In this document: positions 1 through 64,000 of the stretch, piece after piece
Layout of the letters: each line of letters opens with the position of its first letter
Position numbering within the stretch: the stretch's first letter is position 1
Virus record (IMG/VR): IMGVR_UViG_3300003323_001224
Span: 12,639-76,638 of that record
DNA: 64,000 nt
Strand: one strand, 5' to 3'
Source of the DNA: a virus
Notes under the pieces: generated by a model
The model's database searches: none
The model's input: the letters and a program-made list of their open reading frames with translations, nothing else
What the model was told of the DNA's origin: nothing
Made by a program: the position numbers and the translations under genes

Positions 1-47
1 GCTGATCTATTACCAATGGTAAAGACACGACAAATATAATAATTTTT

Positions 48-809
48 GTGGTCTACCAAAGCCTTGATAATATTACCCGTTCATTGCTTTTGCAAAAAGG
101 CTTGCCGTTGCATTACTATCTGCAATTTTTAAAGTATTGTGCCGATGGGTTCAGGGAGCTGTGTATTGACAGCATGAGAGCGATCAATACAAAAATTATT
201 ACTATTGATCGGCGCAATATGGCAGCGGATCTTCCATGCGATTACATCGATTGGATAAAGGTGGGCGTTCCGCAAGGCCAGTTTGTGCAGCCGTTGGTCC
301 AACGAACATCTATAAACAGGTTGACTAAATATACGACAACTGGACAGCCAACAACCTACGGGACGCCCAACACAGTAAATATGGACTTCCCCTTCTGGCC
401 CGGGTACTGGATGTTTCAAAACATCGACGACCTGGGAGAGAACGTAGGTCGCTTATTTGGTTATAATACAGCATTTACCTCCAACAGCTTTAAAGTCATT
501 CCCGAACGGGGGCAGATACAGTTGAACGAGGCCATTAACGCAAATGTAATTGTACTGGAGTACATCAGCTCAGGCATGACCATTGACAACGTAACGAAAG
601 TAGACCCACTTTGTCAGGCGTGTTTAGAGGCATATATGGATTGGAAATACAAGCAACATTCTACGCGTTTTTCTCAAGGCGAGGCAGAAGCAGCGTTCCA
701 ACATTATAAAATAGAATATCGGCGGTTTAGAGCACGAAAAAATGAGCTTACTCCCTATGACATTCGAAATATCATTTATAAGAATTATATAGCAGCTCCC
801 AAAACATAA
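48..809 (+). CDS. Putative tail tubular protein (crAss-like, P22 gp4-like position)
   Basis: 253-aa ORF coupled (TAATG) to the large tail stabilisation-like gene; size and synteny fit crAss-like tail modules. Confidence 0.55.
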   Translation: MVYQSLDNITRSLLLQKGLPLHYYLQFLKYCADGFRELCIDSMRAINTKIITIDRRNMAADLPCDYIDWIKVGVPQGQFVQPLVQRTSINRLTKYTTTGQPTTYGTPNTVNMDFPFWPGYWMFQNIDDLGENVGRLFGYNTAFTSNSFKVIPERGQIQLNEAINANVIVLEYISSGMTIDNVTKVDPLCQACLEAYMDWKYKQHSTRFSQGEAEAAFQHYKIEYRRFRARKNELTPYDIRNIIYKNYIAAPKT

Positions 810-3800
810 TGCAGCACGAAAAAAATTATTGGGAAGGATTATTGAATGCGGACGATGGCGATGCATTTATACAGCTTACCGAATATATAAACTGTACGGA
901 TTTTCGTTTTGGCATCTTACCAGATCAAAACGTTTCCAAACAGTTACAAGCCAACGGAGGGACTGCCTTAATTCCTAACGCTGGTCTACCATCTGGTGAA
1001 AATATAACAATTGGTATTGCTTATGATGACCCTCATAAGCGTACAGTGTATTTTACGTGGAACAGCTTAGCGGAACATTGCATATGGTGTTTCGATCAAT
1101 ACGCCGGTGTGATATATAAGATACTGTCTAGTTCGCAGGTGACGGGGGGGCTGTCATTCGATAAAGATCACTTGATCCATTCAGCAAGAGTCGCAAATGG
1201 ATGTGTGTACTGGACCGACGATCTCAATGAGCCTCGTCGTATAAATATTGATGCAGGGATCAAAATGAACCAATCCGGCTACATTACATCAACGATGCCG
1301 TACATCTCGCCTCTTTCCCAAGCGATAATAACAGTAATCAGGAGGCAACCCGGGCTTCCGCCCAATGCGATCCCATTTACCTCTTCCGTTCTCGCGGATC
1401 GGACAGGTTTAGAATCATTTACCTTTTCATATCGTTACATTTATAGGGATTATGAATCATCTACACTGTCTGCACAATCATCCGCAGTCTTGTTTAATTC
1501 GGATGGCAATCCGAATAATGCAATCAATGCTTCGATTCCTTTTGCAGAACATATAGATCAGGACGTTATTGAGATCGATATGGTGGCTAACTACCTGGTG
1601 ACAGGGGGCGCCTTTATCATTCATTCCTGGAGGAAATCGATAGCCTCAGATGCTGCGGAAATAGCAGCTCATAATAACGGTACGACCCCGTTAACCTACT
1701 TGTTTTACAATAATACGGCTGGGATCGCGCTTGATCTGGCTTATGCAAACAAGATCTTCGATGTAGTACCTATTGCATCAAAGACGCTGGAACTGGCAAA
1801 GAATAGATTATATTTCGCAAATATTCTCACCGGGTATACATCGCCTACAACAACCTCGCTTAATTTCGCGCCAATAACCATAGATTTTGATGGGAGCGGT
1901 TCAGTTATTACGGGGGAATGGTTCTTATTGAAATACGTAACATTTACAGGGTTTGTTTCGACTTATGTTCTTCAGACCACGCACAATTTTATTGAATATC
2001 CTCCCGGTGCGGTTCAAATATTTACCTGGAGTACGACCGTACCCCCCTTCCCAACGAGCGTAAATTTCACCGATTTGACTTTCAGGGGCAATTCTCCATT
2101 TCAAGCTGCCAAGAGCCTAAACTCGGCTGCGTTAGCTGTTGCTTCTTATATAGACCAGGGACGTTCCTCTAATATATTGAGTGCACCAAGCCCTAGTAAT
2201 AACTTTGGCACCGTATTCAAATCAAATGCTCAATATCAGATCGCGATTCATTTTAAGGATAACTATGGCAGAGAATGCGGTGCCGTGACACTACCGGCAT
2301 TTACATTGAACACACCTGATACAGGTTTAACTACATCGACTTTCTATAAATATATAACGTGGTCATTGAGTAATGCAAACGCGGTGAATGAAATACCTGA
2401 TTTTGCTTATTACTATTCCATAGATATTACCAAGTGCTTACGCACCAGATTTTTTGTGCAATCGTTAGGAGCCATGATATACGCTGCCAAGGATGCAGAT
2501 GGAAACTACACATTCACAACGACAACTTATTCATTACAAAATTTTGGAATAGCCATTGATCTCACCATACTCAATGCGTACGGTATGGGATATTTATTTA
2601 CGCAAGGCGATTTTGTTGAACTATATGTCAACGGTAACCTGCAAGTGCTGCCGGTCATAGCGCAGTCGGCTCAATACGTTATTTGTAAGTTAGCCGATGT
2701 AGGCACGCTTAGTCCTGCAACAGGGATATTTGAAATTTACACCCCATATCAATCGCAAGCCAATGAGCCTTTTTTTGAACAGGGGCAACTATATACCATA
2801 TTAAATCCTGGAACGCCCAGCAAAATGTATAGTGCCGTTTCGGGCAACTTATCCGGGGATGTAACGATTTTGAGGCGCGACAACAGCGGTGCTATCTATT
2901 TCACAGAGGCTATGAGCCCGCAGGATAAGATGTATAAATACTGGTTTACCAATGCAGGACGCCCCATTTTCGTAGATTATATTGGGCAGGTCAGAAAAAC
3001 AAGTTCTTATCAATTCAGTAATACATTCATTGCAGGTTCGCAAAACAATGGGTTATCGACTTTCGATGCATTGGATAGTGGGGATATCGGTTCTGACTTC
3101 GGCGCCATTCAAAAGCTACAATTAAGCAGCAAAGTGCAGAAGATCGGTTCCGTGATGCTGGCTATCTGCGATGGGCCGGCGACGGCTTCGATGTACCTGG
3201 GAGAGAATACACTTATTAGCCAAACAGGGGATGCGGTAGTGGCACAAGCGAATACGGTAGTGGGCAGTATACATGAATTAAAAGGGGCATTCGGTACACT
3301 GCATCCGGAAAGCGTGTTGGAATTTCGAGGTAATATTTATTGGTTCGATGTACAAAACGGCAAAGTTGTACAATATGCTGAAAATGGTTTATTCGCAATC
3401 AGCAATTACAAGATGAGTCGTTTTTGGAAGTTGTTCAGTGATCAATATAAAGCAATGACTGCTGAACAGATTGAGGCTTTAGGGAATAGACCTTTTATCT
3501 TTTCATGCGTGGACCCTCAATCTGAAGATCTGCTTTTTTCCGTGCCAAAGGTATTGCAGTCGGCCCCAAATGGAAATCTTCCGGACTATCCCAGCATTCC
3601 ATATCCCTTCGATATTTACGATGGAATCGGGAAAACATTGGTCTATAAATTAACAGCGCAACCGAATCGATGGCAGGGGTCATATAGTTTTCAACCAGAT
3701 TACATGTTTTACCTGGGAAATGAATTGTATTCATTTAAAAATGGGGAGTTGTACATCCATAACCAACAGCAGAACTACTGCCAATATTATGGCGTTCAAT

Positions 3801-4165
3801 ACTTCCCCGCTGTTATGTTTTTATGCAACCAGCAATTGAACAAACCCAGGCTTCCGAAGAATATCAGCGCGGAAGCAAACAAGCCCCCGTCTTTTGTATA
3901 CCTTATGACGCGCTACCCCTATATCCAGGCTACGGATGCTTTAAGTTCAGATTTTGTGAACAAAGAAGGAATATTCTATGCCGATGTGATGAGGAATAAA
4001 TTAGATCCGCGCTTCAACAATGAGTATGGGAAGGCGTTGGTTGCCGGTGAGGAACTTAGAGCTACGGCCATCTATGTAATGGCGCAATGGGATGCTACAC
4101 AGGGCAACATACAGGTAAAATTTTTCAACATCTCCTATGCGCTTAGTCTGGGACAACCAGTATGA
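809..4165 (+). CDS. Putative tail stabilisation protein (P22 gp10-like)
   Basis: 1118-aa beta-rich ORF with YWTDDLNEPRRINI, NRLYFANI, HPESV..YWFD and FVNKEGIFYA motifs typical of crAss-like Tstab. Confidence 0.7.
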   Translation: MQHEKNYWEGLLNADDGDAFIQLTEYINCTDFRFGILPDQNVSKQLQANGGTALIPNAGLPSGENITIGIAYDDPHKRTVYFTWNSLAEHCIWCFDQYAGVIYKILSSSQVTGGLSFDKDHLIHSARVANGCVYWTDDLNEPRRINIDAGIKMNQSGYITSTMPYISPLSQAIITVIRRQPGLPPNAIPFTSSVLADRTGLESFTFSYRYIYRDYESSTLSAQSSAVLFNSDGNPNNAINASIPFAEHIDQDVIEIDMVANYLVTGGAFIIHSWRKSIASDAAEIAAHNNGTTPLTYLFYNNTAGIALDLAYANKIFDVVPIASKTLELAKNRLYFANILTGYTSPTTTSLNFAPITIDFDGSGSVITGEWFLLKYVTFTGFVSTYVLQTTHNFIEYPPGAVQIFTWSTTVPPFPTSVNFTDLTFRGNSPFQAAKSLNSAALAVASYIDQGRSSNILSAPSPSNNFGTVFKSNAQYQIAIHFKDNYGRECGAVTLPAFTLNTPDTGLTTSTFYKYITWSLSNANAVNEIPDFAYYYSIDITKCLRTRFFVQSLGAMIYAAKDADGNYTFTTTTYSLQNFGIAIDLTILNAYGMGYLFTQGDFVELYVNGNLQVLPVIAQSAQYVICKLADVGTLSPATGIFEIYTPYQSQANEPFFEQGQLYTILNPGTPSKMYSAVSGNLSGDVTILRRDNSGAIYFTEAMSPQDKMYKYWFTNAGRPIFVDYIGQVRKTSSYQFSNTFIAGSQNNGLSTFDALDSGDIGSDFGAIQKLQLSSKVQKIGSVMLAICDGPATASMYLGENTLISQTGDAVVAQANTVVGSIHELKGAFGTLHPESVLEFRGNIYWFDVQNGKVVQYAENGLFAISNYKMSRFWKLFSDQYKAMTAEQIEALGNRPFIFSCVDPQSEDLLFSVPKVLQSAPNGNLPDYPSIPYPFDIYDGIGKTLVYKLTAQPNRWQGSYSFQPDYMFYLGNELYSFKNGELYIHNQQQNYCQYYGVQYFPAVMFLCNQQLNKPRLPKNISAEANKPPSFVYLMTRYPYIQATDALSSDFVNKEGIFYADVMRNKLDPRFNNEYGKALVAGEELRATAIYVMAQWDATQGNIQVKFFNISYALSLGQPV

Positions 4166-4169
4166 AGAA

Positions 4170-4189
4170 AGCCGCATGGATATGCGGCT
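4170..4189. terminator. Hairpin AGCCGCAT/ATGCGGCT, probable intrinsic terminator (T-tail on - strand)
   Basis: 8-bp perfect stem right after the tail gene stop. Confidence 0.5.
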
Positions 4190-4248
4190 CGATTTAGTGT
4201 AATGGTTCTGAAACCACTATAGACTGAAGCAAATGTACAAAAAAAATC

Positions 4249-4971
4249 ATGAACCCACTCAGCTTGCTCAACTTAGGTGTAGGAGGCATAGGCGCCATTG
4301 GCGGTCTTGTCAATATGTTCGGCAGCGGCAACAAGCTGGCGTCGCTGTATAAACAGGACCCCACCTACACGGCTAACCCCATCGCCAACCAACGCATGGG
4401 GATGGCGCAGACCCTGCTGAACGCCCGCATGCCTGGGGCTACAGCGATGGAGCGTAATATATATGGTAATCAGGCAAATCAATTAGCTAATGTCAACAGA
4501 AATGCGACAGATGCCAGCCAGGCTCTGGCGTTAGGTGCCGCTGCACAAGGGCAAACGAATCAGGCATTTCAAAATCTGGGCACACAGGAACAGCAGGACT
4601 ATTATAATAGGTTGCAGAACCTAACCAGTGCACAGCAAGGGGTGATCGCTGAAGGGGATAAGGTGTATCAAGATAAAGTACGGCGCTTTAACGACTTGGC
4701 TTCGTTGAAGGGCGCGCAGATGCAGAATACACAGAACGCATGGAACAGTCTGGCCAATCTGGGATTTGGCGCTGCCGGCATATCTTCTATGTGGGGTGGG
4801 GGCGGCGCTGGTGGCAATAACAGAATGGTAAATCCTTCTGCCGCAGCTAATAGTTTCATGGGCATGAATCCGGCTGCAACTGGCAATTCTGTTGGCGGGA
4901 GTTATGCGCCCGGCTGGATAAACCCCTATGCAGCTCAAGGCATGAATCCTACGTGGATGCAACAATTTTAA
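4249..4971 (+). CDS. Putative internal virion / DNA pilot (ejection) protein
   Basis: 240 aa, Gly/Ala-rich hydrophobic ends and a Q/A/N-rich helical core; follows tail genes as in podoviruses. Confidence 0.5.
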   Translation: MNPLSLLNLGVGGIGAIGGLVNMFGSGNKLASLYKQDPTYTANPIANQRMGMAQTLLNARMPGATAMERNIYGNQANQLANVNRNATDASQALALGAAAQGQTNQAFQNLGTQEQQDYYNRLQNLTSAQQGVIAEGDKVYQDKVRRFNDLASLKGAQMQNTQNAWNSLANLGFGAAGISSMWGGGGAGGNNRMVNPSAAANSFMGMNPAATGNSVGGSYAPGWINPYAAQGMNPTWMQQF

Positions 4972-4975
4972 GAAG

Positions 4976-6874
4976 ATGGCACTTAATGCGAATGAATTTA
5001 TTTTACCCGGTTTTGGCGGCGGCGATCCAGCTGCCGCGCTCCAGACCTTCGGCAATAAGCTGTATTTGAGGAATATGCAGGCTGAGCGACTTCGCCTTGC
5101 TAAAGAAGGTAAGCGTCAACAGGCTGGCAAGTTCCTAGAGGACTACCTTTCACCTAAAGACTATTTGACGGGAACCGCCTATGATCCGGTCATCAACCAG
5201 GGATTACAAGCTGCATTACAGCACGGGGCTGCATTAGCTGAGCAGGGGGCGGATATACCGCAGCTGTTGACGCAGCTTGGCCCCATGATGGGGCAGATTA
5301 CTGAGTACAGTACAAAAGCAAAAGCGATCAATAGTCAAATTGACAATCAGATTAAAGAAATGCGGGCCATGGGTTATGCGGGTCATGACTATATGAAAGT
5401 GGCGGACATGGCCCGTAAAATGGCCTTTCATCAGTTCGACCCAAATACGGGACAAGATGTAGGGCTAAATGAAATTTCCAAGGTTGACCCATCGGTAAAT
5501 TGGGTGCAACGTGCAATTCAGGAACATCCGGAAGAGGTGACAACGGCTGAAGGGCTAGACCAGTATGTGAAGAATTATCCGCAGGTAAAAAACTCTACGG
5601 ATGCAACGACTTATACGCCTAGTGGACAAATGAGTCGGAATAAAGTGAATCTCGTTGGACAGGGCTATTTGCAACCGGAGGTAGATGAAAGAGGAGTTGT
5701 AACAGGGTTAGTGCCCGCCTACGAGCATGCAACAGATCAGGGACAACCTATTTTGCACGACTTCGTAAATAATGAAGGCAAGCATGTAACTGCTCCTGTC
5801 CGTTTATTGGATGAGGGATACTTCAATGAAGCAGTAAGTCATAAAGGCATCGGCGATTGGCTGAGAGGACAGGTCAAACAACATCTTAATGAATACCAAA
5901 CACGCACCGGTCAGCCTATAGACATGAATAGCGTGCAAGCGCATCAGGTAGCGAGGGCTATAATGTACGATGAACTGAAGCGCCGCTCTCCCGGCAGCAT
6001 CCAGTACCAGGATGTCATTGGTAAACCCAGCGCCGCGCAGGTTCAACTGAACACGTTTGGCGATAAGCGGCAGCAGGCATACGACAATACGATGGGGAAA
6101 ATGGATGCTTATAATGAATTGGGCATCCCTTACCCTGGAGCGACAAAGAGTGAAAAACCTTTGAATCCCATTGAGACAATACACCAGTTGTTCAAAAATA
6201 ATGAAAACTATCTCACAGGAGATTTTGAAACAATTAATGGCCATGACGTGATAGATGTAACACCGAATTTCAAAGGGGGGCTTTTCAAATTTGGAAAAGG
6301 GCAAAGTGGAACTTACTCTCATGTTTACTTTGACCCACGTCGTCGTAAATTAATGTTAGAAGACGCTGAGGGGGGTAAGATTGTCGAACAGGGCGAACAA
6401 GGGTTAAAGGAATTCGCTAAGAAAATTGCAGCTGTGAATAATGTAAATCCAGATGTTGTAGATCCAAGCTTTAGAAATGCTGGGTATAACAATAAAAATC
6501 AGACATATTCGAATACAGATTTGCCTGCTGCTATACAACAGCGATATACAGATCTTGCAAATGAAAGAGAAGCGAAAATAAATAAGAGTATTGATGATTT
6601 TATAACCAATAAAAATTGGGATGCCTTGAAGGGGATTAAAACCCCTCAAGGAAAAATCACAGATGTCAGTAGCGCATGGTATGGCGGTAAGTACAAAATA
6701 GAATATAAGGACAAGAATGGCACTACACAGGTAAAGCGAATTAAAGATAAGGCAGAGCTTGAGCAGTTTATTAAGGGAACAATAAGCACTTCTCAACCAG
6801 CAACCGCAGTAAAATCGGATAGCACATCCAAAAAAGAACCTTCGGATATAGACCTCATTAATAAATATCGGTAG
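4976..6874 (+). CDS. Putative internal virion (ejection) protein
   Basis: 632-aa ORF between the pilot-like gene and the very large gene. Confidence 0.45.
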   Translation: MALNANEFILPGFGGGDPAAALQTFGNKLYLRNMQAERLRLAKEGKRQQAGKFLEDYLSPKDYLTGTAYDPVINQGLQAALQHGAALAEQGADIPQLLTQLGPMMGQITEYSTKAKAINSQIDNQIKEMRAMGYAGHDYMKVADMARKMAFHQFDPNTGQDVGLNEISKVDPSVNWVQRAIQEHPEEVTTAEGLDQYVKNYPQVKNSTDATTYTPSGQMSRNKVNLVGQGYLQPEVDERGVVTGLVPAYEHATDQGQPILHDFVNNEGKHVTAPVRLLDEGYFNEAVSHKGIGDWLRGQVKQHLNEYQTRTGQPIDMNSVQAHQVARAIMYDELKRRSPGSIQYQDVIGKPSAAQVQLNTFGDKRQQAYDNTMGKMDAYNELGIPYPGATKSEKPLNPIETIHQLFKNNENYLTGDFETINGHDVIDVTPNFKGGLFKFGKGQSGTYSHVYFDPRRRKLMLEDAEGGKIVEQGEQGLKEFAKKIAAVNNVNPDVVDPSFRNAGYNNKNQTYSNTDLPAAIQQRYTDLANEREAKINKSIDDFITNKNWDALKGIKTPQGKITDVSSAWYGGKYKIEYKDKNGTTQVKRIKDKAELEQFIKGTISTSQPATAVKSDSTSKKEPSDIDLINKYR

Positions 6875-6880
6875 TAGCAA

Positions 6881-9800
6881 ATGGCAGAAGAGGAGATTAT
6901 AGCATCCCCAGAAGAAGAGCAGCAAGTCGATGACCAGCCTCAAGGCCCTGGTCCAGGCCCTCAATTACCTGAAGCTAATCAAAGGGAGCTGGCCAATATA
7001 ATACGAAAGATGCAGGCGGATAATATTCCGGACGATAGGATCAAGTCAGTTGTGCATACTTACTATAGCAAATATGCAACAGCCCCTATTGAGCAACCGA
7101 ACTATAGACAGATCCCCCGAGAACAAAGACGCCAGGAGGGCGTAACTCCCACTCAGCAAACTGAACAGCGCTTGGATATCAGCCAAGATCCGAACGCTGT
7201 CGCCCGCAGGGAACGATATGGTAACATGCGCAAGCAGGCCATCCAGGAAATAGAAAGTCCCGAATGGCAGAAAAAGATATTTGGGGGCGAAAGACCCGCA
7301 TTGACAGATTATCCGGATATGCCCGTGCAGGCTTTTCAAAAAGTAAATCCAAAAGCGCTGGATGAGTATCTCAATACGGTTGATCTCGACCCTGCTAATA
7401 AATATTGGCTACGCAATCAGCTATTAAATTATGGTAAGTTCCGCCAGTCGCAATTTTATGTTGAGCAAAGAGCAAAGGCAAAGATTGACGCTATGCCGGA
7501 AGCCGATCGTAATAATGAGGTGCTTGTCAATAAGGCCTATCAACAAGCTTCTCAAGAATTTGACAAGCATGAGACGGATGCGATAGCTAATAGGCTTAAT
7601 AATATCGGCCTGGATGACAGACCGCTGCGAGGTTCATCGCCCTTTCACGATCAGATCACCGGGGCTAACAAGGCGCTTATGGGGGTTATGAATTATGCTG
7701 CTGACTTGGGACAGCAGGTAAGCTCCATCTTGGAGCTGGGGCATGTGCCTGGATTAAGCGATTTAGGGTACAAGCTCAAAACAACTGCTGATAATCTAAA
7801 AGCCAAAAATGAAATTCCGCAAAATGGGGAAGCAGGGAATTTACTTGCTGGAGAAATTCTTCCCATGGCGTTGGATATGGAAGCGCTCCGTAGGCTAACG
7901 GGAGCAGCGGGAAGACCATTATATCGTTCACTAGCGGGAGCAAGAGCTTCCGGGACATTAGGCAAATTCGCCGAGGGGGCTTTAGGAGGGGTGGCGGTAA
8001 GCCCCGTGAATAGTTATATCATCGCCCATCAATACTATAATGATCTGGTTAAAAACGGGGAAGAGCCTGGCAAAGCGGCTACGAAGGCCGATCAGCTGCT
8101 GGGTAAAAACCTGGCGACGGACATGCTAATGACGCCATTGCAAATGGGCTTGTTGAAAATACCGGCAGGAAACTGGATTAAGAAAGCATTGCTCGTTGCT
8201 CCAGCTGAAGGGGTTGTCGCCGGCACCCATTTCACTTTACAGGATTTCAATCAAAAGAGCACAGAGAATCCGGCCATGCATATCATGGATTACCTGGGAA
8301 ATGGAGAATGGAAAAGTCCTTTCATAACTGGCGCAGCTTTGGGAATGCTCCAGAAGAGCGCTGTCGATGCGATGGAAAACTGGAGTGTGAATTCCGAAAG
8401 CAGGAATATGTTTTCGTTTGGTCGCCAATATGGCGGCGATGTGCGCCGTAGTCTCCCCAGCAATGAAACGATAGCGAACAATGTACTTGCCGCTATGGAG
8501 ATAAAAGATGTGCCTAGAAGGACCAATGAATTAAAGGAGCTTACCAATACGTTGCACGAAGAGGGCATCTACTCCAAGAAAGAACTGGACATTGTTGATG
8601 GGATTATAGATGATGTGAGCGCCGTAAAAGATAAGGTGCCAAAATTTGGCTCACCGCAGCAGCGAATGGCGGTATTTAATGAATTACTCAACATCCATTC
8701 TACAGAGAAATTTCTTGCTCAAGCCGGAAACGAGGCGGGCGAAAAATACATTAATGAATTCAATAAAGCAAGTCAGGCCCGCATTCAGCGCATTTTAGCC
8801 GGTGAAGAACCATTGTATTTTATTAACGGCAATGAAACAAACAAAGAGCAATTGTTAAGAGCATTGAATGAAAACCCGGAACTACTCGAAAGCAAAGGTG
8901 TAAAAATTGATATTCATAACGACCCTACTACGATAAAGCAAATTGAACAATTAAAAACGGAAAGAGATGCCATTCAAAAGCAAAGCGCAACAGCGCCTGA
9001 TGTTCGCCCTGCATCCGACAATAGCGAAGCGATGGGCGGACGAAATGAAGGCGAACGGCCAGTCGATCAAGAAGCTGCCGGAGAAGAAACAGGAGAAGAA
9101 GAGCTGAATAAAATGCCTGGAGCAGATAAAGTCGCTGAAGAAATAGACAGCGGCAAGATTACCGATGATGACCTGTTACGCACTATACAATCGTCTATCA
9201 ATGAAACACAACAATCATTACAGGAACTTCCTGAAGGCGCTCCAGCAGAAGCCGGAGGTGATCAAACTAATGGAGGGGTTGGACAGGGAAGCGAGACGGA
9301 GGGTGCTGCATCAGTCCTTCCTGAAACTGGCGAAAGGGCAACACCTGGAGACCAGGATACAGGCACCGAACCCCTATCCAGTGATACAGGCACCGCAGAC
9401 GAGGCTGGGGTAGTACAAGAGGCGGGCATGCCATCCGCCTACATTCCGGAGTTTTATGAACAGGATGTAAAACCAACACTCAAAAACATCTCTGAGAATA
9501 TTAGCGATGCCTATAACCTACTGAAAAGGGCCTATGATCCTCGTGCCGGTGTTTCAGAAAAGGCGTTGACGCATATCATGAAGGCGCTGGGCGATCGCAA
9601 CCACGTTATGGCGATAATGGATGCCGGAATGCGCTCTTTTGAAAAGATGTTTAATAAAATGCCTGATCAGGATCGGATCGATTTTATTGATCGCATGAAG
9701 CGCGGTGTGCCACAGGCGACGCCAGAGCTGGATAAAGTGGCAAAGCTGATTCGCGGGTTGGATGACGCGCTGTATTCGGAGCTAAATAAATTCAAGGCGA

Positions 9801-12022
9801 ATATACCATGGAAAGAAAATCACTTTCGGGTATTATGGAAAGAGATCCCTGGTTCAAAAAGCGGGAAAGAGCAATTCTTTACTGGTAACCGGCCATTTGA
9901 AGGCAACCGTGGCTTTATGCACCGGGCCACGCTGGCGGATATGTCAGAGGGGATTAAGCGAGGTGGTGTACCTGTGTCAACCAATCCTATTACCATGTTT
10001 AAAATAGCCTACGCGGATGGCATGAAATACATCACCGCGCAGCGCATGTGGGAAGGTTTGAAAAAGGATAAGCTCGTAAAATTTGTTCGGCTGGGGCAAG
10101 ATCCGCCAGAGGGATTTGTTAAGCTCAATGATCGGTTGGCGAATGTGTACTTCCGCACCCCTGGAGAACAAACATTGCAGTCAGCTCCAGCAGCAAATGC
10201 GATGCCGCATAAACCAGGAACAGTAATACCCATACCTGAAGGCCATGCTGTTTATCAAGGGCAGCTCCATGAAGTTGAATACAAGCCGGGTGTAGGACCT
10301 GTGAAAGCTGGTGAATATTGGATCGACAAAGGTGCCGGCAGGCTATTGAATAATTTTCTTTCGCGTGATCATATTCGAGAAACCCGTATAGGCCGTGGTC
10401 TAATGGAGATCAAAAATCTTTATACAGCAGCTGAATTGGGATACAGTGGCTTCCATGCACTAGCTGAAGGACTGGAAGCGATAGGCTCACAGATCGGCAC
10501 CGGCATTCGTAAAATGGTTAACCTCGGGGATTTTAAAGGTGGGGTGAAAGACATCATTACGTCGCCCGCTTCGTTGAAAACAACAGCCTCCTTAGGGGCA
10601 AGAGCGATAAAATATGCAACGAGTGAACAATTCAGGCAATCCAAAATGGGACAAGAATTCCTTCGGAGGATGCCTGACATAGATCAATACATCGATGATA
10701 TGTTCCAGGGCGGTGGATTATTGAAACAGCATGAGGATTTTCAAGCCAAAACAAAAGAGATTTTTCAAGAACAGTTTAATAAAAAAAATTATATCGGAGC
10801 TGCTGTACGGGCGATTCCCGCTATCAATGATCTGGTAATGAGTCCACTTTTTCAAATTTACATTCCACGCCTTAAAGTTGGCATGTTTATGAAAGAATTC
10901 CCGCTAAGACTTCAGGAAAATGCCGAAAGATTAGCAAAGGGAGATGTTACCCGGCAGCAGCTGGCGCGAGAAACAATTGATTTCGTTGATGACCGATTGG
11001 GCGAAATGAATTTCGATAACCTTTTTTGGAATAAGACGTTCAAAACTGCTCAACAATTCTTTTTACGTTCAGTTACGTGGAAATTGGGTTCTATTAGAGC
11101 CATAGGTGGGATATTACCAGAGCAATTTCGCGAATTCAAGGCAGCGGCGGATGAGGGGCGGAAACCCAAATTAATGCCAAAAGCAGCTTGGGCCTTGGGC
11201 CTCGTGACGATGCAAGTAGCTTTAGCTACGCTCATTCAACATATGCTTGCGCATAAAGATATCGAATCGGGAACAGATCTCGTAGCGCCACAGATCAATC
11301 CGGATGATCCTACTGAAAGAACAGTATTGCCGACCTATATTAAAGACTTCCTCCACATCTATCATAGCGCCACGTCCAAAGATAAACTTAGCTACATTAC
11401 CTCATCGACAGCGGGGCAGCTCAGTAAACTGTATGACTTATGGCAGAATAAAGATTTCTATGGATATGAAATACGGGATGCGAATGCAGGCTTCTTAAAG
11501 CAAGCGGAACAATCGCTGTTATATGTAGCCCCTAAACCTTTTTCCGCCTCTTCTACCTACGAAATGATTAAAAGTGGCGAACCCTGGAGCAAGGCACTTC
11601 TCAGTTTTGCTGGTCTACAAAAAGCACCTGGGTGGTTAACCCACACCGATCTTGAAAACAAGATCATGGAATTGTACGGCGAAAGAAATGCTGGCACGAA
11701 GCCTTATAATGAAAGGGAGGCAAACCAGGTAAAGAAAGAAATTAGGCAATTATTCAAAGAGGGGGAGAATGATGCGGCTCACGAAAAACTGGATCAGGCA
11801 ATTAAAGGAGGCATTATCCGTAGGTCACAAGTTAAAAATCTCGTGCAATCTGCTCGCAAGAGCGGGGACGCCTCTCAATATTTCTTTTCCCGCCTGCCTT
11901 TTGACGATAAACGGGCTTTATACGAAGACATGAACGAGGAAGAAAAAAAGATCTACGACCCGAAAGGCAAACTAAAAGCACAATTGGAACAATTGCAACG
12001 CGATAAAGAAAAAGAAGAATGA
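6881..12022 (+). CDS. Large internal virion / ejection protein
   Basis: 1713 aa, helical, with Gly/Ala-rich segments and an acidic linker; podovirus ejectosome position. Confidence 0.55.
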   Translation: MAEEEIIASPEEEQQVDDQPQGPGPGPQLPEANQRELANIIRKMQADNIPDDRIKSVVHTYYSKYATAPIEQPNYRQIPREQRRQEGVTPTQQTEQRLDISQDPNAVARRERYGNMRKQAIQEIESPEWQKKIFGGERPALTDYPDMPVQAFQKVNPKALDEYLNTVDLDPANKYWLRNQLLNYGKFRQSQFYVEQRAKAKIDAMPEADRNNEVLVNKAYQQASQEFDKHETDAIANRLNNIGLDDRPLRGSSPFHDQITGANKALMGVMNYAADLGQQVSSILELGHVPGLSDLGYKLKTTADNLKAKNEIPQNGEAGNLLAGEILPMALDMEALRRLTGAAGRPLYRSLAGARASGTLGKFAEGALGGVAVSPVNSYIIAHQYYNDLVKNGEEPGKAATKADQLLGKNLATDMLMTPLQMGLLKIPAGNWIKKALLVAPAEGVVAGTHFTLQDFNQKSTENPAMHIMDYLGNGEWKSPFITGAALGMLQKSAVDAMENWSVNSESRNMFSFGRQYGGDVRRSLPSNETIANNVLAAMEIKDVPRRTNELKELTNTLHEEGIYSKKELDIVDGIIDDVSAVKDKVPKFGSPQQRMAVFNELLNIHSTEKFLAQAGNEAGEKYINEFNKASQARIQRILAGEEPLYFINGNETNKEQLLRALNENPELLESKGVKIDIHNDPTTIKQIEQLKTERDAIQKQSATAPDVRPASDNSEAMGGRNEGERPVDQEAAGEETGEEELNKMPGADKVAEEIDSGKITDDDLLRTIQSSINETQQSLQELPEGAPAEAGGDQTNGGVGQGSETEGAASVLPETGERATPGDQDTGTEPLSSDTGTADEAGVVQEAGMPSAYIPEFYEQDVKPTLKNISENISDAYNLLKRAYDPRAGVSEKALTHIMKALGDRNHVMAIMDAGMRSFEKMFNKMPDQDRIDFIDRMKRGVPQATPELDKVAKLIRGLDDALYSELNKFKANIPWKENHFRVLWKEIPGSKSGKEQFFTGNRPFEGNRGFMHRATLADMSEGIKRGGVPVSTNPITMFKIAYADGMKYITAQRMWEGLKKDKLVKFVRLGQDPPEGFVKLNDRLANVYFRTPGEQTLQSAPAANAMPHKPGTVIPIPEGHAVYQGQLHEVEYKPGVGPVKAGEYWIDKGAGRLLNNFLSRDHIRETRIGRGLMEIKNLYTAAELGYSGFHALAEGLEAIGSQIGTGIRKMVNLGDFKGGVKDIITSPASLKTTASLGARAIKYATSEQFRQSKMGQEFLRRMPDIDQYIDDMFQGGGLLKQHEDFQAKTKEIFQEQFNKKNYIGAAVRAIPAINDLVMSPLFQIYIPRLKVGMFMKEFPLRLQENAERLAKGDVTRQQLARETIDFVDDRLGEMNFDNLFWNKTFKTAQQFFLRSVTWKLGSIRAIGGILPEQFREFKAAADEGRKPKLMPKAAWALGLVTMQVALATLIQHMLAHKDIESGTDLVAPQINPDDPTERTVLPTYIKDFLHIYHSATSKDKLSYITSSTAGQLSKLYDLWQNKDFYGYEIRDANAGFLKQAEQSLLYVAPKPFSASSTYEMIKSGEPWSKALLSFAGLQKAPGWLTHTDLENKIMELYGERNAGTKPYNEREANQVKKEIRQLFKEGENDAAHEKLDQAIKGGIIRRSQVKNLVQSARKSGDASQYFFSRLPFDDKRALYEDMNEEEKKIYDPKGKLKAQLEQLQRDKEKEE

Positions 12023-12612
12023 GCGGATTATATAATAAGAAGTCGTTCGAGCATTGTCAATTCAACCCAATGCATACAGGGAAGATGCTACAGGCCTTTC
12101 CTGTGATTAATGAGATCATATTGCCTGAATGGGTTGATGATATGCTGGATACGATCATACGCTATACCATCATGGTATATGATCCTAAGAGCCCGTTGAC
12201 GGTAGGAGAAAGAGATTTAAACTACCGCAAAGGGATCGCCATGGAATTGTTAGAAGTGACAGATGAGGAGACCATGCAAGCCTTTTACACTTGCAACTAT
12301 CCGAACCTTGTTGAATTCACTGTAAAATACCTGATCCGATTTATACGCAGTCGCGAATGGGCAGCTATCTGCGCATTTGAAGCCAAATATTGGGAGGCCA
12401 TTAAGTTGATTATGCTACCCATTTCTACTGATAAGTCTGACAAAGAGCAGTTAGAAGCCGCCAATAAAAAAGATGTCTTATCAGCAAGCATAGATGAAGG
12501 GTTAAATAAACTGGACCTCTATTACCGCAGGTTCTTCGGCGACGATGAAGAGATGCTCAATCGCGCGAAGCGGCGTCTTACACCGGAATTAATGGCCGGA
12601 AAAGTTACGTAA
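12019..12612 (+). CDS. Putative terminase small subunit
   Basis: 197-aa helical ORF directly upstream of the large terminase; positional call. Confidence 0.45.
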   Translation: MSGLYNKKSFEHCQFNPMHTGKMLQAFPVINEIILPEWVDDMLDTIIRYTIMVYDPKSPLTVGERDLNYRKGIAMELLEVTDEETMQAFYTCNYPNLVEFTVKYLIRFIRSREWAAICAFEAKYWEAIKLIMLPISTDKSDKEQLEAANKKDVLSASIDEGLNKLDLYYRRFFGDDEEMLNRAKRRLTPELMAGKVT

Positions 12613-14616
12613 ATGTATTATCCCATTGAGAACGGGACCGTGGAGGTCATACAGGACTATCCCTGTCAACTGCCCCCTGTTGGCTATGGAAAGAATAGGC
12701 TGACGGGCGAAGTGGAATACGTAGGTATTGTAAAGACCGATGCAAAGAAGGAAAAACAAAAATGGAAAAGGTTTGAACTGCCGAAGGATTATGAGAAGAA
12801 AAAGAAACAGGAAGAGCAGCGCCAAAAGGAAGAACCAGATCATTATAATCCTGACCTGGAAAAGATCCGGACACAACATTGGAAATACCGCCTCTGCGGT
12901 TTTTGGTTATATATAAATGGCATACCGACCTACATTCCGCCGTCCTATTATATGTATCTGCAATGGTGCCCGCTGGATATTGGTTACCCGGCTTATCGTG
13001 ATACGGATAGGAGATTTTTTTATGTATGGGAATATTGCGTGGAAGATCCGCGCTGTGCTGGTCTGATTGATATTGAACGCCGACGGATGGGAAAAACCTA
13101 TAAGAGCGGGTCTATATTACTAGACAGAACATCGATAGCCAGCCACCACCACGGCGGTATACAAAGCAAGACAGGACAGGATGCCAAGGCGGTCTTTTTA
13201 AAGACAGTAGTTCCGTTTTTTAAAAAATACCCTGATTTCTTTCGGCCAGTATTTGATCAATCCAAGGGTATGTCACCGACCACTGAGCTAAGGTTTTTTC
13301 AGACCAGTATTAAAGGCAAACGCGCCAGCGAGATCGTCGATGCGCCTGAATTGGAATCATGGATTGATTGGGGAACAGCAGAACCTTTTCATTATGACGG
13401 ATCGAAGTTGAATACTTATGTGTGCGATGAATTTGGCAAAACCCTTGAATCGAGCGTTGTTGACCGTTGGGATGTAGTCCGCTTCTGTTTAGATCAAGAT
13501 GGAGATTGGTGCGGTAAAGCTCTCTTTACTTCTACAATAGAAGAGATGGAGAACGGCGGGGTAGATGCGAAAAAATTATGGGAAAATAGCAATCCCGCTG
13601 ATAGAAATGAGAATGACAGAACCAAAACAGGACTATACAGATTTTTCTTACCTGCATACGAAACGACATATTTTGATGAATATGGTATGCCAGAAGTTGA
13701 GAGAGCAAAAACTTTCTACCTGAATGAACGGGCGGGCTTGGTGAAGGACCCAAGACAGTTGTCATCTATCATTAGAAAGAATCCTTTCTCGATTGAAGAG
13801 GCATTTCGAATCGATGGAGATACGTGTTTATTCGATGCGATGAAATTAAATGATCAACTGGATTTTTTGTCCTGGCGAGAGAACATAACAGAACGTGGAA
13901 ACTTCGAATGGGAGAATGGAGAACGTTACACAAAAGTGGTTTGGAAGAAAAATGCGAACGGTAGATTTGAGATGCCTGTCGGTTTTCATTTCGACAATCC
14001 AAACGAAGTAAAAAAGATTAATGATCAGTTTATACCCCAGAATAATGTTCGGTTTGTATGCGGATGCGACCCTTTTAAATATGACCGCGTAAAAGATCAG
14101 CGCCGTTCCGATTGCGCGGCATTTGTATTCCAAAAATTCTCCCCAGGAGATGATACGTTTAATGATTCGTTTGTTTGTAGATACAAACATAGGGCACCAA
14201 CCACGGGCATGCAATATGATGATGTCATTAAGATGTGTTGGTATTTCGGCTGTCAGTGCCTTTTTGAATGCAATATCGATAACTGGAAAGAATATTTTAG
14301 GAATGCACATTGTTGGGCATTCCTGATGATCTTACCTGGAGAATCAGATCCGGGTCTTTACGCCGATGGAGGCGGTAAAACCCATCAGCTAATATGCGAC
14401 TTGACTGAAGATTATATTGATAAGAATATTAAAAAGGTACTGTTTAAAGCGATGATTGAGGATTGGTTGCTGTTTAAGTTGGACAAGACAACCGACTTCG
14501 ATGAAACCATGGGCGCCGGCTATACATTGATTGCAGCTCGAAAGAAGCTCTACAGAAAAAATGGAGATATCCAGCGTGACCTGACAGACTTTTTCAGAAT
14601 TTATAAAGCAAGTTAA
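12613..14616 (+). CDS. terL: Terminase large subunit
   Basis: Walker A-like RRRMGKT, Walker B YVCDEFGK, nuclease motifs CGCDPF and DFDETM. Confidence 0.9.
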   Translation: MYYPIENGTVEVIQDYPCQLPPVGYGKNRLTGEVEYVGIVKTDAKKEKQKWKRFELPKDYEKKKKQEEQRQKEEPDHYNPDLEKIRTQHWKYRLCGFWLYINGIPTYIPPSYYMYLQWCPLDIGYPAYRDTDRRFFYVWEYCVEDPRCAGLIDIERRRMGKTYKSGSILLDRTSIASHHHGGIQSKTGQDAKAVFLKTVVPFFKKYPDFFRPVFDQSKGMSPTTELRFFQTSIKGKRASEIVDAPELESWIDWGTAEPFHYDGSKLNTYVCDEFGKTLESSVVDRWDVVRFCLDQDGDWCGKALFTSTIEEMENGGVDAKKLWENSNPADRNENDRTKTGLYRFFLPAYETTYFDEYGMPEVERAKTFYLNERAGLVKDPRQLSSIIRKNPFSIEEAFRIDGDTCLFDAMKLNDQLDFLSWRENITERGNFEWENGERYTKVVWKKNANGRFEMPVGFHFDNPNEVKKINDQFIPQNNVRFVCGCDPFKYDRVKDQRRSDCAAFVFQKFSPGDDTFNDSFVCRYKHRAPTTGMQYDDVIKMCWYFGCQCLFECNIDNWKEYFRNAHCWAFLMILPGESDPGLYADGGGKTHQLICDLTEDYIDKNIKKVLFKAMIEDWLLFKLDKTTDFDETMGAGYTLIAARKKLYRKNGDIQRDLTDFFRIYKAS

Positions 14617-15144
14617 ATGGAACAAGAAGTTTGGAAAGACATCCAGGGCTATGAAGGATATTATCAAATTTCGAATCTCGGCAGGTGCAAATCTTTAGCG
14701 AAGACTGTTCGTGGTAGGCGTGGCGCACTTGCGGAGAGGATATTAAAGCCACAATTTAATGGGCATTATTATCACCTCAGATTATCAAAGGATTCAATTT
14801 GCATGATGCATCTTTTGCATCGACTAATTGCTACGGCTTTTATCCCTAATCCTAAAAATCTTCCAGTAGTCAATCATTTAGATGGGGATAAGCTAAATAA
14901 CAAAGTTTCAAATTTGGAATGGACAACTATTGGTGATAATACGCGGCATGCCATTAATGAGCTGGGAATTGTCTTGGGTGGTGAAAAACATCATGCAGCT
15001 AAGCTGACAGAAAAGAAAGTTAAGAAAATAATAGAGCTGGCAAATACAGGCCTATCCCATAGCAAAATAGCTAAAATGTTCAGTGTCAGCAGGCCGAATA
15101 TAAGTTATATCGCTAGGGGTGCGACGTGGAAACATGTAAAATAA
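14617..15144 (+). CDS. NUMOD4-HNH homing endonuclease with C-terminal HTH
   Basis: EVWKDIQGYEGYYQISNLGR (NUMOD4); HRLIATAFIPNP..VNHLDGDKLNN..NLEW (HNH). Confidence 0.9.
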   Translation: MEQEVWKDIQGYEGYYQISNLGRCKSLAKTVRGRRGALAERILKPQFNGHYYHLRLSKDSICMMHLLHRLIATAFIPNPKNLPVVNHLDGDKLNNKVSNLEWTTIGDNTRHAINELGIVLGGEKHHAAKLTEKKVKKIIELANTGLSHSKIAKMFSVSRPNISYIARGATWKHVK

Positions 15145-15152
15145 TTTAAATC

Positions 15153-17498
15153 ATGGAACAAGAACAATTATTTCAGGCATATCCTTCCCATAACATCGAT
15201 CCAAGAAAGAAAGATAAAGCATGGGCTATGCAATATCTCAAGGCCGGATGGTATGACTGGAATTATACTATACCACGTACCATATTTTACAACTCTGCGG
15301 ATAAGTACGAGGAACTTCGACTATACGCCAACGGGAAACAACCAATTTCGAAATATAAGAAGCTTATGGGCGTAGATGAACAGACAAACCAGACATACCT
15401 CAATCTGGATTGGTCTGTTCGTCCTTTCATCGCGCAAAAGCGAGATGTTGCTATTAGCAAAATGATGCAGCAGGGACATACGATTGTTGCAACACCGATA
15501 GATCCTACGGCCAAAGCAGAGCTGGATAAATTCTTTGCGGAAGTTAAGGCCAAGATCGCCATGCGGCAGGTATTGGAACAACAGAACCCAGAGTTGGCAC
15601 AGCATCCCATGCTCCAGCCACAACCTGGTGAGCCTGTCGATTGGGAAGAAATGCAGATGAGGATAGATTTTGGTGAGCAATTCAACCGTGCCAAGGATGC
15701 GGAAGAAGCCATACAGTTGGGCTTTTATGAGAATAGTCTTGAACAATTCATAAAAAAACTTTATGAAGATCTTTTCGATCTCGGTGTGGCCGGTTACAGA
15801 GAATGGCTGGGAGATGATAACAAGCCAAAATTCCGAAATGTAAATCCGGAGGCCGTTGTTACCAGTATATGCAAGTGGGCCGATTTCAGAGATATGATCC
15901 ATGCAGGTGAGGCCATTGACGTATCGGTCATCGACTTGGCTGAGTTGGAAGAAGATGGAAAGCCGGTATTCACGGAAGAGCAGATCCAGAATATCATTAA
16001 CAACGTCGCAGGGAAATGGAGCAACCCTTCTATGGTTGGCAGGAGCACCAACTATTTCAAGCCATACGATAAATGGAAGGCAAAAGTCTTGGATATGGAA
16101 TTCTATTCTTATAATGATTATGATTATAAGATCGGCAAAGATAGCCGTGGCAATACCAGGGTGAGCAGAGAAGAATACCGGGATAAGCCTTCTGAGAAGA
16201 CTACGCGCAAAAGGATTAAGGTGGTATATTGTTGCAAATGGGTGATAGGGACCGACTATGCATACGATTTCTATCTTAAAGAAGATATGAAACGTTCAGT
16301 TGATCCGAAGAAAAAGGCAGAAACGCAGCTCAGCTTCCGTTTTATTGCGACTAACTTTTATGAAATGCGGGCGCTTGGAATGATGGAAAGGCTTCGACCA
16401 TTGATTGATGAATATCAGATCGATATTTATAAAGTACAGAACATAGCTAATCGTATTGTACCCAACGGATGGTGGATAGATTTAGATGCGTTGGAAAATG
16501 TGGCGCTCAATAAAGGCGGGGAAAATATGAAGCCAATCGATTTGATACAAATGTTTATGGAGACAGGTGTATTGGTGGGGAGATCACAGGGCGTCATGGG
16601 CGATAACGTCAACTATAAGCCCATTATCCCCATTCAAAATTCAATAGCCGCCGAGCTGGTAGCCTACTACCAGAAAATGGAAATCACCATGAACCAGATT
16701 CAGGCAATGATAGGCTTGAACGATATTACCGATGCCAGTACTCCAAATCCAAAATTGCTAAATGGGGTTGCAACCATGATGGATCAGGGTACTAACAATT
16801 CCCTGTATCCAATGATACAAGCCAAAAAGCATCTGATGACCCTGTTAGCTAATGATGTTTTAATTCGAATACAACAAGGTCTGCGCAAAGGGGGCGTAGC
16901 GGGATATGCTCCGGCATTGAATACGAACACGCTCAAATTTATTCAAGTTTCCGAAACGCTAACGCTTCGCGATTACGGTATTATGTTGGAAGAAAAGCCG
17001 ACAGATGAACAGAAGCAGATGTTGATACAACAAATGCAATTTGATATTCAAAATGGATTCCTGGATACCAGCGATGTGTTTTACGTTATTAATGTCTATA
17101 ACATCAAACAGGCACAACAAATATTGGCGTATCGGGCCAAACGGAATAAACAGGCAATTGAGCAACAGAAGCAAGCCGCGGCAGCACAGACGATACAAGG
17201 GCAACAGCAGAGCGCGATGCTATCCGCCCAAGCTGCCCAGCAATTGGAAATGATCAAGCACCGAAATGCGATGGAATTGCAGCAATTGAAAGGCGTCCAG
17301 GCGCTGGATGAAATTCGCTTAAAAATGGGTATGCAGGCGGCCTCAACAACAGAAACGAATCAAACGAAGGTTGCTACACAAATGATAGCTGCTCAATCAC
17401 AAGAGAAGATGCAGAAGCGGGACTTGGGCATGCCGGAAGAGGAAGAACCTGGAGAGATTGCCATGGAGAGAAATATACCTGAAGAAGAGATGATGTAA
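15153..17498 (+). CDS. Portal protein (crAss-like)
   Basis: 781 aa after terL, Q-rich C-terminal barrel, DLFDLGVAG and IGLNDITD motifs. Confidence 0.8.
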   Translation: MEQEQLFQAYPSHNIDPRKKDKAWAMQYLKAGWYDWNYTIPRTIFYNSADKYEELRLYANGKQPISKYKKLMGVDEQTNQTYLNLDWSVRPFIAQKRDVAISKMMQQGHTIVATPIDPTAKAELDKFFAEVKAKIAMRQVLEQQNPELAQHPMLQPQPGEPVDWEEMQMRIDFGEQFNRAKDAEEAIQLGFYENSLEQFIKKLYEDLFDLGVAGYREWLGDDNKPKFRNVNPEAVVTSICKWADFRDMIHAGEAIDVSVIDLAELEEDGKPVFTEEQIQNIINNVAGKWSNPSMVGRSTNYFKPYDKWKAKVLDMEFYSYNDYDYKIGKDSRGNTRVSREEYRDKPSEKTTRKRIKVVYCCKWVIGTDYAYDFYLKEDMKRSVDPKKKAETQLSFRFIATNFYEMRALGMMERLRPLIDEYQIDIYKVQNIANRIVPNGWWIDLDALENVALNKGGENMKPIDLIQMFMETGVLVGRSQGVMGDNVNYKPIIPIQNSIAAELVAYYQKMEITMNQIQAMIGLNDITDASTPNPKLLNGVATMMDQGTNNSLYPMIQAKKHLMTLLANDVLIRIQQGLRKGGVAGYAPALNTNTLKFIQVSETLTLRDYGIMLEEKPTDEQKQMLIQQMQFDIQNGFLDTSDVFYVINVYNIKQAQQILAYRAKRNKQAIEQQKQAAAAQTIQGQQQSAMLSAQAAQQLEMIKHRNAMELQQLKGVQALDEIRLKMGMQAASTTETNQTKVATQMIAAQSQEKMQKRDLGMPEEEEPGEIAMERNIPEEEMM

Positions 17499-17578
17499 TG
17501 TGGAAACGAGTGTCGATTTCGGTCAGATTTAAATCGAAAAATTACCGATAGCTTCCATGGTGCTTAATAATTTTGAAG

Positions 17579-17905
17579 ATGCCAGAATACTATAAAAAAG
17601 TAGTCTGTAAGCAATTCACGCTCACGCCTGCCGAAAAAGAGGCTATTGATACTGGATGTACCATCTACTTTGAAGGACAGCCCGTGAAGCAATCCGGGGG
17701 CGGTAGATACCACATATTATTACCTCTTGAAGACCGGTTATACCCCGTGCATGAGACCGACTGGATAATTAAGCATCCTGCGGTCGAGATTAAAAGAGAC
17801 CACGAGTTTCGCGCTCAATATATAGAAGTAGAAGCGTTTGATCCTATTGCCACACAACAGAAGCTAGAGGCTTTCATGCGCGATAAAAACCAACAATCAT
17901 TATGA
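17579..17905 (+). CDS. Hypothetical protein
   Basis: About 108-aa ORF overlapping the next start (ATGA). Confidence 0.5.
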   Translation: MPEYYKKVVCKQFTLTPAEKEAIDTGCTIYFEGQPVKQSGGGRYHILLPLEDRLYPVHETDWIIKHPAVEIKRDHEFRAQYIEVEAFDPIATQQKLEAFMRDKNQQSL

Positions 17906-19026
17906 ATAAGTTTTTTGCCGATGAGGCGACTCCCGCAGGGGGTGGTGCGGCGCTTGATATCGCAGCGGCGCTTGCTAAGAATGGGGTTATGACAACAGAA
18001 GATACTGCACCTGAGATCCCCAATATCGTGATCAGTACACATAAAGAAGAAAAACTTGCGGACGCTGAACCGGCTAAATCTGAACCAGCTCCAGCACCAG
18101 CTCCGCAGGAAACTACAATAGAAAAGCCTGTCGAAAGTGCCGCCCCTGAAACAGTACCAGCGGTAAGTGATTGGCGAGAAGAATTAAAAAGGGCCGAAAA
18201 GGCGGAAATCCTTAAAGAACTTGGGTTCGATGAAAGAATGATTGGTTTTTATAACACCTGGGCAACCGGTGGGGATGTCGGGAATTACCTCAAAGCCGTT
18301 TCGATCGACTATACAAAAATGACCCCCGAACAGCTGTTGAAACAACAATTGTTTGAAAGCTATCCTGAATTTTCGGCAGAAGATCTTGAAGAGCTTTTTA
18401 GGGCAAAAGTGGTAGATCAGTATAAGCTTGACCCGGAAGTTTATTCCGAACAAGAGGTAAGAAGAGGCAAATTGCTATTGCAAGCAGATGCAAAAGCAAT
18501 TCGCGAAAGTATGATTGAAAAACAAAAACAATACATACTTAGTGCAAAGCCTCCCCAGATGCCGGATTATCGTAAAGAGGCAGAAGAGCAGGCAAAGGCG
18601 CGGGATGAGGCCAATATGAAAGTGCTAGAAGAATACAAAGCAGCACTCAATAACCATCCTGCCACAAAAGAGTTGGTAAATAATAAGCGGTTGGTAATAG
18701 GACAAGGCGAAGATACCTTTAACTATGAGGTATCTGATCCAGGTAAAGCACTCGCAGTACTCCAAGATCCACGCTTATGGGCACAAAGCATTTGGAACGC
18801 AGATGGGACTCCTAATATAGAGCGACAACTTTTTTTAGCTGCTGCTGTACTCGATCATGAAGCCGTTGCGCGGGAGATTTTTAAAGCCGGAAAGGCGATA
18901 GGAGCCAAACAAGTCATCGAACCCATTGAGAATGCGAAAAAGATGGAAAACCCATCAACTACGAGCGGGCCTGCCCTAACACCTGCGCAGGCGCTGGCAA
19001 AAAATGGCGTTCTCACTCACGGATAA
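17902..19026 (+). CDS. Putative capsid scaffolding/assembly protein
   Basis: 374 aa, acidic Pro/Ala-rich N-terminus, helical; between portal and MCP; ALAKNGV repeated at both termini. Confidence 0.6.
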   Translation: MNKFFADEATPAGGGAALDIAAALAKNGVMTTEDTAPEIPNIVISTHKEEKLADAEPAKSEPAPAPAPQETTIEKPVESAAPETVPAVSDWREELKRAEKAEILKELGFDERMIGFYNTWATGGDVGNYLKAVSIDYTKMTPEQLLKQQLFESYPEFSAEDLEELFRAKVVDQYKLDPEVYSEQEVRRGKLLLQADAKAIRESMIEKQKQYILSAKPPQMPDYRKEAEEQAKARDEANMKVLEEYKAALNNHPATKELVNNKRLVIGQGEDTFNYEVSDPGKALAVLQDPRLWAQSIWNADGTPNIERQLFLAAAVLDHEAVAREIFKAGKAIGAKQVIEPIENAKKMENPSTTSGPALTPAQALAKNGVLTHG

Positions 19027-19066
19027 GTCTGGCCCAATACCATTAATATATTAAACTCTACCAGAC

Positions 19067-20416
19067 ATGGCAGCAGGAGCACAAGGCACCTTAAACAAAG
19101 CGTTTATCAGTGCCATTTCTTTCCTCGATCAAAGGGACATCAACCCCAATTTATTGAATATTCAGCGGGACGATCAGTTTACGGATATTATGAAACTGGT
19201 GGGTCGGTACAAAGAGGCAAAGGTGCCGACTTATAACCATTTCGTCAACAACCCCGTATTTGCGACGGGAACAATATCCTCAGTGTCCAGCGGATATGGT
19301 ACGGCCATCATGACCGTCGTCCTCACTTCCGCGACATCTGGTTATGCACGTGTAGGTGATCTTGCACGTTCAAATAATACTAACATGGTGGGGCAACAGG
19401 CATGGGTCTCCCAGGTTACAAGTGTATCCGGAGTGGATACCATCAAATTACAGTCGGTCAATAATATGCCGCTGTATGGCGTTGCTAACGATATCCTATC
19501 TTTCTCCTCCAACGCGTTTGGTGAAAAATCCGATGCGCCGGTCAACCGGAAATATGGCGTAACCCGGTACGTCAATCAGGTGCAAATCTTCCGTGAAGTG
19601 GATGAGATCACAGATGTACAGAAAGTTTCCAAGGTGGAAATTACGGTTGAGGGGCAACCGTATTATACGCCCGTTCAGCACATCTATAAGTTGATTGCAC
19701 TGAATGGTTTTATTTCTGCGCAAATGATCATTGGCGTGCAGTCATCTACACTCTTCTCGGATGCTGCACCTTATTTAGCTGACGCTAACGGGAATCCCAT
19801 TCAAACGACCATGGGGCTCGACGAGTATGTCACCACCTATGGGATGACCAGCACTGTTACCACATTGGGGACAGTTGGCTTCACGGATGTGAATAATCTC
19901 ATCGACAATTTCCTTTCGAAGAAGGCGCCTCATCAGTATATGGGGTGGGGCGGCAGTAAATCTAAACGTCCATATGATGTATGGTTAAAGAATCTCGGCT
20001 CATCTGGCGTCAATTCAGTACGTATGGTGGTCGATGGAAAAAGTGTGGATATGGAAGTTGATCAATTTTCTTATGGAAATTTCGAATTTCAATTCATTAA
20101 CCTTCCCATTTTTGACCAGCCGGAATTAATGGGACCCACCGTGCTGCCTGATGTTAATGGTTCCATTTATTGGACGCCAAAAGATAAGATTCAGGTCGTC
20201 GGCGGAGGTATGGAAGCACGTATGCAGATCAGGTATCTTCCAAAGGCGATGGCGGGTGGCACCAGCATAAGTAATGGTATCATTACGGAATGGAATACCG
20301 GTGCACTGGCGCCCATTCCGACCAATGATTCCATGTACTGGCGTACAAACTGGTATACTAACCAGGGCCTGGAAGTTTTGGGGGCCACCGTCTTTCAAAA
20401 GCAAAGAGTGGTTTAA
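19067..20416 (+). CDS. Major capsid protein (HK97 fold, crAss-like)
   Basis: 449 aa after scaffold; NQVQIFREVDEIT and TTMGL motifs; synteny. Confidence 0.8.
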   Translation: MAAGAQGTLNKAFISAISFLDQRDINPNLLNIQRDDQFTDIMKLVGRYKEAKVPTYNHFVNNPVFATGTISSVSSGYGTAIMTVVLTSATSGYARVGDLARSNNTNMVGQQAWVSQVTSVSGVDTIKLQSVNNMPLYGVANDILSFSSNAFGEKSDAPVNRKYGVTRYVNQVQIFREVDEITDVQKVSKVEITVEGQPYYTPVQHIYKLIALNGFISAQMIIGVQSSTLFSDAAPYLADANGNPIQTTMGLDEYVTTYGMTSTVTTLGTVGFTDVNNLIDNFLSKKAPHQYMGWGGSKSKRPYDVWLKNLGSSGVNSVRMVVDGKSVDMEVDQFSYGNFEFQFINLPIFDQPELMGPTVLPDVNGSIYWTPKDKIQVVGGGMEARMQIRYLPKAMAGGTSISNGIITEWNTGALAPIPTNDSMYWRTNWYTNQGLEVLGATVFQKQRVV

Positions 20417-20490
20417 TCTCAGTATCCCTTCCACATACAGAGGAAGAGCCCGTAAGCTCTTCCTCATCTAATAAACCAAAAATCAAATCT

Positions 20491-21369
20491 ATGCTTCGCA
20501 TTTACAAGGACCTGAACAATATTTCACCCGAGCTGCGGAAAAAACTAAATGAAGAACTAAAAGCAGTAGGCAAGATTGTAAAATATAAGTTTTACATCGC
20601 AAAAAAGAACCCCGATCCCGAGCACAAGCCTAATGAAGAGTATCTCTATCCTGCTCTTTATACTCTTACCCCGGTCGTATTCTTTATCCCGGATGGAGAA
20701 GATAGGCGACAAGTAAGGATCGGACTGTTTGATACTATTGTGAGAAACAAAGATCAGGACGAGGAAAAATTCAATAGGGTGGCTTTGCATAATAGAGATG
20801 AAGGTATCCTAACCTTGGACCTGACACAACGAGAACATCAGGAGATGTTTGAATATTTGGAACTTCATCCGAAAAATGAAAATGGTTTTTTCCGAGATAA
20901 GAACATCCCTGCCATGTTCTGCCGTATCGATGAGCTAAAGGAAGCTAAACAACGTTTGCGTACACGGGAAATGAGGGGGCAGGCTATGATGGTGGCAACA
21001 AGATTAGACGAAGAAACGACGCGCAGTTTCGCCGCTGCAATGAACTGGAACGACTTGGATGACTATGAAATCTTAAAGGATAAGATCACTACACTAGCTG
21101 ATCAAGATCCTGAGTTTTTCAGAAAAGTAATTGATGATCCTTCTTTGGAGTTTAGAGCGACCGTCAAAAGAGCCATAGATGCAAATATTGTTAGTTGGCA
21201 TCCGGCTGAAGGTAAATTAACCTGGACCTCTAATAATGGCACTATTTGCGTATTAGATCGTAACAGTGCCGAAAAATATATTGAATCATTGGGCGAATGG
21301 CTAATGACCTCTAAGAACGGCCCTGAAACATTTAAAAAGATCAAAGCACTTCTTAGCGGCAAGGCCTAG
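20491..21369 (+). CDS. Conserved post-capsid protein (crAss gene 75-like position)
   Basis: 292 aa directly after MCP; FEYLELHP motif. Confidence 0.45.
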   Translation: MLRIYKDLNNISPELRKKLNEELKAVGKIVKYKFYIAKKNPDPEHKPNEEYLYPALYTLTPVVFFIPDGEDRRQVRIGLFDTIVRNKDQDEEKFNRVALHNRDEGILTLDLTQREHQEMFEYLELHPKNENGFFRDKNIPAMFCRIDELKEAKQRLRTREMRGQAMMVATRLDEETTRSFAAAMNWNDLDDYEILKDKITTLADQDPEFFRKVIDDPSLEFRATVKRAIDANIVSWHPAEGKLTWTSNNGTICVLDRNSAEKYIESLGEWLMTSKNGPETFKKIKALLSGKA

Positions 21370-21437
21370 CAATTGTTTAGATTTTGATTTTGGTTTATCG
21401 CTTTGTCTTCACCTGGCGATTTTATTAAAGATAGAAA

Positions 21438-22682
21438 ATGGCAGATCTGTCACAATACATATCTATTGCTGTAGTGTTGGACAAAAGCCAACCAAGCCCC
21501 ATTTTTCGTATTGTTGATAATAGCAACTATCCGCTGGGTGTGGCGCAAACGATTGCGGGGATCTTGAGTGTAACCCAGCCAGATAATATTACCATTCAGA
21601 ATACGGATTTCTCACAGCCAGATATATACTGGAATACGAGTGCCCTCGTACCTGCTGATCTTGAGCTGAGATTAGATAATACGGGCAGCTTCCAAAGAGG
21701 AGGCAGCGGCTATCGTATTATTTATACAGTTCGGGCGCCTGGGTATGATGATACTATTTTGACGAAAGTCTTTTCGCTTTCTTACACTCCTCCTGCCATT
21801 GTCATCACCAATAATTTTGATATATTCACGCCGGATCTATCCGTCCAAGATAGCACCAACTACAACCAATTATCCCTAGATTTTATTTCCGTTGTCAGGG
21901 CGTGGTTAGCGAACATTATTTCTGTTGAAGGCACCACGCAAATCATCAGCGGGACCGATCAGGTGTTCGATCTCAATTATCTTGGGAGTTACTACGACTC
22001 CCAATATGATATTACCCTATCCATCACTCCTCAATGGCGCTTACAGGGGACATCCAATTTTGTTACGATCATCGATGAATTGGCCGATGACATTACGCTC
22101 TATGCGCAAATACCGCCTTCATTAGCTGACCTACAAGTAGACCTTGCGACACTCAAAAGTGAACTTGATGCAGCAGTCTGTGATTGCAATTTATACCGCA
22201 TATTGTTTGATCGATACAATTTAGCTAATTCCATCTATTCGCAATTGGTGGCAAGAGGACAGGCAGGGTCGTTGTCTGGATTGGATGTATATATATATCA
22301 ACTGGAAAAGATTTTCAATAATAATGTTAACCCCACCTATGAAAACACGAATGAGATAATTCCGGCTTATGACTGGAATACCGGTGGCGGAGGCAGTGTG
22401 GCTTGGACCAATATAACCGGAAAGCCCAGTTCTATCACTGTTGAATGGGTCGTCGGGCAAATGGGGTATCCTGGTGAAGGGGCGACTACTTACACGAATA
22501 CTAATATGGTCAATGTACCCGTAAGTAGGATTTATGTTTTTCGAAACGGATTTCCGCAATTCTCCTCCAATCCGCCAGATGGAGACACCTATTACACTAA
22601 GAATCTTGCTGATAACTTCCTGACTTTTTCGGTAGCGTTGGGTCTAAACGAAAAAATTATCATACTCATACTTCCTCTATAA
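21438..22682 (+). CDS. Putative virion structural protein
   Basis: 414 aa, acidic and beta-rich, with a VAWTNITGKPS fibre-type repeat motif. Confidence 0.5.
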   Translation: MADLSQYISIAVVLDKSQPSPIFRIVDNSNYPLGVAQTIAGILSVTQPDNITIQNTDFSQPDIYWNTSALVPADLELRLDNTGSFQRGGSGYRIIYTVRAPGYDDTILTKVFSLSYTPPAIVITNNFDIFTPDLSVQDSTNYNQLSLDFISVVRAWLANIISVEGTTQIISGTDQVFDLNYLGSYYDSQYDITLSITPQWRLQGTSNFVTIIDELADDITLYAQIPPSLADLQVDLATLKSELDAAVCDCNLYRILFDRYNLANSIYSQLVARGQAGSLSGLDVYIYQLEKIFNNNVNPTYENTNEIIPAYDWNTGGGGSVAWTNITGKPSSITVEWVVGQMGYPGEGATTYTNTNMVNVPVSRIYVFRNGFPQFSSNPPDGDTYYTKNLADNFLTFSVALGLNEKIIILILPL

Positions 22683-25111
22683 TGAAGCTGTTTTTAACAT
22701 TAGTCTCCGTTATTTTTTGCTTTTTGGCACCGGGGCAAACCATTCAATACTTAGGGAGTCCAACGACTCAAATATATGTTCGAGGACAACTGCGCATTGA
22801 CACGGTGGTATATTTTCCTTTGCGGGATACTAATTTTACGCCTTCTCAGGTTGGTGCGCTCGTAGTAAAATCAACCGTGCCATATCTTTGGACCGGTACA
22901 AAATGGACGGCGATCGCTACAGGCAATCCTATATGGGGAACCCTGCAAGGAACGCTTGCTGATCAGACTGACCTGCAAAGCGCCCTGAACGCCAAACAAA
23001 ATAGTTTATCAGCAGGATATGGCATAAAGATAGCCACCAACACGGTTCTTTTCGATAGCGCTACTGTGCGTAAGGTAGATACGATCTATCGACAGAATGA
23101 TTCCACACTCATTTTTACGGTTAACGGCGCAACGAGATCAGTTTTGTTACGGGGGACTGCTGCGGGCGGCATTAATTCACTAGTACTTAATGTGCCTTCG
23201 ACGGTGTTTAGCGACCCGATCACTTTTAATAATACCGGAGGCGCATGGTCTGGAACCATGGCCCTGGTAAACCAGGATGCGAATACTTTTTTCGGTGGTC
23301 CCTCTATTGGGTCCCCTGGACAACCTTCTTTCAGAGCATTAGCAACGGCAGATCTACCCACTGGTATCCCTAATGCGAACTTGCAAAATGCTAGTATTGG
23401 CGTATCGATTGGCAGTAGCGGCACCAACATTACTGCCAGCCCCAGCCCTGTTGCATTAGGATCTACAATTACGATATCGATCCCGACCGCCAGCTCAGCG
23501 GCGAGAGGGGCGCTGACTGCAAATGATTGGACATTTTTCAATGGCAAACTAGATAGCATTCATATTTCCAATGATTCGGTTTACAATTGCGTAAATGGAG
23601 ATTGCAGCCTGGTAAGTGTGTTACCTATACTTACTGTCTCATTTAATCAGGGATTGTTCGATAGTGCAAATACTATACAATTGGGTGAACCTTTGAATGA
23701 GAGTGGGAATCCTGCTCAATTTTACCAGCATCGGGAAATTCCTTTAGGCGGTAAGTCTTTAACTTGGTGGGATACGGCCAATAACGTCCTGGGGGGTAGG
23801 TTGGTTTTGAATGACACCCAATATACCAGTCTAATAGGCAATGTAAAGGTGCAGATGCGGCAATTTGCCGATCGGGGCAACGATGCACATATGTGGAATA
23901 CATGGTATCCACGGAATTATACCACCTTGTATGCCGCCGGGAAACCGAATGGCGCTCCCATGAAGGCGCTTGGCTGGAGCTGGGGTTATTCGGAGAATAC
24001 ATCTGGAGGTCTCCCCGCACCGGATAATGTGTTTGGCGGCGGATATAATATTGTGAATGCCACTGCGCGCGCAGATACAGGGGACGCTGCCCTATCATTG
24101 CGGGTTGAAACAAATTTCAATGTACTGGGCACATACGGAGCCTTTGAAATGCATTGGCCTGAGTTGACGCGATTCAGTGGCACCCAACAACGGGTCAACA
24201 GCTGGTATTCAGATAAAACGACCGGAAATACTTTATGGGAAAGCAATCTAAACAACCATGAATACAAGAAAATCTTTCAGCATGTAGGAGAAGATTGGCT
24301 TCAATTCAATTCCAACGGGGATGACTATCCAAGCATAACGATGACGGGGACGCACAATGCTGGCATTGATGGATTGATACAAATGGTAGACAGCAACGGT
24401 CATTCAGTGCAATTGCGAAGCATTGATGGAGACTTTAGTTTTATACAAAACAGCGTATATAATACTCAGCCGCTTTATATTGATCCAAGTGCCATTATTT
24501 ATTTAAATAATCGCTTTACTAATGCCGCTCCCGTTGGCTACACCGTTATTGGCAATTATGATGACGGATCGCAGCCTTCTGGCGTAGCTACAGCGCAATT
24601 GGCTGTTACGAGTCAGCACAAGGGATTTTTGCCGCCCATCATGACGACCACACAGATGAACGCGATAACTTCTCCAGCAGCTGGGTTATGTATTATCAAT
24701 TCTACGGATAAACAATTGGCTGTTTTTTCCAATTTTTATTGGGAAACACATCCCGGATTAGTTGGCGAGGCGGATGTGACGGGGCAGACAGGTTCTGTTA
24801 ATTTGGTAACTTTTGAGCCGGTCACCAATGGAACATACCGGGTGGGTGGCTATATTACCATTTCGGCAATTTCTACAGACGTCATTCAATTACAGGTAAC
24901 CTATACCGATGAGACAAGCACCAATCGGACAGTTGCCTTTTATCCCATGGGCGCAGCAACCCCGAGCCTTTCCACAACTGGCTTTTATGTTTTTCCCACT
25001 GTGGATATTCGCGCTCAAGCGGCTAATCCTATTACGGTAAGCGCTACGCTTACCGTTGGAGGGGGTAGCATTACTTATGACGCAGGAGGTTCACTTATGC
25101 GTATAAAATAA
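22682..25111 (+). CDS. Tail fibre-like protein with N-terminal signal-peptide-like sequence
   Basis: 809 aa; WGTLQGTLADQTDLQSALNAKQ, FRALATADLP, RGALTANDWTFFNGK and KGFLPPIMTTTQMNAI fibre motifs. Confidence 0.6.
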   Translation: MKLFLTLVSVIFCFLAPGQTIQYLGSPTTQIYVRGQLRIDTVVYFPLRDTNFTPSQVGALVVKSTVPYLWTGTKWTAIATGNPIWGTLQGTLADQTDLQSALNAKQNSLSAGYGIKIATNTVLFDSATVRKVDTIYRQNDSTLIFTVNGATRSVLLRGTAAGGINSLVLNVPSTVFSDPITFNNTGGAWSGTMALVNQDANTFFGGPSIGSPGQPSFRALATADLPTGIPNANLQNASIGVSIGSSGTNITASPSPVALGSTITISIPTASSAARGALTANDWTFFNGKLDSIHISNDSVYNCVNGDCSLVSVLPILTVSFNQGLFDSANTIQLGEPLNESGNPAQFYQHREIPLGGKSLTWWDTANNVLGGRLVLNDTQYTSLIGNVKVQMRQFADRGNDAHMWNTWYPRNYTTLYAAGKPNGAPMKALGWSWGYSENTSGGLPAPDNVFGGGYNIVNATARADTGDAALSLRVETNFNVLGTYGAFEMHWPELTRFSGTQQRVNSWYSDKTTGNTLWESNLNNHEYKKIFQHVGEDWLQFNSNGDDYPSITMTGTHNAGIDGLIQMVDSNGHSVQLRSIDGDFSFIQNSVYNTQPLYIDPSAIIYLNNRFTNAAPVGYTVIGNYDDGSQPSGVATAQLAVTSQHKGFLPPIMTTTQMNAITSPAAGLCIINSTDKQLAVFSNFYWETHPGLVGEADVTGQTGSVNLVTFEPVTNGTYRVGGYITISAISTDVIQLQVTYTDETSTNRTVAFYPMGAATPSLSTTGFYVFPTVDIRAQAANPITVSATLTVGGGSITYDAGGSLMRIK

Positions 25112-25117
25112 AATGCT

Positions 25118-26398
25118 ATGAAGAAAACTCTCTTTATTATACTGTCTTTTTTGCAAACTTTATTAGTCGAGGGGCAGGACAGTCTTGTTCCTAACGGCAC
25201 AATCATTGGAAACCAAACGGCTATTCCCATACCTGTTGGTCCATCGGGTGCGGCGCTGGGGCAAGCCTTGATCTACTATCCGGATGATTATTTTCAGGCT
25301 CAAAATGCAAATAAAAGATATCCATTGTATGTATTTCTCCATGGCGCAGGAGAAGGGAGATATCTGAATATATCTGAGGTTACCAATACCTCTTTGCCCT
25401 ATTTAATCAAGGGTGGGTTAAAGCCATATGGCATAGATCAGCTAACAGGTGACACCATTAAATTCATTGTGATAAGTCCTCATTGTGCCCGGTGTAACGG
25501 CTCTTATTCTTATCCCCAACTCCAATATACAATACCTTACTTATTTAAGGCATATCGTGTGGATACTTCTTGTGTGTGGGTAGGTGGTCTCTCTGCCGGT
25601 GCACGCGGTACTTGGAGTGTAGTGATGGGGGGTAAGGTAGGCGATACGGCACTGGGCAAACGGATCACGGGCATTATGCCAATGGCCAACGGAGGATATG
25701 ACGAGTACCTTTCTTCGTTAGGTCCGAACCTTGATACTATTGCCAGGCGCGGCCTGGGTTGTCTATATGTGATTGGCGACCAGGACCCGGGCTATAACAG
25801 CATTGGTTTTTTCGCTTACCAAGCCGTTATGCGCAAATATTCATTGCCCGGTAGATATTTTGATAGTGTAATAATTGGCGGCACACACAGCGCCAATGTT
25901 TGGAATCCTCCTTTTTTATTGACCTCGCGGTTATGGTCGAAAATCATGAATGCATGGACGCAAATGTGGTCGATGAGGAAAAAAATGGATACATCGCCGA
26001 TACCCAACCCACTTAAAGCCAGGATATGGATCGACAGTCTTGTCATCCATTATCCAAATACTTCAGTGCAATTAGCGGACTCTTCTGAGGGAAAGCACAA
26101 TTTTGTCAGTTGGGGTGCAACAAATTATCCAACAGGATCGCCAGGTAGATGGGCAGGAGGGTATACCTTCTATGATATGCTTTACGCAAATTTAGTTGAG
26201 GGGGCATATAAAATTCAATTAGTGATAGGAGATAATTTCGGAAATACGGATACCGCCTTTGTCAATTTGAGAGTCTATGGGCCTCCGATTTGCCCGGTTC
26301 CCCGCACGTTAGTTGGATTGGAAATGACAATTATCAATGGCGCTCTAGCCTGGAAATTGACCTATTCTGATGGCTTCGTTGAAATTAAACAACAATAA
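25118..26398 (+). CDS. Secreted alpha/beta hydrolase (esterase/peptidase-like) with C-terminal PKD/Ig-like domain
   Basis: Signal peptide, YPLYVFLHGAGE, nucleophile elbow GLSAG, candidate catalytic D and H (GDQD, GGTH). Confidence 0.7.
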   Translation: MKKTLFIILSFLQTLLVEGQDSLVPNGTIIGNQTAIPIPVGPSGAALGQALIYYPDDYFQAQNANKRYPLYVFLHGAGEGRYLNISEVTNTSLPYLIKGGLKPYGIDQLTGDTIKFIVISPHCARCNGSYSYPQLQYTIPYLFKAYRVDTSCVWVGGLSAGARGTWSVVMGGKVGDTALGKRITGIMPMANGGYDEYLSSLGPNLDTIARRGLGCLYVIGDQDPGYNSIGFFAYQAVMRKYSLPGRYFDSVIIGGTHSANVWNPPFLLTSRLWSKIMNAWTQMWSMRKKMDTSPIPNPLKARIWIDSLVIHYPNTSVQLADSSEGKHNFVSWGATNYPTGSPGRWAGGYTFYDMLYANLVEGAYKIQLVIGDNFGNTDTAFVNLRVYGPPICPVPRTLVGLEMTIINGALAWKLTYSDGFVEIKQQ

Positions 26399-26399
26399 A

Positions 26400-26654
26400 A
26401 TGAATAATAATTTTTTTGCAGAATTTATTTCTCGTCTTGGGAAAAGCAACCCCAAATTCTTTGATTACATACAAATAGTCGCATTGGGCTTAGGTGCATT
26501 GTCCACTGCCTTCAAATTCATCGACGCGCACAACACCGTCTTGCCTGATTGGCTGCAATGGATTAAAAGTACAAGCGTGCTGATTGGAAGCGCCATTGCA
26601 TTGGTCATGGGGCAGTTGCCTAATAAGGATGTCAATAATCTTACAAAAAAATAA
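26400..26654 (+). CDS. Putative holin (two TM helices)
   Basis: 84 aa with two hydrophobic segments, near the endolysin. Confidence 0.55.
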   Translation: MNNNFFAEFISRLGKSNPKFFDYIQIVALGLGALSTAFKFIDAHNTVLPDWLQWIKSTSVLIGSAIALVMGQLPNKDVNNLTKK

Positions 26655-26657
26655 ACT

Positions 26658-27122
26658 ATGAGCCTGAAGTCATTTATTGCCGGTATATGGTCCGCTATTA
26701 AAGGACTATTTCATAATCTGGCTGAAGAAGAAAAAAAATTGCTACCGATCGTCATTGGTGTTGTGAACAACATTAAATATGTCACCGATACTCCTATCGC
26801 AGATGTTGTAACGGCTTTGATTCCCGGCGATGTGGATGATAAAATTCGGGAAAAACTGCAAGCTTTTTTACCGAAGATCTTACTGGAATTGAATATGCTG
26901 AATACGTGTCAGCAGCTGCCGGATACGAATGCTCAATTACAATGCATTCTGAATAACCTTAAACTATCCAGCGATCAGGCAAAGGATATTTACTATCATG
27001 GATTGGCTTCACTCATTCTCACTGAGCTTTCAGATGGGAAATTAAGCTGGTCCGACTGCACTGCCATCGCAGAGTATTATTATAAGAAGATTTGGAAAGA
27101 ACAACCCGCTCAGGCAGCTTAA
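26658..27122 (+). CDS. Hypothetical lysis-module protein
   Basis: 154 aa between holin-like and endolysin genes. Confidence 0.5.
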   Translation: MSLKSFIAGIWSAIKGLFHNLAEEEKKLLPIVIGVVNNIKYVTDTPIADVVTALIPGDVDDKIREKLQAFLPKILLELNMLNTCQQLPDTNAQLQCILNNLKLSSDQAKDIYYHGLASLILTELSDGKLSWSDCTAIAEYYYKKIWKEQPAQAA

Positions 27123-27126
27123 AAAT

Positions 27127-27153
27127 AGAGTCCTCATCAGGAATGACGAGGAC
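27127..27153. terminator. Hairpin AGTCCTCATCA/TGACGAGGACT, probable terminator
   Basis: About 11-bp stem; followed by CTATTTT on the - strand. Confidence 0.5.
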
Positions 27154-27222
27154 TAGTTTAAACCTAAACACCCGCTCTCAATGCTGAAAAGCGACTGTTA
27201 CTTCGTAAATATAGGGAAATAT

Positions 27223-27687
27223 ATGAAAGATCCAAAAAATCAGGCCATAATAGATCGCCTCCATCCTATTTTCCGTCCCATAGCCGTCAATTTTATAGAG
27301 GAGATTGAAAAAGATTTCGGCGTCACTATACATATTGATAGTGGATACAGGAGCTTTACTGAGCAACAGGGTATTTATAACCAAGGTAGAAGCAAGCCGG
27401 GAAAGATCATTAGTTGGGCAAAGCCCGGTAGTAGCTGGCACAATTATGGTTTAGCCATTGACATCTGTCCTTGGGCGGCGGATCATAGTAAGCTGGATTG
27501 GAACTATGATTTCAGTAAATGGCGCGCATGTGCGGAAAAGTATCGGCTGACGTGGGGTGGTAATTTCCCTAAAGGTAAAATAGATGAAGATCATTATGAG
27601 TACAAGGCGGGGTACACAATTAAGCAGTTATTACAAAAACACATTGCTGGCGATTTTATTCCCGGAACTGAATATGTAAAATTATAA
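27223..27687 (+). CDS. Endolysin, M15 family L-Ala-D-Glu peptidase
   Basis: SGYRSFTEQ..Y, SWHNYGLAID and DEDHYE zinc-peptidase motifs; start placed at MKDPKNQ (ORF track begins 27181). Confidence 0.85.
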   Translation: MKDPKNQAIIDRLHPIFRPIAVNFIEEIEKDFGVTIHIDSGYRSFTEQQGIYNQGRSKPGKIISWAKPGSSWHNYGLAIDICPWAADHSKLDWNYDFSKWRACAEKYRLTWGGNFPKGKIDEDHYEYKAGYTIKQLLQKHIAGDFIPGTEYVKL

Positions 27688-27935
27688 TGGAAGACAAGGA
27701 GCTGCTTATACGGCAAACGGTACTTATCGAAGAGATTGTAAAAAAAGTAACGATTATAGAGGGGCGTTTAAATCAGCTAAACGATGAAGAAGTGAGGGAA
27801 TTGGCGACACAGCAGGCGGTAATCAGCGAAAAGGTAGCACGTCTGGAAACCATAATCTATGGTGCGCTGAGTATCATTTTTATCCAAATAGTTGCATTAA
27901 TATTTTTATGGATACAAGCAGCGAAAAAAATTTGA
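27687..27935 (+). CDS. Coiled-coil protein with C-terminal TM helix (lysis accessory)
   Basis: 82 aa, coupled to the endolysin stop. Confidence 0.55.
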   Translation: MEDKELLIRQTVLIEEIVKKVTIIEGRLNQLNDEEVRELATQQAVISEKVARLETIIYGALSIIFIQIVALIFLWIQAAKKI

Positions 27936-28336
27936 TGGCTCAGATAGCTGAATTAAAGAAGGAGTCTATTCGGAACGCTCGTCCAATATTTGATGCGCTG
28001 ATAGCGCAATGCGTTGAAGCGGCTATAGTGGATATGAAGGATGGGACGATATTATACACCACCGAAGCTGCTCATAAGCTTTTTGGTTATGTCAATGGAG
28101 AAATAGATGGAGGGAACATTAAAATGCTGATGCCGGAGCGTTTTAGAACAATCCATGATGGGCATCTGATAAATTTTGCGCACAGTCCAAAACAAAGGGG
28201 TATGGGAGCTGCTGCCATGGATCTTTATGGCGTGACAAAGAAAGGAGAAGAATTTCGGATTGAAATCAGTCTCTATCCAGTCGAGGCTATCGGGCGGCAA
28301 TGTGTGGTAGTAACCTTTATGAGAACCAGGCAATAA
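27908..28336 (+). CDS. Stand-alone PAS-domain protein
   Basis: AAIVD..GTILYT.EAA.KLFGY..E..G.NIKMLMPERFR..H..GVTKKGEEFRIEISL, a FixL-type PAS signature; start may be 27935. Confidence 0.8.
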   Translation: MDTSSEKNLMAQIAELKKESIRNARPIFDALIAQCVEAAIVDMKDGTILYTTEAAHKLFGYVNGEIDGGNIKMLMPERFRTIHDGHLINFAHSPKQRGMGAAAMDLYGVTKKGEEFRIEISLYPVEAIGRQCVVVTFMRTRQ

Positions 28337-28587
28337 AAAGAGTCCCATTGCTGGGACTCTACCCTTGAAAACATACATGTATCTCGAAATAGCCATTAAA
28401 ATTCAAAAATAAAGTTGGATTTTCAAAAAATATTTTTTTCCTTTGCTGAGATATGAATTGTTGTAACACGATATTTGTTTTCTCATCCCTCCCGCCGCAA
28501 GTCGTTAGGCGACCGGGAGGGTAATGTTGTTTTTCTTCTGGCTGAAGAATACCCCAGCCCCGGCAGCAATGCTGGGGTTCTTTTTTT

Positions 28588-28663
28588 CGGGTAGTGCGGA
28601 AGTGGTCATCCTCCGTGCCTTGGAAGCACGGCAACGCTGGTTCGAATCCAGTCTACCCGACCA
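28588..28663 (+). tRNA. tRNA-Pro(TGG)
   Basis: Cloverleaf, CGTGC-CT-TGG-AA-GCACG anticodon arm, GGTTCGAATCC, encoded CCA. Confidence 0.9.
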
Positions 28664-28752
28664 GGAAGGTATGCCAGGCGGTTGGTAGCGCCAGCCTGTC
28701 TTGAAAACAGGAACCCATTCAGTTGGGCGGGGTTCGAATCCTCTGCCTTCCG
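28664..28752 (+). tRNA. tRNA-Ser(TGA)
   Basis: CCTGT-CT-TGA-AA-ACAGG, long variable arm, GGTTCGAATCC. Confidence 0.85.
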
Positions 28753-28760
28753 CAAATGAA

Positions 28761-28786
28761 AAGGGCACCTTGTTTTTGGTGCCCTT
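28761..28786. terminator. Hairpin AAGGGCACC/GGTGCCCTT between convergent units
   Basis: 9-bp perfect stem. Confidence 0.6.
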
Positions 28787-28807
28787 GTAGCGAGAGCGGG
28801 AATCGAA
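28787..28807 (-). repeat. Duplicate of tRNA-Met 3' end (att-like)
   Basis: GTAGCGAGAGCGGGAATCGAA vs GTAGCGAGATCGGGAATCGAA at 29260-29280 (20/21). Confidence 0.7.
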
Positions 28808-28838
28808 GCGGTGCTGCCCGATCATGCAGCCCAGGCTC

Positions 28839-29258
28839 CTATTGCACTTGCTCTGAACTTACATATTCCGGTCTATCAAACGCGTCTCTTCTACGACAAG
28901 ATATCTCAAAATTTTTCTTTTGATCGTTCCATTTTACTGTAATCATGAACTGTCCTGGTAGCCATTGCTGCTCTGTACAATGCAAATATCCGTGATCAGC
29001 CGGCGCATATCTGCCTGCAATGTAATAATAGATCGAGTCGCCTAATCCATGGCGCCTCTCTATTCGAACCCATTTACCAGGCGTTAACAAGATTCCGTTA
29101 AGCTCTTGTTCACCATGCAAGGCGCAGCCAAATTCGAGATACTTTTTGTCCAGGTTCATCACCCATAAAGTATCTACTTGGTTACACATTGTAGCAGAAT
29201 GCTGTGCGGATGCGGTGTAACTCATCAGCACAACAAGTACTGTTGCGATCATTCTCAT
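28839..29258 (-). CDS. Hypothetical secreted protein
   Basis: 139 aa with a Sec signal (..SYTASAQ). Confidence 0.6.
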   Translation of the reverse strand: MRMIATVLVVLMSYTASAQHSATMCNQVDTLWVMNLDKKYLEFGCALHGEQELNGILLTPGKWVRIERRHGLGDSIYYYIAGRYAPADHGYLHCTEQQWLPGQFMITVKWNDQKKNFEISCRRRDAFDRPEYVSSEQVQ

Positions 29259-29260
29259 AG

Positions 29261-29334
29261 TAGCGAGATCGGGAATCGAACCCGAGACCTTTGAGTTATG
29301 AATCCAATGCTCTTACCATCTGAGCTATCTCGCC
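29261..29334 (-). tRNA. tRNA-Met(CAT), elongator type (Ile2 not excluded)
   Basis: GGCGAGATAGCTCAG...TT-CAT-AA...GGTTCGATTCCCGATCTCGCTA. Confidence 0.85.
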
Positions 29335-29357
29335 TTTAAATGCAAGATAGCAAAAAA

Positions 29358-30806
29358 TTAAAATTTCCTTGAAAAATCATGCTCCATATTTCCTAGCATA
29401 AGGCCTAACCCATCCTTTAAATATTCTTCCGTCATGCTGGGTGTAGCATGCCCGCAGTATTGTTGGATAAGCGCAATAATAACCCCCCCCATGTACATAT
29501 GGATGCAGCGGGTATGCTTCCAGGAATAATTAGTTAATTTAGGTGAAAATCCTCCAGGCTCCCGTACTTCATCCCTGAATTTGTCGCTAAAAAAAGCGCG
29601 ATTCGTAGGGACCGGTCCCGGTGGCCCATCTATACCAAAGATGTAGTAGTGACCCGGACAATCCTTTAAACCCATTCTGATAAAAAGTTCTATCAGTTCC
29701 GGTTCCATGTGAATGAATCTGCCGCGCCCCTTTTTTGCCTTTTCGTCGGGAATCATTAATTTATTTCGACCCCAAAGAATATTTTCCACTTGTAAGTTAC
29801 GTGTTTCCTTATCAGGCCGGGTGCCCGTGTAGTATATTACCTCACTAAAATCATGCAGGTATTTTCCCCAATAAGGGACAGCCAGAATTGCCTTTTTCAC
29901 AGCCGGTATGATACTATCTTCAAAAGGAGTATGCCTGATCTTAGTTCCCTTCCTCATCAACTCGACACCTTCAGCAGGGCTTTTGCTTATAATCTGTAGT
30001 TCGTCTTTACAATAATTAAAAAATGTAACAAACTTTTTTACCTTATCATTGTATGTCAAAGGCGCCCATTCCTTTTCCTCTCTCTTTGCCGCGAGAAAAT
30101 CTTCCAGGTCATCTTGCGTGAAGGTCGCAATATCATCATACCACTGGCTTTCTTCCAATAGCGTATTTTTAGCTATATGCTTTTTCAACAAATTCAAGGG
30201 CACTGCATATGACTTTCGGTTCACTTCATCATAGTGTTGCAAAAAAAGCTCACTGGCCGCATTCAAGGTAATGACCTGCTTTTTAGCTTTCTTTTCTGCC
30301 TCTTGTTCGGCTAAGATCCTATTATACTCGTCTATCTCATATTGGAATGGGCTGAAGCCATTCTCTAGCTCTTTAAGCATGGTGGCCAACAGCTGGAGCG
30401 CAAATTCAGGGTCCTGCGCGACTCCTTTGAAAACGCGAAAACGTTCCCATTCTCCCGGCGCATTGTGTCGCTGTTGCAATACGGGCGGTAGCCCAGGAGG
30501 CACCTTAAAATAGTATTCAATATACTTTTTCTTCCCCTCAACGAGCTTGGGCGGTTTCCAGGTTATGTATTTTCCCGTTGACACTTTTTTGGCAATTTCC
30601 TTTGTCAAAAATACGAACTTTTTGATTTTCAGGTCTTTGTTTTTTTTAGGGTTGATCGCGTGTATCAACTCGGCATTTTCGACTTCCGGAGTATTGCTGA
30701 TTTTCAGCGCTTTAGATTTTTGCATGGTGATCTTTTTTAGGCGATTTTGGCAATTTTTTGACAATTTTTCTGAGCCAAATCTACATCGAATTCGCCATTT
30801 CTGCAA
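29358..30806 (-). CDS. int: Tyrosine recombinase / integrase
   Basis: YYTGTRP (R), KAK (K), YSWKHT, CGHA, TEEY (Y); SAM-like domain upstream; true start probably downstream of 30806. Confidence 0.85.
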   Translation of the reverse strand: MQKWRIRCRFGSEKLSKNCQNRLKKITMQKSKALKISNTPEVENAELIHAINPKKNKDLKIKKFVFLTKEIAKKVSTGKYITWKPPKLVEGKKKYIEYYFKVPPGLPPVLQQRHNAPGEWERFRVFKGVAQDPEFALQLLATMLKELENGFSPFQYEIDEYNRILAEQEAEKKAKKQVITLNAASELFLQHYDEVNRKSYAVPLNLLKKHIAKNTLLEESQWYDDIATFTQDDLEDFLAAKREEKEWAPLTYNDKVKKFVTFFNYCKDELQIISKSPAEGVELMRKGTKIRHTPFEDSIIPAVKKAILAVPYWGKYLHDFSEVIYYTGTRPDKETRNLQVENILWGRNKLMIPDEKAKKGRGRFIHMEPELIELFIRMGLKDCPGHYYIFGIDGPPGPVPTNRAFFSDKFRDEVREPGGFSPKLTNYSWKHTRCIHMYMGGVIIALIQQYCGHATPSMTEEYLKDGLGLMLGNMEHDFSRKF

Positions 30807-30833
30807 TTAAATCCGGAGGATTTTACAATTAGG

Positions 30834-33102
30834 GTTGTGAATTCCTTTTAAAATTGAACGCTCAGTAACTAGAATACAAACTGATGTTCAACCTTTACTG
30901 TTGTAATTACATTTACAAAAAGTGCATTCAACATTGATACATATTACGGCAAGCAACATGAATGTTGTGACTTCCTTTTCAAACATATTATTTAGGGAGG
31001 GCAATAAAATAAGATGGATTATAAAGCATTATAGTCGTACTATCCTTAGTACGCTACTAAGCTTGCGTTGTGACTTCCTTGTTCAGTGGTTCAATATCTT
31101 GCGATCTTCTCTAAAAAACAACAGTCAATGAGTGGCCAAAACTCTGGCAGTTGTGAATTCCTTTCAAAATGGATTTTCCTACAACCCAAGCTGCGTAGGT
31201 AAACCTTCCTGTTGTTGTGATTTCCTTTTAAATAGATGCAGCCTACAATTCCCCTTCAACTAACTTTCAAAGCCATATAACCATTTTCTCGTTGTGATTT
31301 CCTTTTAAATAGATGCAGCCTACAACTGGTGAGTAGGTTGTTGTTTCCGAGGAGCAGTTGTGACTTCCTTTCAAAATTAAGCTTCCTACAGCCAACCTCC
31401 TCTATCCTTATATTCCTGAGTTGTTGTGACTTCCTTTCAAAATTGAGCTTTCTACAACAAATGCTTAAAATTGGATTCCATAGCCATAGTTGTGAATTCC
31501 TTTCAAAATTAAGCTTCCTACTACTGGACAGGGCCTGGGGTAACAGGACATAGGTTGTGATTTCCTTTCAAAATTAAGCTTCCTACAAAGTATAGCTTTT
31601 TGGATATTTTTCACGGTAGTTGTGACTTCCTTTCAAAGGAAAGGTTCTTGCAACTTTCATAGGTGGGGTTTACATTGTTATCGAGTTGCGACTTCATTTC
31701 AAAAATTGAGGTTGATACAAATGGCGCCCCTGGACAAGTTCTTTGTCACCGTTGTGACTTCCTTTCGAAATCAAGCTTTCTACAACCCTAGCCCACATAG
31801 GCACGGGATACCATTGGTTGTGACTTCCTTTCGAAATTAAGCTTTCTACAACTCATTAATCCTGCCTCCGCTTATCGTTCCTGTTGTGAATTCATTTCAA
31901 AATTAAGCTTCCTACAACAATTATGGCAAATATATATAACGACTCCTAAGTTGTGACTTCCTTTCAAAATTAAGCTTCCTACAACCCCTGGCGATTAACG
32001 TGACGTCCCATTAATGTTGTGACTTCCTTTCAAAATTAAGCTTCCTACAACCAAACAATGTCATACTTTTATAATTAACTCGTTGTGACTTCCATTCAAA
32101 ATTAAGCTTCCTACAACTAAGTTCACGAACATCATATGAAGATAGGAGTTGTGACTTCCTTTCAAAATTAAGCTTCCTACAACCAGCCGACGGGCGGCTA
32201 TTTAAATAGGTTTGTTGTGACTTCCTTTGAAAATAAAGCTTCCTACAACAGTCAGCCCAATTATAAGAGATACACCTATGTTGTGACTTCCTTTAAAAAT
32301 AAAGCCTCCTACAACTTACCAAAACCAGTGACAACAACGGGACGTGTTGTGACTTCCTTTCAAAATTAAGCTTCCTACAACAATGTTCGATCATTCCTTT
32401 TTTGAAAGTACGTTGTGACTTCCTTATAAGCTTCCTACAACCGGCGCATGGCATGGGTACGCAAATGAAGTGTTGTGACTTCCTTTCAAAATTAAGCCTC
32501 CTACAACACATCAGCAGCGCAGATACCGGCAATTGCCGTTGTGACTTCCTTTCAAAATTAAGCTCCCTACAACAAAAATGAAAAAGGTTTACAATGTCTC
32601 GTAGTTGTGACTTCCTTTCAAAATAAAGCTTCCTACTACGGTCGATGTTTTGATAAGTCATCACTCATAGTTGTGACTTCCTTTGAAAATAAAGCTTCCT
32701 ACAACTGTTGTGAGCAACTACGTATAGGCGTGCTCTGTTGCGACTTCCTTTAAAAATAACCTTCCTACAACAGCGTGCCCAAGATCAGCTACGACGCCAA
32801 TGTTGTGACTTCCTTTCAAAATTAAGCTTCCTGCAACCAGCAACCAATCCTCAATCATTGCTTTGAAGTTGTGACTTCCTTTCAAAAATAAGCTTCCTAC
32901 AACAGGACCTGATAACAGGCCACACGACATTACGTTGTGAATTCCTTTCAAAATTAAGCTTCCTACAACCGAGATCCTTTTCACGTCAAACGACCAGCAG
33001 GTTGTGAATTCCTTTCAAAATTAAGCTTCCTACAACAGGCCCAGTCCGCTCCCGTCCGTCAGCCGCGTTGTGAATTCCTTTCAAAATTAAGCTTCCTACA
33101 AC
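30834..33102 (-). CRISPR. CRISPR array of about 34 repeats (30 clear from 31150, 4 degenerate), 36-nt repeat, mostly 30-nt spacers
   Basis: + strand repeat GTTGTGA(C/A)TTCCTTTCAAAATTAAGCTTCCTACAAC with ~66-bp period; degeneration towards 30834 puts the leader at the 33103 side. Confidence 0.97.
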
Positions 33103-33281
33103 CTGTTTCGCTAGAAAGCACACCTCTCCTGCATTACAGCCTATATTGTCACAATAAAAATGCGAAACATTCTCGAAAAAATGAGAATAATAAATTAAAA
33201 AAAGGATTCAGGAGTGCTTCACGGCCTCCCGCTCAGGACGTACAACCGCCCCCTAATATTTTCAAAGAACTTGATGAGATT
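33103..33281 (-). ncRNA. Leader plus candidate guide scaffold/tracrRNA
   Basis: About 80-nt GC-rich segment ending in a T-run just after the cas gene stop, then an AT-rich leader. Confidence 0.4.
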
Positions 33282-34376
33282 TTATTGTATCAAAAGTTCA
33301 ATCCCAAACTTTTTGCATTTGTATTGTATCATGTTTATCAATCCATGATACGACCAGTTTCTTAACAAGAACTGATTTTTTGGATCTTTCGCTTCCTCCT
33401 CTTTCTCCTTCTGATCAACGAGAATCAATTTGCCGCATCGATATGCGACGCACAAATCTACCAATTTCTTACTATAACTGTGCAATTTGGTCTGCACATA
33501 ATGTCTTTCTTCTTCAGAGAAACGTTCAGTGGCTTGCAGCTTCCGTTTTCTACCTTTGCCTCCTTTGTTGAACCGAGCGGCTCTTTGCGCTCTTCTTAGT
33601 CCCTCTTGTATACTAATTCTACCGTATAAGAACTCATCTTTGGTCCCGATGGATAATTCCTTTCTATTTACTTTGGCCACAATAGGTACATCCAGGCTGA
33701 GAGAAGCTGTCATAGCAACGTCCACATCCAAAACTACTGGTTTTTTTTCAATTTCAAAGACTGCTAATAAAAAAATTTTCTTTTTCTTCAACTGTATAGA
33801 ACTATCGCAAAGAGAATGTATGCCTTTCAAAGCTTCCTCCATCAGCAACCGGTTATTGCTAAAGTCATAACCGAAATGCGTTCGAAACGGAATGCCCCAC
33901 ACTTCAAATTTGTAATTTTCGCTGTCTTCAGATAAAGACCAATTGCGCATAAGAATAGTTGGCAGCGGCATTGGAATGTCTCGGCGATAGGTTCGCAAAG
34001 CGCGCTTTCCGGAAAAATATTCCTTCCGCTCCTTGCTAATGTTTGCTGTGACGAGGTTGTTTATCGCAGAAACACTTGCCATTGGCGCCTCGCCCTTGAA
34101 CTTTTTTGAATTTACCTGGTAGGTTGTATTGGGACGGCTCGTAGTTAATATCCCCTCTTCCGCTTTAATTCTATCCTTCAATGTGATTTTGAAATCATCA
34201 TGAAGATAAAAGAATTCGGAAATATTTTCCTGAAAATATTGATGGGTGGCCGTGTGGTTAGCAGCCCTAAATATTATTTCATTCCATTTGCGCAATTTTG
34301 CATAATTATCTTTAAACTCTTTTTTATCAGAATCTATAAATAATTGAATTTTTCTTGTTATGATATTTTTAGCCAT
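33282..34376 (-). CDS. Cas12f/TnpB-family protein, predicted nuclease-dead
   Basis: ITRKIQL N-terminus, CDSSIQL, GGKGRKRKL, H.YSKKLVD and LRNWSY..L..MIQYK...GI Cas12f motifs; RuvC-I (TASLS) and RuvC-II (LILVD) lack catalytic D/E; ends before the Zn finger and RuvC-III. Confidence 0.8.
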   Translation of the reverse strand: MAKNIITRKIQLFIDSDKKEFKDNYAKLRKWNEIIFRAANHTATHQYFQENISEFFYLHDDFKITLKDRIKAEEGILTTSRPNTTYQVNSKKFKGEAPMASVSAINNLVTANISKERKEYFSGKRALRTYRRDIPMPLPTILMRNWSLSEDSENYKFEVWGIPFRTHFGYDFSNNRLLMEEALKGIHSLCDSSIQLKKKKIFLLAVFEIEKKPVVLDVDVAMTASLSLDVPIVAKVNRKELSIGTKDEFLYGRISIQEGLRRAQRAARFNKGGKGRKRKLQATERFSEEERHYVQTKLHSYSKKLVDLCVAYRCGKLILVDQKEKEEEAKDPKNQFLLRNWSYHGLINMIQYKCKKFGIELLIQ

Positions 34377-34468
34377 TAGGTATTATTTCGGGCAAAATAT
34401 GCGAAATTAGTTACATTGGCAAATAAACTTCGATGTTAGCGGGGCAATTAAATAATTGAGATAATCAT

Positions 34469-34756
34469 TCAATTTTTGTATTCTGAATTCGGCTTGACAT
34501 CCTCCATCCCCATGAACTCATCAATAGGTTGGATAATGTATTTATCGTTGCTTATGATGTCGATTAAAATAAGTGATTGACCCAATCGTTCTGATTTAAA
34601 ATTGGTATGTCTTAGAGATCCCCTGATAGCACCCTGCGCTTCATTCAAATCCCAAAAGAAGAGACCTTTCCATATTCGGTGTGCATGCATAACAACAAAT
34701 AGTTGTCCTCTTTTAGGCATTACTTTTTCTTTATTTCGATAGATTTCGGTCATCAT
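34469..34756 (-). CDS. Hypothetical protein
   Basis: 95 aa in a coupled minus-strand run. Confidence 0.5.
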   Translation of the reverse strand: MMTEIYRNKEKVMPKRGQLFVVMHAHRIWKGLFFWDLNEAQGAIRGSLRHTNFKSERLGQSLILIDIISNDKYIIQPIDEFMGMEDVKPNSEYKN

Positions 34757-34998
34757 TATTTCGTGGTTTTATTTGCTTCGTGTGCATTGTAAATAAATTT
34801 CACGGCTTCACCCGCGCATTTAATAAAATCGACATCAATAAATTTTTTGCCCATTGCGTGAATTCTCCAGGTCGATTTTTTGCCAATTTGATATTTACCA
34901 CTTCCTGGAGAACCATACTCCAATATAATCTTTAATCTATAAATATTGGCAACCGCTTCCAGCGCGGCAATTGCGTCTATTGCGGATGGACCTTTCAT
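34756..34998 (-). CDS. Hypothetical protein
   Basis: 80 aa, coupled. Confidence 0.5.
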   Translation of the reverse strand: MKGPSAIDAIAALEAVANIYRLKIILEYGSPGSGKYQIGKKSTWRIHAMGKKFIDVDFIKCAGEAVKFIYNAHEANKTTK

Positions 34999-35234
34999 TA
35001 ATTATCGCCGGCTTTTTCAATTTGATCATTCCATTTCACAAGCCCTGGCATGATCTGAGCCAAAGCATGGACGAGTTCTTTAGGATCTACTCCGGGTCCC
35101 AATACGACTCGATATTTGTCTTCGCCGAGTTCTTTCACAAGGCATAACATGGGCCATCCATTTGTTTGGTTGCACAATTCTTTTATGTTGCGCAAAATTT
35201 CGCTCGTCAGTTCTTTTCGTGTTTCTTCGGTCAT
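34998..35234 (-). CDS. Hypothetical protein
   Basis: 78 aa, coupled. Confidence 0.5.
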   Translation of the reverse strand: MTEETRKELTSEILRNIKELCNQTNGWPMLCLVKELGEDKYRVVLGPGVDPKELVHALAQIMPGLVKWNDQIEKAGDN

Positions 35235-35236
35235 AG

Positions 35237-35306
35237 GTGCGGTCGCCGGATTCGAACCGATCTTTAGGGTTATGAGCCCTATGTGCTGCCGTTACACTAC
35301 CCCGCA
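35237..35306 (-). tRNA. tRNA-Met(CAT), initiator-like
   Basis: TAGGG-CT-CAT-AA-CCCTA (three G-C pairs), GGTTCGAATCC; acceptor stem imperfect. Confidence 0.7.
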
Positions 35307-35315
35307 AAATTACAG

Positions 35316-35387
35316 TTCTCCCTACGGGATTCGAACCCGTGATGACGCCGTGAAAGGGCGCCGACTTAACCGCTTGTCGAAGGGAGC
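35316..35387 (-). tRNA. tRNA-Glu(TTC)
   Basis: GCGCC-CT-TTC-AC-GGCGT, GGTTCGAATCC. Confidence 0.85.
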
Positions 35388-35390
35388 GGG

Positions 35391-35484
35391 TGCGGAGGGG
35401 AGGATACGAGCCCCCACGAAATTAACCTAGAATAAATTTCCATTCATTAGACTGAATGCCGTCTACCAGTTCCGGCACCTCCGC
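35391..35484 (-). tRNA. Atypical Leu-type tRNA with CTA in an irregular anticodon loop (pseudo-tRNA or suppressor)
   Basis: GCGGAGGTGCCGGAACTGGTAGACGG 5' half, long variable arm, CATTCA-GTCTAA-TGAATG, deviant T loop. Confidence 0.55.
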
Positions 35485-35499
35485 AAATCCAATACTTTA

Positions 35500-35820
35500 A
35501 AATAGGGGCAGGTCGTATCCTGCCTGCCCCCAATCATTGTTACGGTTTACAAGACCGCTGCTGATAATGAGTCAGCTGGCAAATTGAAGTTTTCAAACAG
35601 CCTAATGCTCATGCTGTCGTCTGACGATCTACCATCTGATCTACCCCCCCTCCGGGGCGGCTGCTCCGGAGGGGGGGACAGGACTCGAACCTGCGACTTT
35701 CAGATTACCGACTGCTTGACTTCAACAAGTGAAACTTAGCTTAAAGCTTTTGACGCAATGCTTACGCTCATATCTAGGATCTGTTTAAGCTGATGCTAAA
35801 GCTAAAGCTTTGTCAAAGAT
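35500..35820 (-). ncRNA. Structured ncRNA containing a circularly permuted tRNA-like domain (35620-35704)
   Basis: T arm, then loop-closed acceptor stem, then D arm, closed by TCTGA/TCAGA and further stems. Confidence 0.65.
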
Positions 35821-36612
35821 TTATTTTCCGTGAATATATCCAAAGATCTTTTCAGCTGTTAGGCCAGACTGTACAACTTCAACTTCATTGGCTTTTGCCA
35901 AAGCCTCCCGCACTGACTCCTTAAGTTTACTAAGCCTATACAACATTGCCGCTCTATCGCGATGGGAAATCTCACCGGAAAAATGCTGTACTGTCTGCAT
36001 CCCCAAAACGACTTGCGTATCCTTAGAAGCTATTTGAGGCTTATAACCAGATCCATCCTTTAGCAGTTGAATATTTGGATCGGGGAGAATGTATGATTCC
36101 TTCAAGGTAGTTCTATTGGCACTTTCGAAAACTTCTGTTTCCCAAATATTTTCTGACTTCATCTCGCTGTCGTTGGATCGCACCCATTTGATATCATCTC
36201 TCCGGACAGGTAGCGTTTCGTACATTTTTGATAATTCTTTCGAATCCAAAAATGACCGCAAGCGCAAAAGTTCAAGTGTCGTATACTTCCCCCAATCTTC
36301 GCCATCAACAATAAGATTGGCGGTCGCTTTGCCGGTGGCATTTGTCGCCTCAATGGCAAACAAATTTGTTATGTGATCGCCGCAGGTGTCCAGAAAATAT
36401 TTGAGATACTCCGGCACTGAATTTTGTACCGGTTTGAATCCCCTTTTCGAAGGTTCATCTAAGTAATCGCCTTCTGCTTGATAAGTTTGCCGCACTCCCA
36501 CGAAAATTTGGGACTTATGCTTATCAGCAAAAGTGGCTACATATTCCTTCAGCAATGCATTGTACTGAGTACCTGAATGTTCTGTTTTGGCAAGCAAAGC
36601 ATTTTGTTTCAT
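35821..36612 (-). CDS. Conserved hypothetical protein directly upstream of the ncRNA
   Basis: 263 aa from MKQNALL (the longer ORF start overlaps tRNA-Lys); ANLIVDG..ELL.L..LP and FSGE..RL.KLK..V..A..KAN motifs. Confidence 0.7.
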   Translation of the reverse strand: MKQNALLAKTEHSGTQYNALLKEYVATFADKHKSQIFVGVRQTYQAEGDYLDEPSKRGFKPVQNSVPEYLKYFLDTCGDHITNLFAIEATNATGKATANLIVDGEDWGKYTTLELLRLRSFLDSKELSKMYETLPVRRDDIKWVRSNDSEMKSENIWETEVFESANRTTLKESYILPDPNIQLLKDGSGYKPQIASKDTQVVLGMQTVQHFSGEISHRDRAAMLYRLSKLKESVREALAKANEVEVVQSGLTAEKIFGYIHGK

Positions 36613-36630
36613 AATCCTTTTTTTTAATTG

Positions 36631-36703
36631 TTCCGCAACCACGGATCGAACGTGGCACTCCCTGCTTAAAAGGCAGGTGCTCTAACCACTGAGCTATTGC
36701 GGA
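36631..36703 (-). tRNA. tRNA-Lys(TTT)
   Basis: CCTGC-CT-TTT-AA-GCAGG, GTTCGATCC. Confidence 0.85.
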
Positions 36704-36943
36704 TTAATTCATCTTTTTCCTTTGCTGCATCCAAAAATCATTTACTTGTTTGAAAATATGCTCCCACCACGCTGTCAATTCATCTATATTGGGATTCGCA
36801 TGGCTCTCTTTCATCTTATCGATTAATACCATGATACCACCCATAAAAGCCTCTTTCATCATTTGCCATTGATCTGGTGGCGTAATGCTTTTAAACAATG
36901 ATAAACGTTCCATGAAAGTTTCATATTCTTTGTCCAAATCCAT
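36704..36943 (-). CDS. Hypothetical protein
   Basis: 79 aa. Confidence 0.5.
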   Translation of the reverse strand: MDLDKEYETFMERLSLFKSITPPDQWQMMKEAFMGGIMVLIDKMKESHANPNIDELTAWWEHIFKQVNDFWMQQRKKMN

Positions 36944-36948
36944 AACGA

Positions 36949-37215
36949 TTAATTCGATTTAGGTCGCTGCATTATTTTTCTCTCAATCGTCATGAATTCA
37001 CTTCCCGAAAGCAACAAATCCGTTCCGTATTTCGTCCTTACCTTCATTCTCAGATCTCGCCCCGTTTTACTTTTTGGATCGGCGGCGCTGCCATCCAATT
37101 CGCACATTTCCACAAAATCGGTCTCCTCTCCTGACCATTCATGTCCAGGTAGCACAAGTATTTTTCGCCCTTGAAAGAAAGCGTTCAGGTCACCAATAGT
37201 TTTAAATTTTTTCAT
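36949..37215 (-). CDS. Hypothetical protein
   Basis: 88 aa. Confidence 0.5.
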   Translation of the reverse strand: MKKFKTIGDLNAFFQGRKILVLPGHEWSGEETDFVEMCELDGSAADPKSKTGRDLRMKVRTKYGTDLLLSGSEFMTIERKIMQRPKSN

Positions 37216-37222
37216 TGCGTAT

Positions 37223-37432
37223 TCATTTATCCAAAAACGGTATCCCTGACTTTATCTCCATATGTATATGGTATTGCAATTGTGTTTTGGCTGAATTAAT
37301 GATCTTGCCCGCCAACTGGCTAATGTGGCCAATCTCTTTCACATTTACCTGACCCTTTCTAGCTTGCTCATAATACGACAATAGATCTTCTCTCAGATCG
37401 GTGATACCAATAATTTTTTCAGGGTGTTCCAT
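37223..37432 (-). CDS. Hypothetical protein
   Basis: 69 aa, AGKIINSAK.QL.Y motif. Confidence 0.5.
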   Translation of the reverse strand: MEHPEKIIGITDLREDLLSYYEQARKGQVNVKEIGHISQLAGKIINSAKTQLQYHIHMEIKSGIPFLDK

Positions 37433-37647
37433 TTTTCAAAGTCCACTTTAATGCTTGAAGGATAATTATACAATCAACAAGATCGGTTTGTTTCATTAAA
37501 ATTCTTCTATAATATGGCCTATCAGCTGTTGGTATCTTCCATGCACATATCATCCATGCAACATGCATAGCTCGTTGCCTATTTATGTTTCGTTCACAAT
37601 GGTTGGAACAAATAGAACAGCCACATAAAAGTTGGTCATTACCCATG

Positions 37648-37719
37648 CTCCCGCACCTGGATTCGAACCAGGGACCTAGAGATCCAAATTCTCTTATTCT
37701 ACCGCTGAACTATGCGGGG
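37648..37719 (-). tRNA. tRNA-Gln(TTG)
   Basis: AGAGA-AT-TTG-GA-TCTCT, GGTTCGAATCC, unpaired 1-72. Confidence 0.8.
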
Positions 37720-37989
37720 TTATAGCATTCGTATTTTACTTAACTTTTCTCTATATAGCTTCTCCCTATTCACCCAAAATTCCTTTGGTACCTTCGTAAC
37801 TTCTTCCAGCTTGCCTGCAAGATCTTGCGTGATCTTTTTATCCCCTTTTAATAGCCTCCACGTCATGTTGCCCGATAGTCCTAATCTTTCTGCCAACATT
37901 CTCACATTCCATCCTCTATCTTCCATTATCTCTTTTAGCGTATCCCCAGGGCAGGATAATAATTCGAGTTCAATCTTTTTGTTGCTCAT
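37720..37989 (-). CDS. HigA-like XRE HTH protein (orphan antitoxin-like)
   Basis: PGDTLKEIMEDRGW..LAERLG..LLKG..IT..LA.KL....FW signature; no HigB recognised. Confidence 0.75.
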   Translation of the reverse strand: MSNKKIELELLSCPGDTLKEIMEDRGWNVRMLAERLGLSGNMTWRLLKGDKKITQDLAGKLEEVTKVPKEFWVNREKLYREKLSKIRML

Positions 37990-38251
37990 GTGCTTCCAGT
38001 TTATATTCCTGCGGCCATTTATCTCCTGTCCATAAAATAGGCGAAGTCAAGGCTAATTGTTGTAAATTAAATTCTTCTTGAATTTCTGCAATGTCATCAC
38101 CTCCTATAGCATGTCCACGATCACCATACGATGTTGGCTTACCTTCTTCATCGTAATATACTGTCCTTATCTCCAGGTAGACCGAAGATTCGATACCAGA
38201 AAAATTTTGTTCAATAGCCATTACGCGATAATTCCAAGTCATAATTCTCAT
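37970..38251 (-). CDS. Hypothetical phage protein
   Basis: WNYRV...I..VYYD..G.P motif, common in phage small proteins. Confidence 0.6.
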   Translation of the reverse strand: MRIMTWNYRVMAIEQNFSGIESSVYLEIRTVYYDEEGKPTSYGDRGHAIGGDDIAEIQEEFNLQQLALTSPILWTGDKWPQEYKLEAHEQQKD

Positions 38252-38395
38252 TTTAATAAAGCGAGTTGCCCATCACGCGCACCTGGGCCAGGTGTTGAAC
38301 CGAAGTCTCGCCAGTCCGCCGGAAAGGAGAGATAATCGTGCGCTTATTGACTCGCTCAGGATTTACCCCTTTATAAATCCTACACCGTAAGAAGG

Positions 38396-38467
38396 TGGCA
38401 CCGGGCAGAGTCGAACTGCCTACGCCGGGATTTTCGGTCCCGCGCTCTACCGCTGAGCTACGATGCC
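38396..38467 (-). tRNA. tRNA-Phe(GAA)
   Basis: CGGGA-CC-GAA-AA-TCCCG, GTTCGACTC; C at position 33. Confidence 0.85.
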
Positions 38468-38734
38468 TTTTTAGATAACCTATAGACGACAATTGCCCAT
38501 ATAAAAGCTGCAATCTGCACCGCTAACCAAAAAACCGTCCCTGATCTCACCTGACCATGAAAATAATACATATCCTTCCCCACATCACTCATGCTAACCA
38601 AAACCATCACGGCATTGAAACAAACCACGTTCTTTGGCCAATCAATTTCTAATATCATATTTTTTATGCTCGTTTGCGACAACGATAAAAAATAATCCAG
38701 GTATAGATGGTAACCCTCACCTTTAAATAAACAC

Positions 38735-39145
38735 TCATTCAATTTCAGTTATATATCTGTGCTCATCCGTTTTTACCTTAAAGCCTAAGTGCCTTATGTA
38801 ATCATCCAACATGAAAAACTTATTACCATTCGAAATAATCCTGACATCTTTCTTCCAAAACGGCTTCAATTTCCCTTTGTTGAAGATGATAACATCGCCT
38901 ACGTCTACACTCACCAAATGAACTAAGCTAATAATAAATTCTTTTTCTTCCACGTTTTGCCAAGCTTCAACTAATTTGTAGGCTCTTTCCAGGTCTATAG
39001 CGACCCCCTCTTCATAAGTAATCGAAATCCATTGAATGTCACCCAGGACCTTTCCCTCATCAAATAGATCTGCGGCCTTCATTAAATGATTCATATGCGC
39101 CGGAGCCGCAATAATCAATAGATTTGCCTTATGGCTCATAGCCAA
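38735..39145 (-). CDS. Hypothetical protein
   Basis: 136 aa. Confidence 0.55.
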   Translation of the reverse strand: MAMSHKANLLIIAAPAHMNHLMKAADLFDEGKVLGDIQWISITYEEGVAIDLERAYKLVEAWQNVEEKEFIISLVHLVSVDVGDVIIFNKGKLKPFWKKDVRIISNGNKFFMLDDYIRHLGFKVKTDEHRYITEIE

Positions 39146-39490
39146 ACTTCTTTAATACAGGGATCGTCGTTTTGAAAACGCTCTAATCTATGAAGCCCTA
39201 ACCGCTGGAGATGCGTTTCGATGGGTGCGTAATTATCCTCGATCATGTCAGGCAGTTGGTTAGGTTTGGGAGATCCTGAACCAACAATGAACCAACGCCT
39301 AAGCACAAATTTTCCAGGATAATCAGGTGGATTATAATAAACGCAATAATGCGTCACAAAGATGCTCATAGGATGAAAGTTAAATGGAGCGGGTTCCCTG
39401 GCCTTCGATACAAATTGCAATCATATGAATTCCTTGACCCCCGCCCCGCAACGAATGTATTAAATAATTTGAAAAAATAAAATTTATTTA

Positions 39491-39507
39491 ATCAATTTTT
39501 TTTTGAT
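39491..39507. promoter_or_regulatory. Operator-like palindrome copy 1 (ATCAA-N7-TTGAT)
   Basis: One of four intergenic copies. Confidence 0.55.
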
Positions 39508-39866
39508 TGGGTTAACCGGTAATAAATATAAATATGCCATCAATACCTTTCTTTTCAACATTCATGGGCACAAATACCACCGACTCCAACAAGCAGTCCA
39601 CATGTACTACTTTGGCCTCAATGTTACCACTTTCATCTTGCGTGCCCGCAATAGGCACGAATATGGCGTCTTTCTGATCCTGCTTGCCGCAGATAGGACA
39701 GGTGTCGCCGTCGCGTTCGTATTGTGATGGGAAGGTTTTCATTCGTCACCAAATTTTACGGGATAGCCTAAAAATTCAAGCAGACGGATCACATCGGCCT
39801 CTTTGTATCCTATCTCGCCCAGCTCAATTTCCACTATCGCAGTCACTGTATTAATTACGAAGTTCA

Positions 39867-41375
39867 TTATCTGGAGATCTTTGGAAGTTCATTAGCCGAT
39901 GTATCAACTTTCAATTTTTCAATTTCGACAGGGCGCCCTTTTCCATCCCGCTCCCTATATAAATTCCACGCTTCTATCATCCAGTGGACCTTGGCATTCG
40001 AGGAGGTTCTGCCATTTGCCCTATCAGCTTTATTTCCCCAATTTAAAAGCTCTTTCCTCAAGAAATAAATTTGTGAGCCATCGTACCTACTGATTCCCTC
40101 TCCCGTAGCTAACTTTTCCATGAAAGTATGCCCCTCCGTTTTGTGCTTCGATGTGAAGGCATAGTACATACCAGTCCATTGCGTTAAAGTCAACATGGTT
40201 TTAGGAGCGTTTTTTTTGGGCACCGTATCAGCCCAAGACATGCACTCTTTCAATTTTCTATAATTCCGCTCATCCTTGATCCATTTGTTGATGTCGTGAT
40301 TAGTAACATTGACACGCTTAGTCGTCACTACACCATATTCTAGCAACAAAATAATAAACTTTACGCAGGCGGCTGCCTGATTGGCATTGGGCACATTTTC
40401 AACCGAAAGCGTATCGCCTGGAGTTCTTTTCCTACCAGAATCAACAACTTCGAAGGCTTCAACCGGTGAGCCGGTAAAAATAACCATATTGTATGTTTTA
40501 CCCGCTTTTATCATCGCTAACAATTTATGTTGCCCATCGTACAATTTCCCATTAATATCAATCCCAATAGTTGCTTGGTTTGTATCAATCCATAATTCAT
40601 TAGCCATTTGTTCCGCATGTCCAAAAACTTCTTCCAGATAAATGTGCCTATTTTTTGTATTAAGCATCATTATATCTTCTGCCATTGTCGGGGTAACATC
40701 GATAATTATTTTGCCTTTTGTGGGCGTCGCCTTTTTTATTCTTTCTATAATATCAGTATCCGGTCTTTCCTTTGCTGGTTTTACATTTTGGATAAATCTT
40801 TGATTGTATTTCAATTTTTTATGATAGTTGCTTTCATTGGCTTCGTTTTCGTTTCTTTCTATTTTCTCAATTTTAACTTGGTAGAATTTTTGTCCTGAAA
40901 CTGGAACCAGTGAACACTCGACGATGACAGAAGCACCTTGTTTTATGGGTTTGGGAATCATTTGCCCATTAGCTTTTGCGACTTCCAGGAACTGTTCTAT
41001 GATTCTCTTGCTATCCGATTTTCCCACTTTAAATTTGACATCATCATCTTTCTGCACAACTTCAATAGCAGTAGCATTGTTTCGCAAATGATCGCTTTGC
41101 GGGTCTATTTGACAAAGAATTTCTCCGTAATTCTTTCCTATAAAAAATATGATAGCTGCTATGTCCGTATGTTCTCTGAAGAAATTTCCGGCGCGTAAAA
41201 TATAGGAAAAACCGCCAAAACGAGCGTCAGCGGTTTGAATGATAATTTGAAAATCATAGGTGATGATTGTTTTCCCTTTGATGACAAGCTTACCGGGGAC
41301 ACTGCCTTGTCTTAGGTATTTTACAAAGGTGGCATCATCCATTGGTTTTCCCGGCCTAATTAAATCGGTACTCAT
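39867..41375 (-). CDS. Protein with ParB/Srx-like domain
   Basis: VTP.MA...M..N..NR..., G.LYDGQHKL.A...A, D.GRKRT.GD motifs in the C-terminal two thirds. Confidence 0.65.
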   Translation of the reverse strand: MSTDLIRPGKPMDDATFVKYLRQGSVPGKLVIKGKTIITYDFQIIIQTADARFGGFSYILRAGNFFREHTDIAAIIFFIGKNYGEILCQIDPQSDHLRNNATAIEVVQKDDDVKFKVGKSDSKRIIEQFLEVAKANGQMIPKPIKQGASVIVECSLVPVSGQKFYQVKIEKIERNENEANESNYHKKLKYNQRFIQNVKPAKERPDTDIIERIKKATPTKGKIIIDVTPTMAEDIMMLNTKNRHIYLEEVFGHAEQMANELWIDTNQATIGIDINGKLYDGQHKLLAMIKAGKTYNMVIFTGSPVEAFEVVDSGRKRTPGDTLSVENVPNANQAAACVKFIILLLEYGVVTTKRVNVTNHDINKWIKDERNYRKLKECMSWADTVPKKNAPKTMLTLTQWTGMYYAFTSKHKTEGHTFMEKLATGEGISRYDGSQIYFLRKELLNWGNKADRANGRTSSNAKVHWMIEAWNLYRERDGKGRPVEIEKLKVDTSANELPKISR

Positions 41376-41408
41376 AAAATTGATTTCGGTTATTGATTCT
41401 GGTTATTA

Positions 41409-41425
41409 ATCAAAAAAATATTGAT
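41409..41425. promoter_or_regulatory. Operator-like palindrome copy 2 ATCAAAAAAATATTGAT
   Basis: Intergenic, upstream of the ParB-like gene. Confidence 0.6.
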
Positions 41426-41527
41426 TAGAATTTGAAGTTATAATTTTTTTAACTAAATTTATCTCCCCCCCTTAAAATAAAGTCGGATTATCAATAGTTA
41501 AAAGCCTCGTCATGCGTAGAAAGAAAC

Positions 41528-41983
41528 CTAAAAAGTACCTTCAGCTTTCCATTTCTCCAGCTGCGCTAATCGGTCCTGTTCGATTATTGCCTCTGCCTCC
41601 ATCCTATCCTTCGCTGGTAAAGAAGAAAAAACAATACTCATTAAATAAGCGACTTCGGCCCGAAGCCTGATAATTTCCTTCGCCTGTTCGCTCAACACCT
41701 TCTCTTCTTCTACTTTGGCCATTACAGGCTTCAGAAATTTCTTGTGCGCTACTTTGATCTTGTAAAGCAACTCTTGAGGGGCCGGCTTGTTTTTTTTCTC
41801 CCTCGTCAGCCACCGGCTTATGGTCTCCCGTGCTACGCCTGCTCTCGTGGCAATAGCAGTTTGATCCAACGTATACCCGGACGCTTGTATTATTTCGTCA
41901 ATCAGGGAACGGAGAGGTGGCTGTGCAAGTGACTGCTTTGCCATTTGTGAAACGTTTTGGGGTAAATCTTGATTTTTTTTCAA
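41528..41983 (-). CDS. CI-like HTH repressor
   Basis: QTAIATRAGVARETISRWL HTH; divergent from the cro-like gene. Confidence 0.65.
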   Translation of the reverse strand: MKKNQDLPQNVSQMAKQSLAQPPLRSLIDEIIQASGYTLDQTAIATRAGVARETISRWLTREKKNKPAPQELLYKIKVAHKKFLKPVMAKVEEEKVLSEQAKEIIRLRAEVAYLMSIVFSSLPAKDRMEAEAIIEQDRLAQLEKWKAEGTF

Positions 41984-41989
41984 CGTTCA

Positions 41990-42070
41990 ATCAAAAAAAT
42001 TTTGATTGACTGAAATCTCGTCAAAAATTGATCACATGTGATCGTGTGTGACTACATGTGACTATATTTG
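41990..42070. promoter_or_regulatory. Switch region: operator copy 3 (41990-42006), palindrome GATCACATGTGATC (42030-42043), TATATTTG Bacteroidota -7 box
   Basis: Between divergent HTH genes. Confidence 0.6.
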
Positions 42071-42112
42071 ATCGTGATGGATGCAATATACTAAACGCTA
42101 TCCAATTCGACA

Positions 42113-42352
42113 ATGAATTCGACACTAATATCTAAGAAAAAAGTCAGAGAAATTTTTGAAGTGCTGAGCGAGAGCGAGTTAAGGCAGCTCGAAGATCGCG
42201 TTGCGGGGTATGGTTGGCTGAGCGATACGGCACGCAGGGCGGAGGTACATGTCAATACGATCAAAAAAATCTTGATGAAGGGGTATGGCTACCCGACAAC
42301 TATTCAAAAAATTCGCAACATCCTGACCCATGAAAATAGTACACATCAATAA
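42113..42352 (+). CDS. Cro-like HTH protein
   Basis: SDTARRAEVHVNTIKKIL helix-turn-helix; first gene of the rightward operon. Confidence 0.55.
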   Translation: MNSTLISKKKVREIFEVLSESELRQLEDRVAGYGWLSDTARRAEVHVNTIKKILMKGYGYPTTIQKIRNILTHENSTHQ

Positions 42353-42485
42353 AGGGAAAATACGCCGGGAGGCCGTGCAGGACCAGCTGCAACGGGATAT
42401 GCGTACCCATTTGATCTCTCTGGCCAAGAAAAGCGCCCGGCGCAAAATGGCGCAACTGCTTAACCAATCAACCAATATATAATAT

Positions 42486-43163
42486 ATGTCCCAACAACTC
42501 ACGACTACCAGCACCGAAGATGTCCTCTCGTCCGTCGTCATCCATGGGGATCTTTCCAAATTAACGGATACACAAAAAGTCATCTATTATCGCCAATTCT
42601 GCGATTCATTAGGACTCAATCCCCTTACGCAACCCTTTGCCATTATTAAATTCCAGGGGAAAGAAGTACTCTATGCGAAGAAGGATGCTACCGAACAGTT
42701 GCGTAAAGTGCATGGCATCAGCGTCACCGATCTCACCGGCGAGGTACAGCATGATAGCACCTATGTCGTTACCTGTAAAGTTCGGGATAAGCAGGGGAAA
42801 ACAGACATCGCCACCGGCGTGGTTGCGCTGGAAGGGCTTAAAGGTGCCCCACTCTCCAATGCAAAAATGGTGGCAGAAACCAAAGCCAAGCGCCGCGCTA
42901 CTCTGAGCATCTGCGGTCTCGGTATGATGGACGAATCGGAGATCGGCACTGTAGATGGGAGCTACGTGACAGTAGACGTTCCTGTTCAGGAAAAATCATC
43001 CGCCAAACCGCCCTTGACAGATAAAGCTTTCGGTCAAGCAGTGGAGCGCATCCAGAAAGGGGAAAAAGGATTGATCGAAAAGCTCAGGCAGTCCTACGCG
43101 CTATCGCAGGCGCAAATCGATACGCTTGTAGGAATGGAGGATGCTAATATTGTCAGCGCATGA
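42486..43163 (+). CDS. RecT/Bet-like single-strand annealing protein
   Basis: C..LGLNPLTQPF, and KM.AETKAKRRATLSICGLG motifs. Confidence 0.65.
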   Translation: MSQQLTTTSTEDVLSSVVIHGDLSKLTDTQKVIYYRQFCDSLGLNPLTQPFAIIKFQGKEVLYAKKDATEQLRKVHGISVTDLTGEVQHDSTYVVTCKVRDKQGKTDIATGVVALEGLKGAPLSNAKMVAETKAKRRATLSICGLGMMDESEIGTVDGSYVTVDVPVQEKSSAKPPLTDKAFGQAVERIQKGEKGLIEKLRQSYALSQAQIDTLVGMEDANIVSA

Positions 43164-43902
43164 AAAAGATAATCACCATAGAAATTGAGGAACCTCGGCA
43201 GGCACATGATAATTTAGCCGATCTACTATGTTGGTGGCAAGGGTATATGGCCGGCCTTAAAGCCGCAGCACCGTATACCGACACAAATTTTGTAGCCGAT
43301 AATGGCATAGCGACAGCGCGTATTATTTTGAATAAAATTAAAGCTGCGTTATGCGAATCAAACTAACCCCTGAGCAAGAAAACGCCTTGTGGGTGTTAAT
43401 CTTCTGCCTGGGCAGCATATTAATTGTTCTTCTTATACTTATTTTCTTATGACAGAAATATATGAACTGGAATGCGGGGACATTAAGCAACGTGGATCGC
43501 TGGCGGAGCTTATCAAGCTCAGCGGAACATTGGCGGCAGGACTTCCGCGTCAATTTTTTCTCATTAAAAAATCTAAACTCAATGGCGCATCTTATCAAGA
43601 CGAACCCGCAACATGTCTGGAATCTGGATGGCAGCAAGCTGGAAGGGGAAGTGGCGGCAGCTCAGGAGAGGAAAAACTACCTGCATGAGCTAGAGATCCC
43701 TCACTTTTTGCAAGCCAAGCAAGGACGCGTCTCGATGATCATTCCCGCTGACATGCCCCTGGCTGTTGATGATGTCCTCACCAATGAATATGGCTGGGAA
43801 GGGGTGGTCGTAGACATCCTGGAGCGCAGACCGGCCAGGGGCGAGTGGGGGGGCAGGAAAGTAGACTATGTGCGGGTGCAGTTTTTATAAAAATGGTTTC
43901 AT

Positions 43903-44769
43903 ATGGAACATGGAAGAGACGCTGCGCGCAAGATTCGAAAGGTGGGGCAAAGAAAAAGAGAATGCTCTTCATGCAATGCGCCTATCGAGGAGACACGCTG
44001 GACTTCTAGTCGGTATTGCAGGGAATGTGCAAAAAAAATGGAGGATAAAGAGAAGAAGAAAGCTAGAAATCATTCTCCTGACCAACTGCTGAAGAATATT
44101 TGTCGTTCAAAAGCACGTAACGCTTTAAAGAGTGGAAAAATATTACGGCAGATTTGTGAAATATGCGGCGCAACACAAACTGAAATGCACCACGATGATT
44201 ATTCGAAACCATTAGATGTTAGATGGTTTTGTAAACGTTGCCATGTTAAAAAACATAAATATGAACGCATGAGCCTTTCTCAAAAAAGTTGGCGCGCAGA
44301 ATATAAACGCATGTACTATGCGGATCTTAAAAAAAGATCACCCGCCTTTTATGAATCAGGCGGCGGAGATAGCTACCAAATACCAATACCTTCAGAAAAG
44401 AACACGAATGGCCTGACCAAAATTATTATGAAATTCTTAAAACTCAAAGGTCACTACGCTAACCGAATCAACACGCAGGGACAGGCGCGCATGGGGCGGA
44501 AGATTGTATATTACGAAGCTTTCACTAATAAGCCGGTATATGCGGAAGGAATTACATACACAAAAGGCACTACCCGGCGCGGCACGCCCGACATCGACGC
44601 CATCATATATGGCAAAACCGTGAAGATCGAAGTGAAGGTCGGTCGTGACAGCATGCGCGATGAGCAATGGGATGAGAAATGCGCTATTGAATCAGCTGGC
44701 GGATTCTACTTCATCGCGCGTAGCATGCAACCTTTTTATGAATGGTACATTGAAACTTTTGAAAAATGA
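43903..44769 (+). CDS. Zn-finger/HNH-like domain fused to VRR-NUC-like (PD-(D/E)XK) nuclease/resolvase
   Basis: CEICG...HHDDYSKPLDVRWFC..CH followed by GTPDI...KIEVK.GRD....Q. Confidence 0.65.
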   Translation: MEHGRDAARKIRKVGQRKRECSSCNAPIEETRWTSSRYCRECAKKMEDKEKKKARNHSPDQLLKNICRSKARNALKSGKILRQICEICGATQTEMHHDDYSKPLDVRWFCKRCHVKKHKYERMSLSQKSWRAEYKRMYYADLKKRSPAFYESGGGDSYQIPIPSEKNTNGLTKIIMKFLKLKGHYANRINTQGQARMGRKIVYYEAFTNKPVYAEGITYTKGTTRRGTPDIDAIIYGKTVKIEVKVGRDSMRDEQWDEKCAIESAGGFYFIARSMQPFYEWYIETFEK

Positions 44770-45033
44770 ACGTAATTAATATAGATGAAATCGGAATAAC
44801 AATCCGACCTTGTTCGCCTGATGAAGTGTTGATCATTATAGATGAAAAGAGACGACAGGCAGCCAAAGTGTTATCGATCGCCGATCTCGCGAATTTTATT
44901 ACCCAATGTCGAATTCTATTGGAGGAAATGAAATTCACTGCGACATCTTCATGCGCTGACCCTGATCTGTATTCTACCGGTCCCGATTACCCTTATTAAA
45001 CAACATTGCATAACGCTACCTATATCAAAAGAC

Positions 45034-47508
45034 ATGGGCGAAACCCTCTCCGCCGTCTGGGAGCAAGTAAAATCGCTCCTCCATGCCGGTATCTCTGTCA
45101 TCCCCGTTCGGGATCACGAAGACAAAGGCAAACCGCCCAAAACACCGTACGCCCAGTGGAAACAATACCAGGAGCGCGTTACCACCGAACAGGAATTATG
45201 GGGCCAGATGGAGCGCCACAATACCGCCGCCGTCGCCATGATCTGCGGCAAGGTTTCAGGCCACCTGGAAGCGATCGACATTGATGTAAAGAACTGGCCG
45301 GGCATTGATGCCCGGTATTTTGAAGCGATCCGGGAGTTATACCCCGATCTATGGGAGACCATCCGTATCCACAGCACGCCTTCGGGCGGCTACCACATAT
45401 TATACCGGATAGATAGGCCCGGTATACCCGGTAACCAGAAACTTGCCACTGCGGCGGGATCAACGCAGGCAGGGATCGAAACAAGGGGGGAGGGGGGCTA
45501 CGTTGTGGCTCCCCCCTCCCTGGGTTACCAGATCTATAAAGATCGACCGCTTCCCGTCTATACCTGGGAACAACGTGAAGCCCTGATCAATCTTGCGAGG
45601 AGCTTTGATGAAAAGATCAAGGTCGCAGCAGCCCCTCCCTTACCCAAAAGTAAAAATGACTATTATGATGAAAATCCATTCGAACATTTTAATGGTTCAC
45701 CTGCCGCTGAAGAGATCCTTACTGATCAAGGATGGAGCCGGCTTCGAAATAGAAATAGCAGTTATCGATATTTTACACGACCGGGTAAATCTGCTGGTAT
45801 CAGTGCCTCCTTCATTGTCGGGTCCCGACTATACTATATCTTCACTTCCAGCACCCACCTGGAACCTTCGACCGCCTACAGTCCTTCCGCTCTGCTCTGC
45901 CGACTTCGATTTAATGGAGATGGAAAAGCCCTCTACCAATACCTCGTCGAACAGGGCTACGGCAAAATAAAGTCCCGGATAGAACAACGCCTCGTACGTT
46001 CCAAGATCCTCAGCGGCGATGACCTACCCGGCAACGTCTCTTCCGCCGCCAAAGAATTATATACCAAAGAAAAAGACCGCCTATGCAGGACATACGCACA
46101 CGGCACCTACTGGGTGCAGGACGATATAGACGATGTGGTCAAGATCAACCGGGAACGCTTGTACACCGTAGCCTCCGGACTCGGCTTTCGGCACTACAAC
46201 GGCAAGGTCGTACAGATCGATGGCTATATCGTCCGGTCTGTCACGGACCGGCTGTTCTACGATACGCTGAAATCTTACTGCGTAGAAGAAGAAGCAGATT
46301 TTCTCGAAGCTATCCGCAACGCATTCGAAGCTTTTGTTCAGAAGGCTGGCGAGTTTACTATTACCCGGATCGAGGAGCTAGACGAACGTCATATTCTTAC
46401 AAGTGCGAAACATACCTCTTTCAAGTTTTATAATAACGGCTTTATCAAGATCTGGGCTACGGAAATTTCTTTTCATTCATACAGCGAAATTTCTCACTGG
46501 CTCATCTGGGAACAACAGATCATCCAAAGAGATTACCAATCTTTTGAAGGTGATGTTACCCAATCGCTTTTTTATCAATTCCTGGAAAAGGCCCTCGGCA
46601 TATCCGACTACTTATGGCAAGTCCTGGGTTATATCATCCATGACTACAAAGATGAAACCATGGGCTACATCTTCGCCCTTGTCGAAAAGTGCGAAGATCC
46701 CCGACAAGGCGGTGGCACCGGCAAAAACCTCCTTTGCAACCTGCTCTCCCATATCACCACGGTGAAGGTAGTGGCCGGCTCACAAGTCCAGTTGAATGAA
46801 AAGCTTCTCCAGTCCTGGAATTACGAAAAGCTCCTGGTCATCAGCGATGTCCCTAAGCGCTTTGACTGGAGCTTTCTGAAAGAACCTTCCATGGGACACG
46901 CCACTAAAAAAAATCTCTTTAAAGATGAAATCGTTATCCCGCCTGATAAAATGTGCAAGTTCCTGGTCCTTACCAATTATTCTTATGATAATGTTGATGG
47001 AGGACTTAGACGACGCATACGGCCACTGGAGTTTACCTCCTTTTTTACCCATTCCGGCGGTGTGGACGGGCACTTCGGTAGACTCTTTCCCTACGATTGG
47101 AATGACCTGGAATGGGCCGCCTACGATCACCTTTTGCATCACGCGATACAACGATACCTGCAATCTGATGGTAAGATTCCTGCGACCGATCTTTCCCCTA
47201 CCGGATGGCTCAAACAGTTCGATCAAACCTATCACTTCGCCACACGGGGATTTATCCAGGAACAATGGGACTTCTGGTTACGTAGTGGCTTCATCTCCAA
47301 CGAAAGTTTTAAACAAGCCTATGACCTTTATTGCAATACCAACGGCATTCATCCACGCTATCGCCTTACCATGCACAAACTCAACCAGGCCATAAGAGAG
47401 TGGTGTGATTACAATAAAGTCTTTTTCGATGTCGATGCGATCGAACGGTATAACAGTATTCCCTTCCGGGGTAAACGTTTTACTTTGCTGGAGGCGCCAC
47501 CGTTTTAA
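45034..47508 (+). CDS. Bifunctional primase-polymerase / SF3-like helicase
   Basis: Prim-Pol motifs IDIDVK, TPSGGYH, ETRGEGGYVVAPPS; Walker A GGTGKN; LTNY..GG..RRR. Confidence 0.85.
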   Translation: MGETLSAVWEQVKSLLHAGISVIPVRDHEDKGKPPKTPYAQWKQYQERVTTEQELWGQMERHNTAAVAMICGKVSGHLEAIDIDVKNWPGIDARYFEAIRELYPDLWETIRIHSTPSGGYHILYRIDRPGIPGNQKLATAAGSTQAGIETRGEGGYVVAPPSLGYQIYKDRPLPVYTWEQREALINLARSFDEKIKVAAAPPLPKSKNDYYDENPFEHFNGSPAAEEILTDQGWSRLRNRNSSYRYFTRPGKSAGISASFIVGSRLYYIFTSSTHLEPSTAYSPSALLCRLRFNGDGKALYQYLVEQGYGKIKSRIEQRLVRSKILSGDDLPGNVSSAAKELYTKEKDRLCRTYAHGTYWVQDDIDDVVKINRERLYTVASGLGFRHYNGKVVQIDGYIVRSVTDRLFYDTLKSYCVEEEADFLEAIRNAFEAFVQKAGEFTITRIEELDERHILTSAKHTSFKFYNNGFIKIWATEISFHSYSEISHWLIWEQQIIQRDYQSFEGDVTQSLFYQFLEKALGISDYLWQVLGYIIHDYKDETMGYIFALVEKCEDPRQGGGTGKNLLCNLLSHITTVKVVAGSQVQLNEKLLQSWNYEKLLVISDVPKRFDWSFLKEPSMGHATKKNLFKDEIVIPPDKMCKFLVLTNYSYDNVDGGLRRRIRPLEFTSFFTHSGGVDGHFGRLFPYDWNDLEWAAYDHLLHHAIQRYLQSDGKIPATDLSPTGWLKQFDQTYHFATRGFIQEQWDFWLRSGFISNESFKQAYDLYCNTNGIHPRYRLTMHKLNQAIREWCDYNKVFFDVDAIERYNSIPFRGKRFTLLEAPPF

Positions 47509-47566
47509 AATGAGCCCCGCGTAGAAACGCAGGGCGTGTTGTTGATGTGTTCTAACTTCAAAACAG

Positions 47567-47637
47567 AGACCATCCAGGGAGTCGAACCCTGCTGCACGGT
47601 TTTGCAGACCGCGTGCTAACCGCTCACACAGATGGTC
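47567..47637 (-). tRNA. tRNA-Cys(GCA)
   Basis: GCGGT-CT-GCA-AA-ACCGT, GGTTCGACTCC. Confidence 0.85.
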
Positions 47638-48130
47638 AGTCCTTTTTCTTCACCTTGTATTTCGAAGCTTTCTTCTCATTTCTCTTTACTTCGTCCAAAA
47701 CCCTTTTTATATTCACTCCCATTAGCTCCATTCTCTGTATGGTATATTCGTTACTGTATATCTTTTTCTGTTTTATTAGGCGCTCAATCTCCTTTAACCA
47801 AATATGCAATGGACGATCTTTTTTCCATTGATTACAACCATAGCAGCAATCTACCCTATTTTCCTTATGATCCAGGCCTCCGCGCGACAAGGGAACCACA
47901 TGATCCTTTGTTCTATCTAATCCAAAGTCATCAAAATTGCGCCTGCAATATCTACACGTGGCTTTAAACTTCTTCTGTGCTATCTGCTGGCCTTCTTTTG
48001 CTCTTTTTTGTAAATGCACTGCAATATATTCATCGAAAGACATAATCTTTTTAGGCCATTTTTCGATGAATTCAATCATGTACTTATGAAGGATTTTTAG
48101 CTTTCGTGCAGGACTGATTGCGGTACTCAT
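47636..48130 (-). CDS. HNH endonuclease
   Basis: CRYC..TKDHVVPLSRGG...N.V.CC..CN. Confidence 0.85.
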   Translation of the reverse strand: MSTAISPARKLKILHKYMIEFIEKWPKKIMSFDEYIAVHLQKRAKEGQQIAQKKFKATCRYCRRNFDDFGLDRTKDHVVPLSRGGLDHKENRVDCCYGCNQWKKDRPLHIWLKEIERLIKQKKIYSNEYTIQRMELMGVNIKRVLDEVKRNEKKASKYKVKKKD

Positions 48131-48599
48131 ATATTATCCCCTTCCTTTCTATTACACGGCGGTAACTTTACGCCGGTGTATTTCACAAGCGATCCTCCTT
48201 TCTCTTTATAGCCTACAACAGAATGAGCTGAGCCAATACCATTATAACGTTTTTGATAACGCTCCAAGTCACAATATATACATATACCTGATCTTGTTTC
48301 CTTATTCGCAGCAACTTTTTTCCAAGGACTATTCTTAAAGACATGTCCATTTACCACCAGCGGTTTCTTCCGTGCTTTGACTTCGGGAAATGTTGGGAGT
48401 GCAGTTAAAGTGCAGATAGGCAGCGGTTGCTTAATGCGCGGCACCCAGTCGCTTCCAGGCATAATTATACATTGCGCTGCCCCTTTGCTTCCGTTTTTGC
48501 TTCCACATGCCGCAATTACATTTATAAATAATGGAGCCTTTAATCACCTGTTCTTCAGGAGGCGCCTGCGTCCAGCTATGGCTGATAGCTCTGCTCTGC

Positions 48600-48998
48600 T
48601 TACGGAGTATCGGTCTTTGCATCTGGTGCTGTTGTAATGTCTGGTAATAGGTTTAATGCAAACTTCAATGCTTCTTCCATGCCCATTTCGTAGTTATTAA
48701 ATACAGGTGTGTTATTTATTTTATTATGATGCAGAATCACTCCATAGAATCCAAATTCAAACCCCTTGTTCGTGACGAAATTCTCCCAGTCTGGTTCAAC
48801 CCATACATAAATTTTATGCCCTTCCCTCAACCACCTGGCCAATAGCGTCTGCGTGATGCCGGCCATTTCAGACATGATCACCTCTCCAGACGATTGACGC
48901 ACGAGGACGGGACCTACGAAAGAAACCAGCTTACAGCCTTTCCTTGCGGCTAATAACTGCGTCTCCCTGGTGACTGCTTCATCTTTTAGTTTGTGCAT
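48600..48998 (-). CDS. Hypothetical protein, paralogue family A
   Basis: LAARKG...TQ.LL.RWLRE...ALNLLPD shared with 49333 and 49811-50358. Confidence 0.6.
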   Translation of the reverse strand: MHKLKDEAVTRETQLLAARKGCKLVSFVGPVLVRQSSGEVIMSEMAGITQTLLARWLREGHKIYVWVEPDWENFVTNKGFEFGFYGVILHHNKINNTPVFNNYEMGMEEALKFALNLLPDITTAPDAKTDTP

Positions 48999-49002
48999 GT
49001 TA

Positions 49003-49236
49003 TCATTTTGAATAACCTAAGAGATCATTTGGTGTGCAATGAAAGATATCACATAATATTATTAAGCTGGTAATCGAAGGATGACGGATTGATTTTTCAT
49101 TTTCCCAGTTATGTATATCACCCTTACTCGTATTAAGCTTGCCTGCCAATTCTTCCAGGGTATATTCATACATTTTCCTATACATTTTAATGTTACGCGC
49201 TAATACTACATTTAATCTATCATCAACGCTATACAT
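49003..49236 (-). CDS. XRE-family HTH regulator
   Basis: NIK.YRK...TLEELA.KL..S...I.NWEN...P. Confidence 0.85.
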   Translation of the reverse strand: MYSVDDRLNVVLARNIKMYRKMYEYTLEELAGKLNTSKGDIHNWENEKSIRHPSITSLIILCDIFHCTPNDLLGYSK

Positions 49237-49332
49237 CGAGTTTACTGAATTTAAAATGAATATCCATTTTCAACCAAAAGGAGCGCATAGTAACCGTTCC
49301 CGTATATGATTTCATTTACTTGCCAGTCTGTG

Positions 49333-49818
49333 CTATGCATCAGGTAATAAATTTAAAGCTTTCTGAATAGCTACCTCCCGCGCCATTTCAAACGTTTCAT
49401 ATCGTGTTTGATACAATGGCGTTTTAGGATCTACATTATCCAAAGCAAAAGCTACCGCCAGGTATCCGGATATGAGATTTTCTTTGAGTATAGGGGCCTG
49501 TCCTGAAATAATCCTATGCTTCTCTCTGAGCCAGCGTTCGATGAGATCTTGGGTAGGGCGCCCGTAAATGTAAAGCGGCAATTTGGAATTTTGTGTTTTA
49601 TGTGATTCGATTTCAATTTTCATTGCCTCAATTGTTTCCCTATCTCTATTACCTGCTTCCACGATTTCAAAGGCTCTTGTTACTAATTGATTGATAGTTG
49701 GTTCTCCTATTGCACGAGGAGGTTGTGTGTCTGCGTAAAAAACATTTCTGCACACTTCATCAAACCCTTTGCGCCTTGCAAGGACAGCTGTTTCAAATGA
49801 TACCAATTCTTCATGCAT
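49333..49818 (-). CDS. Hypothetical protein, paralogue family A
   Basis: EELVSFETAVLARRKGFDE..RPTQDLIERWLRE..ALNLLPDA. Confidence 0.65.
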   Translation of the reverse strand: MHEELVSFETAVLARRKGFDEVCRNVFYADTQPPRAIGEPTINQLVTRAFEIVEAGNRDRETIEAMKIEIESHKTQNSKLPLYIYGRPTQDLIERWLREKHRIISGQAPILKENLISGYLAVAFALDNVDPKTPLYQTRYETFEMAREVAIQKALNLLPDA

Positions 49819-50358
49819 CCGGTAACAAATTTAAAGCGTGTTGTAAAGCGGCTTCGCGGGCCAGTTCGTGAGTATCGAATCTAATACCATTAAATACCAT
49901 ATTAGATAATTCAGTTCCGATCCTGTCATAAACATTTGCCGAAAATTGTGGCGGAACAGGACGTCCTAATGTATCATTCCATCCAGGATAGCGGACCATC
50001 CAGGATAGCGGACCATCATTATATCTATCCCATGTACCTCCCTCAACCACCTCTCCAGCAGGTCCTGGGTGGGACGTGCGTATAGCCAGGGAGGGAGCAA
50101 CAAATTTTTGAATGATGGGAGTTTAAATACTTTCTCAGCTAAACCTAGTGCATTGCGCGTAGGCTCATCTAAATTTCTTGCATATTCATAATACATTTCA
50201 TTTGGTGGTGCGTAATTATTCCCTTCAGCAGATATTTCTTTAGGCCCATATATCTTGCCATTAAACTCATAATACTCCCATCCTTGCCTACACGGCTCAT
50301 CAAAACCCTTCTTTCGTGCAAGGATGGCGGTCGGATAGGTGATTAGTTCTTCAGTCAT
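49811..50358 (-). pseudogene. Family A paralogue split by a 17-bp tandem duplication
   Basis: ATCCAGGATAGCGGACC twice at 49981-50014; the two ORFs together equal one full paralogue. Confidence 0.7.
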
Positions 50359-50360
50359 GA

Positions 50361-50711
50361 TTAATTATTTTCTGGTTTATCTCCTGCTATCATCACATAT
50401 CTATGAAACGTGTGCTTCGGCGATTCAGTCATTATAGTGGTAATTTTATGCTTTATCGGTTCACAAGTCCCCACATATTCCCGTAGCGCTTCCGCCGTTT
50501 CAAGATCATTAAGCATCACAATCTTAATAAAATATTCTATCAGGTTGGCCAGTCGTAAAGGTATGACATCCCCTCTATCATAAAAATCAAGAAGATCTTC
50601 TTTAAATACACCACAATATAAAAACTCCCAATTGTCATATCCATTCATCTTTTCTTGCCCAAAGGAAAGGACGAACCGCCGAAAAATATCCAAATCTTTT
50701 TCTTGTATCAT
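50361..50711 (-). CDS. Hypothetical protein
   Basis: 116 aa; weakly resembles 50715-51080. Confidence 0.55.
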   Translation of the reverse strand: MIQEKDLDIFRRFVLSFGQEKMNGYDNWEFLYCGVFKEDLLDFYDRGDVIPLRLANLIEYFIKIVMLNDLETAEALREYVGTCEPIKHKITTIMTESPKHTFHRYVMIAGDKPENN

Positions 50712-50714
50712 GCA

Positions 50715-51080
50715 TCAGTTTTTAGGCGTTCGGTAATATCTCAATCGTAATTCACGCTTCGTATCATCTGTTCGGCGCTCTTCCGGCGTCATGGCTACAT
50801 AGGCATCAAACCAATCTGCCAATTCTTTTCCCTTCTTATTGATATAGTCTAATATTGCCTGTGCGGAAAACAACTTTTCACAGACCATCAGGTCCATCAG
50901 ATATTCAATAGTAAGGGCCATGTCTTTTGAATATGCCGAGCGTACCTTTGCCGTTAGTGCCGCATCCGGACCGGTGAAGATCAGTAAGTGGATCCTCTCC
51001 AGCTGTTCACGCGTCAGATCCTTGTGGTCGAACTTAGCAAAGAGCTGCTGCAAGGCTTGTACTTCGGTTTCATTGATCAT
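50715..51080 (-). CDS. Hypothetical protein
   Basis: 121 aa. Confidence 0.55.
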   Translation of the reverse strand: MINETEVQALQQLFAKFDHKDLTREQLERIHLLIFTGPDAALTAKVRSAYSKDMALTIEYLMDLMVCEKLFSAQAILDYINKKGKELADWFDAYVAMTPEERRTDDTKRELRLRYYRTPKN

Positions 51081-51163
51081 AGTAAGGAATTTAAAAAGGC
51101 CCTGATAGATATCGGGGCCGGATTGCTTTACAAAACTTCTAACTGTTTGAATAAAAATAATGA

Positions 51164-51574
51164 TTATTCTTTAATATCAAATAAATTTATTAAAAGGGGC
51201 TTCCCGTTTTCCCAGCGGTATTGGTTCTGGAGTTCGTGGAGATAGCGGATGGCGATGATGTTATAATGCATGTTTTTGGGCCTTACGAAATCGTAGGCGC
51301 CAAAGTTAAAAACTAAGCCATCTAAATCGCTTTTCTTTTCAGTGGGTTTGTAACATTTCTTATGCCGCGTGTTCTCTGTGCAATGCCAACCAAGCTTTTC
51401 CATCAGCTCCGGTGTCAGGGGGATGGGTGTGACTTCTTCAGCTGAGGGGTCGCATTTAATTTTTTTCATCGGCGTATTAATCTCTATTCTTTCCGGGTGT
51501 AGCAGGGTTATTACCGCATATTCCCCCAGATACATCACCCAGTTGCCTAACATTAGCTCTGATACGTTGACCAT
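51164..51574 (-). CDS. Hypothetical protein, paralogue family B
   Basis: ELMLGNWV..PIPLTPELMEKLGW..YLHELQN motif, common in Bacteroidota phages. Confidence 0.65.
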   Translation of the reverse strand: MVNVSELMLGNWVMYLGEYAVITLLHPERIEINTPMKKIKCDPSAEEVTPIPLTPELMEKLGWHCTENTRHKKCYKPTEKKSDLDGLVFNFGAYDFVRPKNMHYNIIAIRYLHELQNQYRWENGKPLLINLFDIKE

Positions 51575-52050
51575 AGATTGAGGATTAAAGGTTCTGTTGT
51601 TATCGTTTCAAACACCTGTTGGAATTCGTGAAGATATTCAAGCTGGTACGTATATACGCCCCTACGTTCTTGAATGACAAAACTACTGGCTTTTCCATAA
51701 TTGGCAGGTTCGAACAAATAATATAGGTAATCGAAGTCACAATAGGCTTTCGGGTCCATCATGATCTTTATACGTCCTGGCTCTTCAGCTAAGGTAAAGC
51801 CTAATTCCTTCATGAGATCCAGGGTGAGGGGGATCGGATACCACTCCGCGGGCACCCTACCATTGATCAATGTGGTATGGAATACCGCCCTTTGCAAGGG
51901 GCTGTAACGCACGGACCCCAGCGTAAGCGAAGTGACAGGATGGCGGTTACCGTCCGCGTCCTGTATCCAATTGAGGGGGGCGATCCTGGTGACATCTATC
52001 ATTTTTGTAGGGGTTTGGGGGCGGAAAATACGAAAACTTTCGACACTCAA
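51553..52050 (-). CDS. Hypothetical protein, paralogue family B
   Basis: PIPLTLDLMKELGF..YLHEFQQ. Confidence 0.6.
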   Translation of the reverse strand: MSVESFRIFRPQTPTKMIDVTRIAPLNWIQDADGNRHPVTSLTLGSVRYSPLQRAVFHTTLINGRVPAEWYPIPLTLDLMKELGFTLAEEPGRIKIMMDPKAYCDFDYLYYLFEPANYGKASSFVIQERRGVYTYQLEYLHEFQQVFETITTEPLILNLWSTYQS

Positions 52051-52412
52051 TCGTACATTTTGGATAAAAAAGTATCAAAAACGCATTGCATAGTAGCTTT
52101 CGATATATGTTGAAAGTTTGAATGCGTTTTAGGGATTTTTGGGGAACGGTTTTTAAACCGGCCATTAGGCGTTTTAAGCAGAAGGGGAGGCCTTGCCTAC
52201 CGCCAAGGGCTTGATAAGCGCCTGACAGCGCTTGAAAACGGCCTACGAACGATCCTGAAGGAGGGGTGAAACCGGATGTTGGGGCGAAAAACGGGGGAAA
52301 CCCTAATCAATGGATTATTGATTGGTTAATTTGTGGTTGTAATGGAGGTCGCTTTGAACATCACATGTCCTGTTTTAAGCCAAAAAGAGGCGATTTGGGC
52401 AGTTTTCGGAAA

Positions 52413-52817
52413 TTTTTTGTTACAGATTTTGTACGGAACAGGTGTTGAAAAACAGGAGATTATCGATATGTGTAACAAATGTAGGATTGGATGTTTGTTA
52501 CAATTTTTGCGCTGATTATCAGCGTGCTAAAATAGAAAAAAACAAAAGTACAAAAAAAAAGACGTTTCTATATATACAAAATATTTTTTTTTGCCTCTTC
52601 ATTTTTTTTTATTTTTTCCAAGAAAAAAATATACACTATTATTTTTTTTATTTTTACTCGCAATAAAGGAAAAATATTTTGTACTTTTGTTTTTTAGTAC
52701 TTAACTCCTTAATATTCAGTTAAAATATTGTAACAAACACTGAATTCTATATTTGTAAGAATCTTTATAAAGTTCTCATAACCAATACTAATCCGTTACA
52801 AAATCTGTAACAAAATT
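52413..52817. repeat. Large imperfect AT-rich inverted repeat, putative replication origin
   Basis: TTTTGTTACAGATTTTGTACGGA / TCCGTTACAAAATCTGTAACAAAA and nested arms. Confidence 0.55.
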
Positions 52818-52846
52818 TTGGCAGCAAAATCCCACCGATTACTTCG

Positions 52847-53311
52847 ATGAAACGTGAGTTTTTGGAAAATTGTATAAAAAGTATCACACTCGATATCGAT
52901 TGTTTTCGTTGCATCGTTAGCGGGGGGCGTCTCTATGAGGATTATGAATTCTTTTGCCATACGATGGATGCCGTTTTGGCAAACAAGGTCAAAGAAGGGA
53001 TACCTATCGAGATCGTTGTGGGGGATAATCGGCGCTGGGAAATGCTTCCGAATGGAATAGTTGTGGAAAAACCAACCACCGATTCCATGGCTGCCCGCTA
53101 TGCAAAAGAGCGGGGCTACTACCTCACCATCGGCGTGGCGCCTTGGGCAAAAATGGGCAAATCAGCTGGTCCGTACCGTAATTACTGCATGGCACAATAT
53201 GGCCATGCCCTGGTGGCTTTTTGGAATAAAAAATCCAAAGGCACGAAAAATATGATTACATTGGCAAAGAAAAGAGGATTGCCGACACGTGTTATCCCCG
53301 TTCGTTATTAA
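52847..53311 (+). CDS. SLOG/YspA-like (DUF2493-type) protein
   Basis: IVSGGR, W..MGKSAGPYRN..MA.Y..ALVAFW..KSKGTKNMI. Confidence 0.8.
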   Translation: MKREFLENCIKSITLDIDCFRCIVSGGRLYEDYEFFCHTMDAVLANKVKEGIPIEIVVGDNRRWEMLPNGIVVEKPTTDSMAARYAKERGYYLTIGVAPWAKMGKSAGPYRNYCMAQYGHALVAFWNKKSKGTKNMITLAKKRGLPTRVIPVRY

Positions 53312-53319
53312 TTTACATC

Positions 53320-53691
53320 ATGACAGAAAATGATTATACGGAACTGCATGCTTTCCTACTGATGCATTATCAGTATTTGACTTACCAGGATATGGCGGAT
53401 GAATTGAATTTGCCCGATACTACTGTTATTTATCACTGTAAAAAATTAGGTATAAAACCGATTTCTCAGAAACAAAAGGTGAATTCTTTTATCCTGGAAT
53501 ATTACCAACGCAAACCAAAAAAGTGGATTGCTGCCCGACTGAATATATGTGCCCATCACATCGATAATTGTTATGACGCTTTAAATATTAAGGAACCGGA
53601 TTGGCCTGCAAAGATGGAGGCTATTTCCCCTCGTACCATTTTCAGCAGAGCAAGCGTTGCTAATTATAAGCAACTTCTAGGCAAACTCTAA
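53320..53691 (+). CDS. Tandem-HTH protein
   Basis: TYQDMADELNL and WIAARLNI HTH-like segments. Confidence 0.5.
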   Translation: MTENDYTELHAFLLMHYQYLTYQDMADELNLPDTTVIYHCKKLGIKPISQKQKVNSFILEYYQRKPKKWIAARLNICAHHIDNCYDALNIKEPDWPAKMEAISPRTIFSRASVANYKQLLGKL

Positions 53692-54303
53692 AACATGCAT
53701 ACACAAACACTATCCATGTACATGACCTATCACCATGACATTGCCGAATGCGTGATTGATTTCTCATCTTCTGATCACCATGAACAAATGCAGGTACAAA
53801 AGGTGCCGCAGCAATATCTCAACACTATAATGCCTATCCTAACTTCAGCCTTGGCGGGCATATGCCATCGTTTCGCAGGACAACCAGGTTTTAGCACTGG
53901 CGAGATCTGTGAGATCTTTTCTAATTTATTACAAGATGCACTCGACCATCGTGTAATACGTACTCATTCTGAGAACATAATTAACCCGCAAATGAATTGA
54001 TGATGAGAATGCTATTGGAAATACACTGCTTTTTTAATGGTGAAGCGATTGAGAAGGTAGACAAGAAACTTTTTTGTTCTGATCCCGTTCGATCTGCTTT
54101 AATGAAATCAGACCCTGCTCAAGGGCAAGCAGCGCAGCTAGTTGTTTTAGCACGAGCTGTTGCGGGCATCTACGCCCAGGTTCTGCGGGAATCTCCTGAG
54201 AGAGCTGAAGCTTTGTTGAAAATGTTTATAGAAGATATTAAAAATACGGCTGAAACTTTTGACAAAGTACTAGACAAACCAACTCCCACCGATAATTAAG
54301 TGT

Positions 54304-54320
54304 ATCAAAAAAATGTTGAT
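54304..54320. promoter_or_regulatory. Operator-like palindrome copy 4 ATCAAAAAAATGTTGAT
   Basis: Intergenic, ahead of the early region. Confidence 0.55.
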
Positions 54321-54640
54321 TAAGTTTGGAAATTATTGTGAATGCCGTATATTTGGGGTAATGAATATGACGGCGGGGGCCGCGCGGCGGGGGGAAAACG
54401 CGATTTTTTCGAGGGGGTGGGGGTCGGATGAGTTTTTTTGAATATGCGTAATGTGTTGACAACGCGTGAATAATCCGATTTCATTCTGTCCTATAACAAA
54501 GATTATGTTAAATAGCATTGCTCACTGTCTCCCCTACCCTATCGGTGGGGAATTTTTATTTTATCTACTCTCACATTCTGTACCGATCGGTATAAAATTG
54601 TTTTAAAATGGGACCATACTTTCATCGTATCACACCTTAA

Positions 54641-55015
54641 ATGTATTCGGTTGCAACCATAATAACACCAATAAATTATTGGAGCACAGGATTTAGGGCT
54701 ATTAATGCAATAAATACAAGTGCAAAGATTGAGTTATTGGAGCTGGATGTTAAAATCCTGGATGCATTATCAACAGCAACACGTGGTTATCCTGCAATGC
54801 AATTGCGTGTTGCGTGTCAAGATAATAAATGTATTTTCTCTGCGATATTTAATCGGAGTATTAATAGACTTCTTGAACTTAAATACATCACCAGGACCAA
54901 ACACCGCAAATGGGTCTACTACAATATCACCATGAAAGGACGCCAAGCCCTTGCAGAGATCAACGAACATCTCATCCGCATAGTGCAAGAGCGGTTCGAC
55001 AAGCTCAACAAATAA
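54641..55015 (+). CDS. Winged-helix (MarR-like) regulator
   Basis: RSINRLLELKYITR....YYNITMKGRQAL. Confidence 0.65.
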   Translation: MYSVATIITPINYWSTGFRAINAINTSAKIELLELDVKILDALSTATRGYPAMQLRVACQDNKCIFSAIFNRSINRLLELKYITRTKHRKWVYYNITMKGRQALAEINEHLIRIVQERFDKLNK

Positions 55016-55045
55016 TCTTCTCCGCAACCATTACCATAACGACAA

Positions 55046-55076
55046 AGGTCACTCGAAATGAGTGACCTTTTCTTTT
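55046..55076 (+). terminator. Intrinsic terminator AAAGGTCACTC-GAAAT-GAGTGACCTTT plus T-tail
   Basis: Perfect stem followed by TTTTCTTTT. Confidence 0.75.
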
Positions 55077-57524
55077 GAAAGCAAATCGCAGGTTATATTA
55101 AGAGCAAGAGAAGCAAGATAAAAAAAGAGAGGACGTCCGTTGTCCTCTCTTGCTCTAATCAAATGCCCCTCAACCATTAAACCTTATCCTATTAGACTTC
55201 TAAGATAAATAAGTGGTTGCACATAAAAAAATCTTTTTTGAACCTATTAACAAAAAAATACGTGTTTTAATTTGGTTAAAACAAATGTTTTACTACCTTT
55301 ATGCCAGATCATTGAAAGACGGGCCATTCAATTGGCGGGACCGCAACCCTGTATCAGGCATGGGCTGTTAGTGGTTATATGACTCTCTCTCAGGTGTTTC
55401 TACATCTATTTACCAGGATCATATAGCTGTTACTCGCAAGAGCTGATAATTCGATTCTTGTTGCACACTGTCCGCACGGACAGCAGGCGCACCCTGGTCA
55501 TACATAGTATGGCACACGGATAAGACGGCAAGGCAGGGAGTAACGCGGTTACACGTTCAGTATAGTATGTCACGGGACATATGTATGCCGCCAATTCGTG
55601 ATTGGTGAACGTGCTAAAACTATTCAATATGAAAGCAATATTCATAATCGTAACACTAGCCATCTTTATCACCGGCTGTTCAAGCAAGCGAAAATATCGT
55701 ATACTCGCTACACAAAAAACGATTTACTACGTGCATTCAAAAGTAATTATAAACGAGTATGACAACGGCTTCAAAGCGGGGGACACGGTAAGATATGACT
55801 ATAAATATGATGGATATGTTCCTGAAAGCTATACTGAAGTGATACTTTCAGGCCTCTAACCCCTCACTGTGTAGGCAGTCTGTCCGGCTCATGACTGGAC
55901 AGGGGTGCTAAAACTATTTATTATGTCTTACTCTATGCTCACAGAAGAACAGTCAAAGAACATCGAACGATTAGCAGCTATACATAAGGCAATTGTCGCA
56001 TTGAATGAAGCTATATTAATCAACAGTGCGGATTGCTCCGCCACTATGGTCAGGGAAACGGTTATTAGTATGGCTGAAAGGAGAAGGGCAATGGATGCCA
56101 GATTCAAGGATGTTAGGGAATATTAAAGGCCCTGACAATCGCTTAAACGGGGTCTAGCCTTACCTAGACCCCGTATATCTCATCCACAAGGGTTTAAAGC
56201 CCGCTATCCTGGTGCAAGGTCCGGGGATGGATGCTAAAACTTACGACTATGTATACTATCAACGGCGCTAACTATTTCACAGATAAAGAATTCCGGCAAG
56301 GTGCTAAAGAGATGACCAACCGGCAATTGTTAAGGGATTATAGGTTGTCAGTAATACATCTGGCCGAATTGGAAGAAAAGAAGGCCAGCGGCTGGGATAC
56401 CTATCTGGGTGATAACATCATTGGCCGTATCTCACAAGAGAAAAAAAGCCTTCGTGCTACGGAGAATGAATTGGTAGCGCGCGGTTATGATCTTAGTAAA
56501 ATCGTCATCAAATAGCAATCATATGAAATCCTATCGTTTAAAAACCCTGGCAATGATGTTGACGTACGTTGCCCTTTTGTTGATCGTATCTATTATTGTG
56601 TATGTGAGCAGCCCCCGCGGCTGCCATTTGTTTTAGGCTATCGTAAGATAGCGTCCTTCCCTTAGCACAAGGGTAGTGCACTGGACTGAGCACCGGGGGT
56701 AACGGTTCGACTCCGTTATGGACGGCTCAACAACAATCAGTACCATGTCAAATGTTATCGCCAAGATCGAAAAGAAAGATGACATCGAAGTATTAACCGT
56801 TACGTTGCCGATCAGCAAGCGGCCAAGCGCGTCAGGTAAGACGATGATCATAGCCAGCACGAACGGCAACCAGCCGTTAAGCATTACCATTGACGGTAAG
56901 CGGGTCATCCTGGGATTGAATGCCTATATAAAGTAGGCACTCACTTGTCTCTATACGTTAAGGGTAGACGGCCACATTAATATGTGGTAGTGGCGTAGTC
57001 GAGTGCGCTTAGAGACCTCAACAAATTGCAATTATATGAATGTTCACATTACCATGTTTCACGAACGTGTGGAACAATTTAAAGCGCAATGGCCTATGGC
57101 AACTGTTGTAAAGGTAGGCAGGTATTACACCACCTATGCGCTGCCAAAGAAGTTATACGAAAAGGTGTATCTCCATGTAATGGAATACGGTTCAATCGAT
57201 GCACCAGCATGTATTAACTACGTGAAGATAACGGGAATAATGGGGGATCAACCGCTAAAACTGTTTATCAAAGAAAAGGATTGCAACAAGGTTTTAGAAC
57301 GGCTAGTAAAAGCCCATAATGATAAGCAGTTAACCTATCCGGCGCAACCCTTCCATGTTACCATGAAAAAGGTCCGAATAGAAAGGCATCGACGTAACAG
57401 CGTAGAGCACATTGTACTGAAGTCTATGACGGCAATTGGTTTTGCTGCATAGCTGGCAGGCTGTAGGGGTAGCAATACCGCCCGTCCTTCGCTGGACATA
57501 CAGCCCTCAACAAATTGTAATTAT

Positions 57525-58064
57525 ATGAATACACCAATCTCGTCTTACGAACAACAAGCAATTGATTTCCTGGAAAAAACAGGAACCACGATTGATATAA
57601 CCTTTAAAGAGTCAGGTAAATATTTCGATGATGACAATGACGTTCGAGATATTTATACTATCGTCATTAAAAGAAAAAATAGGCAGTACGCCTTTACATT
57701 TGGTAACTCAATCGCTAACAGCGGGTTCTATTATACAATGGGTCAAAAGAAAGTGAACATCCCGCGTGAAAAGATCAGCTATAAGCACCTACTCAATTAT
57801 ATAAGAATTGATTCAAGGGGTGGTTTTTTAAATAACGGCAAAAGTGATATTATCCACTATCCCAAAGCCCCAACAGCTTATAGTGTGTTAGCATGCTTAA
57901 CAAAATATGATCCAGGCTCTTTTGAGAACTTTTGCTCCGAATATGGATATGATGCCGACAGCAGGCGGGCAGAAAAGACCTATAAGGCTGTAGTGGATGA
58001 GTACAATAATGTTAGTCGCCTTTTTTCTGATGAGGAATTACAAGAAATGCAAGAAATACAGTAA
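57525..58064 (+). CDS. Early-region hypothetical protein
   Basis: 179 aa; P.AYSVLACL...FENFCSEYGYD.DSR.AEK.Y motif. Confidence 0.65.
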   Translation: MNTPISSYEQQAIDFLEKTGTTIDITFKESGKYFDDDNDVRDIYTIVIKRKNRQYAFTFGNSIANSGFYYTMGQKKVNIPREKISYKHLLNYIRIDSRGGFLNNGKSDIIHYPKAPTAYSVLACLTKYDPGSFENFCSEYGYDADSRRAEKTYKAVVDEYNNVSRLFSDEELQEMQEIQ

Positions 58065-58511
58065 CACCCCTACGGAGCGGGCATCTACAACAGGTGCCCG
58101 CTGCCGTTACATTCGATTGTAATAGGAGGGCTAAAATTATTTATTATGGTGACACTTCCAATCTTCCCCGCCAATCAATATGTCTGCCATTCACATGCAG
58201 CAGCCACACTTATGACCTTTACGCAAGGCTGTTTGAAAGATACGATAGAGCGGGTTTATAACAGGGCAAAGGAGAGACAAAGCCAGGGGCTGTATTATGA
58301 ACTGGTGAATACCCTCCTTTACCATGCTATGAATCTGTGGGTTGACATGCAGGAGGCCAGGGATATAGACGCAACCCTCATCCGTGAAATGTCTGTGCAT
58401 GACCAGGAAGAATATGTAAGGGTGTATGAGAACAGATACAATTTATGGTTAAAAGGAAAAGATATATGGTGACCAAAGACAATTTCTACATAGTATCCGA
58501 ATGAACAGGTA

Positions 58512-58564
58512 TTCCCGTCAATCTGGTTGTACGTGGGTACGCTGGTTCGAACCCAGCACGGGAA
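58512..58564 (+). ncRNA. Mini-tRNA-like element (acceptor stem plus T arm)
   Basis: TTCCCGT..GCTGG-TTCGAAC-CCAGC-ACGGGAA-GCTCAA. Confidence 0.6.
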
Positions 58565-59177
58565 GCTCAACAAATTGCAATAATATGAAACGTTACATCG
58601 TCACACCGTTAGGTGTACAATTATTAGGTCTACCGGAAGGGACCATTATCACTACCTCATTGGAACCGCAGCTGAGGTTCTGGCAACCTTTAAAAGATTA
58701 AGCTATGCCTACCACCGTAAAGTACAAAACGAACGAGCAATGCCTACGCGCGTTGCTGAAGGATTGCCATACGATGGAGATCGCGATTATCCGGGAAAGG
58801 ATGTTAGCATGGGCGGAAGAAAACCTGGAAAGGATCAATAAAAATCCGACAAAATGGGACAATCCGATCTTTCACCACGGAAGCTATATCGCCGTCATGG
58901 AAAAAATTATTCAACATCTTAAAATGGAGGATTAGCATGGAAACACTCATAACCGCATCCATTGGTCTTGTCGTGTACAAGGGGGAGTATTACCTTCAGG
59001 TCATATCGGAAAGGGAGAATCATTACTGGACAAAAATCCCAAAGAAATTGGCCTACAGTATGGTGCAACAGGAAATGATTGAAGCAGAAGAGATCGATTA
59101 TGATCCGACGAAAGCGTAACCAAGTCAGCAGTACCATAGATTAGCCTATCAACAACAGGTAAGAACAGAACAATGGC

Positions 59178-59245
59178 CTCCCCTGCCTATTTAGCCTAGG
59201 CAACAGGTAACGCAAGGGCGTCCCGGTTCAAATCCGGGAGGGGAG
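59178..59245 (+). ncRNA. Mini-tRNA-like element (acceptor stem plus T arm)
   Basis: CTCCCCT..CCCGG-TTCAAAT-CCGGG-AGGGGAG-CTAAAA. Confidence 0.6.
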
Positions 59246-60039
59246 CTAAAATTACTCATCATGGTGAATTATTTTGTATATACAGCGATTGCATTATATT
59301 TTACCGGGAAGATCGTTTATGTAGTCAGGATGTATCTGAAAGACAGAAATAGAGTCTCAGTCCGTATTACGCGAAAGATTTATCCATCAGCAAAGACATT
59401 GGAAAAGGTCATCCATGAAATGTATTGTCTGGAAGAGATACGTATTACAGATATAAATGTCATCTTGTATTATGCGGACAAGATCATAGAGGAAGGAGAT
59501 GAGTATTTTGATAGGGGGATATATGGAGAACCTTCCAATATGGCAAAAAGAACATGCAGGAGGTTATTTCCGAATGCCTATAAAAAAGTTATCTAATTAC
59601 CTTTAAACGTTAGCGGATCGTAGCCGCTCTATATTATGGCAAAAGAAAAGAAGTTTAAATACAAACTCTGGTTAGAGATTGAATTAGTGGAAGTAGATGA
59701 AGAGGGCAATGAAAAAGGGGAATGGGTGCGTGGTGAAGAATTTGGTGAACTACCTGAAGAAATACACGTATCTATGAATTTGGATGATATCCTGAGAGTG
59801 AGAGATAGGATAATGGCCTTTTCGATTTTAGATTAATAAAAACCTCAACCACATGAAAGAAAACACAAACACTGAACCAGACGCAAATCCTATTATCTTG
59901 GTTATAGCTTGCGTTATGATTATGATGAGCGTAGTGTGCTTCGTCATTGCAGCTAGGTACTATGCAAAGGACAAAGCAGTCATAGAGAGAATTAAATAAT
60001 CTAAAACTGAGCCGCACAGTATAACAGGCGGGAAAAATT

Positions 60040-60651
60040 ATGAGTAAGCAAAAGTTAGTAAGGACAGTCCGTACCAAAGTGTACAAGTTTGAAGGACTAT
60101 CGCCGGAAGGGCAGCAGAAGGCGATAGAATGCGAACGGAATTTTACTATTAGTAACCAGGATTTTCCATTCCTGGAAGATTATCGGCGATCTATAGATGC
60201 GTTCATTAAACTATTTCCCGTACGTTTGAACAGACGAGGGGATGGATTTGCGTTTGAAGGCAATGACGAAGTAGGCCGTTTGAAAGGCAAAAGGCTGGCT
60301 GCATTTCTGTGGAATAAGTACAAGGATTATTTATTTGAAGGTAAATTGTATTACAAAGGAGCGATATCCGGCGATACCAAGTTCTGGCATTCCAAATGCC
60401 AGCTAGAAGAAAACAGCTGCGCTTTGACGGGGATGGGGTATGACTACGCCCTATTGAAACCGATCTTTGAGTATATGCGTAAACCTACCATGTGGAAGGT
60501 TGACTTTGAAGATTTGATGTATTATTGCTATGCGGAATGGTCATTATCGATAGATAAGGAAGAGGAATACGTGCTATCAGATGAATACATCCGCGAAAAC
60601 CTCATTGAAAACGAATACGAATTTACAGCCGACGGTCGGCTATTCAAATAG
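60040..60651 (+). CDS. Early-region hypothetical protein (CRISPR spacer target at 3' end)
   Basis: 203 aa; VYKFE.LS.E.Q.KAIE...SDEYIRENLIENEYEFTADG motif. Confidence 0.7.
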   Translation: MSKQKLVRTVRTKVYKFEGLSPEGQQKAIECERNFTISNQDFPFLEDYRRSIDAFIKLFPVRLNRRGDGFAFEGNDEVGRLKGKRLAAFLWNKYKDYLFEGKLYYKGAISGDTKFWHSKCQLEENSCALTGMGYDYALLKPIFEYMRKPTMWKVDFEDLMYYCYAEWSLSIDKEEEYVLSDEYIRENLIENEYEFTADGRLFK

Positions 60652-60792
60652 GTTTCAGAACCGGATTGTACCGGTCGTAAATACCCCCGCCGTGTCTACG
60701 GTGGGGTTTTTATAAAACAAACAAAATCTATAAGCGAACCGGCGCTGCCGGTGGTTCAAGTCCCCCGATAGAGCTAATCAAATTGCAATTAT

Positions 60793-61413
60793 ATGAAATG
60801 GTTAACAATGGAACAGTTTAAAAAATTGAAGCTGCCAACGAGCACAGATTTCGAGAAAATTGAACAGAGAGCAGTAGAAGTCAATAAATTCTACCCGGCT
60901 AAGATTATGGTGTGTGTGGACGACAGCGAAGGTCTGCATTTTAACTATGCCGAGGTCAGATTGGAACACCCGGACATAGTGATAACTATAAGGTACGATG
61001 AATACCGGAAGAAATACGAAGTGGGAGCGAATATTGAAAGCCATTTTAAGAACGTAACATGGGACACGGTTTTGGGAATTAAAAGAAGCCTGCACAAACC
61101 AAATCAGATAGGTGTACTATCGGCGAAGAAAATTACGGAATGGGTGAACTATTATGAAGCTATATATAGCCAAGCGTTCCGTATCGATCAGCAAAATGGA
61201 AATGAAAAAGAGAGATTTCTTCTTTCGCTGAAAGGATTGCCGGTAAAATGGAATGCAGATAAGAAAGGCGGAACGATTATTAAGAATGGTATTACATTTA
61301 CATTTTCTATCGGTGCAACATATGTTACGAAGAAAATGGAGATAAATTATAATGTGCCTGACACGATAGAATCCTTCAAACTGATTTCAGATAATAAATA
61401 TAAGGAAAAGTAA
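60793..61413 (+). CDS. Early-region hypothetical protein
   Basis: 206 aa preceded by the shared AAATTGCAATTATATG leader. Confidence 0.6.
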   Translation: MKWLTMEQFKKLKLPTSTDFEKIEQRAVEVNKFYPAKIMVCVDDSEGLHFNYAEVRLEHPDIVITIRYDEYRKKYEVGANIESHFKNVTWDTVLGIKRSLHKPNQIGVLSAKKITEWVNYYEAIYSQAFRIDQQNGNEKERFLLSLKGLPVKWNADKKGGTIIKNGITFTFSIGATYVTKKMEINYNVPDTIESFKLISDNKYKEK

Positions 61414-61477
61414 CGCCCCCTTCCCGAAAGCGTAACCGTCCATCGCAGACGGCGGGAGCTAACCAAAAATAAATCGT

Positions 61478-61702
61478 ATGAAATCTGAAAACCTGGGAAA
61501 TATCCCACCCGATACAGAACAAGCCTATTTGGGCCTGCTTCAAAAATATGCGGATGGAATGATTACAAAGGAGATTGCTGAAGTTACCACGTACAAGCGC
61601 AGGGCGATCAATCACGCGTTTACGCGGTTAATTAAAAAGTATGGGGCCTCGCATCTACCGAATTTGACGGCCATTTTAATGAGGGAGGGGAAAATAAAAT
61701 AA
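61478..61702 (+). CDS. LuxR-type HTH protein
   Basis: ADGMITKEIAE......I......L.KK.G......L...REG.I. Confidence 0.7.
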   Translation: MKSENLGNIPPDTEQAYLGLLQKYADGMITKEIAEVTTYKRRAINHAFTRLIKKYGASHLPNLTAILMREGKIK

Positions 61703-62785
61703 GTAATATATGATCAACTATGCGCTATTCGCAGGCAGAAAATTCGTCATGCATGTGCAGGCGGCAGATGTCAGCAATGCGCGGGACCAATTGCGGGCGT
61801 TGGGGGAAGCGATCTTGCAGTTAAACAACCGCCCGTTAAAATTAAAGGTGATTATCAATAGAACCGATCCCGATAATATCATGATGGAGGTGGTCACAAG
61901 AAATCATCCATTAAAAATGGTTACATTCACTTTAAAAAAGCAAACATGACAAAAGGCAAACTCGTTGATGGAGATCCATTCTATATAATTAATATTTCAC
62001 AGTATGTTACAAAAGCTGTATTTGCAAGTGCGTTAGCGGACTATTGTTGGGAGGGATCAGAAATATTCGATCCAAAAATGACGCGCAGAGAAGGTATGAG
62101 AATCTTAAAGCATAGGTTAGAATGGGCTGGTCGGCAGGGAATAGACACCACATTATGGGAAGGCGCCTCAGAAGATTTTGTGCAGCCGCATAATGATGCC
62201 TATGAGGCGGCGATTGCCTGGATAGAAACAAATTACCCGTATTTAAACAAATAATCCATGCCCATGTACATCTTTTTTATAAGAGCCCTTTTCACTTTAA
62301 AGGGAAAAACAGAAAGTAAGAGCGGATATGTATTGGCAGAGACAATGGCAGAAGCTATTGCATTCGCCGGAGATAAGATCAGAACGTATGGGAAGGTTGA
62401 TATATTCCATATGGAAGGGCATCGCCGTTCAGAGAATCAGAAGGCAGCGGAAGCTGCCAAAGAACAACCCGCTGATCATTGGGATAAATTATATTCGTTC
62501 AAATCAAAAATTTAAAAGTATGTCAACAAAAAAGGAGTCTAATTTTACGGATGATCTGGAGGATGTAGCTGCTACTATTGCTAAAATGGAAGCAAAAGGC
62601 GAGGGGGCAAAGATGGAGCTGGTCCCTTTCAAGCTCGAAGTGATACGCTTGCGCATCGAAAACGAGCAGATGTTGGCGTTACGCAGAATAGCGCAGGCGT
62701 TGGAAACGTATCCTTTCCCGGAATAAGAGCGCATCGCTGATGCGCTGGAAGATAGATAAATTATCAAAAACCTAAAACTATAAAC

Positions 62786-63145
62786 ATGGGACTTACAATT
62801 CACCCGAATGTATTTGGGAACGTTCCTTATGGGATTTTTCATGATTGGAGAGTAGCCATCGCTAACGCATTAGACCTGCCTCCCTTAAAAGAAATGGAGG
62901 GGTTCTCAGAGCACCGAGGAGCTGTTACGAAAAAATGGGACAGTCTGCCTTATAATCCTCTTTTTCTTCTTCTCAATCATTCAGATTGCGATGGAGAGTT
63001 AAGGTGGGAAGATGGTGAAGCCATTACTGGCGAGTTGGAAAAAAATTTGCCGAAATTGCCGCAAGAGTGGCATGAGATGACGGAGAAATTTATTAATGGA
63101 TACCGTCGTGCAGCAGAAAAGAAGAAGAATCTCATTTTTGGATAA
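62786..63145 (+). CDS. Hypothetical phage protein
   Basis: LLNHSDCDGEL motif. Confidence 0.6.
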   Translation: MGLTIHPNVFGNVPYGIFHDWRVAIANALDLPPLKEMEGFSEHRGAVTKKWDSLPYNPLFLLLNHSDCDGELRWEDGEAITGELEKNLPKLPQEWHEMTEKFINGYRRAAEKKKNLIFG

Positions 63146-63495
63146 CCTAATTCGGTTAAAGGCCGTCCGCATGGTTCAATGCCATGCTTAGGGCAAAAAT
63201 TATTATTTATTAATAAATTTGAAACTTGTAAATTAATGGAGAAGGCACGGTTCATATCGGCTCTGGGAACCTGCCGCAATTGCAAGCATTGGCGCGACAA
63301 AGCATGGACAGACAAAGCATGGACAGACAAAGGTTGGGGCGTATGTGATAATTCGAAGAATGATGTTAAATCTAATTTCCAGCACCATTTGCATGGGTAT
63401 GTTACTGAAGATTTGATAAAAACGTTGGAGGAGCTTGATACTATCCGCTACCCGGAAGATTTCGGCTGTATTTATTTTGAATCAAAACAATAACT

Positions 63496-63852
63496 ATGTC
63501 ATACGATGTATATTTAAAAGACCCTACTACGGGCAACGTTATCGAGTTAGATATTGTGCACCACATGAAAGGGGGCACTTATGCAGTTGGGGGCACAAAC
63601 GAAGCGCACCTAAATATAACCTACAATTATGGCGGCATATTTAGGCAGGTGTTTGGAGAAAAAGGCATTCGTTCTATTTATGGAATGACGGGCGCTGAAA
63701 GTCTCCCTATCTTGGAAAAAGCGATATATGCCTTGGGTAATGATACGCACGAGGACTATTGGAAGGCTACAGAAGGGAATGCAAAAAGGGCATTAATCAA
63801 TCTTGCTCAGCTTGCGACTTTGGCCCCAACTGGTGTTTGGGAGGGCGATTAA
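63496..63852 (+). CDS. Hypothetical phage protein
   Basis: MSYD..L...GGTY.VGG...LNITYNY..YWKATEGNAKRAL motif. Confidence 0.65.
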   Translation: MSYDVYLKDPTTGNVIELDIVHHMKGGTYAVGGTNEAHLNITYNYGGIFRQVFGEKGIRSIYGMTGAESLPILEKAIYALGNDTHEDYWKATEGNAKRALINLAQLATLAPTGVWEGD

Positions 63853-64000
63853 AATATTTAAACCTATACAAAATAATTAGAAAACCTTGAATAAATAATA
63901 TAACCATGGAGTTATTGCAGGAACTGTACAAAGGCATCCAGCCGTGGCTGGAAATCATTGGATATGTTGCAGGATTATTATTATTTCGATTGATGGAAGA

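Follow-up and report, generated by a model that had tools for sequence, protein, structure and literature searches.

The CRISPR array of a temperate soil phage was found next to a gene coding for a nuclease-dead Cas12f (dCas12f), and four of its 29 spacers, all of which were compared with the whole phage genome, nearly copy genes of the phage itself (80-93% match). The interpretation that we favour, with about even confidence, is that array and effector form a module for the cleavage-free, RNA-guided targeting of kin phages. The window analysed here, a stretch of 64,000 nucleotides to which the positions below refer, corresponds to bases 12639-76638 of a 76,638-bp IMG/VR virus record rated complete by CheckV. 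The phage was marked as temperate because a tyrosine integrase gene (29358-30806, minus strand; PF00589, E 8e-10) adjoins a tRNA-Met gene (29260-29334, minus strand; ARAGORN).

The gene beside the array (33282..34376, minus strand) codes for a protein of 364 aa that had no match in Pfam. A search of the PDB aligned it end to end, residues 7-363 to residues 9-364, with 9n9c_A, 'Nuclease-deactivated Cas12f' (E 1.4e-91, about 48% identity along the whole length); active Cas12f and TnpB structures gave weaker matches. The RuvC-I Asp of active Cas12f (9nzo) corresponds to Ser225 in the phage protein and the RuvC-II Glu to Val320, and the protein stops about 90 aa short of active Cas12f, the RuvC-III/zinc-finger end being missing. 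The replacement of these RuvC Asp and Glu residues and the C-terminal truncation are the features defining dCas12f in Hoffmann et al. (PMC13472631), and by its sequence the effector is a nuclease-dead Cas12f. The phage protein keeps the Phe of the lid motif (F336) as well as the segment LRNWSY, and its closest homologues are P0002 (89%) and P0003 (67%). The homology to dCas12f confirmed the assignment of the effector to the Cas12 family made in the initial annotation. Among the features of type V-F (Cas12f) immunity, an array beside the effector is recognised in the sequence, whereas an active RuvC and cas1/cas2 genes are not.

The CRISPR array itself (30834..33102, minus strand) comprises about 32 repeats (36 nt) and spacers of 30 nt (range 29-31). 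It sits downstream of the dCas12f gene and in the same orientation, behind an intergenic region (leader) of about 180 bp (33103..33281, minus strand). The well-formed part of the array spans 31150-33102. Its repeats are clean by 33102, and toward 30834 they become degenerate or truncated; the repeat at 32412 is six bases short, and about 20 repeats are identical to the consensus or one to two changes off. Repeats of 36 nt with GTTG...CAAC ends and spacers of 30 nt are suggestive of type VI-B (Cas13b) or type II-C systems; both types were dropped, the ORF beside the array being dCas12f. Guides of the Cas12 family sit 3' of the repeat. The solved dCas12f homologue likewise has its guide 3' of the repeat/scaffold (10.1101/2025.06.10.658880). 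Read in the sense of the gene, the repeat carries a 3' motif (..GAAAGG, four to six bases, ACA[A/G]C) common to the arrays of related phages. Four lines, namely the co-orientation with the gene, the decay of the repeats at the far end, the shared 3' motif and the rule that places the guide 3' of the repeat, say that the predicted crRNA is the minus strand, which supports the polarity proposed initially. Because the crRNA would be the minus strand, the guide would have the sense of the terL mRNA and could pair only with DNA, on the template strand; the earlier claim of a same-sense crRNA restricted to DNA holds given this polarity. An anti-repeat was not detected in the leader of the window, where the leader-repeat duplex (-16.8) did not differ significantly from that of shuffles (-16.1 ± 2.6), and the best candidate genome-wide (58673-58722) is not an outlier. 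The nearest relative, L064, has a clear and strong leader anti-repeat. The apparent absence of this element from the window's leader weighs against the kin-targeting module.

The spacer that drew attention to the locus (32838..32867, minus strand) is the fourth from the leader end, is flanked by 36-nt repeats at 32802-32837 and 32868-32903, and provides a 30-nt guide on the minus strand. Its reverse complement is identical at 28 of 30 positions to 14443..14472 (plus strand), a self-like protospacer in the gene of the large terminase subunit (12613..14616, plus strand; 667 aa; phrog_6681, E 8.3e-90), where it covers codons 611-620 and where the coding strand would be the non-target strand. A search of the window with up to 3 mismatches returned the array copy and 14443-14472 as the only sites for this spacer. 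None of 100 dinucleotide-preserving shuffles had a match, and the number of matches with at most 2 mismatches expected by chance is 1.5e-8 for all 29 spacers against the whole 76.6-kb genome. The two differences, at 14445 and 14451, change TTT/TTC (Phe611) and GCG/GCA (Ala613) and are both synonymous; they correspond to guide positions 3 and 9. The initial annotation had described this match, its two synonymous mismatches and their position on the 5' seed side, which is proximal to the target-adjacent motif (TAM), and re-alignment, codon check and shuffles bore out the description. The 5' flank of the protospacer (14440-14442) is CTG, with a G immediately 5' of the target.

Three further spacers resemble the phage's own genes. 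The second (31655..31684, minus strand) matches 22315-22344, within the ORF 21438-22682(+), at 27 of 30 positions, with guide mismatches 3, 8 and 14 and the 5' flank TTT. The third (32184..32213, minus strand) matches 60626-60655 at 28 of 30 positions, with guide mismatches 11 and 20 and the flank CTG; this target lies at the 3' end of the ORF 60040-60651(+), to which the guide is antisense. A fourth, weaker one (31787..31816, minus strand) matches 59171-59200 at 24 of 30 positions, with guide mismatches 7, 8, 13, 21, 23 and 25 and the flank GAA, and 0.0018 matches as good as this are expected by chance. The 5' flanks of the three close sites are CTG, CTG and TTT. That a G precedes just two of these three sites weighs against the kin-targeting module.

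We then considered how these differences could have arisen. Over the three close pairs 7 of 90 bases differ (about 8%), and six of the seven differences are synonymous third-position changes, the remaining one being Asn/Asp. Since just 20% of the single changes that could occur at these sites would be synonymous, six of seven has a p value of 4e-4 against random change, and the changes therefore arose in coding DNA, of the donor or of the phage, and not by decay of a non-coding spacer. Clustering in the seed was not significant: the first ten positions contain 4 of the 7 differences (p = 0.17), and 6 of 13 once the weak fourth pair is counted (p = 0.24). In the same way, the lack of a perfect self-match was not significant, because a divergence of 8-12% would leave all three sites with at least 2 mismatches in 35-70% of cases. 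With divergence in coding DNA and without significant clustering or a significant absence of perfect matches, the synonymous character of the mismatches and their place in the seed need no special explanation, and the differences look like ordinary divergence from a relative. The proposal that mismatches on the seed side serve self-discrimination was thus not sustained, the effector being moreover nuclease-dead.

The source of the spacers was sought in several collections. Exact scans with both alleles of the spacer found neither in the viral contigs of IMG/VR nor in the metagenome contigs of JGI, so that the perfect-match relative anticipated from viral metagenomes did not appear in these scans, and a distant-mode blastn of terL against 50,697 phage GenBank records gave no match. 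Among TerL relatives from IMG/VR and JGI (L002-L004 and L145-L153; 43-80% aa identity), no site lay within 6-7 mismatches of any spacer. One root-metagenome run contained fragments identical to the phage, and contig pieces 86-90% identical to it over terminase, portal and structural genes came from this run and from two more runs of that study. The contigs of these three runs leave 14443-14472 uncovered, one identical piece ending at 14437. A close sibling phage as the source, as first suggested, is therefore plausible in view of these 86-90% relatives, although a relative with the perfect match was absent from the collections searched; we count the failure to find a perfect protospacer as evidence against the kin-targeting module. 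In the host direction, 401 Chitinophagaceae genomes and, in an exact-pattern scan, 185,579 species genomes yielded no array of this repeat family, and the best TerL relative in the 401 genomes was one prophage only, 44% identical. The 76.6-kb phage genome had no match to PF01867 or PF09827 (Cas1 and Cas2). The lack of Cas1/Cas2 in the phage, together with the lack of such an array in the genomes scanned, likewise speaks against the module.

Related loci were collected by a profile search with the phage dCas12f, which returned about 60-61 IMG/VR loci and 80 bacterial loci. In 58 of the 80 bacterial loci the gene immediately upstream codes for a sigma-E that has two region-4 domains (Pfam check and profile search); sigma-E is adjacent in 0 of 61 viral loci. 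For the phage itself, Sigma70_r2 was not detected in the whole genome, the one match of Sigma70_r4_2 was far off and below threshold (16 bits), and a profile of the linked sigma-E proteins found nothing within 10 kb of dcas12f. In a quick maximum-likelihood tree with midpoint root, the sigma-E-linked proteins form one clade of 48 rows (SH-aLRT 99), and the phage protein falls outside it, within a clade of 55 rows (98). Its nearest viral relatives, L064 and L005 (about 51%) and L006, are likewise just outside the sigma-E-linked clade, and the next clade out in the same tree comprises 19 rows, of which 16 are viral. Of the 29 viral proteins left once near-duplicates were removed, 22, among them the window's, have no RuvC Asp and 21 have no Glu; seven more distant ones retain both residues.

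A CRISPR-like array lies directly downstream of the dCas12f-like gene in 38 of the 61 IMG/VR loci. The closely related phages L019-L039 have mini-arrays of 1-4 repeats, the leader-proximal spacers of which vary between phages, and one spacer of these mini-arrays matches genomes of the group at 30 of 30 positions (in L021, its own genome), in a small ORF and in sense. From the differing leader-proximal spacers and this perfect match, the uptake of spacers into such phage arrays appears to be ongoing, with matches to kin or self recurring. No self-like spacers were present in such arrays of four further phage records (complete or partial), an observation that weighs against the kin-targeting module.

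In the mechanism that we favour, spacers would have been captured from close relatives or from the phage's own ancestor, the coding sequences having since diverged by about 8%. A minus-strand crRNA, with the repeat-derived handle 5' and the guide 3', would load a dCas12f dimer, and the complex would read a short motif 5' of the target (CTG at two of the three sites) and open an R-loop on the terL template strand of a matching relative. The bound, uncut complex would then be a roadblock to transcription, perhaps also to replication or packaging, and the gain over kin would fall to the lysogen or to the phage during co-infection. The solved homologue is a dimer, reads a 5'-G, forms a 7-bp initial and a 14-bp full R-loop, does not cut, and tolerates mismatches at positions 11-12 (10.1101/2025.06.10.658880). 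By analogy, the mismatches at positions 3 and 9 should weaken binding to the resident terL allele, and binding to the resident genome might be possible at the 60626 site, where all ten TAM-proximal pairs are intact and mismatching begins at position 11. With an effector unable to cut, residual self-binding would be harmless, so that survival does not depend on telling self from non-self and selection need not have shaped the mismatches. The target lies near the 3' end of terL, a poor position for silencing terL itself, and we also count this against the kin-targeting module.

Binding of the partial matches on the phage's own genome could instead be the function, the dCas12f-crRNA complex tuning late or early genes in the lysogen. 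This form of self-regulation, which we judge unlikely, is consistent with a temperate phage and with a dead effector for which self-targeting is harmless, with the perfect match of phage L021 to its own genome, and with the CTG flank and the ten contiguous TAM-proximal matches at 60626-60655, where the first mismatch falls at a position tolerated in the homologue (10.1101/2025.06.10.658880). However, the terL guide is mismatched at position 3, within the initial R-loop, and every site lies in a coding region or at its 3' end, none at a promoter. Selected pairing would predict co-varying, perfect guides and targets, whereas the targets drift freely at synonymous sites, and a conventional candidate, an HTH repressor at 41528-42352 with an adjoining small ORF in divergent orientation, is available. 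The damping of late genes suggested initially is unlikely in particular from the terL site, the first codon of which is 611 of 667, 56 codons before the end of terL, and where the guide has its mismatch at position 3. Elsewhere in the window, an ORF-poor stretch at 34.4-39.8 kb holds six tRNA genes among small ORFs, and recoding, with TAG or TGA read as sense, failed to explain it. A distinct possibility, to which we give a low probability, is that dCas12f guides transcription by recruiting a host sigma-E with a special C-terminal domain, with a start about 46 bp past the motif, near 14488, into the HNH and portal genes. The identity of about 48% to the solved activator-type dCas12f, with F336 and LRNWSY kept, and the many rpoE-dcas12f loci in likely host families point in this direction, as does the guide sense, which at three of the four sites is that of the site's own or the next downstream ORF, so that transcription would follow the genes. 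Against this stand the lack of a sigma-E gene in the phage and beside any of the viral loci, the place of the phage protein outside the sigma-E-linked clade in the quick tree, and the use by activators of single chimeric guides of 14-16 nt and not of arrays (PMC13472631).

The array and the gene could also be functionless inherited passengers whose matches record old acquisitions. The decay of repeats at one end with one truncated repeat, the missing adaptation module and the absence of a perfect target from everything searched agree with such a relic, yet the ORF of 364 aa is unbroken and its product aligns over the full length with a homologue that works, about 20 repeats remain identical to or within 1-2 changes of the consensus, and the pair of gene and array has been kept in dozens of phage contigs; we regard this explanation as improbable. 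Taken literally, the initial annotation implied a cutting Cas12, with seed mismatches preventing cleavage of the phage by itself, and the TAM-proximal mismatches 3 and 9 would fit. The sole Cas protein has neither the RuvC Asp and Glu nor a RuvC-III/zinc-finger end, the seed clustering was not significant, and the repeat family had no host array in the Chitinophagaceae and species genomes scanned. Because the active site is dead, this explanation is excluded unless a host nuclease shares the repeat, and its probability is very slight. Cleavage-free targeting of kin phages thus remains our preferred explanation. A broader reading, which is tentative and to us possible rather than probable, is that the locus represents a self-contained CRISPR-interference module of temperate Bacteroidota phages, composed of a dead Cas12f and an array still acquiring spacers, that would silence superinfecting kin without cutting and would tell self from non-self through a small number of synonymous changes close to the motif; it might even belong to the stock from which the bacterial sigma-E-coupled activators derive.

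Nuclease-dead Cas12f has only recently been described, as a bacterial sigma-E-dependent RNA-guided activator, and array-linked forms were left uncharacterised; the present locus places a dCas12f in the complete genome of a temperate phage, next to a long array whose spacers resemble the phage's own family. If the module acts as we infer, phages would possess a natural and heritable kind of CRISPR interference for competing with one another, along with a compact programmable DNA binder of 364 aa with many natural guides, and the perfect and self alleles of the spacer 32838-32867 would offer a ready test of the mismatch count that separates self from kin. The dCas12f family, its partnership with sigma-E and the array-linked bacterial dCas12f proteins as possible repressors are already published; full-text literature searches turned up no account of dCas12f arrays carried by phages.

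The closest known systems are the dCas12f-sigma-E RNA-guided transcription systems of Bacteroidota (Hoffmann et al., Nature 2026, PMC13472631; structure 10.1101/2025.06.10.658880, PDB 9n9c). The phage effector resembles theirs in length (364 versus 365 aa), dead RuvC, C-terminal truncation and lid-motif residues, and the loci share a guide 3' of the repeat/scaffold; a G stands directly 5' of two of the three close phage targets. Unlike these systems, the phage locus is phage-borne, has no sigma-E gene, falls outside the sigma-E-linked clade, and carries a 30-spacer array (30-nt spacers) in place of one chimeric guide of 14-16 nt; its spacers resemble phage genes and theirs susCD promoters. The same study reports a 'distinct cluster' of dCas12f proteins without sigma-E beside CRISPR arrays, proposed to be repressors (PMC13472631, Extended Data Fig. 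1a,b). The phage locus is like this cluster in having a dead Cas12f next to an array, no sigma-E and an expected action by binding only, whereas the loci of the cluster are bacterial, with guides that sometimes match efflux-pump promoters. The main text of that study makes no mention of phage carriage or of spacers against kin phages or derived from phages (PMC13472631).

Virus-borne mini-CRISPR arrays are known from interviral conflicts (Medvedeva et al. 2019, PMC6858448), and in the favoured mechanism the phage array would serve a similar purpose. They too are carried by viruses and have spacers that resemble close relatives, with imperfect self matches, but they are short, without an effector and reliant on a cutting Cas of the host, whereas here a long array is accompanied by its own non-cutting effector. 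Immunity through DNA binding without cleavage is a property of Cas12c. It has also been described for Cas12m of type V-M (PMC10442227, PMC11013384), with which the phage module would share its proposed mode, an RNA-guided roadblock without double-strand cutting. Cas12m belongs, in contrast, to another Cas12 lineage, is encoded by the host and has adaptation genes nearby in many loci, and the PDB search gave no sequence relation of the phage dCas12f to it. The phage-encoded TldR proteins are TnpB-like nuclease-dead repressors (10.1101/2023.11.30.569447, PMC13418256) and, like the phage dCas12f, nuclease-dead RNA-guided DNA binders of the TnpB/Cas12 lineage borne by temperate phages. TldR uses one fixed omega-RNA guide against host flagellin, whereas the module described here has an array of many spacers that resemble phage genes.

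The CRISPR array located on the minus strand beside the gene of the nuclease-dead Cas12f (dCas12f) showed irregularities, with an internal 6-nt deletion in one repeat (32412-32441) and, at its far end (30834-31100), three irregularly spaced repeat fragments adjoining the integrase gene. A lone repeat-like sequence was also found on the plus strand at 58680-58715, 25 kb away from the array, straddling the junction of two small ORFs. This sequence gave the best genome-wide duplex with the crRNA repeat (-28.8); since other windows reached up to -28.2, this pairing may be due to chance. Downstream of the terL protospacer, we found that a gene coding for an HNH endonuclease (14617-15144, plus strand; phrog_59, E 3e-50) starts one base past the stop codon of terL, at a distance of 145 bp from the protospacer.

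In the window, ARAGORN predicted eleven tRNA genes, and the anticodon loops of two were odd. Upstream of dCas12f, where ORFs are sparse, six of the eleven were interspersed with small ORFs at 35236-38467 on the minus strand, and a DUF7873 protein was encoded amid these tRNA genes (35821-36642, minus strand, E 3.5e-31). The others were located at 28588-28753 (tRNA-Pro and tRNA-Ser), 29260-29334, 47566-47637 and 56656-56726. In the root metagenome runs, the read depth at the tRNA-Pro and tRNA-Ser genes spiked to 58-92x, probably because of near-identical bacterial tRNAs in these runs.

A 151-aa ORF on the minus strand (41528-41983) exhibited a match to HTH regulators (phrog_8, E 3e-4), and a divergent 79-aa ORF without PHROG match was located on the plus strand at 42113-42352. 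From its arrangement, this pair looks like a repressor/Cro-type switch (41528-42352), which, if true, would correspond to a conventional lysogeny control.

In the nearest viral relative, L064, the stretch 11105-13000 of IMGVR_UViG_3300041584_000118 contained 37-nt repeats in two arrays of 13 and 6 repeats; between them lay a duplicate of the dCas12f 3' end (~55 codons) together with the leader. The L064 leader exhibited a strong anti-repeat (-27.5 compared to -17.2 ± 2.5 in shuffles). The closely related phages L019-L039 (IMG/VR sample 3300045988) carried mini-arrays of 1-4 repeats ~350 bp downstream of the dCas12f gene, with leader-proximal spacers varying among them; spacer 1 of L021 matched L021:16871-16900, within a 45-aa ORF, at 30/30 positions, and the siblings L020 and L027 were matched too.

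In a quick midpoint-rooted tree of loci L005-L144, the sigma-E-linked bacterial dCas12f clade was nested among phage-borne, array-linked forms, a placement that hints at a possible phage or array-linked ancestry of the activator systems. Three Chitinophagaceae (Puia) loci, L067, L069 and L135, formed a small bacterial dCas12f clade without sigma-E. In L069 (Puia), a co-oriented ORF upstream of dCas12f encodes a 1085-aa protein which, judged by eye, looks like an RND-type efflux transporter, and this transporter-like neighbour agrees with the efflux-linked dCas12f cluster of Hoffmann et al. (PMC13472631).

Follow-up and report, generated by a model that had tools for sequence, protein, structure and literature searches.

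A nuclease-dead Cas12f beside a CRISPR array with self-like spacers in a soil phage: a candidate system for silencing sibling phages without cleavage

A CRISPR array carried by a phage raises the question of what its guides recognize, particularly when some of its spacers resemble the DNA of the phage itself. Virus-borne arrays, such as the mini-arrays of archaeal viruses and the CRISPR-Cas systems of huge phages, have spacers that match close relatives, implying virus-virus conflict. These systems use cutting effectors, either the host's or their own, whereas the phage-linked effector described here is catalytically dead. We examined which effector reads this array, in which direction, and what its self-like spacers and their flanks suggest about its targets.

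The phage and its dcas12f-array module

The window analyzed here (64,000 nt, to which all coordinates refer) is part of a complete 76.6-kb tailed soil phage (CheckV completeness, 100%) and encodes terminase, portal, and virion proteins together with an integrase and PrimPol. The sole 1.1-kaa ORF, at 809-4165, encodes a virion structural protein. When Logan contigs were compared with positions 44001-64000, the phage was present at low depth in root-metagenome runs (n = 4), and a sibling phage at 85-95% identity was detected in run X4. The minus strand of the window carries a compact, type V-F-derived module in which dcas12f is followed by a two-hairpin, tracr-like RNA, then by an AT-rich leader, and finally by the 33-repeat array (Table 1).

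Table 1. Features of the module and of the self-like matches of its spacers
Feature	Position	Strand	Description
dCas12f, 364 aa	33282..34376	-	Nuclease-dead; stops before zinc finger and RuvC-III
Tracr-like scaffold RNA	33198..33252	-	SL1 33252-33235 (loop GUUGUA), SL2 33231-33209, GAAUCC, U-run
CRISPR array	30834..33102	-	33 repeats of 36 nt, mostly 30-nt spacers
Spacer 19	32184..32213	-	14th from leader; guide is the reverse complement; between two 36-nt repeats
Self-like protospacer of spacer 19	60626..60655	- (non-target strand)	28/30; guide mismatches at 11 and 20
Candidate TAM, 5' flank of spacer 19 protospacer	60656..60662	-	GGTTCTG (CAGAACC on + strand)
ORF, 203 aa, phrog_10310, unknown function	60040..60651	+	3' end bears spacer 19 protospacer
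Spacer 29	32838..32867	-	4th from leader; terminase gene 14443-14472, 28/30; 5' flank GGTACTG
Spacer 11	31655..31684	-	22315-22344 in ORF 21438-22682, 27/30; 5' flank AGATTT
Spacer 13	31787..31816	-	Intergenic 59171-59200, 24/30; 5' flank ACAGAA

The effector matches Fta dCas12f (PDB 9n9c_A, "Nuclease-deactivated Cas12f"; E = 1.4e-91, residues 7-363 with 9-364) and the dCas12f family profile (E = 6e-147), and a full-length relative is 89% identical to it. In an alignment with an active relative, Ser225 takes the place of the RuvC-I Asp, and an invariant Gln322 that of the RuvC-II Glu. The phage protein terminates in GIELLIQ, exactly where the active relative L086 goes on into CxxC...CxxC and the third Asp, and lacks both the complete D-E-D triad of RuvC and the zinc finger of an active type V-F effector. 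Because the effector has no RuvC active site, the DNA targeting proposed in the initial annotation is, to judge from the protein sequence, binding without cleavage. The TAM-contacting residues of Fta dCas12f are only partly kept in the phage protein, with H110 replaced by N107, M85 by P82, and R90 by Q87.

Bacteroidota dCas12f proteins were described by Hoffmann et al. 2026 (structures 9n9c, 9n9m, 9n9o, and 9n9q; PMC13472631), whose set includes a side cluster that lacks sigma-E and lies next to CRISPR arrays. The phage protein belongs to the same family: it is homologous over the full 365 aa, its RuvC substitutions and C-terminal truncation are identical in kind, and both share the SL1/SL2 scaffold, whose loop pairs immediately upstream of the guide. 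It falls in a sigma-E-less, array-linked basal grade alongside other phage-borne copies, and comparable modules occur in two or more further unrelated phages, in which a tape-measure or terminase gene is present. No Sigma70_r2 match was found across the entire 76.6-kb record, the ORFs upstream of dcas12f (78-95 aa) are without sigma domains, and an HTH ORF (123 aa, 53320-53691) scored under the cut-offs. The locus differs from the dCas12f-sigma-E system in having neither an rpoE partner, which the relatives L076, L001, and L009 do carry, nor a nearby hth gene. It also differs in being phage-encoded, in combining a separate tracr-like RNA with an array of 30-nt spacers and not relying on one fixed 14-16-nt guide, and in having spacers that resemble terminase, structural, and early genes, while dCas12f-sigma-E targets susCD or efflux promoters.

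Other non-cutting or miniature systems are similar in part. Type V-F CRISPR-Cas12f (PDB 9nzr, 8hr5, and 7wju) shares the miniature effector fold, the dual tracrRNA:crRNA, the repeat-then-spacer guide, and the 5' PAM/TAM, but the phage effector cannot cut, lacks the last ~60-140 residues, and has no adaptation module. No Cas1 was found in the 76.6-kb record; no large cas-like ORFs flank the array, where the cas1/cas2(/cas4) adaptation genes of type V-F are missing; and no Cas9-sized cas gene lies within the window. In function, an array-linked type V effector that does not cut is best likened to type V-M Cas12m, which is reported to block transcription by binding and not by target cleavage (Wu et al. 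2022, cited in 10.1101/2025.06.10.658880). Cas12m differs from the phage dCas12f in belonging to another Cas12 lineage, in being host-encoded, and in keeping its RuvC site for crRNA processing. TldR (Wiegand et al. 2024; PMC13418256), a TnpB-like protein, is, as here, a phage-encoded, nuclease-dead, RNA-guided DNA binder, found in temperate phages, but it arose from separate TnpB clades and uses one fixed omega-RNA guide to the host flagellin gene with no CRISPR array.

Guide orientation and identity of the array

The SL1 loop of the tracr-like RNA is complementary to the 3'-terminal ACAAC of the repeat, and the SL1/SL2 motif is conserved beside the dcas12f genes of relatives. Across nine systems with seven different loops, 49 of 54 pairs form between the SL1 loop and the final 5-6 nt of its own repeat, and equally good pairing was obtained in just 4 of 362,880 permutations. 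The fold of the RNA taken alone is no better than that of its shuffles (z = -1.1). The covariation fixes the guide orientation as the minus strand, so that the flanking motif falls on the 5' side, as the initial annotation had read it. Since the effector is a relative of DNA-targeting type V proteins, a 5' motif is also the right place to look.

Two other identities were considered for the array. Its 36-nt repeats of the form GTTG...CAAC and its 30-nt spacers suggested a type VI-B (Cas13b) or a type II-C array. On the plus strand, 20 of the first 22 nt of the repeat agree with type II-C repeats of Chitinophagaceae (401 genomes searched), whose arrays likewise have 30-nt spacers; those repeats measure 47 nt, and the similarity ends past position 22. 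We rejected both a type VI-B and a type II-C CRISPR-Cas9 array because no cas13b or cas9 adjoins, the neighboring gene is dcas12f, and the tracr loop covaries with the repeat end. The exact repeat sequence has no match in genome-contig or viral-contig databases, and the entire array has none among INPHARED phages.

The repeats are heterogeneous, with the consensus sequence present in only 4 of 33, which could reflect decay of the array. They are cleanest beside dcas12f, on the right (leader) side, and degenerate at the left end. Changes are far rarer in the spacer-proximal half of the repeat than in the distal half, a difference that is partly a detection bias.

Self-like spacers and their flanking motif

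Spacer 19 is a genuine CRISPR spacer similar to DNA of the phage itself: we reproduced the match of 28 of 30 positions first noted at the end of ORF 60040-60651. The match crosses the TAG stop codon (60649-60651) into intergenic DNA, with a terminator-like hairpin downstream of the ORF at ~60685-60712. The two differences (60636 T/G and 60645 C/T) had been described as third-position changes in Gly and Phe codons, and both are indeed synonymous (GGT/GGG and TTC/TTT). Because they are synonymous, the most likely source of spacer 19 would be a close relative of the phage.

The initial annotation counted two such spacers, 19 and 29; both stand, and spacers 11 and 13 bring the total to four. Spacer 29 departs from its site at guide positions 3 and 9, both changes being synonymous, and spacer 11 at positions 3, 8, and 14; almost all coding differences across the self-like spacers are synonymous. 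When 540 shuffled spacers were searched against both strands of the 76.6-kb contig, the best match never had fewer than 8 mismatches; the real spacers 19, 29, 11, and 13 have 2, 2, 3, and 6, respectively. The two original targets lie in opposite senses, as reported, with the spacer 19 guide pairing to the coding strand of its ORF and the spacer 29 guide to the terminase gene's template strand. The arrays of the related phages L082, L083, and L085 contain no convincing self-like spacers when compared with their own records.

Searches of IMG/VR, INPHARED, phage relatives, and the 401 Chitinophagaceae genomes yielded no perfect protospacer, and for this reason we infer the donor of the spacers. 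A comparison of all spacers with 165 loci, among them those of the closest relatives by terminase (43-80% amino acid identity), gave no match at 7 or fewer mismatches. Pattern scans of IMG/VR with two leader-side spacers and with codon-degenerate versions of the spacer 19 and spacer 29 sites likewise returned no match, and the array found only partial repeat similarity to II-C arrays, with no spacer targets, in the Chitinophagaceae genomes.

In guide orientation, the 5' flanks read cggTTCTG for spacer 19 and aggTACTG for spacer 29. The shared TnCTG reported initially is correct, and the shared stretch is longer, GGTnCTG (6 of 7 positions). The CTG is confined to these two: spacers 11 and 13 have neither CTG nor a G at -1, where they have T and A, respectively. 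A lack of CTG at further protospacers had been named as evidence against the motif, and these two sites partly provide it, although they are more diverged; all four flanks are read on the phage's own diverged copies and not on true protospacers. A CTG recognition motif, read at two sites, is a tentative possibility. The G at -1 of spacers 19 and 29 is consistent with the 5'-G TAM established by experiment for the dCas12f family (PMC13472631) and is our best guess for the motif that the phage effector recognizes. The flank of the terminase site is not conserved in relatives (CTA, TTT, TAC, GTT, and ATT) and is thus uninformative about the TAM.

A 3' type II PAM had been posed as a separate alternative, a distinction that dissolves at this locus, where the guide-proximal junction would serve both systems. 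At its guide-proximal end, the spacer adjoins the II-C-like end of the repeat, so that what reads 5'-GGTnCTG on one strand becomes 3'-CAGnACC on its complement. The shared flank could, on this arrangement, stem from acquisition and not from effector recognition, and flank logos built from such arrays would blend the preferences of both.

Silencing of sibling phages and competing explanations

By analogy with known systems, we consider it fairly probable that the phage uses dCas12f and an array of sibling-derived spacers to silence sibling phages without cleavage. The spacers would have been copied from close relatives, and the same root-metagenome study contains a sibling at ~85-95% identity. 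Acquisition would probably proceed through host machinery, because the phage has no Cas1/Cas2 and because the spacer-side repeat end, with its 20/22 likeness to Chitinophagaceae II-C repeats, and the 30-nt spacers fit such a source. Array transcription would start from the dcas12f side, with the repeat 3' end pairing to the tracr-like loop and the GAAAGGA segment of the repeat pairing to the tracr tail. A dCas12f dimer would then bind DNA having the 5' motif, most plausibly G at -1, and the R-loop, without cutting, would block transcription or replication of incoming sibling phages. The expected outcome is a heritable superinfection immunity that needs no cleavage.

Guides in the dCas12f family are 14-16 nt long, of which 6 nt form the seed, and native targets may be mismatched at positions 11-12 (PMC13472631; 10.1101/2025.06.10.658880). 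Mismatches in the seed would largely spare self DNA from spacers 29 and 11, and the number of mismatches would spare it from spacer 13. The exception is spacer 19, which may bind weakly at the 3' end of ORF 60040-60651, since it alone matches the phage genome at 15 of its first 16 guide positions and does so beside a G.

So far, the dCas12f that has been characterized is chromosomal, works with sigma-E through a fixed guide, and turns genes on, and its array-linked, sigma-E-less form has been mentioned only in passing. If sibling silencing is true, the same miniature effector would also serve in phage-phage conflict without DNA cutting, and the module would be a natural multiplex DNA-binding system of ~1.3 kb plus the array. 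An array without Cas1/Cas2 may, moreover, gain spacers by borrowing II-C adaptation read on the other strand. More tentatively, the 32-spacer memory that this temperate phage would keep of its relatives might be a natural multiplexed CRISPRi immunity refilled by the host's II-C adaptation machinery, a reading suggested by the repeat end and the PAM/TAM junction, which are common to both systems on opposite strands.

We think it unlikely that the module is instead vestigial, a host-derived dcas12f-array that recorded past infections by this phage lineage, whose mismatches mark escape, and that is now decaying cargo. The heterogeneous repeats, the badly degraded end of the array, and the absence of cas1/cas2 are what such a history would leave, and the seed mismatches of spacers 29 and 11 are as escape predicts. 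However, the dCas12f ORF is intact, with its 89%-identical full-length relative; the tracr-like RNA is also intact and retains complementarity to the repeat end; the spacer-proximal half of the repeat is far less changed than the distal half, with the bias noted above; and similar modules occur in the other unrelated phages.

Self-regulation appears less probable still. Spacer 19 would here direct dCas12f to the phage's own positions 60640-60655 and tune early-gene transcription, for example in lysogeny control. Its match next to a G at -1 permits this, Fta dCas12f acts on native targets mismatched at positions 11-12 (10.1101/2025.06.10.658880), and dCas12f and its TldR relatives regulate transcription (PMC13472631). 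Against this, the site lies at a stop codon before a terminator-like hairpin and not at a promoter position, the synonymous differences are exactly those expected from the homologous gene of a relative, the remaining three self-like spacers are clearly mismatched, and there is no sigma-E partner through which to activate genes.

Equally doubtful is that a host II-C Cas9 and its tracrRNA read the array on the plus strand, with the flank as a 3' PAM (CAGnACC): the II-C-like first 22 nt and the 30-nt spacers speak for it, and a 7-nt shared flank is more like long II-C PAMs than a 1-nt TAM, but the repeat has the wrong length and diverges beyond position 22, the neighboring tracr-like RNA covaries with the repeat end as read the opposite way, the array polarity points toward dcas12f, and a cutting Cas9 would endanger the phage at the spacer 19 site, where the mismatches are PAM-distal only and the flank is as in the presumed source.

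Self-like spacers in a complete phage genome

The 30-nt spacer 19 (32184-32213) is bounded on both sides by perfect copies of the 36-nt repeat and aligns without gaps to 60626-60655 (+), with two mismatches, bearing out the self-match in the initial annotation. ORF 60040-60651 ends inside the target, which extends over the TAG stop. Both differences are the third-position changes originally described, one retaining Gly (60636; phage GGT, spacer GGG) and the other Phe (60645; phage TTC, spacer TTT). As a chance control, 27 regular spacers were shuffled 20 times each and compared with the 76.6-kb contig; the fewest mismatches were 8 for shuffled spacers and 2, 2, 3, and 6 for real ones. Because no shuffle came closer than that and both differences are synonymous, the match is real and shows the pattern expected of homologous protein-coding genes rather than of chance.

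The window spans bases 12639-76638 of one virus record (76,638 bp; complete by CheckV) and also encodes virion proteins; no Cas1 was found in the record. A sibling phage with 85-95% identity is represented by contigs over window positions 44001-64000 in X4, a different sample from the same root-metagenome study, and these contigs carry indels (e.g., 60660-60666 and 60709-60728).

Features of the phage. Spacer numbers start at the array's degenerate end; each flank comprises the seven or eight bases on the 5' side of the site, read in guide orientation.
Feature	Position	Strand	Details
Large terminase	12613-14616
Portal	15153-17498
Tyrosine integrase	29358-30806
Array	30834-33102		33 repeats; near-uniform units beside 33102, remnants at the 30834 end
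Spacer 11	31655-31684		Site 22315-22344; 27/30; guide mismatches 3, 8, 14 (two synonymous, one Asn/Asp); flank aaagaTTT
Spacer 13	31787-31816		Intergenic site 59171-59200; 24/30; guide mismatches 7, 8, 13, 21, 23, 25; flank gaacagAA
Spacer 19	32184-32213		Site 60626-60655; 28/30; guide mismatches 11, 20 (both synonymous); flank cGGTTCTG
Repeat 23	32412-32441		Internal 6-nt deletion, leaving 30 nt
Spacer 29	32838-32867		Terminase site 14443-14472; 28/30; guide mismatches 3, 9 (both synonymous); flank aGGTACTG
dcas12f	33282-34376	-	364 aa; 180 bp right of array; sole Pfam signal a weak OrfB_IS605
tRNA genes (two), Y RNA-like match adjoining	35238-35387, 35618-35702	-	tRNAs 50.7 and 39.6 bits
DUF7873 ORF	35821-36642
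PrimPol	45034-47508
HTH ORF	53320-53691	+	123 aa; sub-threshold sigma-70 region-4 and winged-helix matches

Within the array, repeats 1-3 are remnants spaced 47-94 nt apart, and repeats 5 and 6 share one distinct variant. The Y RNA-like match (YrlA, RF02553) is sub-threshold (35.7 bits; gathering score, 69) and has the DUF7873 ORF immediately upstream of it; the region is possibly a Y-RNA/tRNA-like RNP module of the phage.

A nuclease-dead effector and its guide orientation

Full-length relatives of the effector (360-370 aa) number in the hundreds in Bacteroidota (358 genome loci and 73 viral loci). The phage ORF matches 9n9c ("Nuclease-deactivated Cas12f," Flagellimonas taeanensis) over its whole length (E 1.4e-91), and active Cas12f nucleases more weakly. 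RuvC sites were placed by alignment with Cas12f 9nzr and an active relative, L086 (429 aa). Ser225 replaces the RuvC-I Asp in these alignments, Gln322, invariant in the family, replaces the RuvC-II Glu, and the protein ends exactly where active proteins run on into the zinc finger and third RuvC Asp. By alignment, the ORF is thus a member of the dCas12f family of Hoffmann et al. (PMC13472631), and its product cannot cut. Published work already covers the family, including its scaffold, dead active site, and 5'-G TAM (the 5' effector motif), and mentions array-linked copies without sigma-E (PMC13472631). The literature that we searched describes neither dCas12f arrays encoded by phages nor spacers directed at sibling phages.

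On the minus strand, the interval between gene and array folds as two hairpins, beyond which come GAAUCC and a U-run. Relatives across the whole family have this pair of hairpins beside them (GGCNG-loop-CNGCC, linker, GUGAG...CUCAC). At sigma-E loci the motif forms one unit with a repeat-like hairpin and a fixed guide, and at array-linked loci it closes with a U-run, with the array next. In all nine systems, the first hairpin, SL1, carries a six-base loop whose sequence complements the final five or six bases of the cognate repeat. Seven different loops occur among them, and the changes between systems are compensatory. Altogether 49 of 54 positions pair, a fit equaled in only 4 of 362,880 re-pairings (uncorrected for relatedness).

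SL1 loops and cognate repeat ends in the window and at loci of relatives.
System	SL1 loop	Last six bases of repeat
Window	GTTGTA	CACAAC
L082	GTTCGG	TCGAAC
L083	GTTGTG	CACAAC
L085	GCTGTA	TACAGC
L086	GTTGGA	TCCAAC
L073	CTTGTA	TACAAC
L100	ATTTTA	TAAAAC
L109	ATTTCG	CGAAAC
L143	ATTTGA	TCAAAC

This pairing across systems ties the array to the neighboring dcas12f and fixes the reading of the guide, which has repeat before spacer on the minus strand; an effector motif must then lie on the non-target strand, 5' of the protospacer. Repeat decay along the array has a polarity consistent with this orientation. Within the 27 regular repeats, the spacer-side half varies much less (18 changes) than the distal half (41 changes), a difference that is partly detection bias as positions 1-11 were the search anchor.

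Two possible origins for the flanking motif

The proposed TnCTG flank is correct at the spacer 19 and 29 sites, where it is in fact longer (GGTnCTG), but the older, more diverged spacer 11 and 13 sites have no part of it. At least six identities over eight flank positions have a chance of ~0.004 for a single pair, although the likeness was spotted after the fact. More distant relatives have CTA, TTT, TAC, GTT, or ATT at the terminase site where the phage has CTG. No true protospacers were found in INPHARED, IMG/VR, the phage's nearest relatives, or 401 Chitinophagaceae genomes. The characterized dCas12f requires only a 5'-G (PMC13472631; structure, 10.1101/2025.06.10.658880), which is compatible with two of the four self-like sites. 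Because the residues around its TAM are only partly conserved in our alignment (S106 and Y89 kept as S103 and Y86; H110, M85, and R90 changed to N107, P82, and Q87), this specificity cannot be transferred to the phage protein.

Read on the + strand, the repeat begins with 22 bases of which 20 are identical to those in the 47-nt repeats of Chitinophagaceae type II-C arrays (L172, L185, L186, and L188), which have 30-nt spacers and adjoin cas1/cas2-like ORFs. This likeness suggests common ancestry, or adaptation machinery common to II-C and opposite-strand dCas12f arrays. In type II arrays, a spacer meets the 5' end of the next repeat on its PAM-proximal side. This junction is physically the TAM-proximal junction of dCas12f on the opposite strand. 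A 5' CTG and a 3' type II PAM, initially posed as alternatives, are thus not alternatives at the sequence level, because one flank gives each by complement. Since the phage lacks adaptation proteins of its own, filling of its array by host II-C proteins is a reasonable inference; 5'-GGTnCTG would then be the mere complement of a 3' CAGnACC acquisition PAM, and the requirement of dCas12f itself cannot be read from the flank alone. Rival readings are that the array is a captured host array in decay or that a host Cas9 uses it; both have to accommodate the pairing of SL1 with the repeat.

Proposed role and place in the family

Most family members have an rpoE (sigma-E) gene ahead of dcas12f (confirmed at L076, L001, L009, and L084; 78 of 87 loci by similarity). 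No sigma-70 region 2 was found anywhere in the phage, and its only region-4-like signal, in the 123-aa HTH ORF, is sub-threshold; this ORF is not a sigma-E. With the active relative as root, the tree excludes the phage protein from the sigma-E clade, which is well supported, and places it in a sigma-E-less basal grade with viral loci L082/L081, L083, and L085 and with two proteins from metagenomes, 89% and 67% identical to it. Array-linked dCas12f is recurrently carried by phages, as L082 has a tape-measure gene directly after its arrays and L083 has RecT and terminase genes.

The family binds DNA via a 6-nt seed and a 14-16-nt guide, tolerating mismatches at positions 11-12 in the native target (PMC13472631; 10.1101/2025.06.10.658880). 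Binding without sigma-E would plausibly create a roadblock, as suggested for array-linked dCas12f by Hoffmann et al. (PMC13472631) and by analogy with Cas12m, for which this outcome is known (cited via 10.1101/2025.06.10.658880). Recognizable targets of the array lie in a terminase gene, in a structural gene, and in the early region, all of phages that closely resemble the carrier. We favor cleavage-free interference with sibling phages, exerted by the prophage or infecting phage, because the effector cannot cut, the targets belong to close phages, and a sibling at ~85-95% identity is present in the same study. The phage's own copies would be spared by seed mismatches (spacers 29 and 11) or many mismatches (spacer 13). 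Spacer 19 is the exception, matching the phage's own DNA at 15 of the first 16 guide positions beside a G, but self-regulation through it is improbable, because the site is a stop codon with a terminator-like hairpin close behind, where bound dCas12f would have little evident influence on regulation.

Further observations concern related loci. In L082, the last ~170 nt of dcas12f and the tracr-like RNA are duplicated (12140-12470) after a first, 13-repeat array, and a second array follows, a tandem duplication of the scaffold-array module. L058, a contig filed under a Neobacillus MAG, has a sigma-E/dCas12f locus that falls among the Sphingobacterium sequences of the tree and is probably a binning contaminant; the repeats downstream of its gene are 66-nt tandem units and were rejected as a CRISPR array. 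The chromosomal sigma-E-less dCas12f genes of L003 and L005 (Chitinophagaceae, Puia) lie directly behind an AcrB-type RND efflux gene, matching the efflux-linked cluster mentioned in PMC13472631.

What the first reader, a model, noticed from the sequence alone, without database searches (positions are those of the whole stretch)
35500..36612. Circularly permuted tRNA mimic (YrlA/Y-RNA-like) inside a larger ncRNA, following a conserved 263-aa gene, with no Ro60 in view
The - strand order is TCTGA, AAGTC, T arm (GCAGG-TTCGAGT-CCTGT), a long C7TCCGG...CCGGAG7 acceptor-like hairpin closed by a loop, TA, D arm (GATC-AGATGGTA-GATC), G, TCAGA. The tRNA 3' half therefore precedes the 5' half. The anticodon stem continues into GCAGTCG/CGACAGC and TTGAAGT/ACTTCAA helices, and the flanks carry repeated AGC(T/A) motifs. 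Known: bacterial YrlA RNAs have this topology and partner Ro60. Here the adjacent gene is not recognisably TROVE, which suggests a different protein-ncRNA pair, possibly a decoy against anticodon nucleases or an RNP scaffold.
Basis: partly seen in the sequence, partly recalled or inferred. Interest (0 to 1): 0.78.

Follow-up and report, generated by a model that had tools for sequence, protein, structure and literature searches.

The report
Phage tRNA-mimic RNA paired with DUF7873
Just after a phage gene of unknown function (DUF7873) lies a folded RNA built around a tRNA whose halves are in swapped order, and this gene-RNA pair recurs in every relative I could check, mostly without Ro60, the usual partner of such RNAs, so it is probably an undescribed protein-RNA unit.

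Summary
On the minus strand, 35620-35704 is a circularly permuted tRNA look-alike. Its order is T arm, a 7-bp acceptor stem capped by a hairpin, then the D arm. The anticodon stem opens into a long two-part helix instead of a loop.

It is the core of a larger RNA unit (about 35388-35817) that follows a 263-aa DUF7873 gene. The unit has:
- a 5' domain closed by a covarying helix and carrying NNNAGC hexamer repeats;
- the permuted tRNA head;
- a terminator-like hairpin with a conserved loop;
- a second tRNA-like head in normal order (35388-35485) with no usable anticodon loop.

My covariance model of the core hits all 58 viral and all 13 Bacteroidota genome loci that have DNA downstream of a DUF7873 homologue. 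All are on the gene's strand, mostly 114-170 nt after the stop. Covariation is strong (95.7% of cells paired, 19 of 21 pairs with compensatory changes).

The core resembles YrlA Y RNAs but fails their membership tests. It scores 35.7 bits against a cut-off of 69, the Ro60-binding motif is present in 1 of 64, and this complete 76.6-kb phage has no TROVE gene.

DUF7873 has no known fold or function. The scan has found this pair many times before on other DNA. Function is inferred, not shown.

The parts
35821..36612 (-). DUF7873 protein gene (263 aa; stop TAA at 35823-35821)
   Evidence: Translation. Pfam PF25283, E 3.5e-31, 109 bits against a cut-off of 27. 152 homologues. 1429 clusters at 50% identity. 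AlphaFold2 model pLDDT 85 with no fold match.
35749..35817 (-). 5' domain closed by helix P1: TTTGAC 35817-35812 pairs with GTCAAA 35754-35749. Inside are four NNNAGC hexamers (35810-35783) and an apical CCTAGATAT motif (35778-35770).
   Evidence: The P1 strands covary across the family, for example ATTACCT/AGGTAAT, CTGTTA/TAACAG, TCCAAC/GTTGGA, TGACTCT/AGAGTCA. Hexamer runs of 3 or more at exact 6-nt spacing occur in 36 of 64 members against 2 of 1280 shuffles. Coordinates.
35735..35748 (-). Second block of AGC repeats (AGCTTTAAGCTAAG) directly after the P1 3' strand
   Evidence: The same AGCTTTAG-type block follows P1 in the relatives printed.
35584..35725 (-). Long two-part helix carrying the tRNA-like head. 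Distal TTGAAGT 35725-35719 pairs with ACTTCAA 35590-35584. Proximal CAAGCAGTC 35718-35710 pairs with GGCTGTTTG 35602-35594. They are separated by an AAA bulge (family motif UGAA). The internal loop 35619-35603 holds AGC motifs.
   Evidence: MFE fold. Duplex folding of the flanks in 64 family members gives mean -17.6 against -10.3 kcal/mol for shuffles, with z below -2 in 41 of 64 and the same two-helix-plus-bulge layout.
35620..35704 (-). Circularly permuted tRNA-like core: anticodon-stem halves 35704-35700 and 35624-35620; V loop 35699-35695; T arm 35694-35678; 7-bp acceptor 35677-35671 with 35650-35644, capped by hairpin 35670-35651; U8 and A9; D arm 35641-35626
   Evidence: Rfam YrlA 35.7 bits. 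Model R1. Covariation: 95.7% paired and 19 of 21 pairs with double changes, against 37-46% when the partners are slid. T loop TTCRANTC, G18 G19 and U8 conserved. The G15:C48 / A15:U48 Levitt pair covaries.
35543..35578 (-). Two small hairpins (CAGCTGA...TCAGCAG and CGGTCTTGTAAACCG), not seen at this position in the relatives examined
   Evidence: MFE fold. Relatives have 33-73 nt (mostly 34-45) between the core match and the 3' hairpin; this window has 83.
35495..35532 (-). 3' hairpin (10-bp stem, loop CAGGATACGA) followed by a U-rich tail; terminator-like
   Evidence: Terminator scan. A homologous hairpin with the loop motif (G)AAGGATATTGA and completely different stems is found in 39 of 64 members.
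35388..35485 (-). Second tRNA-like head, in normal order: 7-bp acceptor, 3-bp D stem, 6-bp stem with 6-nt loop GUCUAA in place of an anticodon arm, long variable arm, T loop CUCGUAU
   Evidence: ARAGORN calls it 'tRNA-???'. No Rfam tRNA match. Model R2 finds the same kind of element 75-107 nt after the permuted head in 17 of 23 loci not used to build it (19 counting two that are ordinary tRNAs), and 0.4-0.85 kb further on in three others. On an alignment of 18 matches (the window's included), 98.5% paired and 14 of 15 pairs with double changes.

Best explanation
This is one copy of a self-contained phage and mobile-element cassette. It consists of a stand-alone DUF7873 protein gene followed by a structured non-coding RNA of about 330-430 nt. 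The RNA has a 5' domain with NNNAGC hexamer repeats, a YrlA-type circularly permuted tRNA head on a long helix, a hairpin with a conserved loop, and a second tRNA-like head in normal order.

Shown here: the RNA structure is conserved and covaries; its linkage to DUF7873 held in every relative tested; it is independent of Ro60 at the level of gene content.

Inferred: the protein and the RNA form a ribonucleoprotein. The non-enzymatic-looking protein would recognise the repeated single-stranded motifs and/or the hairpin loop. The tRNA-shaped heads would engage host tRNA-handling factors. The permuted head keeps a 7-bp acceptor stem, G1:C72, and a U-C-N-A tail like the tails of the phage's own tRNA genes. 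Its acceptor cap varies from 16 to 131 nt. It may therefore be cut by RNase P and RNase Z and given a CCA end, as shown for Mycobacterium smegmatis YrlA.

Because the cassette sits inside phage tRNA gene clusters, the most likely field of action is tRNA or translation conflict during infection (decoy, sensor or platform). The actual function is unknown.
For: Structure: permuted head; 5' domain; long helix; hairpin; second head.

Linkage: R1 hits all 58 viral loci and all 13 Bacteroidota genome loci that have downstream DNA, on the gene's strand. This includes DUF7873 proteins only 30% identical. It also hits a more Pfam-typical DUF7873 locus in a sampled Bacteroidia genome (259.6 bits, L080).

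No other conserved protein neighbour was found in 31 loci.

Discrete RNA gene rather than only a 3' UTR: the spacer between the stop codon and P1 varies from about 3 to about 240 nt. In L006 the spacer contains what looks by eye like a terminator hairpin.

Ro60 independence: no TROVE in this complete phage. TROVE is absent from 14 of 17 related records that are at least 90% complete. The Ro-binding motif GNCGAAN0-1G is present in 1 of 64. In one phage that has TROVE, a separate candidate Y RNA lies next to TROVE, 10 kb from the DUF7873 unit.

Protein looks like a binder rather than an enzyme: across distant members only G39, N91, P135, W143 and N242 are invariant, and it is always a single domain of 245-270 aa.

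Processing idea: the tail after the acceptor is TC in 29 of 33 and GC in 4 of 33 gene-adjacent heads, with A at the fourth base in 29 of 33. The phage's own tRNA genes mostly lack an encoded CCA but have C at position 74. The precedent is in Chen et al. 2014 (PMC4201824).
Against: There is no transcript, binding or processing datum: no RNA run holds the sequence.

DUF7873 is not basic (median pI 6.5) and has no recognisable RNA-binding fold, so protein-RNA contact is inferred from gene order alone.

In the window the RNA starts about 4 nt after the stop codon, so a role in cis on the mRNA cannot be excluded.

Five of 35 related phages, and 7 of 14 genomes carrying the unit, do encode Ro60 somewhere, so Ro60 could still be a partner in trans.

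A later check recorded in the scan's own notes (e1-2703945) put the bold protein-RNA reading at 22 in 100.
Confidence: 0.6

Rival explanations
1. It is a divergent Y RNA that works with Ro60 (Rsr) supplied by the host, or in some phages by the phage. DUF7873 would be an accessory or an unrelated neighbour.
For: The core is the best and only Rfam match (YrlA). The Levitt-pair covariation is the same as reported for YrlA (PMC4201824). TROVE is present in 5 of 35 related phage records and in 7 of 14 Bacteroidota genomes carrying the unit. In two phages TROVE, a tRNA array and the DUF7873 unit lie on one strand, with TROVE 5-8 kb upstream of the DUF7873 RNA.
Against: The score is about half of Rfam's cut-off. 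The middle stem of the YrlA model is not matched. The Ro-binding motif is present in 1 of 64. There is no TROVE in this complete phage, nor in 14 of 17 complete relatives. TROVE is never within the 4 kb that defined YrlA loci. The linkage to DUF7873 held in all 71 testable loci, while linkage to TROVE is sporadic.
Confidence: 0.12
2. It is a cis-acting 3' element of the DUF7873 mRNA. The tRNA-like folds would serve as RNase P/Z processing punctuation or as 3'-end protection within a polycistronic tRNA-cluster transcript, with no function in trans.
For: In the window the RNA begins about 4 nt after the stop codon. The only promoter-like site is a weak one inside the coding sequence (9 of 12 matches; the count is no higher than in shuffles). 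The cassette lies in a tRNA array.
Against: More than 300 nt of conserved, covarying architecture, with sequence motifs conserved in loops and repeats, is far more than a processing signal needs. The spacer to the gene varies up to about 240 nt, and in L006 it holds what looks by eye like a terminator hairpin. The cassette is kept in bacterial loci where ARAGORN finds no ordinary tRNA genes nearby.
Confidence: 0.15
3. It is a split translation RNA: a permuted tRNA gene, or a two-piece tmRNA-like molecule, that is processed, aminoacylated and used on the ribosome.
For: It has a 7-bp acceptor, canonical T and D loops, and a tRNA-like tail. The hexamers in the window can be read as Ala/Leu-rich codons ending in a stop (KALALASA*).
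Against: There is no anticodon loop in the permuted head. ARAGORN finds no tmRNA. The Rfam tmRNA models give only a 15-bit partial match. The alanine identity pair G3:U70 occurs in 0 of 39. The putative reading frame is not conserved: there are in-frame stops within the repeats of L002, L004 and L008 (sequences).
Confidence: 0.05

Closest known systems
YrlA (Y RNA-like A), Rfam RF02553; Ro60/Rsr-bound bacterial and mycobacteriophage Y RNAs (Chen et al. 2014, PMC4201824; Wang et al. 2018, bioRxiv 10.1101/312249)
   Same: A tRNA mimic with T arm, V loop and D arm. The acceptor-like stem is closed by a loop. The anticodon stem continues into a helix formed by the RNA's 5' and 3' parts. The tRNA tertiary-pair positions are conserved, including the covarying 15:48 pair. 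[quoted passage not shown]
   Different: It scores below the family threshold (35.7 bits here and 35-42 in three close relatives, against 69). It has no GNCGAAN0-1G motif. It is not next to a Ro60 gene, and there is none in this phage. The RNA is three to four times longer, with a 5' hexamer-repeat domain, a conserved-loop hairpin and a second tRNA-like head. In every locus tested it is linked to DUF7873 instead.
Two-piece (circularly permuted) tmRNA of Alphaproteobacteria, Cyanobacteria and some Betaproteobacteria (my own knowledge; Rfam families in clan CL00001)
   Same: The gene order is permuted, so that the T arm and 3' acceptor strand precede the 5' acceptor strand. The intervening segment could be excised. 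A long helix replaces the anticodon arm.
   Different: It has a full D stem. There is no G3:U70, no encoded CCA, no conserved tag reading frame, and no SmpB-like partner. Neither ARAGORN nor Rfam detects it.
Phage tRNA gene clusters
   Same: The cassette is embedded among ordinary phage tRNA genes on the same strand. Its heads share their T and D loop consensus and their 3' tail style.
   Different: Neither head has a canonical 7-nt anticodon loop in this window. The family's second head shows no constant anticodon.

Membership tests
YrlA (Rfam RF02553; Chen et al. 2014) | tRNA-like domain: T arm, V loop, D arm, acceptor-like stem closed by a loop, anticodon stem open into a helix | tested here: met
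YrlA (Rfam RF02553; Chen et al. 2014) | Score at or above Rfam's gathering threshold (69 bits) | tested here: not met
   35.7 bits, model positions 23-89 only. Not listed in the gathering-threshold search. Three close relatives score 35-42 bits with the middle stem unpaired.
YrlA (Rfam RF02553; Chen et al. 2014) | GNCGAAN0-1G motif near the 5' end (proposed Ro60 contact) | tested here: not met
   Present in 1 of 64 distinct family members. Absent from the window.
YrlA (Rfam RF02553; Chen et al. 2014) | Encoded within 4 kb of a Ro60/TROVE gene, on the same strand | tested here: not met
   No TROVE in the whole 76.6-kb record, which is 100% complete. TROVE is present in 5 of 35 related records, always more than 5 kb from the unit.
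YrlA (Rfam RF02553; Chen et al. 2014) | Bound by Ro60/Rsr | not testable with these tools
   Needs a pull-down. A host Ro60 is possible: 7 of 14 carrier genomes have TROVE.
Two-piece tmRNA | Detected by ARAGORN or by the Rfam tmRNA models | tested here: not met
   No tmRNA. beta_tmRNA gives 15.3 bits against 84, over the T arm and acceptor only.
Two-piece tmRNA | G3:U70 alanine identity pair in the acceptor stem | tested here: not met
   At pair 3:70 the counts are C:G 19, A:U 11, G:C 6, U:A 1, U:G 1, unpaired 1. G3:U70 occurs in 0 of 39.
Two-piece tmRNA | Conserved tag reading frame | tested here: not met
   The hexamer-repeat frame has in-frame stops in L002, L004 and L008. No ORF is conserved 3' of the head (sequences).
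Permuted tRNA gene (red-alga type) giving a decoding tRNA | An anticodon loop restored after processing | tested here: not met
   The 5-bp anticodon stem continues through an internal loop into 16 more base pairs. There is no 7-nt loop.
Pfam DUF7873 (PF25283) | Whole-protein score above the curated cut-off | tested here: met
   109.2 bits against 27, residues 2-261 on profile positions 3-242 of 244.

The most novel reading that the evidence does not exclude
DUF7873 and its two-headed tRNA-mimic RNA form a ribonucleoprotein that does not need Ro60. The permuted head is opened by RNase P and RNase Z and receives a CCA end, giving a two-piece tRNA-shaped particle. Phages and other mobile elements use it to intercept or sense host factors that act on tRNAs, for example anticodon nucleases or other tRNA-targeting defences.
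Probability: 0.22. Interest if true: 0.85.

Novelty: new variant of a known kind. Interest (0 to 1): 0.72.

Why it matters
Bacterial Y RNAs are the only described class of non-coding tRNA mimic with a closed acceptor stem, and they are defined by their partnership with Ro60. Here the same RNA design is fused to other conserved domains and tied to a different, widespread protein of unknown fold (about 1,400 sequence clusters). It usually occurs in genomes without Ro60.

If the two form a particle, it is a new RNA-protein machine built on tRNA mimicry, carried by many phages inside their tRNA gene clusters. It would then be a direct lead into how phages manipulate or protect the host's tRNA machinery.

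The RNA is absent from Rfam, and DUF7873 is absent from the papers I could search. Even the descriptive step, a new RNA family with a defined protein neighbour, would be useful for annotation: ARAGORN currently calls one of its heads an undetermined tRNA.

Tried and rejected
- PHROGs and NCBIfam scans of DUF7873 gave nothing. A profile search of PDB sequences gave only chance SNAP-29 hits.
- Foldseek against PDB and BFVD gave no match at E 0.001 or better. VIA-align wide gave only generic helical-hairpin matches at Z about 7 over residues 1-127. The ESM Atlas gave no usable hit.
- blastn of the RNA against GenBank phages found no match.
- The first search for related loci, with single-protein patterns, found none. 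The alignment-based search worked.
- The first covariance model was too long to calibrate.
I analysed neighbourhoods by all-against-all BLAST of ORFs instead.
- Converse test with an RNA-only DNA pattern (TTAGTGTTG, gap, AGCTTTAG): 74 matches. 68 have neither the tRNA-like head nor DUF7873, so I take them as chance matches. The 6 real ones are contigs already in hand. The test is therefore uninformative.
Neither paper is held.
- Considered by eye on the sequences and dropped: a pseudoknot between the hairpin loop AGGAUAU and the apical CCUAGAUAU motif (the two are similar, not complementary, and most members have no complement); a tag-like ORF in the hexamers (the frame is not conserved).
- The R1 hit in record G015 near TROVE is a junction of two ordinary tRNAs.

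Full report
**What is there**

The window is most of a 76.6-kb viral record that CheckV rates 100% complete. Around the finding, the minus strand carries many short genes and tRNA genes.

The 263-aa ORF at 35821-36612 matches Pfam DUF7873 (E 3.5e-31). It matches nothing in PHROGs or NCBIfam.

Directly after its stop codon lies an ORF-free stretch whose minimum-energy fold is much more stable than shuffles (z = -4.8). It ends in a terminator-like hairpin with a U-rich tail.

**The observation**

In 5'-to-3' order on the minus strand they are: the 3' half of an anticodon stem, a V loop, a T arm, the 3' acceptor strand, a capping hairpin, the 5' acceptor strand, U8-A9, a D arm, and the 5' half of the anticodon stem.

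The MFE fold reproduces these four stems. Rfam's only meaningful match in the region is YrlA, at 35.7 bits over the tRNA-like part of that model.

One detail differs. The strand GCAGTCG does not pair with CGACAGC in the fold or in the family pattern. Instead CAAGCAGTC pairs with GGCTGTTTG, followed by a three-base bulge and the TTGAAGT/ACTTCAA helix.

AGC(A/T) motifs are six-fold enriched. Four of them stand at exact 6-nt spacing.

**Relatives and linkage**

A protein search found 152 homologues. A profile search of 1.84 billion representatives found 1429 clusters. All of the 150 best listed are single-domain, and the full-length ones are about 245-290 aa.

From an alignment I fetched 60 viral loci and 15 Bacteroidota genome or MAG loci from Cyclobacteriaceae, Chitinophagaceae, Raineyaceae, Spirosomataceae and others.

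I built a covariance model of the permuted core from 8 sequences (R1). It hits every locus that has DNA downstream of the gene: 58 of 58 viral loci and 13 of 13 genome loci. All hits are on the gene's strand. Most start 114-170 nt after the stop, and a few start 212-424 nt after it. L001 is cut just after the gene. L049 has no hit near the gene.

The rule holds for proteins only 30% identical to the window's (L075-L077). It also holds for a more Pfam-typical DUF7873 locus found in a sample of 300 Bacteroidia genomes, where the family is otherwise rare.

An all-against-all comparison of ORFs in 31 loci found no other conserved protein gene within 3-4 kb. The RNA is therefore the only constant neighbour of DUF7873.

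**Covariation in the permuted head**

On 39 distinct sequences, 95.7% of cells form standard pairs. Nineteen of 21 pairs show changes on both sides. When the 3' partners are slid by 1-3 columns, only 37-46% pair. The alignment is fitted to the model, which favours the structure, but the margin is very large.

The T loop (TTCRANTC), G18-G19, U8, A14 and A21 are conserved. Positions 15 and 48 covary (G:C 28, A:U 4, G:U 3). Chen et al. 2014 reported the same signature for YrlA.

**The rest of the RNA**

1. A helix P1 of 5-7 bp starts a few to about 240 nt after the stop. It closes a 5' domain, and its two strands differ completely between members while staying complementary. Inside it lie three or four NNNAGC hexamers. 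Runs of three or more at exact 6-nt spacing occur in 36 of 64 members against 2 of 1280 shuffles. There is also an apical CUAGAUA-like motif, and a conserved UUAGUGUUG just before the 3' strand.

2. The head sits on a two-part helix with a UGAA-type bulge.

3. A hairpin follows, mostly 33-45 nt after the core match and 83 nt in this window. Its stems differ entirely between members while its loop is conserved: (G)AAGGAUAUUGA, or CAGGAUACGA in the window. My strict pattern finds it in 39 of 64.

4. A second tRNA-like element in normal order follows. In the window it is 35388-35485. ARAGORN calls it 'tRNA-???' with a 6-nt loop, and Rfam's tRNA model does not match it. Model R2 finds the same kind of element 75-107 nt after the first head in 17 of 23 loci not used to build it, or 19 counting two that are ordinary tRNAs. 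These include genome loci where ARAGORN finds no ordinary tRNA genes nearby. In three more loci it lies 0.4-0.85 kb further on. On an alignment of 18 matches (the window's included), 98.5% of cells pair and 14 of 15 pairs have double changes. Its middle part is 28-107 nt long, and ARAGORN assigns no constant anticodon.

**Is it a YrlA?**

It works like one in shape, but it fails the family's defining tests.
- It is below the gathering score (35.7 bits here, 35-42 in three close relatives, against 69). The middle stem of the model is unpaired.
- The proposed Ro60-contact motif GNCGAAN0-1G is present in 1 of 64.
- No TROVE gene exists in this complete phage.

Among 35 related viral records, 5 have a TROVE match, and 3 of the 17 that are at least 90% complete do. 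The TROVE gene is always more than 5 kb from the unit. In one of them (G005), the TROVE gene is followed by its own candidate permuted module, separate from the DUF7873 unit 10 kb away.

Seven of 14 Bacteroidota genomes holding the unit have TROVE elsewhere, for example 1.5 Mb away on a complete chromosome. A host Ro60 acting in trans therefore cannot be excluded, but nothing ties the RNA to it.

**Other kinds considered**

- Two-piece tmRNA is rejected. ARAGORN and Rfam give no call. G3:U70 occurs in 0 of 39. There is no conserved tag frame.
- A permuted gene for a decoding tRNA is rejected, because there is no anticodon loop.
- A tandem-tRNA artefact is excluded, because the two acceptor strands pair with each other across a cap.

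**The protein**

The AlphaFold2 model is confident (pLDDT 85, pTM 0.72). It shows three long helices and a sheet of long hairpins. Foldseek and VIA-align give no convincing match.

Across distant members only G39, N91, P135, W143 and N242 are invariant. This does not look like a catalytic constellation. The median pI is 6.5. I therefore read it as a binding or scaffold protein. This is inference.

**Mechanism**

Shown: a conserved, covarying, multi-domain RNA whose linkage to DUF7873 held in every testable locus and was independent of Ro60 gene content.

Inferred: a ribonucleoprotein.
- The repeated single-stranded NNNAGC units, and the two similar loop motifs (CUAGAUAU and AGGAUAU), are the kind of sites that multimeric RNA-binding proteins use.
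- The permuted head keeps a 7-bp acceptor and G1:C72. Its tail is U-C-N-A: TC in 29 of 33 and GC in 4 of 33 gene-adjacent heads, with A at the fourth base in 29 of 33.
- That tail resembles those of the phage's own tRNA genes, which mostly lack an encoded CCA but have C74.
- The cap varies from 16 to 131 nt in gene-adjacent heads.

These features fit excision by RNase P and RNase Z with CCA addition, as demonstrated for M. smegmatis YrlA. This is untested here.

The variable spacer to the gene, and what looks by eye like a terminator hairpin in the L006 spacer, argue for a separate RNA gene rather than a mere 3' UTR.

**Earlier notes of this scan**

The same DUF7873-RNA pair has been reported many times on other DNA, with one or two permuted heads and often an encoded CCA. 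One note on this same genome flags the same element.

My results agree and add two points for this Bacteroidota-phage clade: the second head is in normal order, and CCA is replaced by CNA. A lead to Burroughs and Aravind 2016 could not be read. No paper in the library mentions DUF7873.

**Verdict**

This is a real and well-supported feature. Its closest known kind is YrlA, but it is not a member of that family. It is probably one component of an undescribed protein-RNA cassette, and its function is open.

Noticed in passing
window 35388-35485 (-): ARAGORN's 'tRNA-??? (ct)' is not an ordinary tRNA. It has a 6-bp stem with the 6-nt loop GUCUAA, a long variable arm and the T loop CUCGUAU. It belongs to a conserved second tRNA-like head of the DUF7873 RNA unit.
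   Followed up: yes
L014:2243-2320, L015:2242-2321, L018:2240-2320, L022:2236-2314, L024:1827-1914, L059:6354-6430, L030:5128-5204: Related large phage records carry extra permuted tRNA-like modules with short acceptor caps (4-16 nt) inside their tRNA arrays. They lie about 700-1200 nt upstream, or 1.4-2.6 kb downstream, of DUF7873, in addition to the gene-adjacent one. They are framed by their own helix, for example AAAGTCTCT/AGAGACTTT.
   Followed up: partly
L163:1501-1647 (-) = record G005 42004-42150: In one related phage the TROVE (Ro60-like) gene is followed by its own candidate permuted tRNA-like module (R1 32.5 bits; acceptor CCTGCTT/AGGCAGG). The classical Ro60-Y RNA pair and the DUF7873 unit may therefore coexist 10 kb apart.
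   Followed up: partly
L008:4084-4201, L009:3912-4054, L019:4034-4110: In some relatives the second head has a 7-nt loop that reads as a stop-codon anticodon: UUA in L008 and L009 by eye, and CUA in L019 by ARAGORN ('tRNA-Pyl'). I did not test whether these act as suppressor tRNAs.
   Followed up: no
window 29358-34376: Earlier notes on this genome describe a tyrosine integrase, a CRISPR array of about 34 repeats, and a Cas12f-like ORF about 1 kb from the cassette. I did not examine them. One earlier report on other DNA also found CRISPR repeats next to a DUF7873 unit.
   Followed up: no
window 28588-28753, 29260-29334, 35236-35387, 36630-36703, 37647-37719, 38394-38467, 47566-47637, 56656-56726: The phage carries at least nine ordinary tRNA genes. 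Only tRNA-Pro encodes its CCA end. A second 'tRNA-??? (ga)' call at 56656-56726 reaches only 33.7 bits against Rfam's tRNA model.
   Followed up: no
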